Positions 1 through 64,000 of a DNA stretch of 64,000 bases are shown here, in pieces. The stretch lies in assembly GCA_964476595.1 (NCBI GenBank), contig CAYZCL010000133.1, positions 179 through 64,178 of the forward strand. The letters are read 5' to 3'. The notes under the pieces were generated by a model that worked only from the letters and a program-made list of their open reading frames with translations, did not search any database and had not been told where the DNA came from. Each line of letters starts with the position of its first letter. Positions within the stretch are counted from its first letter, which is position 1. The position numbers and the translations under genes were made by a program. This DNA is from an uncultured Desulfobacteraceae bacterium. GTDB lineage: Bacteria; Desulfobacterota; Desulfobacteria; Desulfobacterales; JALSRD01.

Positions 1-197
1 CCTATAGCGGGAATTATTTTCTACATATTTGTGTATTTATTGAAAAATACGGAATATCAGGTTGAAATTTTCCATGATATTGCAAAAGTGCCGGTTATGA
101 CGGACCTTCCCCTCCTTCCGGCTATATTCTCCCAGGAACCCAATTGCAAAGCGGCACCCGTGCCCGGGTTACGAACAGGCCCCTCGTTGCCGACTTT

Positions 198-665
198 TCA
201 CACCGCCTGTTTGCCGGTCAGTTCTTCAAAATCCACCCGCACCACCAGGGTCTTTCGGAGAACGTTCTCTTCGAAATCGAAGGTACCATCGGTGTAGTGG
301 GCCATGATGACGGCCAGGGCCTCCCTTCTGGCCCGGGGGTCTTCCACGAAGGAGGCGCGGCCGAAGCCGATGACGCTTTTGTAGGCCAGGCTCCAGTCGC
401 AGGCCTTTTCGGCCGGGAGCAGCTTCAGGTCGCAGTCGAACTGGACGCACACGCGGGGGTTTTTCCGCAGCATGTCCACCTTGCGGCCCCGGACGGCGCA
501 GTGGAAGTAGAGCGCGTTGTCCCGGTAGCCGAAACACAGCGGCACGATGTAGGGGGTGTCGCCGTCGGTCATGGCCAGGCGGCAGAAACGGGCGGCGGCG
601 ATGACGGCCTCCACGGCGGAGCGCCCTTCGATCTTTTTTTCCTTGCGTCGCAGTTCGAAGCTCAT
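198..665 (-). CDS. pyridoxamine 5'-phosphate oxidase-family (split-barrel flavin-binding) protein
   Basis: ORF 198..680(-). The ATG at 665 is preceded by an AGAGGA RBS. The sequence (..TPYIVPLCFGY..LYFHCA..) resembles PNPOx-like split-barrel proteins. Confidence 0.7.
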   Translation of the reverse strand: MSFELRRKEKKIEGRSAVEAVIAAARFCRLAMTDGDTPYIVPLCFGYRDNALYFHCAVRGRKVDMLRKNPRVCVQFDCDLKLLPAEKACDWSLAYKSVIGFGRASFVEDPRARREALAVIMAHYTDGTFDFEENVLRKTLVVRVDFEELTGKQAV

Positions 666-725
666 GAAATTCCTCTGCAAATCGGGTCCGGGGCAAAAAA
701 AGCGGCCGCTTTCGGCGGCCGCCGA

Positions 726-1424
726 TTATTCCAGCGACATCAGCGCTTCCCAGCGCTGGTACTCGGTGTCCACGGCCAGGCCGCGCTTTTTGAGCACATC
801 GATCATGGCGGGGTCGTTGAAGCGCAGGTAGGGGTTGACCTTCAGCTCATCGGCCAGGGTCGAGGTCACGTGGGCGGGGTCGTAGGCCGCCAGGTAGTCG
901 TCGATGTGCGGGTTTTCGGGCTCCACCAGGCGCGCGAACTTCATGGCGTAGTCCACGTAGTCGTGGCCGGCGTATACCCGGGTGTCGGGCGCAAAGGCCA
1001 TCAGGCGCTTGATGGACTCGTAGAAGGCGCGCAGGTTCCCCGTGAAGCAGTTGCCCACGGTGCCGTTGAACAGGGTGTCCCCGGTGACCAGGGCGCCGTC
1101 CAGGCGGAAGGTCACCGAATCGTCGGTGTGCCCGGGCGTGGGAAACACCTCGATGCGCTGGTTTTCCAGCCGGATCTCTCCCGCCGCGACCAGCTCGTGG
1201 TGCGTCAGCAGGCGCGCGCCCGTGGCCGCCAACAGCTCTGAAGTGCCGGCGGTGTGGTCGGGATGGCCGTGGGTGTGGGTGACCGCCGACAGGCCCAGGC
1301 CGTGGGCGGCCAGGAAATCGTAGATCTCGCGCACGGCGCCGCCGTCCACCGACACGGCTTCGCGCTCGCCGCAGATGAGATAGGCCAGATTGTCGGCCGA
1401 ATAGCGAAACTGCCGGATGCGCAT
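726..1424 (-). CDS. MBL-fold metallo-hydrolase (glyoxalase II-like)
   Basis: 232 aa with the HTHGHPDHTAG (HxHxDH) metal motif and downstream His/Asp ligands. Confidence 0.85.
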   Translation of the reverse strand: MRIRQFRYSADNLAYLICGEREAVSVDGGAVREIYDFLAAHGLGLSAVTHTHGHPDHTAGTSELLAATGARLLTHHELVAAGEIRLENQRIEVFPTPGHTDDSVTFRLDGALVTGDTLFNGTVGNCFTGNLRAFYESIKRLMAFAPDTRVYAGHDYVDYAMKFARLVEPENPHIDDYLAAYDPAHVTSTLADELKVNPYLRFNDPAMIDVLKKRGLAVDTEYQRWEALMSLE

Positions 1425-1615
1425 CGAGAATCCTTTCTGAAATCCGGTTTTCAGGACGTCGCCAGCCGCACGCCACCGCGTTCGAGGTTACTATCAACCC
1501 CGGCATTTTTCAAGGTGCTTTCCCGAAAACGACCCCGTCCCCGGCCCTTGTCAGCACGCCGCAATCAGGATATAGGAGACGGGTCGTCTGTAACCACACC
1601 CGCGGGCCGGAACCG

Positions 1616-2134
1616 ATGAGCGAATCCCCTTTACAGCAGGCCGCCGTGCGCAGCGCCCTGAACAGCGCCGCCGCCATGCTGGCGCGGCGGGACCACTCCT
1701 GCAGGGAGCTGCGGGAGAAGCTGCGGCGGCGCGGCTTCGACGGCCCCGTGGCCCGGGCCGCGGTGGACGAGTGCCTGCGCCTGGGGTACATCGACGAGCC
1801 CGGCGCGGCGCGGCGCTTCGCCGAAAGCCGCGCGCGCCGGGGATACGGGCCGCGCTACACGCGGCGGGCCCTTCAGAAGCACGGCTACGACGCCGCGCTC
1901 ATCGAAGAGGCCCTGGCGCCCTACGCGACGGAGGCGCGGCAGGCGGCCGACGCCCGGCGGGCCCTGGAAAAGAAACTGAGGAGCGGGCGGCCGGATCGCG
2001 ACCCGCGGCGCCGCAAGGAAAAACTGTACCGTTTCCTGTGCAACCGGGGGTTTTCGCCCCGGGTCGTGCGGCGGCTGCTGCTCGACGGCGTCACGGACCC
2101 GACGGCGGACCGGGACGACACGCCTTTGCGGTAA
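1616..2134 (+). CDS. recX: recombination regulator RecX
   Basis: 172 aa with repeated three-helix modules (..RDHSCRELREKLRRRGF.. / ..GYGPRYTRRALQKHGY.. / ..YRFLCNRGFSPRVVRRLL..) typical of RecX. Confidence 0.8.
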   Translation: MSESPLQQAAVRSALNSAAAMLARRDHSCRELREKLRRRGFDGPVARAAVDECLRLGYIDEPGAARRFAESRARRGYGPRYTRRALQKHGYDAALIEEALAPYATEARQAADARRALEKKLRSGRPDRDPRRRKEKLYRFLCNRGFSPRVVRRLLLDGVTDPTADRDDTPLR

Positions 2135-2196
2135 GGCGCGCCGACGCGCAACGCGCCTTCGCGCTCCCGCAGCAAACATCAACCGGAGGAGACCTC

Positions 2197-3045
2197 ATGC
2201 CCTACTCACCCGTGGACCTGTACCGCGACATCCTGCCCAGGACCAACTGCGGCGACTGCGGCTACCGCACCTGCCTGGCCTTTGCCAGCATGGTGGTCAG
2301 CGAAAAGGTCCCCATCGCCGACTGCCCCCACGTGGACGCGGACACGGCCGAAAAGGTTCAGCGGGAGCTGGACAAACAGCACGCCGCCGGCAAGTGGGTC
2401 AAGCGCGACATGGCCAAGGACGCCCTGGTGTGGGCCAAAGAGCGCGCCGCCTCCATGAAGATCGCGGACCTGCCGCCGCGCATCGGCGGGGAACTGGTGG
2501 AGGTGGACGGCAGGACGGCCCTGCGGCTGCCCTACTTCACCGGGCACATCCTGATCACCGAGGACGGGCTGCGGCTGGAAAAGGACGGTGCCGAGCTCAA
2601 CCGCTGGGAACAGGTTTTCATCTACAACCACCTGGCCCAGGGCGGCAGCGCCCGGCCCACCGGCAACTGGCGCGCGCTGGAGCAGATCCCCAACACCATC
2701 TCCAAGACCAAGAGCATGCGCGCCCACGTGGAGGCGCCGCTGGTGGAGCGCTTCGCGGGCCGGGTGGACGAACTGCGGCGCAGCGCCGCGCGGCTGGGCG
2801 CCGAGGACCTCACCGAGCAGGAGGGCAACGCCGACGCCGTGCTGCTGTTCCGCCCGCTGCCCCGCCTGCCGGTGATGGTGCGCTTCTGGGACGCCGAACC
2901 CGAGGAGGGCTTCGAGGCCCGCGTGCACCTGCTCTTCGACGAGACCATCACCGAGCACCTCGACGTGGAGTCCATCATGTTCCTGAGCGAGCGCATCCGC
3001 GAGCTGCTGTGCGACACCGCCGACGGCAAGCCGCTGCCGTTTTAA
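2197..3045 (+). CDS. Fe-S cluster domain (RnfB/CdhD-type CX2CX4C) plus DUF3786-like protein
   Basis: The ATG at 2197 follows a GGAGGAG RBS and lies inside the longer ORF 1771..3045. The N-terminus reads NCGDCGYRTCLAFA...CPH. Confidence 0.65.
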   Translation: MPYSPVDLYRDILPRTNCGDCGYRTCLAFASMVVSEKVPIADCPHVDADTAEKVQRELDKQHAAGKWVKRDMAKDALVWAKERAASMKIADLPPRIGGELVEVDGRTALRLPYFTGHILITEDGLRLEKDGAELNRWEQVFIYNHLAQGGSARPTGNWRALEQIPNTISKTKSMRAHVEAPLVERFAGRVDELRRSAARLGAEDLTEQEGNADAVLLFRPLPRLPVMVRFWDAEPEEGFEARVHLLFDETITEHLDVESIMFLSERIRELLCDTADGKPLPF

Positions 3046-3125
3046 AGGCCCGCACGGGCCCGCGGGCCGCGCCGACGGACGCCTTCCGCCACCACGCCGC
3101 AGCGCCCCGGCGGAGGGCAGCCGGC

Positions 3126-4088
3126 CTAGGGCTTTGCGGCCGGCAGCTCCACGGCCCACTGGTCCAGGGGCGGCGGGGCGCCGATCATGCCCTGCCGCTG
3201 CAGGAAGGTTGCGAAGCGCAGGTAGCGCGCGCGGTCCAGGGCGCCGGGCCGCAGGGCGAAGCGCGGCAGGGTGTCGCGCCAGGCGCGGCGGTTGAGCTCG
3301 TTGTCCAGGTCCCGGCGGCCGCGGATGAACAGCCGCCAGCTCTCGTCGGGGTGGTTGACCAGGTACTGCACGCCCTCTTCCAGCGCGTCCACGAAGGCGC
3401 GCATGCGCGGGTCGGACAGCCGCTCGCGGCGGCACTCCAGGATCAGCTCGTCGTAGGGCGGCACGCCGTTTTCCTCCACGAAAAAAGCCCTTCCGGGGTG
3501 CCCCTCCAGCGCCATCTGGTTGAGCTCGAAGTTGCGGAAGGCCCCGATGACGGCGTCGGTCTTGCCGGCCAGCAGCGAGGGCGACAGCGAGAAGTTGACG
3601 TTCACCAGCCGGATGTCCCTGAGCGTCAGGCCGGCGCGCGCCAGCATGGCCTTGAGCAGCACGGTCTCGAAGCCGCCGATGGAGTAGCCCACGGTGCGTC
3701 CCTTGAGATCGGCGATGCTTTTGATGTCGCTGTCGGCCAGCACCACCAGGGCGTTTAGCGGCGTGGCCACCAGGGTGGCGATGCGCACCAGGGGCAGCCC
3801 CTGGTCCACCTGCAGGTGCAGCTGCTGCTGGTAGGAGACCGCGATGTCGGCCTTGCCGGCCGCCACCAGCTTGGGCGGATCGTTGGGGTTGGAGGGGGCG
3901 ATGAGCTCCACCTGCAGCCCCCGCCGGCTGAAAAAGCCCTTTTCCTGGGCCACGAACAGCGGCCCGTGGTCCGGGTTGACGAACCAGTCCAGCAGCACGG
4001 TCAGTTTCTCACCGGCCGCCGCCGGGGTCGAAAACGGCAAAAGGCCGCACAGCACCGTCAGCACGGTAACGACACGCAACCATTTCAT
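3126..4088 (-). CDS. ABC transporter substrate-binding protein, NMT1/THI5 (ThiY-like, HMP precursor) family
   Basis: True start is MKWLRVV, residue 181 of ORF 3126..4628. It has a signal peptide followed by LTVLLDWFVNPDHGPLFVA, the NMT1/THI5 signature. It is the last gene of the thi operon. Confidence 0.8.
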   Translation of the reverse strand: MKWLRVVTVLTVLCGLLPFSTPAAAGEKLTVLLDWFVNPDHGPLFVAQEKGFFSRRGLQVELIAPSNPNDPPKLVAAGKADIAVSYQQQLHLQVDQGLPLVRIATLVATPLNALVVLADSDIKSIADLKGRTVGYSIGGFETVLLKAMLARAGLTLRDIRLVNVNFSLSPSLLAGKTDAVIGAFRNFELNQMALEGHPGRAFFVEENGVPPYDELILECRRERLSDPRMRAFVDALEEGVQYLVNHPDESWRLFIRGRRDLDNELNRRAWRDTLPRFALRPGALDRARYLRFATFLQRQGMIGAPPPLDQWAVELPAAKP

Positions 4089-4090
4089 TT

Positions 4091-4849
4091 TCACAACTCC
4101 TGTTCTTCTTCCGTCTGCCAGTAGACCAGTCTTTTCAGGCCCCGGTCCACCGAGAAGTAAAGCGCCAGCGCCATGGCCACCACCAGGGCCAGGGCCGCGA
4201 ACATGAGGTCGGTCTGCATGCGCGCGTTGGCGTGCAGCATGTAGAACCCCAGCCCGGCCGAAGAGCCCACCCACTCGCCCACGATGGCGCCGATGGGGGC
4301 CACGGCCGTGGCCACGCGCAGGCCCGAGGCGAAGGCCGGCAGGGCCGCCGGCAGCCGGATGTGGGTCAGCACGGCCCGCGGCGGGGCGTCCATCACGCGC
4401 GCCAGCTCCAGCCACTCGGGGTCGGTGCGCCGCAGGCCGTCGTAGAAGGCGGCCGTCACCGGGAAAAAGATGATCAGCACCGCCATGGTCACCTTGGAGC
4501 CCATGCCGTAGCCCAGCCACAGGATCAGCAGCGGCGCCAGGGCGAAGACCGGCACGGCCTGGCTCATGACCAGCAGCGGCAGCAGCCAGCGCTTGACCGA
4601 CCGCGAGGCCGTCATGGTCAGGGCGCATCCCGCGCCCAGCACGGTTCCCAGAATCAGCCCCAGCACGATCTCCACCAGGGTGATGCCGGCGTGGTGCGCC
4701 AGCGTCTGCCAGTGGGTGACGAAAACGGCCGCGATGCGCAGCGGGCCCGGCAGGATGTAGCGCGGCACGCCGGTCACGGCCACCAGCAGCTGCCAGGCGG
4801 CCAGCAGGCCGGCCGTGACGATCAGCGGGCGCAGCAGGGCGCGCTTCAC
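4091..4849 (-). CDS. ABC transporter permease (NitT/TauT family, ThiX-like)
   Basis: 252 aa, multi-pass hydrophobic, with an EAA-like loop. Its GTG start overlaps the stop of the upstream ATPase gene (GTGA). Confidence 0.85.
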   Translation of the reverse strand: MKRALLRPLIVTAGLLAAWQLLVAVTGVPRYILPGPLRIAAVFVTHWQTLAHHAGITLVEIVLGLILGTVLGAGCALTMTASRSVKRWLLPLLVMSQAVPVFALAPLLILWLGYGMGSKVTMAVLIIFFPVTAAFYDGLRRTDPEWLELARVMDAPPRAVLTHIRLPAALPAFASGLRVATAVAPIGAIVGEWVGSSAGLGFYMLHANARMQTDLMFAALALVVAMALALYFSVDRGLKRLVYWQTEEEQEL

Positions 4850-5586
4850 GCCGCCCCCGTGAGCCGGCCGAGCAGCTCGGCGTGCATGCCCGCCACCACG
4901 GGGTCGTCCACCTGGCGCGGCGGGTCGCCGGGCGGCTGCAGGGCCGGGCCCATCTTCACGGGCGAACCGCTCATGACGTGGATGCGGTGTCCCAGGCGCA
5001 GGGCCTCCAGCGGGTCGTGGGTCACCAGCACCACCGTGGCGCCGCGCAGCATGCCGGCCGCCAGGTCCTGGAGCCGGGTGCGCGTGATGGCGTCCAGGGC
5101 CGAGAAAGGTTCGTCCATCAGGATCACCGGCCGCTCCTCCATGAGGGTGCGCAGCAGGGCCGCCCGCTGGCGCATACCGCCCGAAAGTCTGTCCGGCAGG
5201 TCGCCGGCGCAGTGCCCAAGGCCCACGGCCTGCAGCAGGTCGCGGGCCTTTTGCCGGCGCTCGGGCGTCACGCCGCCGCGCAGCCGGTCGCCCAGCAGCA
5301 CGTTGTCCAGCACGCTCAGCCAGGGCAGCAGCAGGTCCTTCTGGGCCATCCAGGCGGTCTGGCCGCGGCCGCGCGGCGTGCCGTCGAAACGGATGCTGCC
5401 GGACACCCCCCGCCGCAGGCTGCCGGAGATCAGGCGCAGCAGGGTGGACTTGCCGCAGCCCGAAGGGCCCAGCAGGCAGGTCCAGCCGCCGGCGCGGATG
5501 TGAAAGTCCATCTCCCGGAACAGCACGGTGCCCGGGAAGGAAAAGGAGACCTTCTCCAGGTCAATATCCGGGGCCGCGGGCTGCAT
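4846..5586 (-). CDS. ABC transporter ATP-binding protein (ThiZ-like)
   Basis: Walker A GPSGCGKST, signature LSGGMRQR and Walker B ILMDEP. Confidence 0.9.
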   Translation of the reverse strand: MQPAAPDIDLEKVSFSFPGTVLFREMDFHIRAGGWTCLLGPSGCGKSTLLRLISGSLRRGVSGSIRFDGTPRGRGQTAWMAQKDLLLPWLSVLDNVLLGDRLRGGVTPERRQKARDLLQAVGLGHCAGDLPDRLSGGMRQRAALLRTLMEERPVILMDEPFSALDAITRTRLQDLAAGMLRGATVVLVTHDPLEALRLGHRIHVMSGSPVKMGPALQPPGDPPRQVDDPVVAGMHAELLGRLTGAA

Positions 5587-5592
5587 GGGAAC

Positions 5593-6423
5593 CTACTTCC
5601 AGAAATCGAAGAAATGATGCACCGGGCCATGGCCGGCGCCCAGGCGGTAGCCGGCGCCGGCGCGGATGGCGGCCGTGATGTAGTCCTTGGCGCCCCGCAC
5701 GGCCGCCTCCAGCTCCAGGCCGCGGGCCAGGTGGGCGGCCACGGCCGACGACAGGGTGCAGCCGGTGCCGTGGTTGTTGCGCGTCTCGACCGCCTCGCCC
5801 GCCAGCACCACCGTGCGGTCCCCGTCCGCCAGGTAGAGCACGTCGGTGCTGCGCAGCGCCTCCCGGTGGCCGCCCTTGAGCAGTACGGCCCGGCAGCCCA
5901 GCGCCGCCAGGTCGCGGGCCGCGGCGCGCATGTCGTCGAGACCGAGAATCTCGCGCCCCAGCAGCACGGCGGCCTCGGGCAGGTTGGGCGTCACCACGTC
6001 GGCCAGCGGCAGCAGGCGCGTCGCCAGGGCCTGCACGGCGTCGTCTTCCAGCAGGCGGTCGCCGCTCTGGGCCACCATGACCGGGTCCAGCACGATGTTG
6101 GCGGCCCCGTGTTCTTCCAGCCCGCGCGCCACGGTCTCGATGAGCGGCGCGGAAAACAGCATGCCGATCTTGACGGCGTCGGCGCCGATATCGCCGAACA
6201 CGGCCGCCATCTGCTGCGCCACGAAGTCCTCGGGAACCGGGTGGATGGCGGTCACGCCGGTGGTGTTCTGGGCCGTCAGGGCCGTGATGACGGTCATGCC
6301 GTAGCAGCCCAGGGCCGAAAAGGTCTTCAGATCGGCCTGGATGCCGGCCCCGCCCCCGCTGTCCGAGCCGGCGATGGTCAGCGCCCGGTGGTAGGTGCGT
6401 TCAGGCTTGCCGCGTGTTTCCAT
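5593..6423 (-). CDS. thiD: hydroxymethylpyrimidine/phosphomethylpyrimidine kinase
   Basis: Start is METRGK, residue 71 of ORF 5593..6633. It has LTIAGSDSGGGAGIQADLKTF and ..NHGTGCTLSSA.. motifs. Confidence 0.9.
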   Translation of the reverse strand: METRGKPERTYHRALTIAGSDSGGGAGIQADLKTFSALGCYGMTVITALTAQNTTGVTAIHPVPEDFVAQQMAAVFGDIGADAVKIGMLFSAPLIETVARGLEEHGAANIVLDPVMVAQSGDRLLEDDAVQALATRLLPLADVVTPNLPEAAVLLGREILGLDDMRAAARDLAALGCRAVLLKGGHREALRSTDVLYLADGDRTVVLAGEAVETRNNHGTGCTLSSAVAAHLARGLELEAAVRGAKDYITAAIRAGAGYRLGAGHGPVHHFFDFWK

Positions 6424-7444
6424 GATCTGCTCCTGTCTTGAAGTGGTCCCAGCCCCGCGGGCGGACCTCCCGGCGGCGGCCGTCGGCGGCGACGATCTCC
6501 AGGCGTCCGGTGCCGGTGATCTCGCCGATGACGTGAAGCGGCCGGCCGAAGGCCCGCCGGTAACGGTCGGCCACGGCCCGGGCCCGCTCCGGCGCCAGGG
6601 TGACCACCAGCACGTAGTCCTCGCCGCCGGCAAGGGCCATGTCCGCGGGGTCCTGCCCGAAACGCCGGCAGAAGCGGCGCAGGTGGTCCGAGACGGGCAG
6701 CTTTGCGGCGTGGATCACGGCGCCGGCGCCGCTGGCCGCCAGGATGTGTCCCAGGTCGGCGCCCAGCCCGTCGCTGACGTCGATGGCGGCCGTGGCCGCG
6801 CCGCAGGCGGCCAGGAAGCGGCCCTCGGCCAGGTGGGGCCGGGGCAACAGGTGCGCCTTCACCAGGGTCGCCAGGTCGGGCGTGTCGGCGGCGCGGTTTT
6901 CCAGGATGAGCTGCAGCCCGGCGCGGCTGTCGCCCAGGGGGCCGGTGCAGCAGACGACGTCACCGGGCCGCGCGCCGTCGCGCCGCAGCATCTCTTCTTC
7001 CGGCACCGAGCCGGTCACGGCCACATTGATCACCAGGTCGGCTTTGGAGCCCGTGGTGTCGCCGCCCAGGATGTTGACGCCGTGTTCGACGGCCTGGCGG
7101 CGCATGCCGCGGTAGAGTTCCTCGAGGTAGTCCAGGGGGCAGTCGCGGGGCACGGCGATGCTCACGAAGGCCGCCTGGGCCGTGCCGCCCATGGCCGCGA
7201 TGTCGCTCAGGTTGACCGCCAGCGCCTTGACGCCCAGCTCGAACCCGCCGGCCGCCGAACGCAGGAAGTGCACGCGTTCGACCAGCAGGTCGGTGGTCAC
7301 CAGGGTCAGTTCGCCGGCCGGCGGCACGAAGGCCGCCGCGTCGTCGCCGATGGCCCGCACCACGCCGGCGTCGTTCACCACGCAGCCGCGCCGGATGCGC
7401 GCGATGAAACCGAACTCGCCGATGTCCTCCAGTCCCGCCGCCAC
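6401..7444 (-). CDS. thiL: thiamine-monophosphate kinase
   Basis: 347 aa with an AIR-synthase-like fold (EFGFI..IGDDAA.. and DVSDGL motifs). GTG start; overlaps thiD by 23 nt. Confidence 0.85.
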   Translation of the reverse strand: MAAGLEDIGEFGFIARIRRGCVVNDAGVVRAIGDDAAAFVPPAGELTLVTTDLLVERVHFLRSAAGGFELGVKALAVNLSDIAAMGGTAQAAFVSIAVPRDCPLDYLEELYRGMRRQAVEHGVNILGGDTTGSKADLVINVAVTGSVPEEEMLRRDGARPGDVVCCTGPLGDSRAGLQLILENRAADTPDLATLVKAHLLPRPHLAEGRFLAACGAATAAIDVSDGLGADLGHILAASGAGAVIHAAKLPVSDHLRRFCRRFGQDPADMALAGGEDYVLVVTLAPERARAVADRYRRAFGRPLHVIGEITGTGRLEIVAADGRRREVRPRGWDHFKTGADHGNTRQA

Positions 7445-7445
7445 G

Positions 7446-8096
7446 TCAGGCCCGCTCCCGCCGGGCCTCCCGGATGATCTCCGAAAGCTCGCGGGCGGCC
7501 TTTTCGGGGTCCTCGGCCGCCACGATGGCCGACACCACGGCGATGCCGTCGGCGCCGCTTTTCACCACCTCGGCCACGTTGTCGGGCTTGAGCCCGCCGA
7601 TGGCCACCAGCGGGATGTCCACCGCCGCTCGGATGTCGCGCAGCCCCTCCAGGCCCAGAGCCGGCGCCGTGTCGGTCTTGGTGTCGGTCTCGTAGATGGG
7701 GCTCACGCCGATGTAATCGGCCCCGCCGCGCTCGGCCGCCACCGCGTTTTCCAGCGACTCGGCCGAGATGCCGATGCACATGCCGTCCCCGGCGATGCGC
7801 CGCGCCATCTCCAGGGGCATGTCGCTCTGGCCCAGGTGCACGCCGTCGGCCGCCACGGCCAGGGCCACGTCCAGGCGGTCGTTGATGATCAGGGGCACCC
7901 CCGCGGACTTCAGGAAATCCCGGATGGCCAGGGCCTCGCGGATGAACTCGCGGGTGCCGTACTCCTTTTCGCGCAGCTGAACGCAGGTCGCCCCGCCGCG
8001 CACGGCGGCCTGCACGATCTCCAGGGTCGTGCGGCCCCTGGAGAGCCGGCGGTCCGTCACCAGGTAGAGCGTGTAATCAAAGGCAGCCGCTTCCAT
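7446..8096 (-). CDS. thiE: thiamine phosphate synthase
   Basis: 216 aa with LYLVTD, VQLREK, DGVHLGQ and ADYIGVSPI motifs. Confidence 0.9.
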   Translation of the reverse strand: MEAAAFDYTLYLVTDRRLSRGRTTLEIVQAAVRGGATCVQLREKEYGTREFIREALAIRDFLKSAGVPLIINDRLDVALAVAADGVHLGQSDMPLEMARRIAGDGMCIGISAESLENAVAAERGGADYIGVSPIYETDTKTDTAPALGLEGLRDIRAAVDIPLVAIGGLKPDNVAEVVKSGADGIAVVSAIVAAEDPEKAARELSEIIREARRERA

Positions 8097-8105
8097 GCAA
8101 ACCTC

Positions 8106-8909
8106 TCATTGGTCGAACCGGGCGCCTTGCGCCAGGTCCCCGGGGGTGATGGTGTAGAGCGCGTCGATGAGTGCCGTCTGGAAACTGCCCGGCGCGGCGG
8201 CCTGCTCGGCGGCCCTCTGCCCGGCCAGGCCGAAAAAGGCCAGCGCCGCCGCCGTGGCCGTCGCCGGGTCGTCGTCCACGGCCAAAAAGGCCCCGATGGT
8301 GGCCGTGGCCGCGCAGCCGGTGCCGGTGACATACCCCATGAGTTCGTGCCCGTTGGACACCCGGATCACCCGCCGGCCGTCGGTCACCAGGTCGGTGGGG
8401 CCGGTGATGGCCAGCGTGGTGCCCAGCTCCTGGGCCAGCACCCCCGCGGCCTCGGCGGCCTCGTCCACCGAGTGCATGGCGTCCACGCCGCGGGTGCGCG
8501 AATCCTCGCTGCGCAGCGAGAGGATCTCCGAGGCGTTGCCGCGGATGACGCTGACCTTCACCTCGTCGATGATGCGCCTGGCCGAGGCGGTGCGAAAGGC
8601 GGTGGCGCCGGAGCCCACCGGGTCCAGCACGACCGGCGTGCCCAGGCGGTTGGCCTTTTTGCCGGCCTTGATCATGGCGTCCACCCAGGTGTCGGTGAGC
8701 GTGCCGATGTTGAGCACCAGGGCGCCGGCGAAGGACACCATCTCCTCGACCTCCTTTTCGGCGTGGGCCATCACCGGCGAGGCGCCCATGGCCAGCAGGG
8801 TGTTGGCGGTGGTGTTCATGACCACGAAGTTGGTGATGTTGTGCACCAGTGGTTTCTTCTCCCGGACGGCCGCCAGGTCGCGGCGGGCCTGTTCTGTCAG
8901 TGTGGACAT
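8106..8909 (-). CDS. thiM: hydroxyethylthiazole kinase
   Basis: Start is MSTLTEQ, residue 25 of ORF 8106..8981. It has PLVHNITNFVVMNTTAN and VTGTGC motifs. Confidence 0.9.
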   Translation of the reverse strand: MSTLTEQARRDLAAVREKKPLVHNITNFVVMNTTANTLLAMGASPVMAHAEKEVEEMVSFAGALVLNIGTLTDTWVDAMIKAGKKANRLGTPVVLDPVGSGATAFRTASARRIIDEVKVSVIRGNASEILSLRSEDSRTRGVDAMHSVDEAAEAAGVLAQELGTTLAITGPTDLVTDGRRVIRVSNGHELMGYVTGTGCAATATIGAFLAVDDDPATATAAALAFFGLAGQRAAEQAAAPGSFQTALIDALYTITPGDLAQGARFDQ

Positions 8910-8932
8910 GGCGCTGTTCCCCCCTTGAAATG

Positions 8933-8962
8933 AAAAAAGGCCGTCTCCCGGAGGAAACGGCC
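8933..8962 (-). terminator. intrinsic terminator forming the expression platform of the TPP riboswitch
   Basis: The minus-strand RNA GGCCGUUUCCUCCGGGAGACGGCC folds as a 10-bp stem with a 4-nt loop, followed directly by UUUUUU. It lies between the aptamer and the thiM RBS. Confidence 0.6.
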
Positions 8963-8984
8963 CTCTGCGCCCTTGCGGCAATCT

Positions 8985-9070
8985 ACTCGTCTGCTCCCTA
9001 CGCCGGCATTACCCGGATCAGGTTCAACGGGTATAATCTCAGGCTGACAAGCCACCCCAGGAAACGATTC
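8985..9070 (-). promoter_or_regulatory. TPP (THI-box) riboswitch aptamer
   Basis: The minus strand reads CUGGGGUGGCUUGUCAGCCUGAGAUUAUACCCGUUGAACCUGAUCCGGGUAAUGCCGGCGUAGGGAG. This contains the conserved GGGGUG, CUGAGA, ACCC, GAACCUGAUC, UAAUGCC and GCGUAGGGA elements. Confidence 0.88.
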
Positions 9071-9120
9071 GGTCCTATCGCAAAATACGGCAAGCGGCCG
9101 ACGCTGTCAACCGCCGCGCT

Positions 9121-9537
9121 TCATTCACCGGCCGGCAGCTGGCCGGCGTCCCGCAGCGCCGCCACGGCGCGGTCGTTGTCCGAAAAGCGGAACACCATCA
9201 CGGCGGTGCCGGGCGTCTGGCTGGCGGCGGTGTACGTGTAGTCGATCTGGACATCGGCGGCCTTCAGGGCGTCGAGCATGCGGCCCAGGCTGCCGGGCTT
9301 GTCGTCGGTCTCGACCACCACCACGTCGTTGACCACGGCGGTGATGCTGCGGTCCTGCAGAACCGCCACGGCCCGCTCGGGCCGGGACACGATCATGCGC
9401 AGCTTGCAGTGGCCGTCGCCGTTGTCCACCAGGCAGTGGGCGCGGATGTCGATGCCCTGCGCGCCCAGGTGGGAAATGACGTCACTGACCTGCCGGGCGG
9501 CGCTTCCGGTCAACACGGTCAATTGCTTGGCGTTCAT
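9121..9537 (-). CDS. ACT domain-containing protein (tandem ACT)
   Basis: 138 aa with two beta-alpha-beta-beta-alpha-beta-like halves (..ISHLGAQGIDIRA.. / ..DKPGSLGRMLDALKAADVQI..). Confidence 0.7.
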   Translation of the reverse strand: MNAKQLTVLTGSAARQVSDVISHLGAQGIDIRAHCLVDNGDGHCKLRMIVSRPERAVAVLQDRSITAVVNDVVVVETDDKPGSLGRMLDALKAADVQIDYTYTAASQTPGTAVMVFRFSDNDRAVAALRDAGQLPAGE

Positions 9538-9595
9538 GGAATCCGTCTTCCTCCCTCTCGCTTCTCAATCTGTCGCAATCGTTCCAAACAGGGAC

Positions 9596-17318: not shown

Positions 17319-17338
17319 TTGAGCAATCATTCAAACGT
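17319..17338. promoter_or_regulatory. second copy of the candidate ArsR box
   Basis: TTGAGCAATCATTCAAACGT lies 25 nt upstream of the arsR start codon on the other strand. Confidence 0.35.
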
Positions 17339-17622
17339 AATATAGGTCCTTCTCCCGGAAAAAGCAAGTCCGGCGGGAATAATTTCGCGCCTTGCCCGTT
17401 TTCACCCCGGGAAGGTACGCCGGGGACCGGAAAGCGGACGGTTTTTGCGCACCCCGCGCGCCGCCGGTTCCCGTACGGGGACTGGTTCCGGCCCGGCAAC
17501 CCCCATAATCATGGGAATTCGGGCTATTGCCGGTATCGTCGGCGAGATGGCACAACCGTTGCAGTCTCCAGTTCCCGCAAGGCGCGTTTGGGGCCGCAAA
17601 GCGTTTGCGGGGAGGCGTCACC

Positions 17623-17784
17623 ATGCAATACCCGGAAAGAATTTTCACGGACCCGGTATGCGGCATGCGGGTCGACCCGGCGCGATCCGGCGTCGGCGTC
17701 ACCATCGACGGCACGGCGCGGAAACATTTTTGGCAAAACGGCGACCCGAAGTGTAACCTTTGGCCGACCGAAACGTTCAGATAA
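17623..17784 (+). CDS. small YHS/TRASH-like metal-binding protein (possibly degenerate)
   Basis: 53 aa. The N-terminal DPVCGMRVDP is the YHS-type signature. The C-terminal half does not show the usual second Cys pair. Confidence 0.4.
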   Translation: MQYPERIFTDPVCGMRVDPARSGVGVTIDGTARKHFWQNGDPKCNLWPTETFR

Positions 17785-17788
17785 CAGC

Positions 17789-18265
17789 GTGAACAGGTTC
17801 AAATCTTTTTACAACGGCCAGAAGGAAAGGCTGTTCGGCTACCTGCTGAAGATGACCGGCGACTACTACCTGGCCGCCGACTTCATGCAGGAGAGCTTTA
17901 CACGCTACCTGGAACGCTATAAGGACAGGGAGCCCAGCACGTCGTTGCTCTTCACCATCGCCCGCAACCTGGTTATCGACAACAGCCGCCGGCAGGGCAG
18001 CGGGGAACCTTACGAGGAGACCCGCAATGAAAGCGGCATCGACCAGGAGCGCATGCTGATGGTGCGCGAAGAGTACCGACGCGTGCTGGCGGCCATGCAG
18101 AAACTGCCGGGAAAGGACCGCGACATTCTCTCGCTGGTGGTCAGCAGCGGCCTGTCCTACGGTGAAATTGCCAAGATCGCCGGCATCAGTGAAGCCAACC
18201 TCAAGGTGCGTGTTCACCGCTGCCGGCTGAAACTGCGAAAATTGCTTGAGACAGGTGACCCATGA
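17789..18265 (+). CDS. ECF-type RNA polymerase sigma-70 factor
   Basis: 158 aa from the GTG at 17789. Region 2 reads ..DFMQESFTRYLERY..LFTIARNLVIDNSRR.. and region 4 reads ..LSYGEIAKIAGISEANLKVRVHRCRLKLR... Confidence 0.85.
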   Translation: MNRFKSFYNGQKERLFGYLLKMTGDYYLAADFMQESFTRYLERYKDREPSTSLLFTIARNLVIDNSRRQGSGEPYEETRNESGIDQERMLMVREEYRRVLAAMQKLPGKDRDILSLVVSSGLSYGEIAKIAGISEANLKVRVHRCRLKLRKLLETGDP

Positions 18266-18837
18266 AAGACCATCTCATCAGCTCGTTCATCGATGACGAA
18301 CTGGACCTGGACGAAAAAATCGATTTCGTCGAGACCGTCCACGGCGACCGACGCTTCAAGGACGAGACCGTGGACCTGCTGCGTCAGGAGATGCTGCTGC
18401 GCGGCGACATGGTAGGAAGGGTGCCGGCGGTGCGGGTCAACGCCCCCGGAACCCTCTGGCCGGAGTGGCTGCGGCCGGTGGCCGCGCTGGCGGCGACCCT
18501 GGCCATGGTGGTCGTCTTCTTCCTGCTGGTGCCCCGGCCGGCCGAGCACACGCGGCAGGCGGCGGTGGAGCGCATTCCCCACCGCTTTGTGCTCTACCTG
18601 CCCCAGGCCCGCAGGGCCCAGCTGGTGGGCAGTTTCACCCACTGGCGCCCGGTGCCCATGCGGCGGCTCGACGACACCGGCTACTGGGTGCTGAACATGG
18701 CGCTGCCCGCAGGGGAGCACCGCTACAGCTACTTGGTGGAAAACGGAAAGCGCATCGCCGACCCGACGGTCCCGGCCCGGGAGAGAGACGATTTCGGCGG
18801 TGAAAACTCGATCATCGAAGTGAGGAAAGCGATATGA
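18262..18837 (+). CDS. anti-sigma factor, single TM, periplasmic CBM48/AMPK-beta-like (E-set) domain
   Basis: ATGA overlap with the sigma gene. It has an N-terminal anti-sigma helix region and a TM segment at VAALAATLAMVVVFFLLV. The C-terminal VGSFTHWRPVPM..GYWVLNMALPAGEHRYSYLVENGKRIADP..NSIIEV is a CBM48-like pattern. Confidence 0.7.
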   Translation: MKDHLISSFIDDELDLDEKIDFVETVHGDRRFKDETVDLLRQEMLLRGDMVGRVPAVRVNAPGTLWPEWLRPVAALAATLAMVVVFFLLVPRPAEHTRQAAVERIPHRFVLYLPQARRAQLVGSFTHWRPVPMRRLDDTGYWVLNMALPAGEHRYSYLVENGKRIADPTVPARERDDFGGENSIIEVRKAI

Positions 18838-19157
18838 CGGGAAAAATCATTCTGGCGGTGACACTGGCCACGATACTAGCCGGGTGTGCTTCGCTCCCGT
18901 TTGCCCCCGGTGGTTCCCGGACGGTGACCCTCTATCTGAAAAAACCGGAAGCCAGGAGGGTGCAGTTCGCCTCTTCGCTGGACGGGTTCCGGCTCCACGA
19001 CACCCGCAGAACCGCCTCCGGGAGCTGGGAGATCGACATGCCCGCAGGCAGGGAGTTTACTTATTTTTACATGGTCGACGGCAAGCGCTACGTTCCCGCC
19101 TGCCGCTACAGGGAAAAGGACGACTTCGGCTCCCGCAACTGCATCTACCTTCCATGA
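18834..19157 (+). CDS. lipoprotein with CBM48/E-set-like domain
   Basis: Lipobox LAGC, then ..VQFASSLDGFRLHDTRRTASGSWEIDMPAGREFTYFYMVDGKRYVP... It overlaps the anti-sigma stop. Confidence 0.65.
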   Translation: MTGKIILAVTLATILAGCASLPFAPGGSRTVTLYLKKPEARRVQFASSLDGFRLHDTRRTASGSWEIDMPAGREFTYFYMVDGKRYVPACRYREKDDFGSRNCIYLP

Positions 19158-19219
19158 GCTGTAACCTTCAGGCCTGCTGTGCGTTATGCAGACAAACCAA
19201 TCGCACAGGGGAGGACATC

Positions 19220-20368
19220 ATGAGAAAATTCACAGCTATCCTTTTCTGCCTGGTGCTGCTGGGAACCGGATCGGCCTCGGCCGCTGGCGCACCAGCCGTA
19301 CCGGACACCTGGTCCGCGTCGCTCCAGCAGAGCACCCGCGAGATGGTGCGCGCCGGCGTACCGGCCGACGACGCCATCGCCATGACCTCGAGTATGGTCC
19401 AGGCGCGCTTCAACCGCCAGCAGATCCAGCAGGCCCAGCAGGTGGTCGTCAAGGCCCACCAGAAGGGGCTGCCGGTGGCGCCGGTGATCAGCAAGGCCCT
19501 GGAGGGCGTGGCCAAGCAGGTCCCGCCGCGTTCGGTCATCCGGGCCATGGAGCGCGTGAGTTCGCGCTACGCTTACGCCTTTAACATGGCCAGCCGGCTC
19601 ACCCGGGAAAAACCGGAAATCGAACGGCTGGGCCAACTCATCGCCGCCAGCCTCGCGGCCGGTATGAGCCACAGGGACATGGCCAAAATGGTGGGACGGC
19701 TGCACAACGAGGTGCGCCACCTGAGCCGCGACGACCGGCGTGCACTGGCCGCTGCCGCCCTGGTGACCGCCAGGGACATGGCCCGGCAGGGCGTCCCCTC
19801 GGCTCACGCCGCGCAGGTGGTTGACCGGGCCCTGCACAGGGGATTCAAGGCCCACGAGATGCAGGCCTTGCACCACGCCTTCATGTCCCGCTCGGCCGCC
19901 ATGCCGGCCGACCAGGTGGCCCTCAGTTTCTCCAGGTCCATTCACAGGGGGACCTTCGACGCCATGGCCGAGATGGCCGAACATGTCGGGAAAACCGCTG
20001 CGGCCAGCATGGCGATGGAAGCCGAACACGGCGTGATCGGACATGCCACGACGGGGAACATGGGTCACGCGGATAAGGGCCCCAGCGGTCATGTGTCCGA
20101 CGGGGGCGACATGGGCGGCCACGCCAGCGGTGACATGGGCGGCCACTCCGGTGACATGGGCGGCCACTCCGGGGTGGACGGTGGCTCCTCCGGCGGTGAC
20201 GTGGGTGGCCACGGCGACGCCGCGGGCGGCGGATCCTCCGGCGGTGACGCGAGTTCCAGCGGCGGCGACATGGGCGGTCACGCCAGCGGCGACATGGGCG
20301 GCCATGGCGGCGGCGACATGGGCGGCCATGGCGGCGGTGGCGGCAGCGACGGCGGCGGTCATCACTGA
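19220..20368 (+). CDS. secreted helical-repeat protein with C-terminal Met/His/Gly-rich GDMGGH repeats
   Basis: The ATG at 19220 follows GGGGAGGA. It has a signal peptide (..GSASAAGA) and ~290 aa of helical repeats. An 87-aa tail carries six GDMGGH units plus GDVGGH, and ends in GGGHH. Confidence 0.75.
   Translation: MRKFTAILFCLVLLGTGSASAAGAPAVPDTWSASLQQSTREMVRAGVPADDAIAMTSSMVQARFNRQQIQQAQQVVVKAHQKGLPVAPVISKALEGVAKQVPPRSVIRAMERVSSRYAYAFNMASRLTREKPEIERLGQLIAASLAAGMSHRDMAKMVGRLHNEVRHLSRDDRRALAAAALVTARDMARQGVPSAHAAQVVDRALHRGFKAHEMQALHHAFMSRSAAMPADQVALSFSRSIHRGTFDAMAEMAEHVGKTAAASMAMEAEHGVIGHATTGNMGHADKGPSGHVSDGGDMGGHASGDMGGHSGDMGGHSGVDGGSSGGDVGGHGDAAGGGSSGGDASSSGGDMGGHASGDMGGHGGGDMGGHGGGGGSDGGGHH
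20105..20365 (+). repeat. in-frame degenerate tandem repeats encoding (S)GDMGGH(A/S/G)
   Basis: GGYGACATGGGCGGYCAY units recur with 18-24 nt periodicity inside the CDS. Confidence 0.8.
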
Positions 20369-20738
20369 TCGGGTTTGCACGCCTAAACCCTTCACCGGGC
20401 GGCGTTCCCAAGGAGGCCGCCCGGCAGACCGCCCACCCTCTCTTTTCGTCCCCATCCCCCGCCTTTCGCGCCCGACACCCTGCCCGCAACGATTCCCCTT
20501 TTCCAGCCTTTCCCGCCCGGCACATCCCACGCGAGGGCCTTCACCGGGTCCGCGCCGCGCCGGAGGCAATCTGCCTCGGTCGAGGCACGATGCCCCGCCG
20601 AAGATATCGCGACCGACCGGGCCGTCGGGGGTGGCAAAGGGGGGGCACGGGCTTCCTGTCGACATTTCGCATTCTAAAACAGCGTGATAATGGGTTAGCC
20701 ATCAAGTTCGTGCCGCATACCGGGCGATTGGCGACAAA

Positions 20739-20754
20739 TGGCATGGTTTGTGCT
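20739..20754 (+). promoter_or_regulatory. candidate sigma-54 (-24/-12) promoter upstream of usp
   Basis: TGGCATGGTTTGTGCT has GG and GC at canonical spacing. It ends 89 nt upstream of the usp ATG. Confidence 0.35.
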
Positions 20755-20842
20755 GGGTCCATCGGCAGGCAGGGGCAAAATCCGCCATTGCATTTATCCG
20801 CCAATCTGATAGAAAAACGACCATGAACGGGGGGAAACAGCC

Positions 20843-21349
20843 ATGATTCCCGATGTCCGAAAAATTCTTTACGCCACCGATCTTTCCGAGAACGCCAGGC
20901 ACTCTTTCGGTTACGCCGCCACCCTGTCGGACCGCTGCGGCGCCACCATCACGATCCTGCACGTGCTCGAAGAACTGCCGCCCAGCACGATCATGCAGGT
21001 CAAATCACTCATGGGTGAGCAGTGGTGGCGGGAAAACATGGACCGCAACCGGCAGGACATCGTCGACGGCATCCGTCGGCGCCTGGAAGAATTCTGCGAA
21101 CAGGTGGAGCGCAAACAAGCGGCCTGCTTTTTCCGGGTGGCCGACATCCTGGTAACCGAGGGGCACCCCGTGAGCACCATCCTGAAAACCGCCGCCGAAA
21201 ACGGCCACGACCTCATCGTCATGGGGACCCATGGCCACGGCCGGTTCCAGGAAGCCCTGATGGGCAGCACCGCCCGTCGGGTGGTGCGCCGCAGCCCCTT
21301 GCCGGTGCTGACCGTCCGGCTGCCCGGCAAGGGGGACCAGCCCCTCTGA
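20843..21349 (+). CDS. universal stress protein (UspA family)
   Basis: 168 aa with ..ILYATDLSE.. and ..DLIVMGTHGHGRFQEALMGSTARRVVRRSPLPVLTV... Confidence 0.85.
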   Translation: MIPDVRKILYATDLSENARHSFGYAATLSDRCGATITILHVLEELPPSTIMQVKSLMGEQWWRENMDRNRQDIVDGIRRRLEEFCEQVERKQAACFFRVADILVTEGHPVSTILKTAAENGHDLIVMGTHGHGRFQEALMGSTARRVVRRSPLPVLTVRLPGKGDQPL

Positions 21350-21419
21350 ACAGGACCCGCGGGGTCCTTCCACCGATACCGGCGACCCGAACCGTTTCCC
21401 GCAGTTTGGAATACGGCCT

Positions 21420-23840
21420 ATGAGAGTTTCGAAATGGATCCTCGTTGCCTGTGTCCTGGCTGCAGCCGCCGCCTGGCCGGCCGGCTTGTGCGCGGCGGGT
21501 TCGGCCGGCTCCGGGATGGGTGAAGGCGTCTCGGCCGCAGCGGAAGGTTGCGGTGTCCCCAAGGCCGACCGGCGCGCGCCGCGCTACGTGACGGTGCGCC
21601 TGGAGCAACGTTTCGACACCGTCGTCGCCGGCAGCAACGGCTATTTCGACCTCATCGCCAGCATTGACGGGCCGGATGCCGGAAAGGGACGCGGCATGCA
21701 GTGGGATCCCCGCTCCCAGGCACCGGTGATCGTTTGGATCACCACGCCGGCCACCAGCGGCATCGCCTTCGTCGACAGACGCCACCCCGACAAACCGCGC
21801 CACCATTTCCTCGCCAGGTTTCCCCGTCCCGGTGGAGACCTCAGCCAACCGCTGTCCGTGCGCGTGGAGTACACCGTCGACCCCAAGACCAAGGCCGGCA
21901 GGCACACCATGTGGATGGACATCCTGGCCAACCTCACCGACCGCAGGGGCGAGCGGGTCGAAGACGTCGGCATCGCCACGGTACCGTTCCAGGTCGACAC
22001 CCATCTGGGTATCAAACTGACCATGCTGGCGGTGGTAGCGGCGGCGGTGTTCCTGTTCATCGTGGAATGGGTGCGCGTGGATGTGGTGGCCATCGTCATG
22101 ATGGTGCTGCTGCCCCAACTGGACCTGCTCAACGCCAAGGACACTTTCAGGGGGCTGAGCAGCAACGCCGTGGTGGCCATCATCGGCGTGATGATCATCA
22201 GCTACGGCCTGAACCGGGCGGGTCTGGTCAACCGGCTCATTCGTCCGATGCTCAAAGTGGTGGGCAAAAGCCCCCGGCGGTTGACGGTCATCTTCTCGAG
22301 CCTGATCGCGATCATCTCCAGCGTCATGCAGAACACCGGCGCGGCCGTGCTGTTCCTGCCCGCCATCCGCACCGTCACCTCTTACCGGCTCAAGATTCCC
22401 ATTTCCCGGGTGCTGATGCCCATCGGCATGGCGGCCATCCTCGGCGGCACGCTGACCATGATCGGCACCAGTCCGCTGATCCTGCTCAACGACATCCTGC
22501 CGCCGGGCATGCCCCGCTTCGGATTCCTCGAGCTGACGCCCATCGGCCTGGCCCTGGCGGTAGGAGGCATCGCCTACCTGTCCACGGCGGGCATGCGCAT
22601 GCTGGCGAAACTGCCGGCCAGTATGGATAAGGCCGAAGACAGCCGGGGCGACCTGCTGGACCAGTATCCCTGCATCCAGGGTCCCTTCGAGATCAAGGTG
22701 CCGCAAACTTACCGGCCGGGCGAGGGCCCGCAGAAAATTGTGGAAATCCGGCGCCGTTTCCTGGTCAACATCGTGGCCATTATGGGTACCGACGGCAAGT
22801 GCGAGGTGGCCCCCCTGCCCGATACCGTCATACAGCCTGGCTTCAGCCTTTGCGCCTACGGTCCCGAAAAGGCCGTGCGCAAATTTGCCGAGGACTACGG
22901 ACTGGAACTGCAGCGGGAGTCCCAGTGCTTCAAGAACGACATGTTCAACCCCTCCGTGGCCGGCATCGTGGAAGGCGTGGTGCCGCCCCATTCCAAGATC
23001 GTGGGCCGCACCATCAAGGAGGTCCGTTTCCGGGAAACCTTCGGCCTCAACGCCCTGGCCCTGCACCAGTCCGGCCGAACCTACTACCGCGAACTGGCCG
23101 ACCGACCGCTGACGCCCGGTGACGCCGTGCTGGTCCACGGCACCTGGGCGCAACTGCACGCCCTCAAGGACCTCTACCACAACCTGATCATCATCACCCC
23201 CTACGAGGAAGAATTCCACAAGCCGGAAAAGGCCCGCGCGGCCCTGACCTGGTTCCTGATCTCCCTGGGCCTGATGGTGCTCTCCAGTTTCTATTTTCAA
23301 AACAAACCCTACAACCCCATACCGCTGTCGGTGTGTCTCATGTTAGGGGCCGTGGGCATGGTGATCTCGAAAGTCATCACCATCAACGAGGCCTACCGGG
23401 CGGTGGACTGGCGCACCGTTTTCCTGCTCGGGGGACTGATCCCCCTGGGCATGGCCGTGGACCAGACCGGCACGGCCGCCTGGATCGCCAGGGGGATCGT
23501 CCTAGGCCTGGGCAGCGTCATGTCACCCCTGGTGCTGCTGATCATCCTGGCCTGCCTGAGCTGCGCCTTCACCATGGTGATCTCCAACGTGGGCGCCTGC
23601 ACCCTGCTGGTGCCCCTGGGCATTTCCATCGCCCACCAGATCGGAATGGATCCGCGGGTGGCGGCCATCGTGGTAGGCCTGGGCGTGTCCAACTCCTTCA
23701 TGCTCCCCACCCACCAGGTCAATGCGCTGTACATGGGGCCCGGCGAGTATCGCACCAAGGACTACGTCAAAATCGGCGGCGGATTATCGGCGATCTACAT
23801 CGCCATCCTGGTGGCCATGACCTACTTCTTCTACCTATGA
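21420..23840 (+). CDS. SLC13/DASS-family permease with two central TrkA-C (RCK_C) domains and an extra N-terminal periplasmic domain
   Basis: 806 aa. A signal peptide and a ~180-aa non-membrane domain precede the permease core. Two TrkA-C-like segments occur (..VKVPQTYRPGEGPQKIVEIRRRFLVNIVAI.. / ..VVPPHSKIVGRTIKEVRFRETFGLNALALH..). Confidence 0.8.
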   Translation: MRVSKWILVACVLAAAAAWPAGLCAAGSAGSGMGEGVSAAAEGCGVPKADRRAPRYVTVRLEQRFDTVVAGSNGYFDLIASIDGPDAGKGRGMQWDPRSQAPVIVWITTPATSGIAFVDRRHPDKPRHHFLARFPRPGGDLSQPLSVRVEYTVDPKTKAGRHTMWMDILANLTDRRGERVEDVGIATVPFQVDTHLGIKLTMLAVVAAAVFLFIVEWVRVDVVAIVMMVLLPQLDLLNAKDTFRGLSSNAVVAIIGVMIISYGLNRAGLVNRLIRPMLKVVGKSPRRLTVIFSSLIAIISSVMQNTGAAVLFLPAIRTVTSYRLKIPISRVLMPIGMAAILGGTLTMIGTSPLILLNDILPPGMPRFGFLELTPIGLALAVGGIAYLSTAGMRMLAKLPASMDKAEDSRGDLLDQYPCIQGPFEIKVPQTYRPGEGPQKIVEIRRRFLVNIVAIMGTDGKCEVAPLPDTVIQPGFSLCAYGPEKAVRKFAEDYGLELQRESQCFKNDMFNPSVAGIVEGVVPPHSKIVGRTIKEVRFRETFGLNALALHQSGRTYYRELADRPLTPGDAVLVHGTWAQLHALKDLYHNLIIITPYEEEFHKPEKARAALTWFLISLGLMVLSSFYFQNKPYNPIPLSVCLMLGAVGMVISKVITINEAYRAVDWRTVFLLGGLIPLGMAVDQTGTAAWIARGIVLGLGSVMSPLVLLIILACLSCAFTMVISNVGACTLLVPLGISIAHQIGMDPRVAAIVVGLGVSNSFMLPTHQVNALYMGPGEYRTKDYVKIGGGLSAIYIAILVAMTYFFYL

Positions 23841-23922
23841 CCGGCGGCCGGGGCGGCCATTTCGGACAACGGGCAGCCCGCGGCATGCCGAAAGGGACGG
23901 GCGAATCGGAGGGAGAGACGAA

Positions 23923-24492
23923 ATGCAGACAGACAAGCCGGATACCAACACCCCGAGACCCAGGAAACGCTTCAATATGAACCTGAAGCATCTGTCGCTG
24001 GAGACGATCGCCCTGATCGGCGCGCTGGCCCTTTCCATGCTGGGCATCGGCCTCACCGACTACGCCCCCCAGAGCAGCCATCGCTACTGGGGTGCAATGA
24101 CGCTGGTGCTGGCCGCCGCGGCTCTCGTCATCGGCTGGTCCAGGGCCAAGCGTCTCGGATTGCCCCTCAAACAGGCCCTGACCGCCCAGACCATTCACTG
24201 GCTGACCACCATCGCGGCCATCGGCGGCATTTTCCTGCTGCTCAAGTCGGGGCGTCTGAACTACGAAAATACCGGGCTGGTGCTGCTGATGACGTTGGGT
24301 TTCTCGACGCTGCTGGACGGCTACCGCATCAACTGGCGTTTCAGCCTGATCGGTCTGCTGATGTTCGTCACGAGCATTGCCGCGGCGTACATCGAGGAAT
24401 ACCTGTGGATCATGCTGATCGTCGCCACGGCCGTCGCCGCCGGGGTCATCTACTGGGAAAGGCACAAAGAATCCAGCAAACGCGGCACGTGA
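23923..24492 (+). CDS. hypothetical membrane protein (about 5 TM)
   Basis: 189 aa with a GGAGGGAGAG RBS and hydrophobic segments throughout. Confidence 0.6.
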   Translation: MQTDKPDTNTPRPRKRFNMNLKHLSLETIALIGALALSMLGIGLTDYAPQSSHRYWGAMTLVLAAAALVIGWSRAKRLGLPLKQALTAQTIHWLTTIAAIGGIFLLLKSGRLNYENTGLVLLMTLGFSTLLDGYRINWRFSLIGLLMFVTSIAAAYIEEYLWIMLIVATAVAAGVIYWERHKESSKRGT

Positions 24493-24501
24493 GGGCGGGC
24501 G

Positions 24502-25083
24502 TCAGCGCCTGGCCGACGCATCGCCGGTCCGTCGCTTTTTGCGCCGCAGGTAGACGATCCATACCACGGCTCCGATGCCCGCGATGGCCCCCAGCACCAG
24601 CAGTTCGTAGCGTTTCATGTCCCCCAGCAGGCTCTCCAGGGCGTTTCCGAACAGGTACCCCCCGCCCGACACCAGCACGGCCCACACCACCGCGCTCATG
24701 ACGCTGAAGGAGATGAATTCGGCCGCCGGGATGCGGCTCATGCCGATGGCGAAGGGGATCACGGTGCGTAGGCCGTACATGAAGCGGAAGAAGAACATGA
24801 CCAGCCGCCGGTAGCGCGAAAGGAGCCGTTCGGCCTTTTCGATCCTGGTCGCCAGGGAAGGGTGCCGCGCCAGCGTCTTCTCGCGCCGCTTGCGGCCCAG
24901 CCAGAAAAAGGACTGGTCCCCGCAGAAACTGCCGATGGAGGCGGCCGTCATCACGTAGGGCAGTTCCAGGTAGCCCTGGTGGGCGGCAAAGGCCGCCAGC
25001 AGCAGCGTGGTCTCCCCTTCCAGGAAGGTCCCCACCACCACACCGATGTAGCCGTAAGTCTGAATCAGTTCGGACAGGGTCAT
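24502..25083 (-). CDS. DedA-family membrane protein
   Basis: 193 aa with GYIGVVVGTFLEGETTLL..GDQSFFWLGR..FFFRFMYGLRTVIPF (SNARE-associated/DedA pattern). Confidence 0.85.
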   Translation of the reverse strand: MTLSELIQTYGYIGVVVGTFLEGETTLLLAAFAAHQGYLELPYVMTAASIGSFCGDQSFFWLGRKRREKTLARHPSLATRIEKAERLLSRYRRLVMFFFRFMYGLRTVIPFAIGMSRIPAAEFISFSVMSAVVWAVLVSGGGYLFGNALESLLGDMKRYELLVLGAIAGIGAVVWIVYLRRKKRRTGDASARR

Positions 25084-25184
25084 GGTATGGCCGTCTCCCG
25101 CAAGAGGTGTGGGTGATCCGGCCGCTCCGCCCCACCCTGCCCGAGCGACCTCGTTTTCAGGAACCGGCGCTTCGCCGCCGCCCC

Positions 25185-26009
25185 CTACCGTCCGAACAGT
25201 TCCCGCGTCTTGCGGGGCAGGTAGCGTTCGGCGATGAGGGTCAGCGGTTTCCGGGCGCGGTTGAAATTCTCCTCCAGCGACCAGAATAGGTCGTCGAGGT
25301 GCTTTTCACGGGAGGTCTCGTGCTCGGCGGCCAGCTTGTAGTACCGGCGCCCCTCTTCCTCGTACTCGCTGAGCGTGATGCGGGGGATACCCGCGATGGT
25401 CGGCCGCGGCTCGCCGGACAGGGGGTAGCGCGTGTTGTAGTCCACGTAATCGGGGAAAAAGCCCAGCACGAAAAGACAGATATCGGCGATGCGCTTGTAC
25501 AGCGCCAGCTGGTACTCGTCTTCGACCACCTCGCTGAAGCTCTTGAGGCTCTCGATGTCCATGTCGTTGAAGCGAATCTTGCGCCACACGTTGCCCTTGA
25601 CGCGCACCGAGAAGCTGTAGCTGTTGACGCGCGTAAAGGACGAGAGCATGTCGGCCATGTACAGCAGGATGGACTCGTCCGAGAGCAGATCGGCGACCTC
25701 GCCGGCGTCGAAGACCGGGATGTTCATGGCCCCGCTTTTCTCGATGGTGTAACTCTCGTGCTGGAGGTCGCTGGCCGCCTTGCGCAGCAGGATCTCGAAA
25801 AAAAGGCGCGGAGAGATACGGACGAAGACCGTGTCGTCTTCCACGATGCGTTTGACCACCCGCCGGTCCTGAATGAAGGCGTTCCTGAAGTCCTCGTCCT
25901 CGGCCAAAATCCGCCGCAGGTTCTCGCGGTCCCCCACCTCCGGTGACAGCACGTCGATGAGAAAATTCAGGTCGTTTTCAGACAGTTCGACATCGAATGG
26001 ATACAGCAT
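25185..26009 (-). CDS. hypothetical protein
   Basis: 274 aa from the ATG at 26009 (GGAGG RBS). The composition is coding-like and acidic. No motif recognised. Confidence 0.6.
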   Translation of the reverse strand: MLYPFDVELSENDLNFLIDVLSPEVGDRENLRRILAEDEDFRNAFIQDRRVVKRIVEDDTVFVRISPRLFFEILLRKAASDLQHESYTIEKSGAMNIPVFDAGEVADLLSDESILLYMADMLSSFTRVNSYSFSVRVKGNVWRKIRFNDMDIESLKSFSEVVEDEYQLALYKRIADICLFVLGFFPDYVDYNTRYPLSGEPRPTIAGIPRITLSEYEEEGRRYYKLAAEHETSREKHLDDLFWSLEENFNRARKPLTLIAERYLPRKTRELFGR

Positions 26010-26191
26010 TTTCCCTGCTCCCTCCAAGAGGCCGTTGAAAGTGAAATTGACTGCCTTCGTTCACTTCCATCATCGGTAAAATTTTAAGACATCTTGACCC
26101 GGGGGGCAAGGGGAAATTGGACACCGGAAAGACGCGGCGGCGCACGCCGCGCTTGGCCGCACCGTCTCCGACGCTGTACCAATGTCCCCGC

Positions 26192-26509
26192 TCAGGAGGC
26201 CTGTCTGGACAGCACCTCCTCGACCCAGCTCAGGGCGGCCATCATGTTGGGAAAACCGGTGGTGGTCAGCGAGAGCCGTACGGCGTGGGTGATCTCTTCG
26301 GCCGTGGCGCCGGCGGCCAGAGCCTTGCGCGTGTGGGACATAACCGCGCCGCGGGATCCGGCGCCCACGGCGATGCCCAGATTGATGAGTTCCTGGCTCT
26401 TGGGCGGCAGCGGTCCGCTCTCGCGGCAGATGCGGCCCAGCTCCTGGAAATTGCGGATGATCTCGGGGTGCTCTTCGGCGAATTGCTCATACAGCCTGGG
26501 AATGTGCAT
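26192..26509 (-). CDS. carboxymuconolactone decarboxylase (AhpD-like) family protein
   Basis: 105 aa from MHIPRLYEQF, with ..LINLGIAVGAG..HTRKALAAGATAEEITHAV... The usual CxxC is absent. Confidence 0.7.
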   Translation of the reverse strand: MHIPRLYEQFAEEHPEIIRNFQELGRICRESGPLPPKSQELINLGIAVGAGSRGAVMSHTRKALAAGATAEEITHAVRLSLTTTGFPNMMAALSWVEEVLSRQAS

Positions 26510-26562
26510 GGTCTTCGTCCTTTCGTTTGTCGCCGGCGGCCGGGAACCGCCGGATCGGTGTT

Positions 26563-27192
26563 TCACGGGGCCCTGTCGCCGATCATGAAAAGGCCGTAGG
26601 TGGCCAGCCAATTGGACAGAAAGCGTACCCGGCGGCCGCGGCGCTCGCGGGCGGGTGTGTTGACGGCCGTCTCGCGGATGATGTGCCCGCCGGTCTGGTG
26701 CACGAAGCGCCGGAAATCCTTGAGGGTGATCACACGGATGTTGGGCGTGTCGTGCCACTCGTAGGGCAGCTGGGGCGTCCGGGGGGCGTAACCGCCGAAC
26801 ATCAGCTGCAGGCGCACCTTCCAGTGGCTGAAGTTGGGAAAGCTGACGATGCCGTAGCGGCCGACCCGCAACAGTTCCCGGATCAGCCGTGCGGGCTGGT
26901 AAACCTGCTGCAGGGTCTGGCTCAGTACGACGTAGTCGAAAGTGGCGTCGGGGTAGTCCCCGATCTCCTCGTTGATATCGCCCTGCACCACGGACAGCCC
27001 CAGCTCGATGCAGTGCGCGGCCCGCGACTCGCGTTTCTCGATGCCGAAGCCTTCCACCTGTTTATGGTGCTTGAGATAGTAGAGCAGGTCGCCGCGGCCG
27101 CAGCCCAGGTCCAGCACTCGGGAGCGGGGCGTGATCCAGGAGGCGATGATGCCCAGGTCGAAACGCAGCTTTGATTCAGTGGATATCGTCAT
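26563..27192 (-). CDS. metW: methionine biosynthesis protein MetW
   Basis: 209 aa with VLDLGCGRGDLL and the downstream pattern typical of MetW. It overlaps the metX 3' end. Confidence 0.85.
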   Translation of the reverse strand: MTISTESKLRFDLGIIASWITPRSRVLDLGCGRGDLLYYLKHHKQVEGFGIEKRESRAAHCIELGLSVVQGDINEEIGDYPDATFDYVVLSQTLQQVYQPARLIRELLRVGRYGIVSFPNFSHWKVRLQLMFGGYAPRTPQLPYEWHDTPNIRVITLKDFRRFVHQTGGHIIRETAVNTPARERRGRRVRFLSNWLATYGLFMIGDRAP

Positions 27193-28345
27193 GGCAGCTT
27201 TTCAGAAACCCCTCCAGCAGGTGGGCCAGCCGTTCGTTGGGCAGCAGGAAGGCGTCGTGTCCCCACCGGGCCTCGATCTCGCAGAAACTCACGTCGCGGC
27301 CCGCCTTCTTCATGGCCTTGACCATCTCCCGGGACTGGTAGGTGGGATAGAGCCAGTCGGAGGTGAAGGAGACCACCAGGTAACGGGCGCGGGCGCGGGA
27401 GAAGGCCTGGGACAGGGACCCGCCGCCGTGCTGCAGGCCCAGGTCGAAGTAGTCGGCCGCCTTGGTGATGTAGAGAAAGGCGTTGGCGTCGAAGCGCTCG
27501 ACGAACTTGCGCCCCTGGTGGCGCAGGTAACTCTCCACCTGGAAATCGGCGTCGAAGTTGAAGGAGAAATCGCGCCGGTTCTGCAACCGCCGGCCGAACT
27601 TGCGGCGCATGGCCTCGTCGGAGAGGTAGGTGATGTGGCCGATCATGCGCGCCACGGCCAGGCCCAGGTCCGGCCGGCTCTCCGGTTCGTAACGCCCGCC
27701 GTTCCACTTTGGGTCGGCCATGATGGCCTGACGGCTGACCTCGTTGAAGGCAATGGCCAGCGCCGAGTGGCGGCAAGTGCTGGCCAGCGGTACGGCCGCG
27801 AAGACCCGCTCCGGGTAACGCACACTCCACTCCAGCACCTGCATACCGCCCAGCGATCCGCCGATGACCGCCAGCAGCCGATCGATGCCCAGGTGGTCCA
27901 CCAGGGCCCGCTGGGCGGCGACCATGTCCCCCACGGTGATTACCGGGAAATCCAGGGCGTAGGGCCTCCCGGTCCGCGGGTTGAACGACCCCGGTCCGGT
28001 GGAGCCCAGGCAGCTTCCGATGATGTTGGAGCAGATGACGAAGTAACGCCCGGTGTCGATGCCCTTGCCGGGGCCGATCATGATGTCCCACCACCCCGGC
28101 CGGGGGTCCCGGCGGTGGTAGTAGCCGGCCGCGTGACTGTCACCGGACAGGGCGTGGCAGATCAGCACGGCATTGTCGCGGGCCGCGTTGAGCCGGCCGT
28201 AGGTTTCGTAGGCCAGGGTCACCGGCCCGAGGCGTTCGCCGCTTTCCAGCACCATCTCGTCGGGCGGGTGGGCGAAGGTGAAAAATTTCTTCTCCACCAG
28301 CCCCACCGATACGCCCTGTGCGTCGTGTTCGATGTACTCGCTCAT
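27176..28345 (-). CDS. metX: homoserine O-acetyltransferase
   Basis: 389 aa with ..NAVLICHALSGDSHAAG.. and GGSLGGMQ (nucleophile elbow). Confidence 0.9.
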   Translation of the reverse strand: MSEYIEHDAQGVSVGLVEKKFFTFAHPPDEMVLESGERLGPVTLAYETYGRLNAARDNAVLICHALSGDSHAAGYYHRRDPRPGWWDIMIGPGKGIDTGRYFVICSNIIGSCLGSTGPGSFNPRTGRPYALDFPVITVGDMVAAQRALVDHLGIDRLLAVIGGSLGGMQVLEWSVRYPERVFAAVPLASTCRHSALAIAFNEVSRQAIMADPKWNGGRYEPESRPDLGLAVARMIGHITYLSDEAMRRKFGRRLQNRRDFSFNFDADFQVESYLRHQGRKFVERFDANAFLYITKAADYFDLGLQHGGGSLSQAFSRARARYLVVSFTSDWLYPTYQSREMVKAMKKAGRDVSFCEIEARWGHDAFLLPNERLAHLLEGFLKSCHDDIH

Positions 28346-28348
28346 GGT

Positions 28349-29632
<1,284 letters not shown>

Positions 29633-29794
29633 GGGAAAAAGTCTCCTTGTCCCTTGGGTAGTCTGTTTGCGCCCGCCGCCCGCCCGGGTCGCCGGAAGGC
29701 CCGGGACCGCCGCACGGCGGCGGGCCTCACCGCGCCACGGCGGCGGCCCGCTGGAGCGCACCGCCGGACGGGCGTGCCGGGCGGGGGACTGCCT

Positions 29795-30466
29795 CTAGGC
29801 GCCGGCCTTGAGCAGGGAAAGCCCGCGCGTCAGTTCCATCAGCACGCCCATGCCCTGTTTGACGGCCGGATCGCCCATGGCCCCCAGCAGGCCGAAAGCG
29901 CCCACGGGTCGGGCCCGCGACACGTCCACGCCGGCCGGTATTTCGGCGGCGCGCTCCAGCAGTTCCAGGGCCTCGGGGGTCGTCAGTTTCCGGACGATGC
30001 CCAGCAGGCGCACCAGGCCGTCGCCGATCTGCTGGATCTCGGCCGTCGAGTAGGTGGCAGCGATCTTCCTGAGCACGTCCACCATGACGCCCATCATGCG
30101 GAAAACGCCCTGCTGCTCCAGTTCGTCCAGGGCCATGATCAGCTGGGGCACCGACGACTTGAGCAGCGGCTCGGCGGTGAGCGCGAAGTCGATGAAGTTC
30201 TTGAGCTGATCCAGGGTGAAGTTGAGGTTGTTGATGTTGCGCAGCACCTTTTTCATCAGGTAGCTCAGGTCTTCGAGCTGAAAATCGGCCTCCACGTCCG
30301 CCAGCCCCACGATGAGGGCGTGCACGGCCTCGTTGACCCGCGGCGCCAGCTCCTCGCGCAGTTCCGAGACCGAGCGCGCGGATTCGGACAACGGCGTGAT
30401 CTTTTCCTCCAGGCGCGCGAGCCTTTCCAGGATCAAATCCTCCCGGCTGAGTTTTTCCTGTGTCAT
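29795..30466 (-). CDS. DUF1641-like protein
   Basis: 223 aa, helical. Its position directly downstream of an SQR-like flavoprotein and its C-terminal ..GAFGLLGAMGDPAVKQGMGVLMELTRGL.. fit DUF1641. Confidence 0.6.
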   Translation of the reverse strand: MTQEKLSREDLILERLARLEEKITPLSESARSVSELREELAPRVNEAVHALIVGLADVEADFQLEDLSYLMKKVLRNINNLNFTLDQLKNFIDFALTAEPLLKSSVPQLIMALDELEQQGVFRMMGVMVDVLRKIAATYSTAEIQQIGDGLVRLLGIVRKLTTPEALELLERAAEIPAGVDVSRARPVGAFGLLGAMGDPAVKQGMGVLMELTRGLSLLKAGA

Positions 30467-30481
30467 GATCCCACCTCCTTC

Positions 30482-31714
30482 CTAGGCCGTCTTGCGAATC
30501 TTGCCGGCGATGTTCATCTGGGGTTCCAGGGGCAGGTCGAGGCCCTTCATCATCAGGTTCCAGTAGACCCAGCGGAACATCATCTTCCCCCAGTGGTTGC
30601 TCAGGGACTCCTGCAGCAGGGAGAAGGGCCCCATGCCGGGAAAGGGAAACTTGCCGGGCAGCGGCTCCACCTCGTAGTTGAAGTCCAGCAGGATGGCCTT
30701 CTCGAAACCCGAGGCCAGAAAGCAGGTGGCGTGGCCGTCGAAAGTGGGCCTGGGCGCGTGGCCGTCGATTTCCCGAATCAGGTTCTCCACCACCGTATAG
30801 GCCATGTAGTGGGCCACCGAGCCCGCCTTGGAGGTCGGCACATTGGTGGTATCGCCGATGACGAAGATGCGCTCGTCGTTTTCGGCCTTGAGGGTGTGGT
30901 TGTCGGTGGGCACGAAGCCAACCGGATCGCTGACGCCCGAGTCGATCAGGACCTTGTCACCCATGTTGGGCGGGATGGACACCAGCAGGTCGTAGCCCAC
31001 CTTCTCGCCCTTGTGGGACTCGATGGTCTTCTCCCCGGCGTTGACCTGGGCCAGGTCGAAGTGCGGGGTCACCTTGATGTTCTTCTGCTCGGCCACGGCG
31101 GCCAGCGTCTTGGCGGCCACCGGTTTGGTGAACACGTTGTCCAGCGGTGTCACGAACTCGATCTCCACCTTGTCGCGCACGCCGTTGACGGTGAAGAACC
31201 AGTCGGCCATGAACACGAACTCCAGCGGGGCGATGGGGCACTTGTAAGGAATCTCGGCGATGTTGAGAACGATCTTTCCCGAACTGAAGTACTTCAACTG
31301 TTTATACAGCGCCAGGGAACCGTCCAGGGTGTAAAAATCGAATACTTCCTTACGCCAGCCGTCCATCATGCCGTCGATCTCCTCGGGGTGGATGTCGCAA
31401 CCCGTGGCGATCACCAGCCAGTCGTAGTCGTACTTTCCCTGCGAGGTCTCCACGCGGCGCTCCTTGCTGTCGATCCTGACGACGGTGTCGTGGACGAACT
31501 CCACTCCGCGCGGGATGAATTCCTTCTTGGGCTTGAGGACGTCGTCCCTGCCGTACACGCCGAAGGGAATGAAAAGATAGCCGGCCTGGTAGTGGTGCTG
31601 CTCCTCACGGTCGATGATCGTGATCTGCCACTCGCTGTCGGCGAGTTCCTTGCGCAGCATGTTGGCGACGATGGTGCCGCCGGCGCCCGATCCCAGAATC
31701 AAGATTCTTCTCAT
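30482..31714 (-). CDS. NAD(P)/FAD-dependent oxidoreductase, sulfide:quinone oxidoreductase-like
   Basis: Start is MRRILILGSGAGGTIVAN (GxGxxG), 410 aa, with ..IFVIGDTTNVPTSKAGSVAH... Confidence 0.85.
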   Translation of the reverse strand: MRRILILGSGAGGTIVANMLRKELADSEWQITIIDREEQHHYQAGYLFIPFGVYGRDDVLKPKKEFIPRGVEFVHDTVVRIDSKERRVETSQGKYDYDWLVIATGCDIHPEEIDGMMDGWRKEVFDFYTLDGSLALYKQLKYFSSGKIVLNIAEIPYKCPIAPLEFVFMADWFFTVNGVRDKVEIEFVTPLDNVFTKPVAAKTLAAVAEQKNIKVTPHFDLAQVNAGEKTIESHKGEKVGYDLLVSIPPNMGDKVLIDSGVSDPVGFVPTDNHTLKAENDERIFVIGDTTNVPTSKAGSVAHYMAYTVVENLIREIDGHAPRPTFDGHATCFLASGFEKAILLDFNYEVEPLPGKFPFPGMGPFSLLQESLSNHWGKMMFRWVYWNLMMKGLDLPLEPQMNIAGKIRKTA

Positions 31715-31870
31715 GGCATCTACCTCCCCTTTACTGTGGTTTTTGTCAGTGTGAGCCCGACCCGTGACAGCCTTCACGGATCGGGCGGGTGAACGTGTGC
31801 CTGTGACAGGCGGCAAAACGGCGGAAGCGTTGAACGGCCGTTCTCGAGCTCCAGGGGGTGACCGGAAAAG

Positions 31871-32902
31871 CTACATTCCCTTGCCAAAGGGACAACGGGG
31901 GTAGGTACACTGCGGACATTCCATGCACAGGCCGCCGTGGCCCATGAAGGCCAGTTCCTTCCGCCCCACGTGGCGGCCGGCTAGGATGCGGGGCAGCACC
32001 AGGTCCAGTACTGTCACATGGTGGTACAGCCCACAGGCCGGCACGCCCAGCGCCGGGACGTCGCCGATGTAGGCCACCAGGAACATGGCCCCGGGAAGCA
32101 CGGCGGCGCCGTAGTGCATCTCGTCGGCCCCGGCTTCGCGCACGGCCCGGCGCGTGACGTCGTCGGGGTCCACACTCATGCCGCCGGAAAGCAAGAGCAG
32201 GTCACAGCCGTTTTCGAGGTGCCGGCCGATGGCCCGGCGGATGGCGTCGGCATCGTCGGGGGCCAGGATCACGCCGCCCACCTCGGACCCCAGGTCCCGC
32301 ACCTTGGTGCGCAGCACCGGTTCGAAGCGGTCCTCGATCAGGCCGTGGTAGACCTCGTTGCCGGTGATGACCAGCCCCACGCGCGCCTTTCGCAGCCGGT
32401 GCACCGCGAAAACGCCGCCGGACCCGGCCGCGATGGCCGCCGCCCGCTCCACCGGCGCCCGTTTCATGACCAGGGGCACGGCCCGCGTGGCGGCCACGCG
32501 GTCGCCCTTTTTGACCAGCGTGTTGTCGTGCAGCGAGGCGCACATGACCTCGTCGATCATGTTGAAGGCCGCCAGCGAGGCGGCGTTGACGCTCAGCAGC
32601 CCGTCGCGGCCCGCCATCAGGCTGATCTTGCCCTCGCGCGGATCGTCGTCCCACACGATGCCCTCGCCGGCCAGCGCCGCCGCCAGCATGGAAGCTGCCT
32701 GGTTTTCGTGGATCTCGTCTTCCTCCAGGTCGATGAGGTACAGGTGGTTCTTGCCCATCTTCTGCAGGCGGCAGATATCCTCGTCGCACACCGTGTGCCC
32801 TTTGCGGAAAGCCGGCCCCTTGAATTCGCCCGGACGGATCTCGGTGAGATCGTGGGTGAGCTTGCGGCCCACGGCATCTCTCAGGTCGATTTTCTTCAGC
32901 AC
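31871..32902 (-). CDS. molybdopterin-binding (MoCF_biosynth domain) protein with C-terminal Cys cluster
   Basis: 343 aa, GTG start. It has ..VGLVITGNEV..LLLLSGGMSVDPDD.. (MogA/MoaB-type fold) and ends in CMECPQCTYPRCPFGKG. Confidence 0.75.
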   Translation of the reverse strand: MLKKIDLRDAVGRKLTHDLTEIRPGEFKGPAFRKGHTVCDEDICRLQKMGKNHLYLIDLEEDEIHENQAASMLAAALAGEGIVWDDDPREGKISLMAGRDGLLSVNAASLAAFNMIDEVMCASLHDNTLVKKGDRVAATRAVPLVMKRAPVERAAAIAAGSGGVFAVHRLRKARVGLVITGNEVYHGLIEDRFEPVLRTKVRDLGSEVGGVILAPDDADAIRRAIGRHLENGCDLLLLSGGMSVDPDDVTRRAVREAGADEMHYGAAVLPGAMFLVAYIGDVPALGVPACGLYHHVTVLDLVLPRILAGRHVGRKELAFMGHGGLCMECPQCTYPRCPFGKGM

Positions 32903-32929
32903 AACCGATCCCTCTCTGCTTGAAATTGT

Positions 32930-33571
32930 TCAGGCAACCCGCCGGCCGGCGTCAGGCGCCCAGTCCATGCCCGGCCAGCTGACTTCGCGGGCATCGCTGA
33001 AGTAGGCGCCGCCGGCGCAGGGCGTGCACAGCACCTCGCCGTTGCGGCGGAGCTCCCGGCGGTCTCGGATTACCTGGCCGCAGCGGCTGCAGACCGCCTT
33101 GAAGCGGGTGGGTCCGGGACGGTCCCAGGCGTCGAGCCGGACCCGCACGCGCTGCACCCGAAAGAGCACGCTGTCGGGCATGCGCCGGTAGGCCTCCATC
33201 TGGCGGGCGACCGCATCCTCCTGCTCCGGAGCGTAAACCTCGGTCAGGTCGCGGGCCTCCTCGGTGGACAGCACGCGGTAGGCGGCGCAGCTCTCCAGAT
33301 TCAGAAAGGTGGCCGCCATGATACCGTAGTCGACAAACTTGAGGCTGCGGCGCCCCAGCTTGACACCGGTCACGAAGGCTACCGCGTCGGCCGTGCAGCG
33401 GTCCATTTCCACGTAGACGATGAGTTTCTTGATCTGGTCGCGGCGCGTGGGTTCTTCCAAGCCGATCAGGCGGCACCCCAGCATGGCCATGCGCACACCC
33501 ACCACCTGTCCCGGACACAGGTGCCCATGGGCGTCCGCCGATCCGTTCAGCAGGGTTTCGAAATCTTGCAT
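32930..33571 (-). CDS. FmdE-family protein with C-terminal zinc ribbon
   Basis: 213 aa with ..AHGHLCPGQVVGVRMA.., ..DRCTADAV.. and CSRCGQ..(14)..CTPC. Confidence 0.8.
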   Translation of the reverse strand: MQDFETLLNGSADAHGHLCPGQVVGVRMAMLGCRLIGLEEPTRRDQIKKLIVYVEMDRCTADAVAFVTGVKLGRRSLKFVDYGIMAATFLNLESCAAYRVLSTEEARDLTEVYAPEQEDAVARQMEAYRRMPDSVLFRVQRVRVRLDAWDRPGPTRFKAVCSRCGQVIRDRRELRRNGEVLCTPCAGGAYFSDAREVSWPGMDWAPDAGRRVA

Positions 33572-33580
33572 TTGGCTGCC

Positions 33581-33600
33581 TTATGTTATATTTAACATAA
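33581..33600. promoter_or_regulatory. AT-rich inverted repeat in the divergent fmdE / modE-like intergenic region
   Basis: TTATGTTA-TATT-TAACATAA has 8-bp perfect arms. Confidence 0.4.
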
Positions 33601-33666
33601 CTACTTAGTGGTACCATACTTTAATGTAAATGTCTTGTAAAATTTTCCGCCTGCGAAGGAGTCGCC

Positions 33667-33996
33667 ATGCCTTCCCTGAAACTCCGGTCCAGCCAGTGGA
33701 TCGTCGACGAACAAGGCCGCACCATCATCGGCAAGGGCCGTATGGAAATCCTGGAACACATCGAAAAGACGGGATCCATCAACCAGGCGGCCAAACGTAT
33801 GAAAATGTCCTACAAGGCCGTGTGGAGCAAGATCAAGGCCTCCGAAAAGCACTTCGGGACCACCCTCGTACACACCGACCGCTGCAAAGGTTCCCACCTG
33901 TCACCGGAAGGCCGGGCGCTGGTGGAAAAATTCAAACGCCTCCAGCAGCGCTGCCGCCGGGCGGACGACGACATCTTCGCGGAAATTTTCGAATGA
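33667..33996 (+). CDS. ModE N-terminal-like winged-helix regulator (no Mop domains)
   Basis: 109 aa with ..[39 protein letters not shown].., matching the ModE/LysR-type HTH. Confidence 0.75.
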
Positions 33997-34097
33997 CGGG
34001 CTCCGCTTGCGTCCCGTTCTGCACCCGCCGAACAAACCGCTGCGCACCGAAAACCGCCCTCCCGGCCGATTTATTGTTTTTTGGTGTAGATTGCCGG

Positions 34098-34126
34098 TTG
34101 ACAGCGGATCTTTAAATAACTATATA
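34098..34126 (+). promoter_or_regulatory. sigma-70-like promoter with TATATAACGAT half-site
   Basis: TTGACA (34098-103), a 17-nt spacer, then TATATA (34121-26). The -10 is embedded in CTATATAACGAT, which resembles a ModE-type half operator. Confidence 0.4.
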
Positions 34127-34231
34127 ACGATTTGGCAATACAAAGACGGCTCTGCACCGCCTGCATACGAAACCGGACCTCCGGAGAGGTCTGTGTGGAA
34201 TTCACTCATTGTCCGACGGGAGGGTATCGAT

Positions 34232-34843
34232 ATGGACGCAAAACTGGAACAGATCTTCGAGACGGGACTCAAATTTCACGGGCACAAATGTCCGGCCATG
34301 CCCATGGGCCTGCGGGCGGGGCTGGCCGCCATGCGCACCCTGGGCGTGGCGCGTGCCCGGGACAAGGAACTGACCCTGATTTCGGAAACCGGCAGGGGAC
34401 ACGCGGCGGGCTGCTTTCTCGACGGCCTGATGATGGCCACAGGGTGCACCTACGGCAAGTCCAACGCCGAAAAACGCTACTACAACAAGATGGCCTTCAC
34501 CCTCATCGACAACCAACGCGGAAAGGCCGTGCGGGTGTCGCTCAAGCCCGATTTTTTCCGGATGGCGCTGGACTCGCCCTTCGTGCAGCAGCGCAAGGCC
34601 GGGGTGCCGCCCCAGGACGTCCCGGCGGAGGTCACCGATCCGTTGGTCGATCGTATCCTCAACCTGCCCGAGGAGCAGTTCCTGGACATCGGTGAAGTAC
34701 ACACGGTGGAAGTCCGCAGGGGCAGGGGGATCTTCGAGGCCAGGCCCTGCGCGAAGTGCGGTGAACTGACCTTCGTCAACAAGCTGCGCGCCACCGAAGA
34801 CGGCAATCTGGTCTGCATTCCCTGTTCGGGATACGAGGAATAA
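34232..34843 (+). CDS. FmdE-family protein with C-terminal zinc ribbon (paralog)
   Basis: 203 aa from the ATG at 34232, with ..[16 protein letters not shown].., ..GCFLDG.. and CAKCGE..(17)..CIPC. Confidence 0.8.
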
Positions 34844-34909
34844 TCTTCCCCCCTCATTCAACATGACCCCGGTGTTTTCCACCGGGGTCGACAACAGGGA
34901 GTTGAGACC

Positions 34910-35662
34910 ATGATGCTTGCAATCACCACCGGTGTCATCCTGGTGCTGTCCTTCATCTTCTCCATGCTGGGCCTGGGCGGCGCCATGCTCTATATTCCCG
35001 TGTTCAACTGGTTCGGCTATGACTTCAAAAGCGTGGCCATCCCCACCGGCCTGCTCCTGAACGGCATCACGGTGGTGTCGGCCGCCATCGTCTACTACCG
35101 TTCCAAAATGATCGACATCCGGGGCTCCATCCCGCTGGTCATCTCCTCTTTCATCGGGGCGCCGGTGGGGGCCTACCTGACCGAATTTCTGCCTACACGC
35201 ACCCTGATCCTGCTGTTTGCCCTGTGCATGATCTTTGCCGGCGGCCGCATGCTGCTCAGCTCTACCCAGCCGGACAAGGACACCATGATGGCCTTGAAAA
35301 CACGCGTCCTGCTGATGGCCGTCGGCGGCTTTTTCATCGGCATGATCGCCGGGCTGCTGGGCGTCGGCGGAGGATTCCTGTTCGTACCGCTGATGCTGGC
35401 CATGGGCTATCCCACCAAGAAGGCGGCCGCCACCAGCGCCTTCGTGGTGATTTTTTCCTCCTTTTCGGGCTTCGCCGGCCACCTCGCCGAAGGCCACTTC
35501 AACTGGCCGCTGATGATCGCCACCAGCATCGCCGTCATCATCGGCGCCCAGGTCGGGGCCCACGTGATGAAGGAGAAGATGAAGGCCAGGTGGATCAAGC
35601 AGATGTTCGCGGTGGTCCTGCTGGGCGTGGCGGTCAAGCTGCTGCTCAAGCTCTACCTGTAG
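34910..35662 (+). CDS. TauE/SafE (DUF81) family anion exporter
   Basis: 250 aa, 7-8 TM, with duplicated halves carrying ..LGLGGAMLYIP.. and ..LGVGGGFLFVP... Confidence 0.85.
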   Translation: MMLAITTGVILVLSFIFSMLGLGGAMLYIPVFNWFGYDFKSVAIPTGLLLNGITVVSAAIVYYRSKMIDIRGSIPLVISSFIGAPVGAYLTEFLPTRTLILLFALCMIFAGGRMLLSSTQPDKDTMMALKTRVLLMAVGGFFIGMIAGLLGVGGGFLFVPLMLAMGYPTKKAAATSAFVVIFSSFSGFAGHLAEGHFNWPLMIATSIAVIIGAQVGAHVMKEKMKARWIKQMFAVVLLGVAVKLLLKLYL

Positions 35663-35846
35663 CACGGCGCGAGGGCCCGCCGGCGGCCTGCAGGGCGATC
35701 GCGGGCGGCGCTTGTTTTCAACCGGAAGGCATTGCCGTCGGCTGCCCCCCGGTGCGGGCAGCCATCGTCTGCGCTCCGCGAGCCCAGCGGCGCTTGACAA
35801 TCGCCGCTGGGCGCAGCATGTTGATGCCCGAAGGAGAAACGTGCCC

Positions 35847-36347
35847 ATGCGACGTCGAAACGCCCACAGCCTGCGCCCGGCCACGTGGCAGGCCCCGCTC
35901 ATCGTGCTGATCGCCGCGGTGGCCGCCCTGACCGTCAATGCACTGCGGAGCCAGGGCCGCCTGCCGCTGACGTCCGCCCGCCCGCCGGCGGCCGGAGACG
36001 ACCTGCGGATATCCCTGGACCAGGCGCGGGAACTGTTCCGGCGGGGGACCGCCATCTTCGTGGACGCCCGCCCCCGACGGGATTACCTGCAGGGACACAT
36101 CCGCGGGGCGCTCAGCCTGCCCTGGCAGGAAGTCGACGAGCGCATCGCCGACGTCGCCGACCGGCTGACGGACGAGCGCGTCATCATCACCTACTGCGAC
36201 GGCGAGCGCTGCACCCTGAGCCACCACCTGGCCCGCTATCTCGTGGACATGGGCTACCCCCGGGTGCGGGTGCTTGCGAACGGCTGGACGCGCTGGCGGC
36301 AAAGCGGGCTGCCGGTGGCGCGCGGTGCGGGGGAGGCGCGGGAGTGA
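35847..36347 (+). CDS. membrane-anchored rhodanese-domain protein
   Basis: 166 aa with an N-terminal TM, then ..AIFVDARPRRDYLQGHIRGALSLP..IITYCDGERCTLS.. (active-site Cys loop). Confidence 0.75.
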   Translation: MRRRNAHSLRPATWQAPLIVLIAAVAALTVNALRSQGRLPLTSARPPAAGDDLRISLDQARELFRRGTAIFVDARPRRDYLQGHIRGALSLPWQEVDERIADVADRLTDERVIITYCDGERCTLSHHLARYLVDMGYPRVRVLANGWTRWRQSGLPVARGAGEARE

Positions 36348-36850
36348 AAAGGGCTTCCCGAAGCGCAGCGGGCCGTCTCCGCACCGGGCGTCCTGCCCGC
36401 CTGTTCTACCACGTCGTACGCCTGGCGCTGGGAGCGGTCTTCATCTACGCCAGCATCGACAAGATCCGCCACCCGGCGGCCTTCGCCGAGGCCATCGCCA
36501 ACTACCGCATCCTGCCGGACGTGCTGGTCAATCCCACGGCCCTGGTGCTGCCCTGGCTGGAACTGGTCATCGGCGCCCTGCTGGTATGCGGCACCTGGAT
36601 GCCGGGGGCCGTGGTGCTGGCCGCAGGACTGCTGACGGCCTTCGAGGGCGCCTTCATCTTCAACATCCTGCGCGGGCTCAACGTCTATTGCGGGTGTTTC
36701 GCCACCAGCGGGGAGGTACTGCACGGCAACGCCTGGTACCTGGCCCGCGACACGTTCTTTCTGGCCGCCGCGCTCTACCTGCTGGCGGCGCTGCCGCGTT
36801 TCACGGAAGGCGGTCGTCGGAAAAAACCGCCGCAATCTCCCCGCGCGTGA
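36344..36850 (+). CDS. MauE/DoxX-family membrane protein
   Basis: 168 aa from the GTG at 36344 (GTGA overlap with the rhodanese stop). It has 4 TM and ..VYCGCF... Confidence 0.7.
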   Translation: MKRASRSAAGRLRTGRPARLFYHVVRLALGAVFIYASIDKIRHPAAFAEAIANYRILPDVLVNPTALVLPWLELVIGALLVCGTWMPGAVVLAAGLLTAFEGAFIFNILRGLNVYCGCFATSGEVLHGNAWYLARDTFFLAAALYLLAALPRFTEGGRRKKPPQSPRA

Positions 36851-36920
36851 GGCCCGGCGGGACGGACGCAGGGCCCGCCATCTTCGTTGTTCAGGGGCCG
36901 ACCGACCCCGAGGAGCAGCC

Positions 36921-38063
36921 TCAGCTGGGGCCGCATTCGGAATCTGCCGGCGGCAGATCGGTGGGTGCTGCGGCCAGGCCCGCCGGGGGCCTGCGCCGCT
37001 TTTGCAAACATGCCGCCAGCCTGCCCAGCGGTTTGACCGAGATGAGCAGCACCGCGACGGCACCGGCCCACTGCACCCAGGGCGGCAGCATTTCGGCGGC
37101 CCGGCCCGCCGCGGCCTGCGCCGATATCCCGCAGTGCGTGTAGATCCGGTCCAGCAGCAACCCGAAAACCACGCTGCAGACGGCGATGGACGCCAGGTAG
37201 ATGGCCGTGGCACGCCTGCCCAGGGTGCCGAAAAGCACGGTCAGCGACGCCATGTTGGTGGCCGGGCCGGCCAGCAGGAACACCAGGGCCGCACCCGGGC
37301 TGACGCCCTTGAGGATCAGGGCCGCCGCGATGGGCGTCGAGGAACTGGCGCAGATGTAAAAGGGAATACCGACGGCCAACATCAGCAGCATGGCCTGCAG
37401 GCCGGATCCGAGGTGGCGGCCGAGAAAATCCGGTGGCACCAGCACGGTGATGCCCCCCGCCAACAGCAGTCCCACGAAAAACCAGGCCGCGATATCGGCC
37501 CACAGGTCACCGAAGGCATAGACCAGGCCGGACCGGATCTTGGCGGCGAAACTGTGGTGGCGCCGGTGTTCCTCGGGAGGGCAGTCGATACCGTCACAGC
37601 ACCCGTCCACCGGGCAGCTGCGATCGGGTTCCACCACCCGGCCTTCGGGTTTGAAGGAGGCGAGGTTCTCGCTGATGCCGGCCACCGAGGCGGTGAGGAA
37701 GGCCGCCAGCGGCCGCGCCACGGTCATGATGGGGTCCAGCAGCGCCCAAGTGATCGAAATGGAGTCCACGCCCGACTCGGGGGTGGAGATCAGGAAGGCC
37801 GTGGTGGCGCCGCGGGTGGCGCCCTGTTTGCGCAGCGACACGGCTGCGGGCAGCGTGCCGCAGGATCACAGGGGGATGGGAATGCCCAGCACGGCGGCCT
37901 TGAACACCGACGCGAAACGGCCCCGTCCCAGGTGGCGGGCCACCGACTGGGGGTTCAGGAAAACCCGCAGCAGGCCGCTGACCAGCAGGCCGAACAGAAT
38001 ATAGACGGATGCCTCCAGCAGCAGCTGCCAGGAGGCGGTGAGAACATCGATAACGGTATTCAT
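36921..38063 (-). CDS. ArsP/DUF318 (SO_0444-like) permease with in-frame UGA (candidate selenocysteine) in the CSC motif
   Basis: ORFs 37866..38216 and 36921..37841 are in the same frame, separated only by the TGA at 37866-37868. The read-through gives ..AAVLGIPIPL-U-SCGTLPAAVSLRKQGATRGATTAFLISTPESGVDS.., and the family consensus is PLPLCSCG. There is a Cys/His-rich loop (CPVDGCCDGIDCPPEEHRRHH). Start is MNTVIDVL at 38063. Confidence 0.65.
37831..37848 (-). ncRNA. candidate bacterial SECIS hairpin
   Basis: The mRNA segment CGCAGC-CGUGUC-GCUGCG is a 6-bp stem with a 6-nt loop containing GU, spanning +18 to +35 after the UGA. A second hairpin, CUGCGG-N8-CCGCAG, begins at +4. Confidence 0.35.
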
Positions 38064-38169
38064 GCAAACTCCATCCGCAGGTTGTTTCCGGCGGCCGTGC
38101 GGACCGGCAGCGGGGTCAGCACGGGGGCCCCGGTTGACAGGGTCCGCCGGGAACGCGGCACGTGCCGTC

Positions 38170-38544
38170 TCATTCCCGGAGGTGTGCCAGGCTGACATCC
38201 AGCAGGGTCTCGACATGGTGATCGTCGAGCGTGTAGTAGACGATCTGTCCGTCGCGACGGCTCCTGACCAGCGCCAGGTCCTTGAGCCGCCGCAGCTGGT
38301 GGGATACGGCCGACTCGCTCAGGCCGGTGAAGGCGGCCAGGTCGCAGACGCACATCTCCGTTTCCCGCAGGGCGATCATCATCTTCAGCCGACTGGGGTC
38401 CCCCAGGGCCTTGAAGATGCGCGACAAGCCTTCCAGCGCCCGCGCGGGCACCTGCGAACGCTGCGCCTGCTCCACCTTGTCCAGATGAACCACCCGCACC
38501 CGGCAGCCTTCCCCGTCGACGAAATCCAACTCGGCAGCTGACAT
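38170..38544 (-). CDS. ArsR/SmtB-family regulator
   Basis: 124 aa from MSAAELD, with ..LGDPSRLKMMIALRETEMCVCDLAAFTGLSESAVSHQLRRL... Confidence 0.85.
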   Translation of the reverse strand: MSAAELDFVDGEGCRVRVVHLDKVEQAQRSQVPARALEGLSRIFKALGDPSRLKMMIALRETEMCVCDLAAFTGLSESAVSHQLRRLKDLALVRSRRDGQIVYYTLDDHHVETLLDVSLAHLRE

Positions 38545-38582
38545 GTCCCGGCTCTCCTTCGCCAGTCTACAATAAATGAACA

Positions 38583-38606
38583 TATATTCAATGCTTGTTG
38601 AATATA
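38583..38606. promoter_or_regulatory. candidate ArsR operator
   Basis: TATATTCAA-TGCTTG-TTGAATATA has 9-bp perfect inverted arms. It lies 39 nt upstream of the arsR start. Confidence 0.5.
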
Positions 38607-38819
38607 ACCCCCTTGACGGCGCCGTCAACCCTCGGCCGTCCATTTCCCGAAGCCTTCCCAATCACCCGCCCGCAGCGGCGCCTGCAGGAGGCGCCGGCCG
38701 TCCGAAGTTATCCGCGGATGAACGCCGGGCATAATTCGGCTGCGCGCCGTCGGACGCCCCTGGGCAAGAAATGCGCGCCTCCATCCCGGGCCGCCGCTCC
38801 CCGCGTATCGGCGGGAGGG

Positions 38820-39053
38820 TCAGTCGCGGATCCAGGATTTTACATCCTCCCTGCCGGGGACCCTTCCCACCAGTCTGACCTCGCCGTCCACCACCACGGC
38901 CGAGGTCGTGAAGACGCCGTAACCGGCGATCTGCATCACGTCGGTGACCTTCTCCACCGCCGCGTCGGCACCGCTCTCGGCAATGACGTCCCCAACGACC
39001 TTTTCCGTTTCCCGGCATTTGGGGCAGCCGGGGACCAGTACTTGGATCTGCAT
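38820..39053 (-). CDS. thioredoxin-fold protein (redox-active disulfide protein 2 / TM0996-type)
   Basis: 77 aa reading MQIQVLVPGCPKCRETEK...VFTTSAVVVDGEV. Confidence 0.8.
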   Translation of the reverse strand: MQIQVLVPGCPKCRETEKVVGDVIAESGADAAVEKVTDVMQIAGYGVFTTSAVVVDGEVRLVGRVPGREDVKSWIRD

Positions 39054-39214
39054 GGCGTTTCTCCCGGGTGTTCGGTTCCCCCAAGGGAGGCCGCCGGCCC
39101 AACCCCGCATTACTTTACGGGAATATACAGAACCCTGTACCGGGCGTCAAGGACCGGCCGGGCACCGCCGGGAATCTACACACGAGACGCACCGGAAAAC
39201 CGCTCGCCGCCGCG

Positions 39215-40045
39215 TCACCGCGCCTCCCGGATGAGCCGGTAGACATCGTGGGGATCGGCCTGGTTGCGGTCGGCGATATCCTTGAGGCTCTGGTCACCGG
39301 CGGCCGCGATCCCGGCCGCTTCCAGCGCCTTGCGAACCGTCTCCAGATCGCGGCCGTAACTCCGGCAGATTTCGGCCAGCGATTTGCGGCCGATGCCGGC
39401 CGGCGGTTCAGCCGGCATGTCGGCGCCGGTTGCGGCGGCCGCTTTTCCCCCGGCGGCTTTCATGATGCCGTAGAGCTGCTGGGGGGTCATGCCGTTGGCG
39501 GCGGCGATCTCCTGGAGGTTCTGGTCGGGCCCCTGGAAACGGATCCCCCGGGCCCGCAGCGCCGCCATGGCCTTTTGCAGGTCCAGGCCGGTGCGCTGCG
39601 CCAGGGATTTGAGGCGCGACAGCTCCGCGTGCCCATATGGCGGCGCCCCGTACCTGGCCTCGGCCGCTTCCTTGAGGGTGTCGTTGAAGGTCAACACCCA
39701 GCTGAACGGCGGCACGTAGAACAGCGTCCCGACGGTGAAGGCCAGGCTGAGCAGCAGCGCCACGTTGAACTCGGGTGTGAATATCCGGATCTTCCTGGCC
39801 TTGTTCTTGAGGTAATTCACGATGGGCTTCCAGTTGTAGTAGACGTGCAGCAGGATGCTCAGCAGGAAGAGCAGCCCCAGGTTGATGTGCAGATCGCCCC
39901 ACTGGGTCTTGGTGAGTCCCCAAAGGCGCCAATCGGCCCAGTAGGCCACGCGGCCCTGGGGTACGATGTAGAGAATCACGCTGGTGATGACCAGCAGGCA
40001 GAACGAGACCAGTGCGGTCAGGGATGTGATCTTGCGAATTTTCAT
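39215..40045 (-). CDS. DUF4405-like membrane protein with C-terminal repeated helical (HTH-like) modules
   Basis: 276 aa from MKIRKI. It has 4 TM with conserved His/Trp (..YIVPQGRVAYWADW..WGDLHINLG..). Four repeats of the type L..IA...G.....V/L follow. Confidence 0.6.
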   Translation of the reverse strand: MKIRKITSLTALVSFCLLVITSVILYIVPQGRVAYWADWRLWGLTKTQWGDLHINLGLLFLLSILLHVYYNWKPIVNYLKNKARKIRIFTPEFNVALLLSLAFTVGTLFYVPPFSWVLTFNDTLKEAAEARYGAPPYGHAELSRLKSLAQRTGLDLQKAMAALRARGIRFQGPDQNLQEIAAANGMTPQQLYGIMKAAGGKAAAATGADMPAEPPAGIGRKSLAEICRSYGRDLETVRKALEAAGIAAAGDQSLKDIADRNQADPHDVYRLIREAR

Positions 40046-40610
40046 GGGAAAGTTTCCTGTGCCTTTTTCGAACAAGCCTGTCGGCCGTTGCGAACATTAA
40101 CGATACGTGCCGGTTTTTTCCTAACTTCGGTCGACAGGTAAATCAAAACCCGTGCCAAACCCGGTTTCGGATAAAATCAGGCGGTTGGCGCATATGATAA
40201 GGCATGCGCGTCGACAATCAATGGTTTCCGGCGACAATTTTGTCGAAGCGTTTACGGGAAAAGAGCAGCACTGGCGGCAGGGGATACGCCGGACGGCCAC
40301 CGGGGGGCTTTGGCCGCACCGCCGGGGCGCGTCCCCCCGGCCCCCGGCAAGTCACGGTCGGACGCCCGGGGCCGGATCGGGCGTCGCCGCCGGTTGCCGG
40401 CGCGGGTTCTCCCGGACATCGGATGACCGGAACCACGGGGCGGTCCTCATGCAGATGCGGACCCGCAAGAGCATCACCGGCACCTCGATCAGCACCCCCC
40501 CACCACGGTGGCCGGAGCGATGGCCGCCTCGAAAGGGTTCCGCCCGCAGCGAATGACGAGTCCCGGTTCAGCTGATAGCTTTGGGGCGGCCGATTGCAGG
40601 AGGGAGCGCC

Positions 40611-41342
40611 ATGCGGTCTTTGATTTCCGCAACCCGCGCACTGTCGGACGAAAGCCGTCTGCGGGCGCTGATGGCCCTGATGGGGCGGGGACTGTGTGTC
40701 TGCCGAATCATCGAGCTGCTGGGACTGGCGCATTTCACGGTTTCCAGACACATGTCCATTCTGCGGCGGGCGCGCCTGGTCAGCGGCCGCCAGAAGGGCC
40801 GCTGGATGTACTACCGTGCGGCAACGGACAGCGGCTTGGAAGAAATTCGCCAGGCCCCCGCCTGGGTCCGGGCATCCCCGGCCGGCACGGACCGCATCGC
40901 AAAAGACACCCTACGCCTCGAAGAAAACCTTAAAGTCCCCCCCCGAAAAGCGCTGCGGGCCCGGGCCCAGTGCCAAAAGCGCCTGACCTTCCGGCAGGCC
41001 TGCCGTTTCACCCCCTTCCCTCGCCTGCCTTACCGGCGCCGGGGGCGCGTCCACGACAGATACATCTTTTCCCCGGATGGCGCCGCGGACCGGTGCGATC
41101 GCACGCACGCTCCTCCTGAATCGGGGACCGAAGACATCCCGACCACGCCATTTCCCCTTTTCGCCGGCATTCTCATTTCGAGGCGGGTGTTTCACGTGGT
41201 CTTCATCGCCGTGTCTGCTACCATCGTGCAGGCCTTCCGCCTCCTCGCCGGGCTGGACTGCAGGCCGCAGCAGGATCAGACCCGAACGAATGGCTCGGCC
41301 CTTTTCGGAACCAAGCCGGCGATCACGGCGCCATGTCTTTGA
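40611..41342 (+). CDS. ArsR-family regulator; ORF continues ~130 aa beyond the recognisable domain
   Basis: MRSLISATRALSDESRLRALMALMGRGLCVCRIIELLGLAHFTVSRHMSILRRARLV..WMYYR. No stop occurs until 41342, and the tail is featureless. Confidence 0.55.
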   Translation: MRSLISATRALSDESRLRALMALMGRGLCVCRIIELLGLAHFTVSRHMSILRRARLVSGRQKGRWMYYRAATDSGLEEIRQAPAWVRASPAGTDRIAKDTLRLEENLKVPPRKALRARAQCQKRLTFRQACRFTPFPRLPYRRRGRVHDRYIFSPDGAADRCDRTHAPPESGTEDIPTTPFPLFAGILISRRVFHVVFIAVSATIVQAFRLLAGLDCRPQQDQTRTNGSALFGTKPAITAPCL

Positions 41343-43425
41343 CGACTTTGATCACCACCAGCGTCAGGTCGTCCTCCTGGGGCCTCTCATCCCGGAAAGC
41401 CGTGGCCGCCTCAAACATGGCGTCCACGATTTCGGCCGACGACCGGTGCGCGTTGCGCCGAATGACTTCCTGCATGCGCCCGCGCCCAAAGTAGGCCCCC
41501 GTGGGGTCACGCGTCTCGGAAATGCCGTCGGTGCCGATGACCAGTATCTGGCCGGCCCTGAAATCCCGGCACGACTCCTCGTATTGCGTGTCGGTCTGTA
41601 CGCCGAGCGGCAGCCCGCGGCCTTTCAGGACCTGCATGCCATCGTCGGACGGATCGTAGAGCAATGCCGGTTCATGTCCGGCCCGTACCCACTGCAGGCG
41701 GCCGTTGCGCCGGATGATACGCACCAGGAAGAGGGTCATGAACTGCCCGCTCGTGCCCACGTCGCGCATGAAGTAGCGATTGACATCGGCAACGATCGTC
41801 GCCAGCGACTCCGATGAGTGGGCCCGCACCCGCAGGGCCGAGCGTACCGTGGCCATCAGGATGGCGGCCGAAATGCCGTGACCCGAGACGTCTCCCACCA
41901 CCACGCACAGTTGGTCGGGACGGATGTCCCCCTCGCAGAGGAAATCGAACAGGTCGCCGCCGGTTTCGTCCGAGTACAGGATCTTGCCGGCCACGTCCAG
42001 GCCCGGCACCCGGGGCGCCTCTTCCGGCAGCAGGCTCTGCTGGATCTCCCGGGCGATTTCCAGGTCGCGCCGCATCTGGGCGTGGGCCTTGAGACGGGGG
42101 CCCACCTGGTTGAAAACCCGTGCCATGTCCCCGAATTCGTCCCGCGAGCGAATGTTGACACGGGCGTCGAAATCGCCCTGCGCCAAACGCCGACTGGCCG
42201 TCACCAGGGCTTCCAACGGCCGGGTGACGGTACGCGAGAAGCGCAGCGCCAGCAGAAAGGCCAAGATGATCATCACCACCAGGAAAACGAAAGTGAAGTA
42301 CGACACCCGGCGTACCCGCAGGTCGATGGAATCGATCACCCGGCCGCCGCCGCCCAGCATCTTGTCGCGGGGCACGATGATCACGAAATCGGTGCCCTGG
42401 CCGGGCAACGGGCCGTAGGCCCAGAAGCAAGACCGGCCTCCGTATGGCAGCTGACGTACGCGGCTGGCGCGGATAGCCATGTCCTGAAGGACGAGACGCG
42501 ATTGCCCGTCTTGCGGCGCCGCCAGCCAGCGGTTCTCCGGGACGACCTGTATCTCGCTCCATCGGCCCTCGGGCGCGAAGCGTCTGGCCACCAGCACCGC
42601 GGCGCCCACCTGGCCGCTGTGCGGATCGTTGCCCAGCGTGGCGAGCAGGACGACGGTTCCCTCGGGCAGCCCGGCGACCGCCGAGACCATGTCGATGACG
42701 GTGTCGAGCGGAACCACCAGGCTGGTAACGCCCACGACGCCATGGTCCGGCCCCCGCAGGGGGATGCTGACGGCCATCACCCAGCGGCCGGTGGCCGCAT
42801 CGCGGTAGGGCATGGTCCAGTAGGAGAGTTTCTCCCGGAAAGCCGAACGATACCAGGGCTGCTGCCGTGGATCGAAACCGGCCTGCCGTGGACGGTAGCA
42901 GGGATAGACGACGCACAGGCCGCTTTGCAGGGCCGAAAATTGCCAGAGCACGATCTCTCCCAGGTGCCGCGAAATGGCCTCGTAGACCGGTCCCACCGGC
43001 CACAGGCGCCGTTTTCCGTCGCGGGTGCGCAACGCCGAGACGCCCGGGGCCACGATGAAGCACGGCCGGGAATAATCCACCGGCGTTTGCCCGCGCGGCA
43101 CAAAATTACGGCTATCGGGGACGGCCAGGTCCTCCTTCGGCGACCCGCCGCCGGAATCGGTCACCGCCAGGCTGCGCTCCGCCTCGAAGGCCTGGGAAAA
43201 AAGCGCCATCTCTACCTGCTCGCGTATGCTTTCCAGGGTGCGGGCGTATTCGCTGATGACCATGTGCAGGCGGTTGACGGCCCCTTGGCGTCGGGCTTCA
43301 CGCACTTTCTCCTTGAGGGCGTCGGCCATGAGGTGCACGTTGTGCATACCAAAGCTCCTCAGGCCGATGACCGGCACGATGGAGATCAGCAGAAAGAGAA
43401 TCAGCAGCTTCCAGCGGTATTTCAT
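41323..43425 (-). CDS. sensor phosphatase: periplasmic Cache-like domain, HAMP, PP2C/SpoIIE domain
   Basis: 700 aa with TM1 at aa 5-25, a ~340-aa periplasmic domain, TM2 and HAMP (..RPLEALVTASRRLAQGDFDARV..). The SpoIIE region follows (..GGDLFDF..VVVGDVSGHGISAA..GTDGISE..). Confidence 0.85.
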   Translation of the reverse strand: MKYRWKLLILFLLISIVPVIGLRSFGMHNVHLMADALKEKVREARRQGAVNRLHMVISEYARTLESIREQVEMALFSQAFEAERSLAVTDSGGGSPKEDLAVPDSRNFVPRGQTPVDYSRPCFIVAPGVSALRTRDGKRRLWPVGPVYEAISRHLGEIVLWQFSALQSGLCVVYPCYRPRQAGFDPRQQPWYRSAFREKLSYWTMPYRDAATGRWVMAVSIPLRGPDHGVVGVTSLVVPLDTVIDMVSAVAGLPEGTVVLLATLGNDPHSGQVGAAVLVARRFAPEGRWSEIQVVPENRWLAAPQDGQSRLVLQDMAIRASRVRQLPYGGRSCFWAYGPLPGQGTDFVIIVPRDKMLGGGGRVIDSIDLRVRRVSYFTFVFLVVMIILAFLLALRFSRTVTRPLEALVTASRRLAQGDFDARVNIRSRDEFGDMARVFNQVGPRLKAHAQMRRDLEIAREIQQSLLPEEAPRVPGLDVAGKILYSDETGGDLFDFLCEGDIRPDQLCVVVGDVSGHGISAAILMATVRSALRVRAHSSESLATIVADVNRYFMRDVGTSGQFMTLFLVRIIRRNGRLQWVRAGHEPALLYDPSDDGMQVLKGRGLPLGVQTDTQYEESCRDFRAGQILVIGTDGISETRDPTGAYFGRGRMQEVIRRNAHRSSAEIVDAMFEAATAFRDERPQEDDLTLVVIKVVKDMAP

Positions 43426-43777
43426 GGTCCATCTTCCCCTTCGGAAACGGGACTGCGCGTCCGGTGTTTAGCCGCCGGACCCCGCAGTGGTCCAGCCCCG
43501 CCCCTTGCTCCCGCCTCCGCACCTTGCTCCCGGCCCCGCGCAAACACCCCCGCCGCCCCCTGGTGGCGGTATGACTGAAAAAGCAAAAAACATACCAGAA
43601 GCCATCTCACAAAAACCGAAGTAATATTTGAATGCATCCAAGTAGGACCATACCCTGGAACGATAAACCCGGATTTCACATCGAGATTTGCGCTTGACCA
43701 ATAAAAAAAGCACCCATTTATAATGATCTTGGCAAGTTAATCGTAGATCACCTACGAGCAAGGAGATCATCAAAAGG

Positions 43778-44210
43778 GTGCGAAAGCAAAATAGCAAATC
43801 GGGCCGTCCCCGTAAAGTCTTTCGGCAAGGATGTCACTGCCCATGCCGGCATGGCGCTGGTAGCCCATGCGATAGAGGCATTTGAGCTGCGCAGCCTGAG
43901 GGCGATGTCGACTGGGATGAAGTGACGCACGACGCCACTTTCAGCCGGAGGCTCAAACGCTTCGACTGGCATCACAAGCTTTACCTGCGACAGGTACCAG
44001 GCGAGCCGTACTGGCGGCTTGAGGTTAACGGCCGATCGCCTATAACCTGCTCAACTGCATTCGCCGGATCGCACTGCCCAGGACCTACCGGAGCGCCCGG
44101 ATCAAACGGCTTTCATTTCTGTTTTTCCAGATCGGCGCCAACGTGGTTCGGCGTTCACGCGGGCTGTGGGGTAAAACTGACAAACGGCCTCCAGCGTGCT
44201 GTTGACTGAA
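43778..44210 (+). pseudogene. degenerate DDE transposase fragments (IS1380/IS4-like)
   Basis: The frames are broken. Peptides SFGKDVTAHAGMALVAHAIEAFELRSL and NLLNCIRRIALPRTYRSARIKRLSFLFFQIGANVVRRSRGLW resemble the N- and C-termini of IS1380-type transposases, with the middle deleted. Confidence 0.4.
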
Positions 44211-44350
44211 ATGCTTATCGAAGCCTGGTGAAAATGGTTTCAACTGCGTCGATTTTCGAGGCCAATGCTAAATCCGGGTTCATGAGGTATACCGACAACA
44301 GCAACGGATGTTCGACCACTGCGAGAGACGGATTGATGATCGGATCGTGA

Positions 44351-44824
44351 GTGTATCCCAGTCTCATGTCGGGCCAATCAAACGGGGAAAAAGCCGGCGC
44401 GGTCACCGAATTTGGCGCAAAAATACCGGTTAGCCTGGTAGACGGGTTTACCTTTGTTGATCGAATTAACTGGAATAACTATAAAGAGTATAATGACTTA
44501 AAAGGCAAGATCAAGGCATATCGAGACCGTTTTAGGTATTATCCGGAATCGGTGCATGCCGATAAGATTTACCGAAACAGGAAGAGTCGTCAATTTTGTA
44601 AAAGAAATGGTATCCGTTTTTCAGGTCCGGCATTGGGGAGGGCACCGAAGGAAGTCGACCCGGAACGTAAACGACGAGCAGGCCAGGACGAATCGGATCG
44701 TATTTTAATCGAAGGTAAATTCGGCCAAGGCAAGCGGTGGTTCAGTTTATTAAAGATCATGTGCAAATCTGCCAGGACATCAGAGGCTGCCATGGGTGCT
44801 GATGAGGCTGTTGGTATGCGATAG
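44351..44824 (+). pseudogene. C-terminal fragment of an IS5-family transposase
   Basis: ..EFGAKIPVSLVDGFTFVDRINW..YPESVHADKIYRNRKSRQFCKRNGIRFSGPALGR..IEGKFGQGKRWFSL.. matches the IS5/DDE_Tnp_1 C-terminus. The N-terminal catalytic part is missing. Confidence 0.65.
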
Positions 44825-45047
44825 AAATGTTTCTTTCCAAACTCAAAACCGGCCAGTTGCTAATTTTAACTACTTTTGGAGTTTTTCAGGAAACCCTAAC
44901 TGACACCAAGCAACCGGGGGCAACCCATCGATGTCATCGCAGTCTGCATCGGGCGTATACGTCTCCCACAAACAGCTTTATTCAGGAAGCCGCCACCCGG
45001 ATGGGTTACTTAGCCGGATACCAACCATCCATTTAGCCAGAGCCAAT

Positions 45048-45986
45048 TCAGCTTATTAATCCATGCAGGTAATCAACCATTTTTTTTCTGTCATTTAGTT
45101 CAGCAACCGTATTTTCTTTAATCCATCTGAGCCCGCCCTTGAAATTCTGGATCACCACCTGATTTTCTGTGGCAAACCCCAAAAGACTATGTTCTGTCTC
45201 CCAAAGATGTGAATGAATGGATTTTCCCTGGAAAAATAATTTCTCATTTCCCCCTGTTGCAGGGTCTGGGGTCTTGATCGTGAAGTTGAACCTGGGGCAG
45301 CTATTGGTCAGATAAACTGAGAAATGATCATAATCATGAATGAAGTTGATTAACGACGCGATATGTTTCTCTTTCCAGCGCTTGTCTTGAACATTGGCCG
45401 AGCTATGAGTGTATGTCTCCAAGCATTTACGGCAGATGTAATGCTCAACCGGATATTGCGTCAATATATTAATAAAATTGTTTTTTCTGGCCCGCCCGAC
45501 GGCCTCGATAAGTTTAAAAAAGATGGGGTGAGGATCGACCTTGTCTTTGTTAAAATATGTGCGATAGCCTTCAGGCAATACGTTGGCCGTGGGTTCGTCA
45601 TTGACAATGACGATCCGGCCGGGAATGGATTCTCCGATTAAAATAATCAGCTCATACGTGAACCAGGCTTGCAGCGGCAACATCGCAGAGGTGATCTTGC
45701 GGTTCCCAACCGATTCGATGAACAGCGGTATGTCGTCTCTATTTAACTTGGCCCGGTCAAAGATCGTCAACATATTGTCTATCTCGTCCAGGTCCAGATT
45801 CAACGCAACGGCTAAAGCAATTACTTTTCTCCGATCCACGTTTTTGATCTGACCGTTTTCAAGATGCTGAATATAGGTATTGGACAGTCCGGAAATGGCC
45901 GCCACCTGGTTCCGCGGTATCTCCTTATCTTTTAATATTTCTCTGATGTAAGTGGCTGCTTTGCGATCTCTTTTGTCTATATTCAT
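45048..45986 (-). CDS. XRE-family HTH regulator with large C-terminal domain
   Basis: 312 aa with an N-terminal ..RNQVAAISGLSNTYIQHLENGQIKNVDRRKVIALAVAL... The ~230-aa C-terminal domain is not recognised. Confidence 0.7.
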   Translation of the reverse strand: MNIDKRDRKAATYIREILKDKEIPRNQVAAISGLSNTYIQHLENGQIKNVDRRKVIALAVALNLDLDEIDNMLTIFDRAKLNRDDIPLFIESVGNRKITSAMLPLQAWFTYELIILIGESIPGRIVIVNDEPTANVLPEGYRTYFNKDKVDPHPIFFKLIEAVGRARKNNFINILTQYPVEHYICRKCLETYTHSSANVQDKRWKEKHIASLINFIHDYDHFSVYLTNSCPRFNFTIKTPDPATGGNEKLFFQGKSIHSHLWETEHSLLGFATENQVVIQNFKGGLRWIKENTVAELNDRKKMVDYLHGLIS

Positions 45987-47845
45987 TTTTGGTTATACTT
46001 GCTGATGTCTTTTAAAAACCGTTTGAGTTCTGCATCAAATAACCGATGACGCCGTAAAAACGGAGCATGACCGCCGTTTTCGATTTTATGCACCTTATTT
46101 TCCCACAGATTGGAATACGAAATGCCGGCAATATACGTCTGATTGATAAAAGGATCGTCGCTGCCATTGATGATAGCAACGGGTGTCATCCCGGATTTCA
46201 AAGCGCGAAGTTGCCGCGGCCAGTCGACCGTCAGCGTTTTCGTGAATACGAAAGCCCGCGCCCGGCCATCCGTCCTTTTGACGGCGTTGTGTAAAAACTT
46301 CGTTTCCGGACGGATCGGACCGACCGTGGCGACAGCGTACTGATGCGCTTCACGCGGTGTAAAAAAAAGACGGTTTGTCAGTTCCATATGGACGCTGGCA
46401 TGGTACCCCGCATCAAGATCATCGGGCAAGCGCCCGATGGGCGAAGTTCCGCAGATTACCAGGCCAGACAGAGGGAAACCGCGAGCATTCAGCTCCAGGG
46501 CAACATATCCACCCAGCGACCATCCGAGTATAACGGGGCGCTCAATCCCCTTTATTTTCAAAATTTCTTCCGCAATATCCGCATATACCGCAATATCGTA
46601 AGTGACATCCGGTTGCCTGGCGTTTTCGGAGACACCGTGACCGGGGAGATCAAAGGCCAGCAGGCGATGGGATTTTGCGAGCGACTGGAATTGATGAAAA
46701 AAGACTTCCTTACACGAGGAATTGCCATGTATCAGTACCACGCATGGTTTATCACCACCTGTGTCTGAGACAGCGATACGCCCGTGGGAAGTGGAAATCA
46801 TCCTTTCAATAGCACCCAAAAGCTGATTCCGAAAGGCCCTATGCCGATACCGATGCCAGGCAGCCACGAAGCCGGACCATCGCGCCGCCATGAATTTCCT
46901 GATTTCCTGAATCGCCGCCCAGAGCCCTCCGGGATAAAATATCAGTACAACCACGATGGCACCTGATATGATAATATTTCTCCAGGCACCAAGCTCTGCG
47001 AACGCTTCAGCAAAAAAAGTGAGCAATAGCGCCGATACCAGGGATCCCCATAAAGTCGCGATTCCCCCCAGCAAAAGGATGCTCAATATTAACGTCAACG
47101 TACCCAGGCCAAAGGTATCCGGAGAGGCAACACGGATATACGAACCGAAAAACGCACCGGCGATTCCAGTGAACAAAGCGCTGCCCATCAGCGTGATCAC
47201 GCGTTGACGTGCCTGTGAAACCCCTCGGGCAATGGCATAGTATTTGTGATCTCTCAAGGCGATGATGCCCCGTCCGATACGCGACTTGATCAACCGGTGC
47301 AAATAGATCGTGGAAAGGATGAACAAGACCAATGCCGTATAGTAATAACCAATCTTGCCATTTTTAATAAAACTGTAGGAACCTATTTTCAGCGCCGGTA
47401 GCGTGACCATCCCCATGGTCCCGCCGGTAATATCGGACTGGCTGATCACGATTTGTAACAACAGCTGCGAAAAGGCAATCGTAACCAGAATGACGTAAAT
47501 ACCGCTCAGCCGTAAAATCGGCAGCGCCAGAACAGCGGCAAGCGCGATTGCCACAATGCCGCCGGCGGGAATAGCCAGCCAGGGCGACAGGCCAAGAGTC
47601 TTGGCCAGGATGCCGTAGGTATAGATTCCCACGGCAAAAAACGAAACATGCGCAAAATTGAAAATACCACCGTAGCCAAGACTCAAATCCCAATTACTGG
47701 CAACGATGGCATAAACAAAATACAATATAAAAATGTGCTGCGTATAACTTCCCGAAAATATCCAGGGCGCAATGATAAAAAAGGCCAGCACCATCATAGC
47801 CGGCCGAAAACCGCCACTTCTGATAAAGGGTTGATCGTATTTCAC
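45983..47845 (-). CDS. fusion protein: LivM-type ABC permease (N) plus alpha/beta-hydrolase (C)
   Basis: 620 aa. Residues ~1-320 form a branched-chain-type permease (..LSLGYGGIFNFAHVSFFAVG..). Residues ~345-620 carry ..VVLIHGNSS.., GWSLGG (GxSxG) and ..GGHAPF... Its GTG start overlaps the livH-like stop. Confidence 0.8.
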   Translation of the reverse strand: MKYDQPFIRSGGFRPAMMVLAFFIIAPWIFSGSYTQHIFILYFVYAIVASNWDLSLGYGGIFNFAHVSFFAVGIYTYGILAKTLGLSPWLAIPAGGIVAIALAAVLALPILRLSGIYVILVTIAFSQLLLQIVISQSDITGGTMGMVTLPALKIGSYSFIKNGKIGYYYTALVLFILSTIYLHRLIKSRIGRGIIALRDHKYYAIARGVSQARQRVITLMGSALFTGIAGAFFGSYIRVASPDTFGLGTLTLILSILLLGGIATLWGSLVSALLLTFFAEAFAELGAWRNIIISGAIVVVLIFYPGGLWAAIQEIRKFMAARWSGFVAAWHRYRHRAFRNQLLGAIERMISTSHGRIAVSDTGGDKPCVVLIHGNSSCKEVFFHQFQSLAKSHRLLAFDLPGHGVSENARQPDVTYDIAVYADIAEEILKIKGIERPVILGWSLGGYVALELNARGFPLSGLVICGTSPIGRLPDDLDAGYHASVHMELTNRLFFTPREAHQYAVATVGPIRPETKFLHNAVKRTDGRARAFVFTKTLTVDWPRQLRALKSGMTPVAIINGSDDPFINQTYIAGISYSNLWENKVHKIENGGHAPFLRRHRLFDAELKRFLKDISKYNQK

Positions 47846-48732
47846 GATACAATCCTCTCAAATTTACCAAACAACCCTTCAGGCTTGATCATCAGGACCG
47901 CGATCATAACGATAAATAAAACCGTCGGCGCCCAATATAAACCAACAAAATAGATACTAAATGCCTCAATAATGCCGATGACATAGGCGGCCTTGACCGG
48001 GCTGCTCAACCGGGCAACACCCCCGAAAATAACGACAACCAGGGCTTTCATCAGGGGGTCATTGCCCATGGTCGGGGTAATAAACCGGATTGATCCCAGA
48101 AAGACACCCGCCAGCCCGGCGAGCCCGGCTGAGATACCAAAAGCGAGCAGATATAGCCGTTCTACATTCAGCCCCATCAATTCGCCGGCTTCACGGTTCT
48201 GGGCCACGGCGCGCATGGCCAATCCTATTTTGGTTTTGTGTAAAAGGAGCCACAAAAGAACAATCAGGACCGGAACAAAAAGAATAATCAATGTCTCCTG
48301 GGCGGAAATGGTTACGCCAAACAGGGAGACGTTGCCTTCGATGATCCGCGGCAACTGCTTGGACCGCCCGCCCCACAGGAGAATGGCTATGTTTTCCAGC
48401 AGAGAGGCACCGGCCAGGGTGGTAATAACGGCCAGCAGCACGAGATTGTCTTTTTTCTCAAACGGCCGTATTAAAAAAGTTTGAAAAAAAAGACCGATGG
48501 CGAAAACACCCCCGACTCCCGCAACCACCGCAATGGATAATCCGAGGCCCCACGCACTGGCGCTGGCCACTTGCCAGGCAATATAAGCACCCGCCGCAAT
48601 AAAAACGCCATGCGAAAAATTAAAAATGCCCAGGGTGGTCCAGACAACCGCCAGACCGACCGCCATCAGAGCATAAAGGGATCCTAAAACCACGCCACTG
48701 GTTAACGTATAAAGAAACGCCTGGAATGTCAT
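47842..48732 (-). CDS. LivH-type ABC permease
   Basis: 296 aa from the ATG at 48732 (ATGA overlap), with ..GIFNFSHGVF.. and ..VVIFGGVARL... Confidence 0.85.
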   Translation of the reverse strand: MTFQAFLYTLTSGVVLGSLYALMAVGLAVVWTTLGIFNFSHGVFIAAGAYIAWQVASASAWGLGLSIAVVAGVGGVFAIGLFFQTFLIRPFEKKDNLVLLAVITTLAGASLLENIAILLWGGRSKQLPRIIEGNVSLFGVTISAQETLIILFVPVLIVLLWLLLHKTKIGLAMRAVAQNREAGELMGLNVERLYLLAFGISAGLAGLAGVFLGSIRFITPTMGNDPLMKALVVVIFGGVARLSSPVKAAYVIGIIEAFSIYFVGLYWAPTVLFIVMIAVLMIKPEGLFGKFERIVS

Positions 48733-49517
48733 TGGCACACATTACCAAAGTACATATTCATAATATCCTGGTGGTCAGGCATGTTTTCCCGGGTTATGGG
48801 TGAAGAGATGCCGCCGTGATCAAACATATAGATCGTATCAACCAGATTGAGAAGGAGTTCAATATCCTGTTCCACCAATATGATGGGAACACCGAAATTC
48901 TTAATCGTCTCAATGGCCTGTCCCAAATGTAACTTGACCTTGGGCGCCAGCCCTAAAGTGGGTTCGTCAAGAATTAATAATTTAGGCTGCCCCATAAGCC
49001 CTACGCCGATGGCAACCATTTGTCTCTCGCCGCCGGACAAGGACTTTATTTTTTGATGACGGCGTTCAGCCAGAATCGGGAAAAGTGTTTCCACAAAGGC
49101 TCGCGTTTGCCTGGTTTGGGATTTTTTGCCGGAGTCGACGCTGCCGGCAAGATCAAGGGTTTCGTCAATGGTCAGTTCCGGAAAAAGGAGATTCCCCTGG
49201 GGAACCTGAATCAAACCCGATCGAGCCACTTTTTGCGGATTCATGCGCCGTCGCCGCAGCACGCTATAGTTGAAATTGCTGCTTGACCGACGCTGATATT
49301 CTCCGGGGCGGTTCAACTGTTTCCCTAAAAAAACAATCCGGCCCTCCCAGGGATCAATAAGACCGGAAATCGTCTTTAGGAGTGTTGTCTTACCATGGCC
49401 GTTGGGGCCAAATAAGCCAATGCTGGTTCCGCTTTCCATCACAAAAGATACGTCATGAAAAATTCGGACCGGTTCATATCCACCGCTAAGTCCTGATATT
49501 TCAAGAAGTGGTTGCAT
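48729..49517 (-). CDS. ABC ATP-binding protein (LivF-like)
   Basis: Walker A GPNGHGKTT, LSGGERQM and LILDEP. The ATG at 49517 follows GGAGG. Confidence 0.85.
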   Translation of the reverse strand: MQPLLEISGLSGGYEPVRIFHDVSFVMESGTSIGLFGPNGHGKTTLLKTISGLIDPWEGRIVFLGKQLNRPGEYQRRSSSNFNYSVLRRRRMNPQKVARSGLIQVPQGNLLFPELTIDETLDLAGSVDSGKKSQTRQTRAFVETLFPILAERRHQKIKSLSGGERQMVAIGVGLMGQPKLLILDEPTLGLAPKVKLHLGQAIETIKNFGVPIILVEQDIELLLNLVDTIYMFDHGGISSPITRENMPDHQDIMNMYFGNVCQ

Positions 49518-50268
49518 GCCCACCTCCCCGATCGCCTAAATACGCTTCGACCACTTTAGGGTCTCTGGTCACCTGGTCCGGTTTACCGATGCAAAGCAAT
49601 TTTCCATAATTGAGAACCAGCATCCGCTGGGAAATATCGGTGAGCAGTGCCAGGACGTGCTCGATCAGCAATATCGAAACCCCCGCGAGGTTGATCCGGA
49701 TAATGATATCTTTCAATTGTTGAACCTCAGGCCGGGTTAAACTCGAGGCCGGTTCATCAAGCAAAAGCAAGCGTGGTGATAGCGCAAAAGCACTGGCCAG
49801 CATGAGTTGTTTACGATTGTAAATGGGCAACGCACCTGCCAGTGCGTTATGCATGCTTTTGGGAAATCCGACAAAATCAAGCGCTTCTTCGGCACGTGCC
49901 TCGTTTTCCCGTGCCTGGCCGGCTGCGCTCGCGTGTTCGATAGCAACCAGAACATTGTCGAAGGCAGATAAGCCGGAAAAGGACGACTCCCTTTGGAATG
50001 TCCGCGCCAAACCGATTTGACAGATTCGATGCGGTGCCAATCGCGTGATATCACGTCCCTGGAAAATGACCTTGCCCTCATCTGCCCGGAAAGGAATCGA
50101 TGTAATAATGTTGAACAAGGTGCTTTTGCCACTGCCATTGGGTCCGGCGATACCTAGGATTTCATTTTCACCCACCTCGAAACTGACGTTATCTACCGCT
50201 GTCAGTGCGCCAAATCGTTTTGTTGCGCCCCGGACGGCAAAGAAAGCGGGTTTTTCCTGTATTGTCAT
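49501..50268 (-). CDS. ABC ATP-binding protein (LivG-like)
   Basis: GPNGSGKST and LLLDEP. The C-terminal extension is typical of LivG. Confidence 0.85.
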   Translation of the reverse strand: MTIQEKPAFFAVRGATKRFGALTAVDNVSFEVGENEILGIAGPNGSGKSTLFNIITSIPFRADEGKVIFQGRDITRLAPHRICQIGLARTFQRESSFSGLSAFDNVLVAIEHASAAGQARENEARAEEALDFVGFPKSMHNALAGALPIYNRKQLMLASAFALSPRLLLLDEPASSLTRPEVQQLKDIIIRINLAGVSILLIEHVLALLTDISQRMLVLNYGKLLCIGKPDQVTRDPKVVEAYLGDRGGGHATTS

Positions 50269-50384
50269 GGCGTTATCGACAAAATCATGAATCGACTTTC
50301 AAGCAATGAAGCACCCCATCGACCTATTGGGATCCAAAAGAGGAAGCGGCGACCATGAACCGTGGCCGCCACTTCCCGTTTCCC

Positions 50385-51647
50385 CTATTTCGACATCCAG
50401 GGCGCCGGTTTGAAGGAGCCAACTGCGTATTTGGACGGGCTGATCAATATACCTTTGCCATCCCAGATCTGATAGAAAGTTACGGGGATATGGTCGACAT
50501 CCTGGATGGCCAGGTGGGTCGCCGGATCGAAGGCGAGAACACCGGCGGCGGTATCCCGCTTCATTTTACCGATCGCTTGGGCAATGGCTTTATGCTTGGT
50601 AGGATCGCCCACCTGACGAAGCGCGTCGAAATAGAACTGCATCATATCGTAAAGGCCGATACCGTAAGGACCGGGCTCCGCCTTATACCGATTGCGATAT
50701 TCCTTCAACCTCTCCTGGCCCAGTGGCCATTTCGGTGTATCCAGTGGACCGCCGATCGCGTTATAAAGGACGCCGTTGGCATTTTTCCCGGTCAGTTTGA
50801 GAAATTCCGGAACCAGGGGCGCGTATTGCAAAAACACCAGGCTATCGGTAGGATCCTCGAGAAATTGATTCAGGAACAGGGCTGAATTGCCGGGGAGATA
50901 GTCTGTGTTTACCACCAGATCCGGGGGATTCTGGCGGACTTTGGCCAGAATGGCTCGCCAGTCGCTGACCTCGCCGAACGGCACCAGTTCATCCACGGTC
51001 ACTTTCCAGCCACCCTTTTTAAAAACAGTTTTCATGCCTTCGGAGATGGTCTTGGAATAGGGGTTGTCAGAAGAGATAATGGCCACCGTCTTATTTTTAA
51101 GTTTGATTTTTCCGGCCTTGGCCAATTTTTCAACAAGGGGCAGCAGAGCGGTCTCGTATCCCTTAAACGACGCCGTAAATGACCAGCAGCACCAGTAATC
51201 TTCAGGCGCCTTGCCGATAATACCCGCCGTCGCGCCGGCTGGACCGGCAATCATGAAAGGCATGCCAGCCTCTTTCATCAGGTCAATCTCAAAGTTCGAC
51301 AGGCTGGCATATCCGGTAATAATGAAATGAATATCGGCATCGCCCAGGAGCCGTTCGGCCGCACTGGTGACGTTTGCCGCCGACATGTCCTTGACATCGG
51401 CGGTTTCAATTTCAAATGTATATCCAGCGATCCCTCCAGCCTTGTTGGCTTCATCAACAGCCCACTTGACGGCGCGGACGTAATCCTCACCATCGGCAGA
51501 CGCCGGTCCGGTCAAGGGTGCCAGAATGCCTATCTTGATTACTTTGGCTTCTACTGCTTGATACTGTCCACCCAACGCTATCATTGCCATCACACCGAAC
51601 AAGATAAACAAGACGCTTAAATTCAAACTCCGTTTCGACCGCATCAT
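50385..51647 (-). CDS. ABC substrate-binding protein, type-1 periplasmic binding fold (LivK-like)
   Basis: 420 aa with a signal peptide, then ..IKIGILAPLTGPASADGED... Confidence 0.85.
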   Translation of the reverse strand: MMRSKRSLNLSVLFILFGVMAMIALGGQYQAVEAKVIKIGILAPLTGPASADGEDYVRAVKWAVDEANKAGGIAGYTFEIETADVKDMSAANVTSAAERLLGDADIHFIITGYASLSNFEIDLMKEAGMPFMIAGPAGATAGIIGKAPEDYWCCWSFTASFKGYETALLPLVEKLAKAGKIKLKNKTVAIISSDNPYSKTISEGMKTVFKKGGWKVTVDELVPFGEVSDWRAILAKVRQNPPDLVVNTDYLPGNSALFLNQFLEDPTDSLVFLQYAPLVPEFLKLTGKNANGVLYNAIGGPLDTPKWPLGQERLKEYRNRYKAEPGPYGIGLYDMMQFYFDALRQVGDPTKHKAIAQAIGKMKRDTAAGVLAFDPATHLAIQDVDHIPVTFYQIWDGKGILISPSKYAVGSFKPAPWMSK

Positions 51648-51934
51648 AATCCTCCTTTTGTTTCAATCCCGGGCTGAAAACTTTTCAACTCACAAGTAAA
51701 TGGATCCGGTTGATTTACGTGCATAATGATATTTTAAATGCTTTGCAAGTATTTTTTTAAATGCCATTAAAATTTCATCAATAGCACTTAAAAATAAACA
51801 GCCCATTATCGGTCCTGGCCTTTACAAATACCAAGGATGAAAGCCAACTGAACCAGTGGTTGTTTTTTTAAGAAAGAATGTGACGCCTTGGTGAAGAAAG
51901 CGCCACCAAAGGCTCACACAACAATAACTTAACA

Positions 51935-52375
51935 TTTCAAGCGTATTGCATATGAACGTGGGCAAATCGACATTCGAGAGGCGTTCATAGACGGCAGCTT
52001 CGCACCGGCAAAAAAAGGGGTCTTGCTGTCGGCAGGACAAAACGCGGCAAGGGCACCAGGATCATGGCAATCGCAGACGCTTCCGGTCTTCCTGTCGCCG
52101 CTTACGTTGAAAGCGCTGCGCCCCACGAAGTAAAACGGGTCGGGCAAACGATAGAAAGCTGTTTTACGCGCTATGCTGCGGATAAGCTTATTGGCGACAA
52201 GACCTGCGACAGCGATAAACTCGATCAGCAGCTTCAAAAGGACCGTGGCGTTGAAATGATTGCGCCACATCGAAGGAATAGAACAAGAGCACGCATCCAG
52301 GATGGACAAAAACTCAGGCGATACAGGCGCCGATGGAAACTCGAAAGACTGTTTGCAAGGCTGCAGAACTTCAGG
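51935..52375 (+). pseudogene. truncated, frameshifted IS5-family (IS427-like) transposase fragment
   Basis: IDIREAFIDGSFAPAKKG changes frame at an A7G run to GLAVGRTKRGKGTRIMAIADASGLPVAAYVESA..RRYRRRWKLERLFARLQNFRR. Both ends are missing. Confidence 0.65.
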
Positions 52376-53738
52376 CGTGAATGCCGTAACGCTTCATCCA
52401 GTGCCACACCGTCACCCGTGACACGCCCAGCAACCGCGCCGCCTCGGCGCGGTTGCCGCCGGTCCTGCGCAGCGCCTCCAGCAGGTGATGTTTTTTCATC
52501 TCCTCGTGCCGCAGCGGACGTGCAGGCGGATCGGCCTCCGCGGACCCGGAGGGGTCACCGATATGCTCGGGCAGGTGCTCCGGCTGTATCTTGGGGCCCA
52601 GGCAACGTATGGCGGCATATTCGAAGGCGCTCTTGAGTTCACGCACGTTGCCCGGCCACCGATAGGCCATCAGCCGGTCCAGCGCCTCCCGGCTGATCCC
52701 CGCAAGAGGCTTTTCGTTTTTCATGCAGATCCTGCGTAGGAAATAATCCGCCAGCAGGGGAATGTCCTCGGGCCGTTCGCGCAGGGGCGGCATGCGGATG
52801 GGGATCACGTTGATGCGGAAATAAAAGTCCTCCCGCAGGTCTCCCCTGCGGACCCGTTCCTCGAGGTTGCGGTGGGTGGCCGAGATGATGCGGACATCCA
52901 CCGGAATGGGCGTGTTGTCCCCCACCCGCTCGATGACCTTTTGCTCCAGCACGCGCAGGAGCTTGACCTGCGTCGCGGGCGGGATGTCCCCGATTTCGTC
53001 GAGGAAAATGTCGCCACCCTGGGCGGCCTCGAACCGTCCCCGGCGATCCCGGTAAGCACCGGTAAAGGCCCCCTTGACGTGCCCGAAGAGCTCGCTTTCC
53101 AGCAGGGACGCGCTCAGAGCGGCACAGTTGATCTTGACGAACGCTTTGTTGCGGCGCCTTCCGCACCGGTGCAGCGCATCGGCGGCCAGTTCCTTGCCGG
53201 TGCCGCTCTCGCCCAGGATGATGATGGGGGCATCCGACTGCGCCGCACTGGAAATCAGGTCGAACACCCTGCGCATGGCCGGCGAGTTGCCCAGCAGGCC
53301 GTAAAAGCGGTCCTCCGACCGCAGTTCCCTGCGGAAAACCTCGACCTGCCGTTGGCTCTCGACCAGCATCGAGATGTTGGTGACGGTCTCGACACTGCCG
53401 ATGACCCCTCCCTGCTCATCGTGCAGCAGGCGGGCGTTCTTGAGAACGTGAACGACCTCACCACTCTTGCTCACCAGGGTGCAGCGGTGGTTGTCCAGCC
53501 GGCCCGTCCGGAACAGGATGCACCAGTTATCGAGGCCGCGGCCACGAGCGATCTCGCAATAGCTGCAGTTGATGGTGGTGCAGGGCTGACCGATGATCTC
53601 GTCCCTGGCGTAACCGGTCATTTCTTCGAATGCCCGGTTGACCGAGAGGATGGTGCCCTGCCGGTCGACGATCATGACACCGTCCTGGATGGTCTCGACG
53701 ACCGTTTTCCAGTGGGCTTCGAGGTAGGAACCGTACAT
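52371..53738 (-). CDS. sigma-54-dependent transcriptional activator (PAS, AAA+, HTH_8)
   Basis: 455 aa with a Cys-rich PAS segment (CTTINCSYCEIARG..NWC), GESGTGKE, GAFTGA and ESELFGH. It ends with a Fis-type HTH. Confidence 0.9.
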   Translation of the reverse strand: MYGSYLEAHWKTVVETIQDGVMIVDRQGTILSVNRAFEEMTGYARDEIIGQPCTTINCSYCEIARGRGLDNWCILFRTGRLDNHRCTLVSKSGEVVHVLKNARLLHDEQGGVIGSVETVTNISMLVESQRQVEVFRRELRSEDRFYGLLGNSPAMRRVFDLISSAAQSDAPIIILGESGTGKELAADALHRCGRRRNKAFVKINCAALSASLLESELFGHVKGAFTGAYRDRRGRFEAAQGGDIFLDEIGDIPPATQVKLLRVLEQKVIERVGDNTPIPVDVRIISATHRNLEERVRRGDLREDFYFRINVIPIRMPPLRERPEDIPLLADYFLRRICMKNEKPLAGISREALDRLMAYRWPGNVRELKSAFEYAAIRCLGPKIQPEHLPEHIGDPSGSAEADPPARPLRHEEMKKHHLLEALRRTGGNRAEAARLLGVSRVTVWHWMKRYGIHA

Positions 53739-53753
53739 TTGCTAACTCCCCTG

Positions 53754-53786
53754 CGTTAAATTTTTTAACTGACGTTAAATTTTTTA
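53754..53786. repeat. two identical 14-mers CGTTAAATTTTTTA, 19-bp period
   Basis: At 53754-53767 and 53773-53786. They lie in the divergent region, 133-165 bp upstream of the sigma-54 promoter. Confidence 0.5.
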
Positions 53787-53918
53787 TCATGCCTCGATTC
53801 CCCATGCAAGCCAAATCGGCGCCACCGGTCGTCGGCTGTCGTCTGCGGTCATTCTAACAGCCCAACGATACAAGTAAAACAGGAGCCAATACCCGTCACT
53901 GAAATAGCGTTCGCAGCA

Positions 53919-53934
53919 TGGCACCGAAGTTGCT
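53919..53934 (+). promoter_or_regulatory. sigma-54 promoter (-24 TGGCAC / -12 TTGCT)
   Basis: TGGCACCGAAGTTGCT is a perfect match to TGGCAC-N5-TTGCW. It ends 157 nt upstream of the porin GTG and is adjacent to a divergent EBP gene. Confidence 0.65.
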
Positions 53935-54090
53935 CCAGAGAGGGGCAACCATCGACCACGGCCCCGTCGTTCGCAAAACGGGGGCCGTATTCCACGAGGG
54001 GAGGTGATGCGCAAGGTACGAAAAAGGTTCATGTGTCGCCTTGTCCAAAACCCATTGTCGATCCATACGATTCACAAGGAGGAAACAAAA

Positions 54091-55311
54091 GTGAAGAAAA
54101 TTATCGTTCTTTCCGCCGTTATTGCCGTGATGTTCTGGGCGCTTCCTGCGTCCGCCGTGGATCAGTGGGATTTTTACGGCAGCGCCCGAATGGAGACATT
54201 TTACAATGCCGGAAAAGCCGCTACGTTGATGAATGCCCACGACGACGGCAACATCAACGAGGACGACGCCGAAACCCAGTGGAGCCTGTCGCCCATCGCC
54301 CGCATCGGCGCCAAGGTCAAGCACGGGCACGTCAGCGGCTACTTCGAGTACGGTCCGGGCGTCAACTTGCGCAAGCTCTACGCCACCTGGCGGCCTTGGG
54401 GGGATCAGTCCTGGGAACTGCTGGTGGGCCAGACCTATACACCCATCAATGTGTTCTACTCCGGGCAGACCTATGCCGCCGACGAAGGCCTACTCTCTAC
54501 CGGCCAGATGTACGACGGCCGCCATCCCATGGTGCAGGTGTCGTACAAGGGCTTTAAACTGGCCCTCGTCAATGTCGGCAACGCCAGCGACCTGGGCACC
54601 CTCTTTGCGTCCGAGCCCGGCGGCGAGCTGGACTCGCCGGGAGACGTTGACGTGCTGATTCCCAAGATTGCGGCCAGTTACCATTATAGCGCCGACAACT
54701 TCTTTTTCGACCTGGTGGGCGGCTACCAGACCTACCGGATCGAGAACCCCAACGGTTTCGGCGGAGACCTCGACGTCGATGCCTTCATGTTCGGCGGCGG
54801 CGGCGGTGTCAATTTCGGACCCGCATACGTCAAGGCCGCCGGCTATTATGGCCAGAACATTGGCAATTACGGTATGTGGACCAATGCCAACGGCTATTTC
54901 GGCAAGCCCATGCTCAAACCGGGTGCACCCGTTGCGGGCCTGTGGGCCGTCGATGCCGCCAGCGCCGTGGTGACCTATAACCGCGACGCCACAGGAGCCC
55001 TGAGCTATGACACCGAGGACACCACCGTCTGGAGCGCCCTGGGTGTGGTGGGCTTCAACGTCAACGACATGATCCGACTGGAAGCCGGTGTGGGCTACGT
55101 CGACTATGACAACGACTACTTCATCGCCGACGGAAAGGTGATGGCCACCTATCTGCAGGCGCCCATCACCTTTGCCAAAGGGGTCTTCATGGTCCCTGAA
55201 ATCGGCTACTACAACATTGACAGCCGCCTGGACATGCTGGACGACAACGGCTCCGCCCGCGACGGTGAAGATTTCTGGTACATCGGCGCCAAGTGGCAGA
55301 TCAACTTCTAG
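54091..55311 (+). CDS. outer-membrane beta-barrel porin-like protein
   Basis: 406 aa from the GTG at 54091 (AAGGAGG RBS). It has a signal peptide ..ALPASA, alternating aromatic/Gly-rich strands and a C-terminal ..GAKWQINF. Confidence 0.7.
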   Translation: MKKIIVLSAVIAVMFWALPASAVDQWDFYGSARMETFYNAGKAATLMNAHDDGNINEDDAETQWSLSPIARIGAKVKHGHVSGYFEYGPGVNLRKLYATWRPWGDQSWELLVGQTYTPINVFYSGQTYAADEGLLSTGQMYDGRHPMVQVSYKGFKLALVNVGNASDLGTLFASEPGGELDSPGDVDVLIPKIAASYHYSADNFFFDLVGGYQTYRIENPNGFGGDLDVDAFMFGGGGGVNFGPAYVKAAGYYGQNIGNYGMWTNANGYFGKPMLKPGAPVAGLWAVDAASAVVTYNRDATGALSYDTEDTTVWSALGVVGFNVNDMIRLEAGVGYVDYDNDYFIADGKVMATYLQAPITFAKGVFMVPEIGYYNIDSRLDMLDDNGSARDGEDFWYIGAKWQINF

Positions 55312-55676
55312 CCGACCACGGCTCGCCATCGAACGATCCTGAAAAAGCCGCCTCCGCTTCCACGGGGGCGGCGTGCCCCGCCGCACCCGCGGCTTGCGTC
55401 TTCCCCCCTTTTGAATTAATTTCGGTAAAAGGTTTCAATTGTCTTGAAGCCCTTTGGGATTTCCGTTTTCATCCCGCACCGGCGGAACGTCCGGGGCCGT
55501 CGGCCCGGTCCACCGGGACCCGACGACACTTTTCCCGGTTCCGCGTCAAACGCGAAAATCGATCAACTTTGATCTAAGTCAATTACACACCGCACGGATT
55601 GGGGTAAATTGTTTTCATTAAGATTGCGGGGAGGTGTGCGATTACATCATCCAGCTCGTCATGAAAGGACTCTCAA

Positions 55677-56120
55677 ATGTGTGAAAGCTTTCGTAAAACG
55701 TGTTATTGTGGACGCCGAACGGCGGAGATTTTCTTCGGCAAGATGGCCCTGGACGAACAGAGCGTGGAAGCGGTCTACTGCCCGGAGTGCAGCCGCAACA
55801 TCGCCACCGATCCCGAAAGCCGCGTGTGGGACAACGGCTGGGTGCTGGAGCTGGACATGGACGTGGTCCGCACGCGCGCTACGGTCATGGGAGTCCCGCC
55901 GGACGAACTGACCGCCGAGTGGGTCTTCGATCACGGCTACGCCACCTGGGTGGGCATTACCCCGGACGAATCCGAGCAGCGCAACCGCGAACGCGCCGAG
56001 ATCCAGAAGCTTGCCAAAACCGACCTGCTGGCGTATTACAACGCCATGAAGCAGTGGGGCGCCGACCGCGAGGAGCGTTTCGTCCGGGAAGGCTGGCGCA
56101 AAACGAGGATCTGGCAGTAG
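55677..56120 (+). CDS. hypothetical protein with CxC...CPEC zinc-ribbon-like N-terminus
   Basis: 147 aa with high-GC3 codon usage. No family recognised. Confidence 0.55.
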   Translation: MCESFRKTCYCGRRTAEIFFGKMALDEQSVEAVYCPECSRNIATDPESRVWDNGWVLELDMDVVRTRATVMGVPPDELTAEWVFDHGYATWVGITPDESEQRNRERAEIQKLAKTDLLAYYNAMKQWGADREERFVREGWRKTRIWQ

Positions 56121-56772
56121 ACGGTGTCCATCGTCGCGGAACCGCGCCGTCCGCGCAAACGCATTCAGAAATCATCACATCTTGTCGGGGCCGGGATTCT
56201 TCAAAACGGCTGTTCACCGCCGGGAATCGTTCTGGTCGTCATCCTCATCGGCGGGGTGCTGCTGTGGGGGGCTTCAAGGTACAACTGTCCGGGTTCACCC
56301 TTCGCGTTCACGGCCTGACCAACCGATCCTCATCCTGACCCTGCTGCGCTCATCGTTGCGGGTCTGTCTCCTCTCGATCGAGGCCGGCATGCGCGTGGTT
56401 TCGGTGGCCATGCACCGTAAGTCGGTGGCCGGGCTGCCCCGGCACCCGCTGGGAAGTTCATCAACGCGGCGGTCCCCGGCGACAACACCGACATGGAAGC
56501 AGCCACCCTCGAGCGGCTGCTGCTGTCCCAGGCCCTGAACCGGATGGTCATCGACCACGTGGGAAACGACCAGGACCTGCCGAATCTTCTGCAGAAACAG
56601 ATCTCGCCCCAGCCCCTGAAGCGCCCTTTCCTGCTGGACTTCGCCCGGACCAAAATCGACGGCCTGCCCTGACGCGGGCTGAGCCGCCTGGTGGACGCCC
56701 CGCGCGACCCTTTCCGCCAGTCTTTCGCCGGTGACCCGGCCAAGGTGTCGTCCCTGCCGAAAACATCAAGCG

Positions 56773-57567
56773 TCACTTCAAAAAATCACGCATAACCCTG
56801 CAAAACGTATCGGGCGCATCGACATGCACGAAATGACCGGCATCCGGCACCACGACAATTCGCAAGTTCGGAAAGAGGCGCCGCATGCGTTGACCGTCCG
56901 CGGCCGTGACATAGTCGGAAAGCCCGCCGACGACCAGGAGCATGGGATGCGGCAGCCTTTCGCCCGGTGCGACCTCGGCGTAGATCCCGCTGCGGTTGGC
57001 GTCGATGCCGTCCAAGCCGATGCGCCAGGCGAGCCGTCCGTCGGGACCGCGCACCAGGTTCTTGGCCAGGAAGCGCCGCGTCATCAGGCAGGGGACGCGA
57101 TCGGCCAGCGCGGCCACCACCGCGGCGCGATCGGTGTAGGCCGCCGGGTCCAGTCCGGCCACGGCGTCGAAAAGCGTGTCCAGCGCCGGCGGGTAACGCC
57201 GCGGCGCCATGTCCACCACCACCAACCGCGCGAGCCGCGCGGGAAAATCGGCAGCGAACTGCATGGCCACCTTGCCGCCCATGGAGTGCCCCACCAGGTG
57301 CACCCGCGCCAGGCCCCTGGCGTCCAGGAAAGCCGCCACGTCCGCCGCCATCGCGGGGTAGTTGAATTCCGGGCTGTGGAAGGAGCCGCCGTGGTTGCGC
57401 AGGTCCACGGCGTACACGGCGAAGTCCCGCGCCAGGCGCCGGGCGACCCCCAGCCAGCTGCTCAGCGAAGCGAACAGGCCGTGGAGGAGCACCAACGGCG
57501 GCCCGGAGCCGGCGTGCCAGCTGTTGAGAACCGGATGTTCAGCCTCTCTCACCGACCCGGCCTCCAA
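56773..57567 (-). CDS. alpha/beta hydrolase (YbfF-like esterase)
   Basis: 264 aa with ..LVLLHGLF.., GHSMGG and ..DAGHFVH... Confidence 0.85.
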   Translation of the reverse strand: MEAGSVREAEHPVLNSWHAGSGPPLVLLHGLFASLSSWLGVARRLARDFAVYAVDLRNHGGSFHSPEFNYPAMAADVAAFLDARGLARVHLVGHSMGGKVAMQFAADFPARLARLVVVDMAPRRYPPALDTLFDAVAGLDPAAYTDRAAVVAALADRVPCLMTRRFLAKNLVRGPDGRLAWRIGLDGIDANRSGIYAEVAPGERLPHPMLLVVGGLSDYVTAADGQRMRRLFPNLRIVVVPDAGHFVHVDAPDTFCRVMRDFLK

Positions 57568-57752
57568 ACATCGATATAGCTTGATTTCAAAGTCTTACAG
57601 GATAAACCTGAAGCGCGGCCAAAAACCAGCCATCCCCGGCCGGCGACCTCCCGCCGGCACGGCGCCGGGGACCGCTGGTGCCGTTCCCCGGCCGGCGCCT
57701 TTCGCCTTGACATCACTTTCGGCTGTAGTATGGTTGAATCACTGCCCATTGC

Positions 57753-57778
57753 CGCCCCGTGCCGGGGCGCGTGTTTTC
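57753..57778 (+). terminator. terminator-like hairpin in the hutU leader
   Basis: CGCCCCG-UGC-CGGGGCG is a 7-bp GC stem followed by CGUGUUUUC. It lies between a TTGACA-16-TATGGT promoter-like element (57707-57734) and the hutU ATG. Confidence 0.3.
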
Positions 57779-57831
57779 GACCGGACGACCGCCCGGCTTT
57801 TCCATTTCAACCATCACCCGGGGGTGACGAA

Positions 57832-59904
57832 ATGATTGCCAATCAGGACATCGCCCAGGCCATGACCGTGCGCCTGGATGAGATCTTTCCCAAACTGCCG
57901 CGCCGGCCGGCCTTTGTCAAGGGCATCCGCCGGGCGCCCCACCGGGACTTCTCGCTTTCGCGGGAGGAGACCGTGCTGGCGCTCAAGAACGCCCTACGCT
58001 ACGTTCCCGAGAAGTGGCAAGCCCGCCTGGCGCCCGAGTTCCTGGACGAGCTGCTGACCACCGGCCGCATCTACGGCTACCGCTTCCGGCCGACCGGCAA
58101 CATCAAGGCCCGCCCCGTCCAGCGCTACCGCGGCAACTGCCTGGAGGGGCGCGCTTTTCAGGTGATGATCGACAACAACCTGGATTTCGACGTGGCGCTC
58201 TACCCCTACGAACTGGTGACCTACGGCGAAACCGGACAGGTCTGCCAGAACTGGATGCAGTACCAGCTCATCCGGCGCTACCTGCAGATCATGAGCCGCG
58301 ACCAGACCCTGGCCGTGGCCTCCGGGCACCCGCTGGGGCTCTTCGAATCGGCACCCGAGGCGCCGCGGGTGATCATCACCAACGCCCTCATGGTGGGCAT
58401 GTTCGACGACCAGGAAAACTGGAACCGCGCCATGTCGCTGGGCGTGGCCAACTACGGCCAGATGACCGCCGGCGGATGGATGTATATCGGCCCTCAGGGC
58501 ATCGTGCACGGCACCTACAGCACGCTGCTCAACGCCGGGCGCTCCATCCTGGGCATCCCGGCCGACCGGGACCTCTCCGGCCACCTGTTCGTGTCCTCGG
58601 GCCTGGGCGGCATGAGCGGCGCCCAGGGCAAGGCGGTGGTCATCGCCGGCGGCGTGGGCGTCATCGCCGAGGTGGACGAATCGCGCATCCAGACGCGCCT
58701 GGACCAGGGCTGGGTGGACCGCGTGGAAAAAGATCCGGCCAAGGCCTTCGCGGCCGCCCACGCGCTGCGCGAGGCCGGCAAGGCGGCGGCCATCGCTTTT
58801 CACGGCAACATCGTGGACCTGCTGGCCTACGCCGCCGGGCACCAGGTGCCCATCGACCTGCTGTCCGACCAGACCTCGTGCCACGCGGTCTACGACGGCG
58901 GCTACTGTCCCCAGGGACTGACTTTCGCCCAGCGCACGCGGCTGCTCCAGCGTGATCCCGAAAAATTCCGCCGCCTGGTGGACGAATCCCTGCGGCGGCA
59001 CATCGCACTCATCCGCGAGCTGGTGGACCAGGGCGCCTACTTTTTCGACTACGGCAACAGTTTTCTCAAGGCGGTCTACGACGCCGGCGTGCGCGAGATC
59101 TGCAAAAACGGTAAAAACGCCCTGGACGGATTCATCTATCCCTCCTACGTGGAGCACATCATGGGCCCGGTCATGTTCGACTACGGCTACGGCCCGTTCC
59201 GCTGGGTGTGCCTGAGCGGCAAGAAGTCCGACTTGGCCAAAACCGACCGCGCCGCCATGGCCTGCATCGACCCCGCGCGGCGCTTCCAGGACCGCGACAA
59301 CTACGAGTGGATCAAAAACGCGGGCAGGAACCGCCTGGTGGTGGGCACCCAGGCGCGCATCCTTTACCAGGACGCCGAGGGCCGCGTGCGCATCGCGCTC
59401 AAGTTCAACGAGATGGTGCGCCGCGGCGAAATCGGCCCCGTCATGTTGGGCCGCGACCACCACGACACCGGCGGCACGGATTCGCCCTTCCGCGAAACGG
59501 CCAACATCCGCGACGGCAGCAACATCATGGCCGACATGGCCACCCACTGCTTCGCCGGCAACGCCGCCCGCGGCATGAGCCTGGTGGCGCTGCACAACGG
59601 CGGCGGCGTGGGCATCGGCAAGGCCATCAACGGCGGCTTCGGTCTGGTGCTGGACGGCAGCCGGCGGGTGGACGCCATCATCGCGCGCGCCATGGCCTGG
59701 GACGTCATGGGCGGCGTGGCCCGCCGCGCCTGGGCGCGCAACGAGAACGCCATGGAGACCGTCATCGACTACAACAACCGGCGCCGGGGCCGCGACCACA
59801 TCACCCTGCCCTTCGTCCCCGACGAGGACATGGTCACCTCGCTGGTGGCTGGCGCCTGGAAAAAATCGCCGGGCCGCACCGGCCGCGGGAGAAAGAAAAA
59901 ATGA
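57832..59904 (+). CDS. hutU: urocanate hydratase (long form)
   Basis: 690 aa from the ATG at 57832, with ..YELVTYGETGQVCQNWMQY.., ..GQMTAGGWMYIGPQGIVHGT.. and ..GRDHHDTGGTDSPFRETANI... Confidence 0.9.
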   Translation: MIANQDIAQAMTVRLDEIFPKLPRRPAFVKGIRRAPHRDFSLSREETVLALKNALRYVPEKWQARLAPEFLDELLTTGRIYGYRFRPTGNIKARPVQRYRGNCLEGRAFQVMIDNNLDFDVALYPYELVTYGETGQVCQNWMQYQLIRRYLQIMSRDQTLAVASGHPLGLFESAPEAPRVIITNALMVGMFDDQENWNRAMSLGVANYGQMTAGGWMYIGPQGIVHGTYSTLLNAGRSILGIPADRDLSGHLFVSSGLGGMSGAQGKAVVIAGGVGVIAEVDESRIQTRLDQGWVDRVEKDPAKAFAAAHALREAGKAAAIAFHGNIVDLLAYAAGHQVPIDLLSDQTSCHAVYDGGYCPQGLTFAQRTRLLQRDPEKFRRLVDESLRRHIALIRELVDQGAYFFDYGNSFLKAVYDAGVREICKNGKNALDGFIYPSYVEHIMGPVMFDYGYGPFRWVCLSGKKSDLAKTDRAAMACIDPARRFQDRDNYEWIKNAGRNRLVVGTQARILYQDAEGRVRIALKFNEMVRRGEIGPVMLGRDHHDTGGTDSPFRETANIRDGSNIMADMATHCFAGNAARGMSLVALHNGGGVGIGKAINGGFGLVLDGSRRVDAIIARAMAWDVMGGVARRAWARNENAMETVIDYNNRRRGRDHITLPFVPDEDMVTSLVAGAWKKSPGRTGRGRKKK

Positions 59905-60797
59905 AGCGAATCGTCGAGTGCGTACCCAATTTCAGCGAAGGCCGTGACCCGGCCGTCATCTCCAGGATCGTGGGGCCCTTCCGGGGCAAGGCGGACGTCA
60001 AGCTGCTGGACTACCAGCGCGACGAGGACCACAACCGCCTGGTGGTCACCGTGGTGGGGGAACCCGAACCCCTCAAGGAGACCGTCATCGCGGCCATCGG
60101 GGCCGCCGTGGAGGTCATCGACATGCGCCGCCACCGCGGCCAGCACCCGCGCATGGGCGCCGCCGACGTGGTGCCCTTCATTCCCATCCGGGGGGTCACC
60201 ATGGAAGAGGCCGTGGCGCTCTCCCGTGAGGTGGCCCAGGCCGTGGCCCAGCGCTACGACCTGCCCGTCTTCCTCTACGAACAGTCGGCCACCGCGCCCC
60301 ACCGCCGGAACCTGGCGGCCGTGCGCAAGGGCGAGTTCGAGGGCATGGCCGAAAAACTGCAGCAGCCCGAGTGGCAGCCGGACTTCGGGCCGACCACGGT
60401 GCACCCCACGGCCGGCGTCACCGCCATCGGCGCGCGCATGCCGCTGGTGGCCTTCAACGTCAACCTGAACACCGACCGCCTGGAGATCGCCCAGGACATC
60501 GCCAGGAACGTGCGCCACCTCTCCGGCGGCCTGCGCTACTGCAAGGCCCTGGGAATCGAACTCAAGGACCGCGGCATGGTGCAGGTGTCGATGAACATGA
60601 CCGACTACACCCGCACGGCGCTCTACCGCGTGGTGGAGCTCATCCGCGCCGAGGCGCGCCGTTACGGCGTGACCATCGCCGGCAGCGAGATCATCGGGCT
60701 GGTGCCCATGGAGGCCCTGGTGGACTCGGCCGCCTACTACCTGGGCCTGGAGGGTTTTTCCATGGACCAGGTGCTGGAAAACCGGCTCATGGAGTAG
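59901..60797 (+). CDS. ftcD: glutamate formimidoyltransferase
   Basis: 298 aa starting MKRIVECVPNFSEGRD, the family signature. ATGA overlap with hutU. Confidence 0.9.
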   Translation: MKRIVECVPNFSEGRDPAVISRIVGPFRGKADVKLLDYQRDEDHNRLVVTVVGEPEPLKETVIAAIGAAVEVIDMRRHRGQHPRMGAADVVPFIPIRGVTMEEAVALSREVAQAVAQRYDLPVFLYEQSATAPHRRNLAAVRKGEFEGMAEKLQQPEWQPDFGPTTVHPTAGVTAIGARMPLVAFNVNLNTDRLEIAQDIARNVRHLSGGLRYCKALGIELKDRGMVQVSMNMTDYTRTALYRVVELIRAEARRYGVTIAGSEIIGLVPMEALVDSAAYYLGLEGFSMDQVLENRLME

Positions 60798-60808
60798 GAG
60801 ACAATAAT

Positions 60809-61426
60809 ATGCTTTCAGATCTGACGGTTACCGGATTTTCGGAAAGAACCGCTTCAGGCGATCCGCTGCCCGGCGGCGGCTCGGTTTCGGCCCTGGCCGC
60901 GGCCTTGGCCGCGGCCCTGGCCGAGATGGTGGCCAACCTCACCGTGGGCCGCAAGAAATTCGCGCGGCACGAGGACGCCATGCTGGCCCTGCGCGACGAG
61001 GCCGCCCGGCTGCGCTCCGCCATGCTGGCCTGCATCGACCGAGACGCCGAGGCCTACCAGCAGGTGCTGTCGGCCTTCCGCCTGCCCAAAGACGACGATG
61101 CCCAGAAAGCCCGCCGCAGGGAGGCCATCCAGGAGGGCTTCAAGCAGGCCGCGCGGGTGCCGCTGTCCGTGGCCGCCGACGCCCTGCGGATCCTCGAACT
61201 GGCCCTGGAGGCCGTGTCGCGGGGCAACCCCAACGCTTTCAGCGACGGCGTGGTGGCGGCCCTGATGGCCAGGAGCGCCGTGCTGGGCGCCCTGAGCAAC
61301 GTCAAGATCAACCTGGAGGCCATCGAGGACCCGGCTTTCGTGGATGACTTCACCGGCCGCGCCCGGGAGATCCGGCAAAAGCTGGAGGCCGCCGAACCGC
61401 AGCTGCAGTCCCTGCTCCCCTTCTGA
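60809..61426 (+). CDS. formiminotetrahydrofolate cyclodeaminase-family protein
   Basis: 205 aa with ..PLPGGGSVSALAAALAAALAEMVANLT... Confidence 0.85.
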   Translation: MLSDLTVTGFSERTASGDPLPGGGSVSALAAALAAALAEMVANLTVGRKKFARHEDAMLALRDEAARLRSAMLACIDRDAEAYQQVLSAFRLPKDDDAQKARRREAIQEGFKQAARVPLSVAADALRILELALEAVSRGNPNAFSDGVVAALMARSAVLGALSNVKINLEAIEDPAFVDDFTGRAREIRQKLEAAEPQLQSLLPF

Positions 61427-61430
61427 ATTC

Positions 61431-62297
61431 ATGCACCTGTTTCTCGAGCAGCTTCTGAACGGCGTCGCCCAGGGGGCCATCTACGCCCTGGTCACCCTGG
61501 GCCTGACCCTGGTGTACGGCATCCTGCGGGTGCTGCACGTGGCCCATGCCGCGGTCTACACCGTGGGCGCCTACCTCGGGCTGCTGGTCTTCAACACCAC
61601 CGGCAGCCTGGCGCTGGCTTTCGCGGGGGCCATGGCGGGCTGCGCTCTGCTGGGGGTGCTTATCGAGCGCCTCGTCTATTTCCCGCTGCTCAAGTACCCC
61701 CCCTACGTGCCGCTGATCGGCAGCATCGCCGTGATGCTCTCCATCGAAGAGCTGCTGCGCCTGGTGGCCGGACCGTACATCCTCACTTTCCCGGCCAGGC
61801 TGCCGCTGCCCGCGGTGAACGTGGGCGGTTTCCAGGTCTCGTCGACCCTCATGGCGGTGTACGTCATCACTACCTTAGTGCTGGCGGTGCTGTGGTTCAT
61901 CACCAGCCGCACCGAGACGGGGTTGGCCATGCGGGCGGCCTCCCAGGACATGCCGGTGGCCGACGCCATGGGCATCGACAGCCACTTCATCGTCAGCCTG
62001 ACCTTCGTGCTGGGCTCGGCCATCGCGGCCGTGGCCGGCGTGCTGGTGGGCATCTACTACAACCAGGTCTACCCCACCATGGGAAGCGTGCCGGCGTACA
62101 AGACGCTGGCCATCATCGTGGTGGGCGGCATGGGATCGGTGTCCGGCGCCGTGATCGCCTCGCTGCTGCTGGGCATCGCCGAGACCCTGCTGATCGGATA
62201 CGCCAACATCCCCCTGCCCCGCGATGCGCTGGCTTTCATCGCCATGATCGCCGTGCTCATGTGGCGCCGCGAGGGGCTGATGGGGTCGGGAAGATGA
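61431..62297 (+). CDS. livH: branched-chain amino acid ABC permease (LivH-type)
   Basis: 288 aa with ..LLNGVAQGAIYALVTLGLTLVYG.. and ..IIVVGGMGSVSGA... Confidence 0.85.
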   Translation: MHLFLEQLLNGVAQGAIYALVTLGLTLVYGILRVLHVAHAAVYTVGAYLGLLVFNTTGSLALAFAGAMAGCALLGVLIERLVYFPLLKYPPYVPLIGSIAVMLSIEELLRLVAGPYILTFPARLPLPAVNVGGFQVSSTLMAVYVITTLVLAVLWFITSRTETGLAMRAASQDMPVADAMGIDSHFIVSLTFVLGSAIAAVAGVLVGIYYNQVYPTMGSVPAYKTLAIIVVGGMGSVSGAVIASLLLGIAETLLIGYANIPLPRDALAFIAMIAVLMWRREGLMGSGR

Positions 62298-62325
62298 AAA
62301 ACACCGTGCGGAGGAAAGACGCCCC

Positions 62326-63210
62326 GTGAGCGCCTACGTGATCACCATCGCCACCCTGATCGTCATCTACGCCATCGTGGTCTGCGGGCTCAACGTCATC
62401 GTGGGCTACGCCGGGCAGATCTCCCTGGGCCACGCCGCCTTTTTCGGTATCGGGGCCTACACGGCGGCCCTGCTGGCCACCAAGGGGCACTTCTCCTTCT
62501 GGGGCGCCCTGCCCCTGGTGATTCTCATCAGCGGGCTGGTGGGGCTGCTGCTGGGGCTGCCCAGCCTGCGGGTGCGCGACGACTTCCTGGCCATCACCAC
62601 CATCGGCATCAACTTCATCGTGGAGGCCGTCTTCCTCTACATTCCCTTCTTCGGAGGCGCCCTGGGCATCGGCGGCATCCCGCGCGTGGCGCTGCTGGGC
62701 GTCAAGCTCAAGGGAGCCGCTTTCCTGCTGCTGTGCCTCTTGTTCCTGGCGGTGGTGCTGCTGGTGTGCTGGTGGTTCACGCGCAGCTGGGCCGGCCTGG
62801 CCTGCTTCGCCCTGCGCGAGGAGGAGGCCGCGGCGGCCAGCATGGGCATCTCGCCGGTGCGCTTCAAGCTGACGGCCTTCGTACTGGGCACCTGCATGGC
62901 GGGACTGGGCGGGGCCCTGTACGCCCACTACATGCGTTTCATCAGCGCCACGGACTTCTCTTTCCCGGTCTCCATCACCCTGCTGGCCATGCTGGTCATC
63001 GGCGGCATGGGCAACCTGTGGGCGCCGCTGCTGGGCGCCGTCATCCTGGGGGTGCTGCCCGAGCTGTTCCGTCCCATCGTGGACTACCGCATGCTCTTTT
63101 ACACGGCCCTGCTGCTGCTGATGATCCGCTTTCAGCCCGGCGGCCTGCTGGGCGAGGGCAGTTTCCTGCGGCGGAGGCTTCGCGTGAAGCCCGCGGAGGC
63201 CCCGGCATGA
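62326..63210 (+). CDS. livM: branched-chain amino acid ABC permease (LivM-type)
   Basis: 294 aa, GTG start, with ..GYAGQISLGHAAFFGIGAY... Confidence 0.85.
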   Translation: MSAYVITIATLIVIYAIVVCGLNVIVGYAGQISLGHAAFFGIGAYTAALLATKGHFSFWGALPLVILISGLVGLLLGLPSLRVRDDFLAITTIGINFIVEAVFLYIPFFGGALGIGGIPRVALLGVKLKGAAFLLLCLLFLAVVLLVCWWFTRSWAGLACFALREEEAAAASMGISPVRFKLTAFVLGTCMAGLGGALYAHYMRFISATDFSFPVSITLLAMLVIGGMGNLWAPLLGAVILGVLPELFRPIVDYRMLFYTALLLLMIRFQPGGLLGEGSFLRRRLRVKPAEAPA

Positions 63211-63974
63211 GCGCGCCGTTGCTGGAGATCACGGGCCTGTCCAAGACCTTCGGCGGGCTCAGGGCCGTGGACAACGTGGACATGACCCTCCACCCCGGCG
63301 AGATCCTGGGCCTGCTGGGCCCCAACGGCGCCGGCAAGACCGTCTGCTTCAACCTGATCTGCGGCGTCTACCGGCCCTCGGCGGGCCGCATCCGCTTCGA
63401 CGGCCGGCGCATCGACGGCCTGGCGCCTCACGAGGTGGCCGCCCGTGGCATCGGCCGCACCTTCCAGATCGTCAAGCCCTTCGCCGCCCTGAGCGTGCTG
63501 GAAAACGTGCTGGTAGCCCGCGGCATCCGCCGCTACGGACGTTTTTCGCGCATGTGGGGCAGCTGGCGCGGACACGGTGACAAAGAGGCCGCCATGGCGC
63601 TGCTCGAACGCGTGGGCCTGGCGGACCTGGCCGGGAGGAAGGCCGGCCTGCTGCCCCTGGGCAACCTGCGGCGCCTGGAAATCGCCCGCGCCCTGGCCGT
63701 GGGCAGCCGTCTGGTGCTGCTGGACGAGTCCTTCTCCGGCCTGCGCCACGGGGAGATCGCCCGCCTGGAAGCCCTGGTACGGCGCATCCGCGAAGACGGC
63801 GTGACCATCCTACTCATCGAGCACAACATGCGCGTCACCATGAGCCTGTGCGACCGCATCGTGGTGCTGGACCACGGCCGCCGCATCGCCGAGGGCACCC
63901 CGGCCGAAATCCAGCACGACCCGGCGGTCATCGAGGCCTACCTGGGAACCAGGGGGAAGCGCCATGCTGCTTGA
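63207..63974 (+). CDS. livG: ABC ATP-binding protein (LivG-type)
   Basis: GPNGAGKT and LLDE. ATGA overlap with the upstream permease gene. Confidence 0.9.
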   Translation: MSAPLLEITGLSKTFGGLRAVDNVDMTLHPGEILGLLGPNGAGKTVCFNLICGVYRPSAGRIRFDGRRIDGLAPHEVAARGIGRTFQIVKPFAALSVLENVLVARGIRRYGRFSRMWGSWRGHGDKEAAMALLERVGLADLAGRKAGLLPLGNLRRLEIARALAVGSRLVLLDESFSGLRHGEIARLEALVRRIREDGVTILLIEHNMRVTMSLCDRIVVLDHGRRIAEGTPAEIQHDPAVIEAYLGTRGKRHAA

Positions 63975-64000
63975 AGCCCGTGACCTGCACGTGGTCTACG
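63964..64000 (+). CDS. livF: ABC ATP-binding protein (LivF-type), 5' end only
   Basis: MLLEARDLHVVY... overlaps the livG stop and runs off the window. Confidence 0.6.
   Translation, partial: MLLEARDLHVVY

Follow-up and report, generated by a model that had tools for sequence, protein, structure and literature searches.

Members of the SO_0444 permease family in which a U-S-C motif stands in place of C-S-C were described by Haft and Gwadz (2022), and a 2026 selenoproteome review lists the family as 'UxC'. Selenocysteine (Sec) in this family is predicted or annotated in GenBank in both sources, with no experimental test cited, and selenoproteins of the USC type form part of the NCBI PGAP reference data. 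The only member with functional data is S. oneidensis SO_0444: the gene is required when cells are stressed by Zn and Cu, and the fitness defect was complemented.

The locus analysed here very probably encodes another protein of this type. As judged from the sequence, the product is a single inner-membrane permease of 380 residues that belongs to the SO_0444 (ArsP_1/DUF318) family, and the UGA at 37868-37866 is predicted to specify Sec (Table 1). Direct reading of the minus strand from ATG 38063-38061 to TGA 36923-36921 found this one TGA as the sole interruption of the frame, in the codon context GGC ATT CCC ATC CCC CTG TGA TCC TGC GGC, with the same frame continuing onward. The earlier note had placed two open reading frames (ORFs; 38063-37869 and 37865-36921) in one frame split by a single TGA, with coordinates that were exact, and its joined protein, GIPIPL-U-..., agreed with our translation, GIPIPL-*-SCGTLPAAVSLRKQGATRGATTAFLISTPESGVD. 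With U at the interrupted position the residues read ...GIPIPL-U-SCGTLPAAVSLR. Gene callers wrongly take a GTG inside the loop of the hairpin described below as a start codon, which yields a 306-aa fragment.

Table 1. Features of the permease locus, in positions of the window (the whole 64-kb stretch of DNA that was analysed). Hairpin offsets (+) are nucleotides after the UGA.
Feature	Position	Strand	Remarks
SO_0444-family permease, complete gene	36921..38063	(-)	380 aa; residue 66 predicted Sec; final stop TGA 36923-36921
Shine-Dalgarno GGAG	38069..38072	(-)	5 nt 5′ of ATG 38063; read from the sequence, putative role
N-terminal 65 codons	37869..38063	(-)	usually mis-called as an ORF of its own (65 aa); separate call also in relatives
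In-frame UGA, U66	37866..37868	(-)	first Cys of the invariant C-S-C motif; predicted to be read as Sec
Bacterial SECIS hairpin CGCAGC [CGUGUC] GCUGCG	37831..37848	(-)	6 bp; +18..+35 after the UGA
SECIS apical loop CGUGUC	37837..37842	(-)	GU at loop positions 2-3; contains GTG 37841-37839
Central Cys/His-rich loop CPVDGCCDGIDCPPEEHRRHH	37554..37616	(-)	residues 150-170; putative cytoplasmic metal-binding segment
Cys238 codon	37350..37352	(-)	second internal repeat, GIPFYI-C-ASSSTP; pseudo-symmetry partner of U66
ArsR/SmtB-family metalloregulator	38170..38544	(-)	directly upstream, same strand; Pfam HTH_5, NF033788 96.5 bits

For profile searches of the joined protein, U66 was written as C. The NCBIfam model for SO_0444 Cu/Zn efflux (NF033936) scored 412.7 bits, above its cutoff of 300, with residues 11-344 covering model positions 1-349 of 351, and Pfam ArsP_1 (PF03773) matched residues 13-304 (E = 2.2e-44). 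The SaoE model gave 182.7 bits, which falls short of its 325-bit cutoff. An alignment of 40 full-length homologues bore out the PLCSCG motif given for the family in the earlier note: C66, S67, C68 and G69 were invariant, and the locus reads IPIPL-U-S-C-G at this place. C238 was likewise invariant in the homologue alignment, and the N- and C-terminal halves of the protein aligned as an internal repeat (E = 2e-13) in which position 66 faces C238. In the central loop, C150, D153, C155, C156, C161, H166, H169 and H170 were invariant in 41 sequences. This loop, which is disordered in the AlphaFold2 (AF2) model of a homologue, is probably a cytoplasmic metal-binding segment. The model, that of homologue P0005, had a moderate pLDDT of 68.7, low at both motifs; a Foldseek search of the PDB returned no significant match (best E = 0.03, TM 0.36, to YdaH, VcINDY and CNT transporters), and a sequence search of the PDB returned none.

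The column of the first Cys of CSC was then compared across relatives for Cys/Sec pairs, a check that the earlier note had proposed. Among 78 species-representative genomes of Thermodesulfobacteriota the column held TGA in 11 and TGT or TGC in 67, and the TGA-bearing genomes carry the labels of several families. About 131 further TGA instances came from metagenomes, where they made up the true cases among 137 matches to a scan pattern that left the sequence past the motif free. Loci with TGA at the same column include L001/2/4/13/19/27/44/47/59/69/70/80. The nearest relatives (82-85% identity) were split in the same way, into ORFs of 65 aa and about 307 aa, with the TGA in the identical column and synonymous changes on both sides of it. 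Six pairwise comparisons, with dS of 0.2-0.5, gave dN/dS of 0.04-0.20 upstream of the TGA and 0.18-0.24 downstream. The upstream values indicate that the 65-codon N-terminal part is translated and constrained, and the downstream values reflect purifying selection past the UGA, the second point that the note had wanted checked.

These data bear directly on the reading of the locus as a pseudogene, in which a recent nonsense mutation from TGC or TGT to TGA at the Cys codon would have inactivated the permease. A single base change suffices to make TGA from either codon, and gene callers do report two ORFs. The same TGA, however, recurs in over 100 sequences that are independent and diverged, and dN/dS lies far under 1 on either side of it at dS of up to 0.5. 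The 314-codon ORF downstream is intact and matched end to end by the family model, and past the TGA, constraint at the nucleotide level is confined to TGA-bearing genes. Descent from one clone does not explain the recurrence either, as the TGA genes compared differ by dS 0.2-0.5 and the species-representative genomes with TGA bear the labels of several families. A pseudogene is thus extremely improbable. On a rough tree, at least about 10 switches between Cys and Sec were counted, and in one Desulforhopalus MAG both forms occur as paralogues, Cys in L055 and Sec in L069. As the comparison shows, many sediment Thermodesulfobacteriota carry the USC form, which has been repeatedly exchanged with the Cys form.

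Two hairpins had been drawn downstream of the UGA in the earlier note, and both exist in the sequence as drawn. They are mutually exclusive because they share bases. The second (+18..+35) was found to be conserved, specific to Sec-type sequences and at the distance expected of a bacterial SECIS element. Constraints published for such elements, as summarized in a review, are a stem of 4-16 bp, a loop of 3-9 nt with G within the first two positions, 16-37 nt from UGA to loop, and an energy of -7.5 kcal/mol or lower; the second hairpin has a stem of 6 bp, a loop of 6 nt with G second, 23 nt from UGA to loop, and -9.8 kcal/mol. The energy is that of the isolated 20-nt hairpin (z -2.7 against shuffles). 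The first hairpin, CUGCGG(+3..+8)-N8-CCGCAG(+17..+22), was rejected as a functional element: it follows mostly from the Cys-Gly and Pro-Ala codons, lies too near the UGA, and excludes the conserved hairpin.

Conservation of the second hairpin was seen at the nucleotide level. Its 16-nt core, GCAGCCGUGUCGCUGC (with A/G allowed at +21 and C/U at +31), was present in 73 of the 103 distinct sequences of the Sec type and in none of the 66 of the Cys type, and was nearly unchanged while flanking synonymous sites varied freely. At the third-codon positions +21, +24, +27, +30 and +33, entropy was 1.74-1.99 bits in Cys-type sequences compared with 0.78-1.17 bits in all Sec-type sequences; the same positions were almost fixed in class I, the class of the locus, with flanking third positions at 1.2-2.0 bits. 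Within class I, 76 of the 77 sequences have exactly this loop. The best local hairpin had a median energy of -9.1 kcal/mol in Sec-type and -4.75 kcal/mol in Cys-type sequences (Mann-Whitney p = 2e-16, over sequences that are not independent). The class I stem was marked by invariance and by single, wobble-compatible changes only, with no double-sided covariation. Other clades form hairpins of their own in this position, in which compensatory changes affect 3 pairs of 6 and 2 of 8, with 97% of cells paired, and the SECIS solutions number at least three unrelated ones.

Other structures in this region fared less well. For the locus sequence alone, the whole-region minimum free energy (MFE), computed over stretches of 44 and 69 nt past the UGA, fell within that of shuffles (z -0.8 and -1.1). 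The helix of the MFE fold, +5..+12 with +24..+31, was rejected as the SECIS element, being specific to the locus and absent from other sequences. A lower stem of 3 bp (CUG/CAG, +13..+15 with +40..+42) was unsupported: G stands at +15 in only 48 of the 77 class I sequences, so that a G15-C40 pair is possible in 48 at most. A permissive Rfam search of 37760-37900 matched none of 4227 models, a null that is uninformative because bacterial SECIS elements often lack mutual resemblance, according to the review, and no model matches here.

The GTG within the hairpin loop raises the question of a true split gene, in which a 65-aa peptide and a 306-aa protein restarted at GTG 37841 would assemble without Sec. 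This GTG lies 24 nt past the UGA and is used by ORF callers, and the purifying selection found on both parts is what a two-piece protein would show as well. Against this, the stop falls exactly at an invariant metal-ligand Cys, and the eight codons from TGA to GTG (SCGTLPAA), which include invariant residues, would go untranslated. The GTG has no Shine-Dalgarno sequence and sits inside a conserved hairpin loop, and in other SECIS classes the TGA and a hairpin are kept although no GTG stands there. A split gene is therefore highly improbable, and the reading of one continuous, Sec-containing permease is preferred.

The use of TGA elsewhere in the window was examined with regard to read-through independent of SelB, in which UGA would be decoded as Trp or Cys by a near-cognate tRNA or under a reassigned code. 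UGA is the leakiest stop codon, and downstream structure can stimulate its read-through. Nevertheless, TGA terminates 33 of the 40 confident genes in the window, the permease included, from which it follows that the genetic code is not reassigned. The alignment of the UGA with Cys and the GU-containing apical loop at bacterial SECIS distance fit Sec, as does a second, multi-UGA selenoprotein gene on the contig of a close relative (tsoB, with two in-frame UGAs and 979 bits against the TsoB selenoprotein model), and SO_0444 is already curated as a selenoprotein family. Such read-through is very unlikely. Pseudogene, split gene and altered genetic code are effectively excluded, and the earlier proposal that the Cys-aligned UGA encodes Sec rather than arising by nonsense mutation is supported by the Cys/Sec column, the dN/dS values and the Sec-type-specific hairpin. 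The decisive evidence for Sec is comparative: TGA column, hairpin and frame are kept across many independent assemblies.

The remainder of the 64-kb window was surveyed for Sec-related genes. None of selA, selB, selC and selD, and no tRNA of any kind, was found within it; the tsoB gene on the close relative's contig lends indirect support to Sec machinery in this genome. An AIR-synthase-like gene (AIRS domain) was rejected as SelD, since it proved to be ThiL (313.7 bits), and a type III SQR of the 'selenoprotein subtype' was rejected as a second selenoprotein, since it is an uninterrupted Cys form with a TAG stop. A scan of the window for other in-frame TGAs returned gene junctions only. At gathering thresholds, Rfam gave one match over the whole window, a TPP riboswitch.

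Where the flank was long enough, an ArsR homologue adjoins the permease gene at 34 of 41 loci of the Cys type and at 20 of 24 of the Sec type; at the locus itself, 106 nt lie between the two genes. The ArsR-like protein of the locus contains CVC and D-x-H-x10-H-x2-E motifs, read from its sequence, which we take to be its alpha3N and alpha5 metal sites, respectively. The protein is probably a repressor of the permease, and its gene may be co-transcribed with it; a metalloregulator as neighbour is consistent with the role in Cu/Zn efflux assigned by analogy. Further neighbours encode a thioredoxin-like protein, DUF4405, MauE/DoxX, rhodanese and TauE proteins, all of which were rejected as conserved partners because they are syntenic in the nearest relatives only.

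Under the standard bacterial mechanism, the hairpin CGCAGC-CGUGUC-GCUGCG, 18-35 nt past the UGA, would recruit SelB-GTP-Sec-tRNA(Sec). Sec would be inserted and the ribosome would go on to the TGA at 36921, which has no such hairpin and would thus act as a stop. In the predicted protein, three residues would lie at equivalent helix breaks: U66 and C68, from GIPIPL-U-S-C-G in the first half, and C238, from GIPFYI-C-A in the second. The three probably constitute a thiolate/selenolate site, with U66 as a presumed metal ligand, that passes a thiophilic metal ion through the membrane, the Cys/His-rich central loop probably taking up metal on the cytoplasmic side. A selenolate is fully ionised at physiological pH and is softer and faster-exchanging than a thiolate, and should therefore raise soft-metal affinity and turnover. 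Expression would probably be derepressed by the upstream ArsR/SmtB metal sensor. By analogy with one gammaproteobacterial homologue, S. oneidensis SO_0444, the substrate may be Zn/Cu/Cd-like.

A Sec in the translocation pathway of a permease had been regarded in the earlier note as unusual and mechanistically interesting. Sec in the substrate path of a transporter is indeed rare, but the novelty was overstated, USC-type SO_0444 proteins having been described already. The phenomenon is in the literature and in NCBI annotation rules, and the finding is hence a confirmation and not a discovery; the gene is a new, mis-called member of a catalogued selenoprotein type. Public protein sets store it and its close relatives in two pieces, of 65 aa and about 306 aa, which ought to be joined and labelled as a single selenoprotein. 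The USC/Cys family of SO_0444 is also a handy natural system for learning what a selenolate adds to metal transport. One further reading takes the USC form for an exporter with a function of its own, not interchangeable with the Cys form and not merely a Zn/Cu pump with a better ligand. Its limited grounds are the switches, at least about 10 of them, the three or more SECIS solutions and the Desulforhopalus MAG with both forms, and it is unlikely. Its tuning could in that case be to substrates that are very soft or organometallic, for example Hg(II), methylmercury, Cu(I), As(III) and selenium or tellurium species, and, were it true, the selenolate in the translocation path would do chemistry beyond binding.

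Among known systems, the methylarsenite efflux permease ArsP of Campylobacter jejuni has Pfam ArsP_1 in common with the locus protein, and its cysteine motif, at the equivalent place, is reportedly needed for transport (Chen and colleagues, 2015). No NCBIfam ArsP model was among the matches of the locus protein, however, the top equivalog being SO_0444, and none of arsM, arsH and arsC occurs near the gene. The central Cys/His-rich loop suggests metal cations and not organoarsenicals as substrates. SaoE has the CSC motif too and belongs to the ArsP-like fold family, but is itself never a selenoprotein (Haft and Gwadz 2022), while SaoP, SaoB, MerT-like and YeeE/YedE proteins, of unrelated folds, are precedents for a predicted Sec at a substrate-contact position of a transporter. 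The founding member, S. oneidensis SO_0444, is matched by the same family model but has Cys instead of Sec, and is regulated by a MerR/ZntR-type regulator, whereas the locus gene adjoins one of the ArsR/SmtB type. Also close is the selenoprotein form of SO_0444 (NF033936; exemplar WP_014809615.1 of Desulfomonile tiedjei), with the same family, USC substitution and phylum, although the clade of the locus appears as two fragments in source databases. The one Desulfomonilaceae homologue retrieved (L080, distinct from the exemplar) is about 55% identical to the locus protein and carries a different hairpin, CCCGC-AGUU-GCGGG at +16..+29, where the locus has GCAGC-CGUGUC-GCUGC at +19..+34.

The minus-strand open reading frame of the permease gene begins at an ATG at 38063, runs into a TGA at 37868-37866 and, with no further stop, goes on in frame to a TGA at 36923-36921. 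The earlier note had described one frame split by a single TGA, and rereading of the sequence reproduced that frame and its joined translation exactly (380 codons, ...AAVLGIPIPL-*-SCGTLPAAVSLRKQGATRGATTAFLISTPESGVD...). The assignment of this UGA as a selenocysteine (Sec) codon is strongly supported, and we consider it very probable.

For profile searches the UGA was written as Cys. The joined product matched Pfam ArsP_1 (E = 2.2e-44) and passed the curated NCBIfam equivalog for the SO_0444-family Cu/Zn efflux transporter from end to end (412.7 bits, cutoff 300). The related SaoE model gave 182.7 bits, below its cutoff of 325. When 40 full-length homologues (61-70% identity) were aligned with the product, C66 (the UGA position), S67, C68 and G69 were invariant, as were C150/D153/C155/C156/C161/H166/H169/H170 of the central loop and C238. 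The two halves of the permease are homologous (BLASTP E = 2e-13), which places GIPIPL-[U66]-SCGTLP opposite GIPFYI-[C238]-ASSSTP. For a Cys homologue of 70% identity, an AlphaFold model of moderate confidence only (pLDDT 68.7) located both motifs at helix breaks; structure and sequence searches of the PDB returned no significantly similar solved structure.

The four nearest database relatives (82-100% identity) were all deposited as fragments of ~306-310 amino acids, and a separate 65-aa ORF lay just upstream in all three whose contigs were fetched (82-85% identity). In their DNA the same column read TGA, flanked on either side by synonymous changes. The nearest relative of the window gene was from the JAMOVG01 PIR-30 MAG. 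A recognisable motif was present in 78 species-representative genomes, all of them Thermodesulfobacteriota; the column was TGA in 11 (Sec-type) and TGT or TGC in 67 (Cys-type), the Cys/Sec pairing that the earlier note had proposed to look for. A metagenome scan specifying only the codons of GxPxPL-TGA-S-C-G, and nothing downstream, matched at least 120 stretches; among the matches listed (metagenomes, earlier loci and the window), ~131 of 137 were true homologues. Fitch parsimony on a neighbour-joining tree gave a rough estimate, from biased sampling, of at least 10 Cys/Sec switches. One Desulforhopalus sp. MAG (3300055726_99) carries Cys-type (L055) and Sec-type (L069) paralogues on different contigs, a hint that the forms are perhaps not redundant. 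Against three relatives (dS 0.2-0.5), dN/dS was 0.04-0.20 in the 65 codons preceding the TGA and 0.18-0.24 in the 314 codons following it.

Both hairpins described in the earlier note are present downstream of the UGA (Table); they overlap and are therefore mutually exclusive. By the standard bacterial route, the hairpin at +18 to +35 would recruit SelB with Sec-tRNA(Sec) while the UGA stands in the A site. The first hairpin, starting at +3, would by then already sit inside the ribosome, within its mRNA footprint. Folded alone, the second hairpin had an energy of -9.8 kcal/mol (z -2.7). It agreed with the bacterial SECIS consensus (PMC13188914) on all four counts, with a stem of 6 bp (consensus 4-16), a 6-nt loop that has G at position 2, then U (3-9 nt, G among the two initial positions), a UGA-to-loop spacing of 23 nt (16-37), within the expected range as first proposed, and its energy (at most -7.5 kcal/mol).

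Of 103 distinct Sec-type sequences, 73 contained the 16-nt core GCAGCCGUGUCGCUGC (A/G permitted at +21, C/U at +31), as against 0 of 66 Cys-type sequences. Third-codon entropy inside the core stretch was 1.74-1.99 bits in Cys-type genes. Taken over all Sec-type genes, which keeps selection bias out of the comparison, it was 0.78-1.17 bits; flanking third positions stayed at 1.2-2.0 bits. The best local hairpin had a median of -9.1 kcal/mol in Sec-type versus -4.75 kcal/mol in Cys-type sequences, and was at or below -6 kcal/mol in 99% versus 26% (Mann-Whitney p = 2e-16, the sequences being related). The window's own class (class I) showed invariance and wobble-compatible single changes only; support for this putative SECIS element is nucleotide-level constraint, not covariation. 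Other clades had different hairpins in the same place downstream of the UGA. Compensatory change affected 3 of 6 pairs in the 4-nt-loop family, where 97% of cells were paired and 0 of 500 shuffles reached the score; the corresponding values for the GGC-loop family were 2 of 8, 97.4% and 6 of 500.

A pseudogene created by nonsense mutation is excluded by the Cys/Sec pairs, the coding constraint on both sides of the TGA and the SECIS evidence; the original inference of Sec rather than nonsense held, on the Cys/Sec column, the two-sided constraint and the Sec-type-specific hairpin. A protein made in two pieces, with a restart at GTG 37841, is unlikely: the stop coincides precisely with an invariant ligand Cys, the eight codons separating TGA and GTG specify invariant residues, the GTG lies inside the hairpin loop without a Shine-Dalgarno sequence, and other SECIS classes have no GTG at that place. 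SelB-independent read-through or an altered genetic code does not fit the SECIS evidence, nor the use of TGA as terminator by 33 of the 40 confident window genes, the permease gene included.

Thermodesulfobacteriota are among the most selenoprotein-rich bacteria (PMC13188914). On the contig of a close relative, L002, whose permease is 83% identical, tsoB has two in-frame TGAs (8469-8471 and 8484-8486) in the rhodanese active-site loop FY-U-AGLT-U-VRS and, with U read as C, reached 979.5 bits against the TsoB selenoprotein model. tsoB is absent from the window, and no tRNA genes, selA, selB or selD were found within its 64 kb. The AIR-synthase-like gene, which might pass for selD, is thiL, in a thiamine salvage/biosynthesis operon (6404-9069, minus strand) behind a TPP riboswitch (8978-9069). 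The window's type III sulfide:quinone reductase (SQR), of a family often Sec-containing, is a Cys-form because its ORF is uninterrupted and ends in TAG; a DUF1641 gene (29798-30481, minus strand) follows it. Both lie in a run of six consecutive same-frame genes (27176-33580, minus strand), each starting right after the preceding stop: hydrolase, Cys/Met PLP enzyme, DUF1641, SQR, MoCF-biosynthesis-domain protein and FmdE. An in-frame TGA at 28351-28349 is an ordinary gene junction and not a Sec codon.

An ArsR/SmtB regulator was the only window neighbour conserved across Sec-type and Cys-type loci, adjoining the permease in 20 of 24 and 34 of 41, respectively. The window copy has an N-terminal Cys, CVC and D-x-H-x10-H-x2-E, which we read as putative metal sites of the alpha3N and alpha5 types known from CadC, SmtB and ZiaR. 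As to substrate and the role of U66, we infer an exporter of thiophilic cations whose transmembrane binding site would be formed by U66, C68 and C238 and fed by the Cys/His loop, the selenolate allowing tighter, faster handling of soft metals. In S. oneidensis, SO_0444 was needed under stress from ZnSO4 and CuCl2, and the fitness defect was complemented. A second metal-resistance module (14963-17309, minus strand) pairs a P-type ATPase for heavy metals (Zn/Cd/Pb type, 599 bits on TIGR01525) and an ArsR-family regulator of its own (16938-17309).

Elsewhere, 43450-52371 is an insertion of ~8.9 kb when compared with the syntenic contigs of L001 and L002, two close relatives in which a sigma-54 activator and a SpoIIE/HAMP gene are adjacent; one of the insertion's Liv-type permeases is fused to an alpha/beta hydrolase. 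A 238-nt direct repeat (12078-12315 and 14697-14934, 94% identity) duplicates the 3' end of a gene with a 4Fe-4S ferredoxin domain, each copy ending ...LGRKCECC then TGA, and flanks ~2.4 kb with a ParE-toxin ORF (12829-13227, plus strand); the region looks like an insertion with duplicated target.

Table. Positions of sequence features in the window, in relative L002 and downstream of the UGA (+, nt after UGA)
Feature	Position	Strand	Remarks
GGAG	5 nt upstream of ATG 38063	-	read from the sequence
First hairpin	CUGCGG (+3..+8)-N8-CCGCAG (+17..+22)		
Second hairpin	CGCAGC (+18..+23)-CGUGUC-GCUGCG (+30..+35)		
GGC-loop family hairpin	+10..+28		GUGCUGCC-GGC-GGCAGCAY
4-nt-loop family hairpins	+15..+30		CCCGC-AGUU-GCGGG, CCUGU-GGUC-ACAGG, CCUGU-GGUU-GCAGG
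tsoB (rhodanese/DsbD fusion)	L002 8112-9857	+	2 kb downstream of the relative's Sec-type permease
Type III SQR	30485-31870	-	passes the 'selenoprotein subtype' model of NCBIfam with 650.7 bits (cutoff 525)
thiM	8109-9008	-	thiamine operon
thiE	7449-8105	-	thiamine operon
thiL	6404-7561	-	thiamine operon
DDE transposase fragment	44351-44821	+	~8.9-kb insertion
HTH_3 protein	45051-45986	-	~8.9-kb insertion
Liv-type branched-chain amino-acid ABC transporter set	45986-51647	-	~8.9-kb insertion

Haft and Gwadz (2022) described SO_0444-family members with USC in place of CSC, named WP_014809615.1 of Desulfomonile tiedjei and gave the SO_0444 family as one of two transporter families in the PGAP selenoprotein reference data; a 2026 selenoproteome review has the entry 'SO_0444 family Cu/Zn efflux transporter, NF033936, UxC, GenBank annotated'. 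This kind of selenoprotein is therefore already known, and the window gene adds a new member, mis-called at present, from an uncultured Desulfobacteraceae lineage. Incremental beyond these two sources are the abundance of the Sec form in metagenomes, the division of SECIS elements into clade-specific classes, the fact that the class I element is nearly invariant, the estimated number of switches and the single MAG with both forms.
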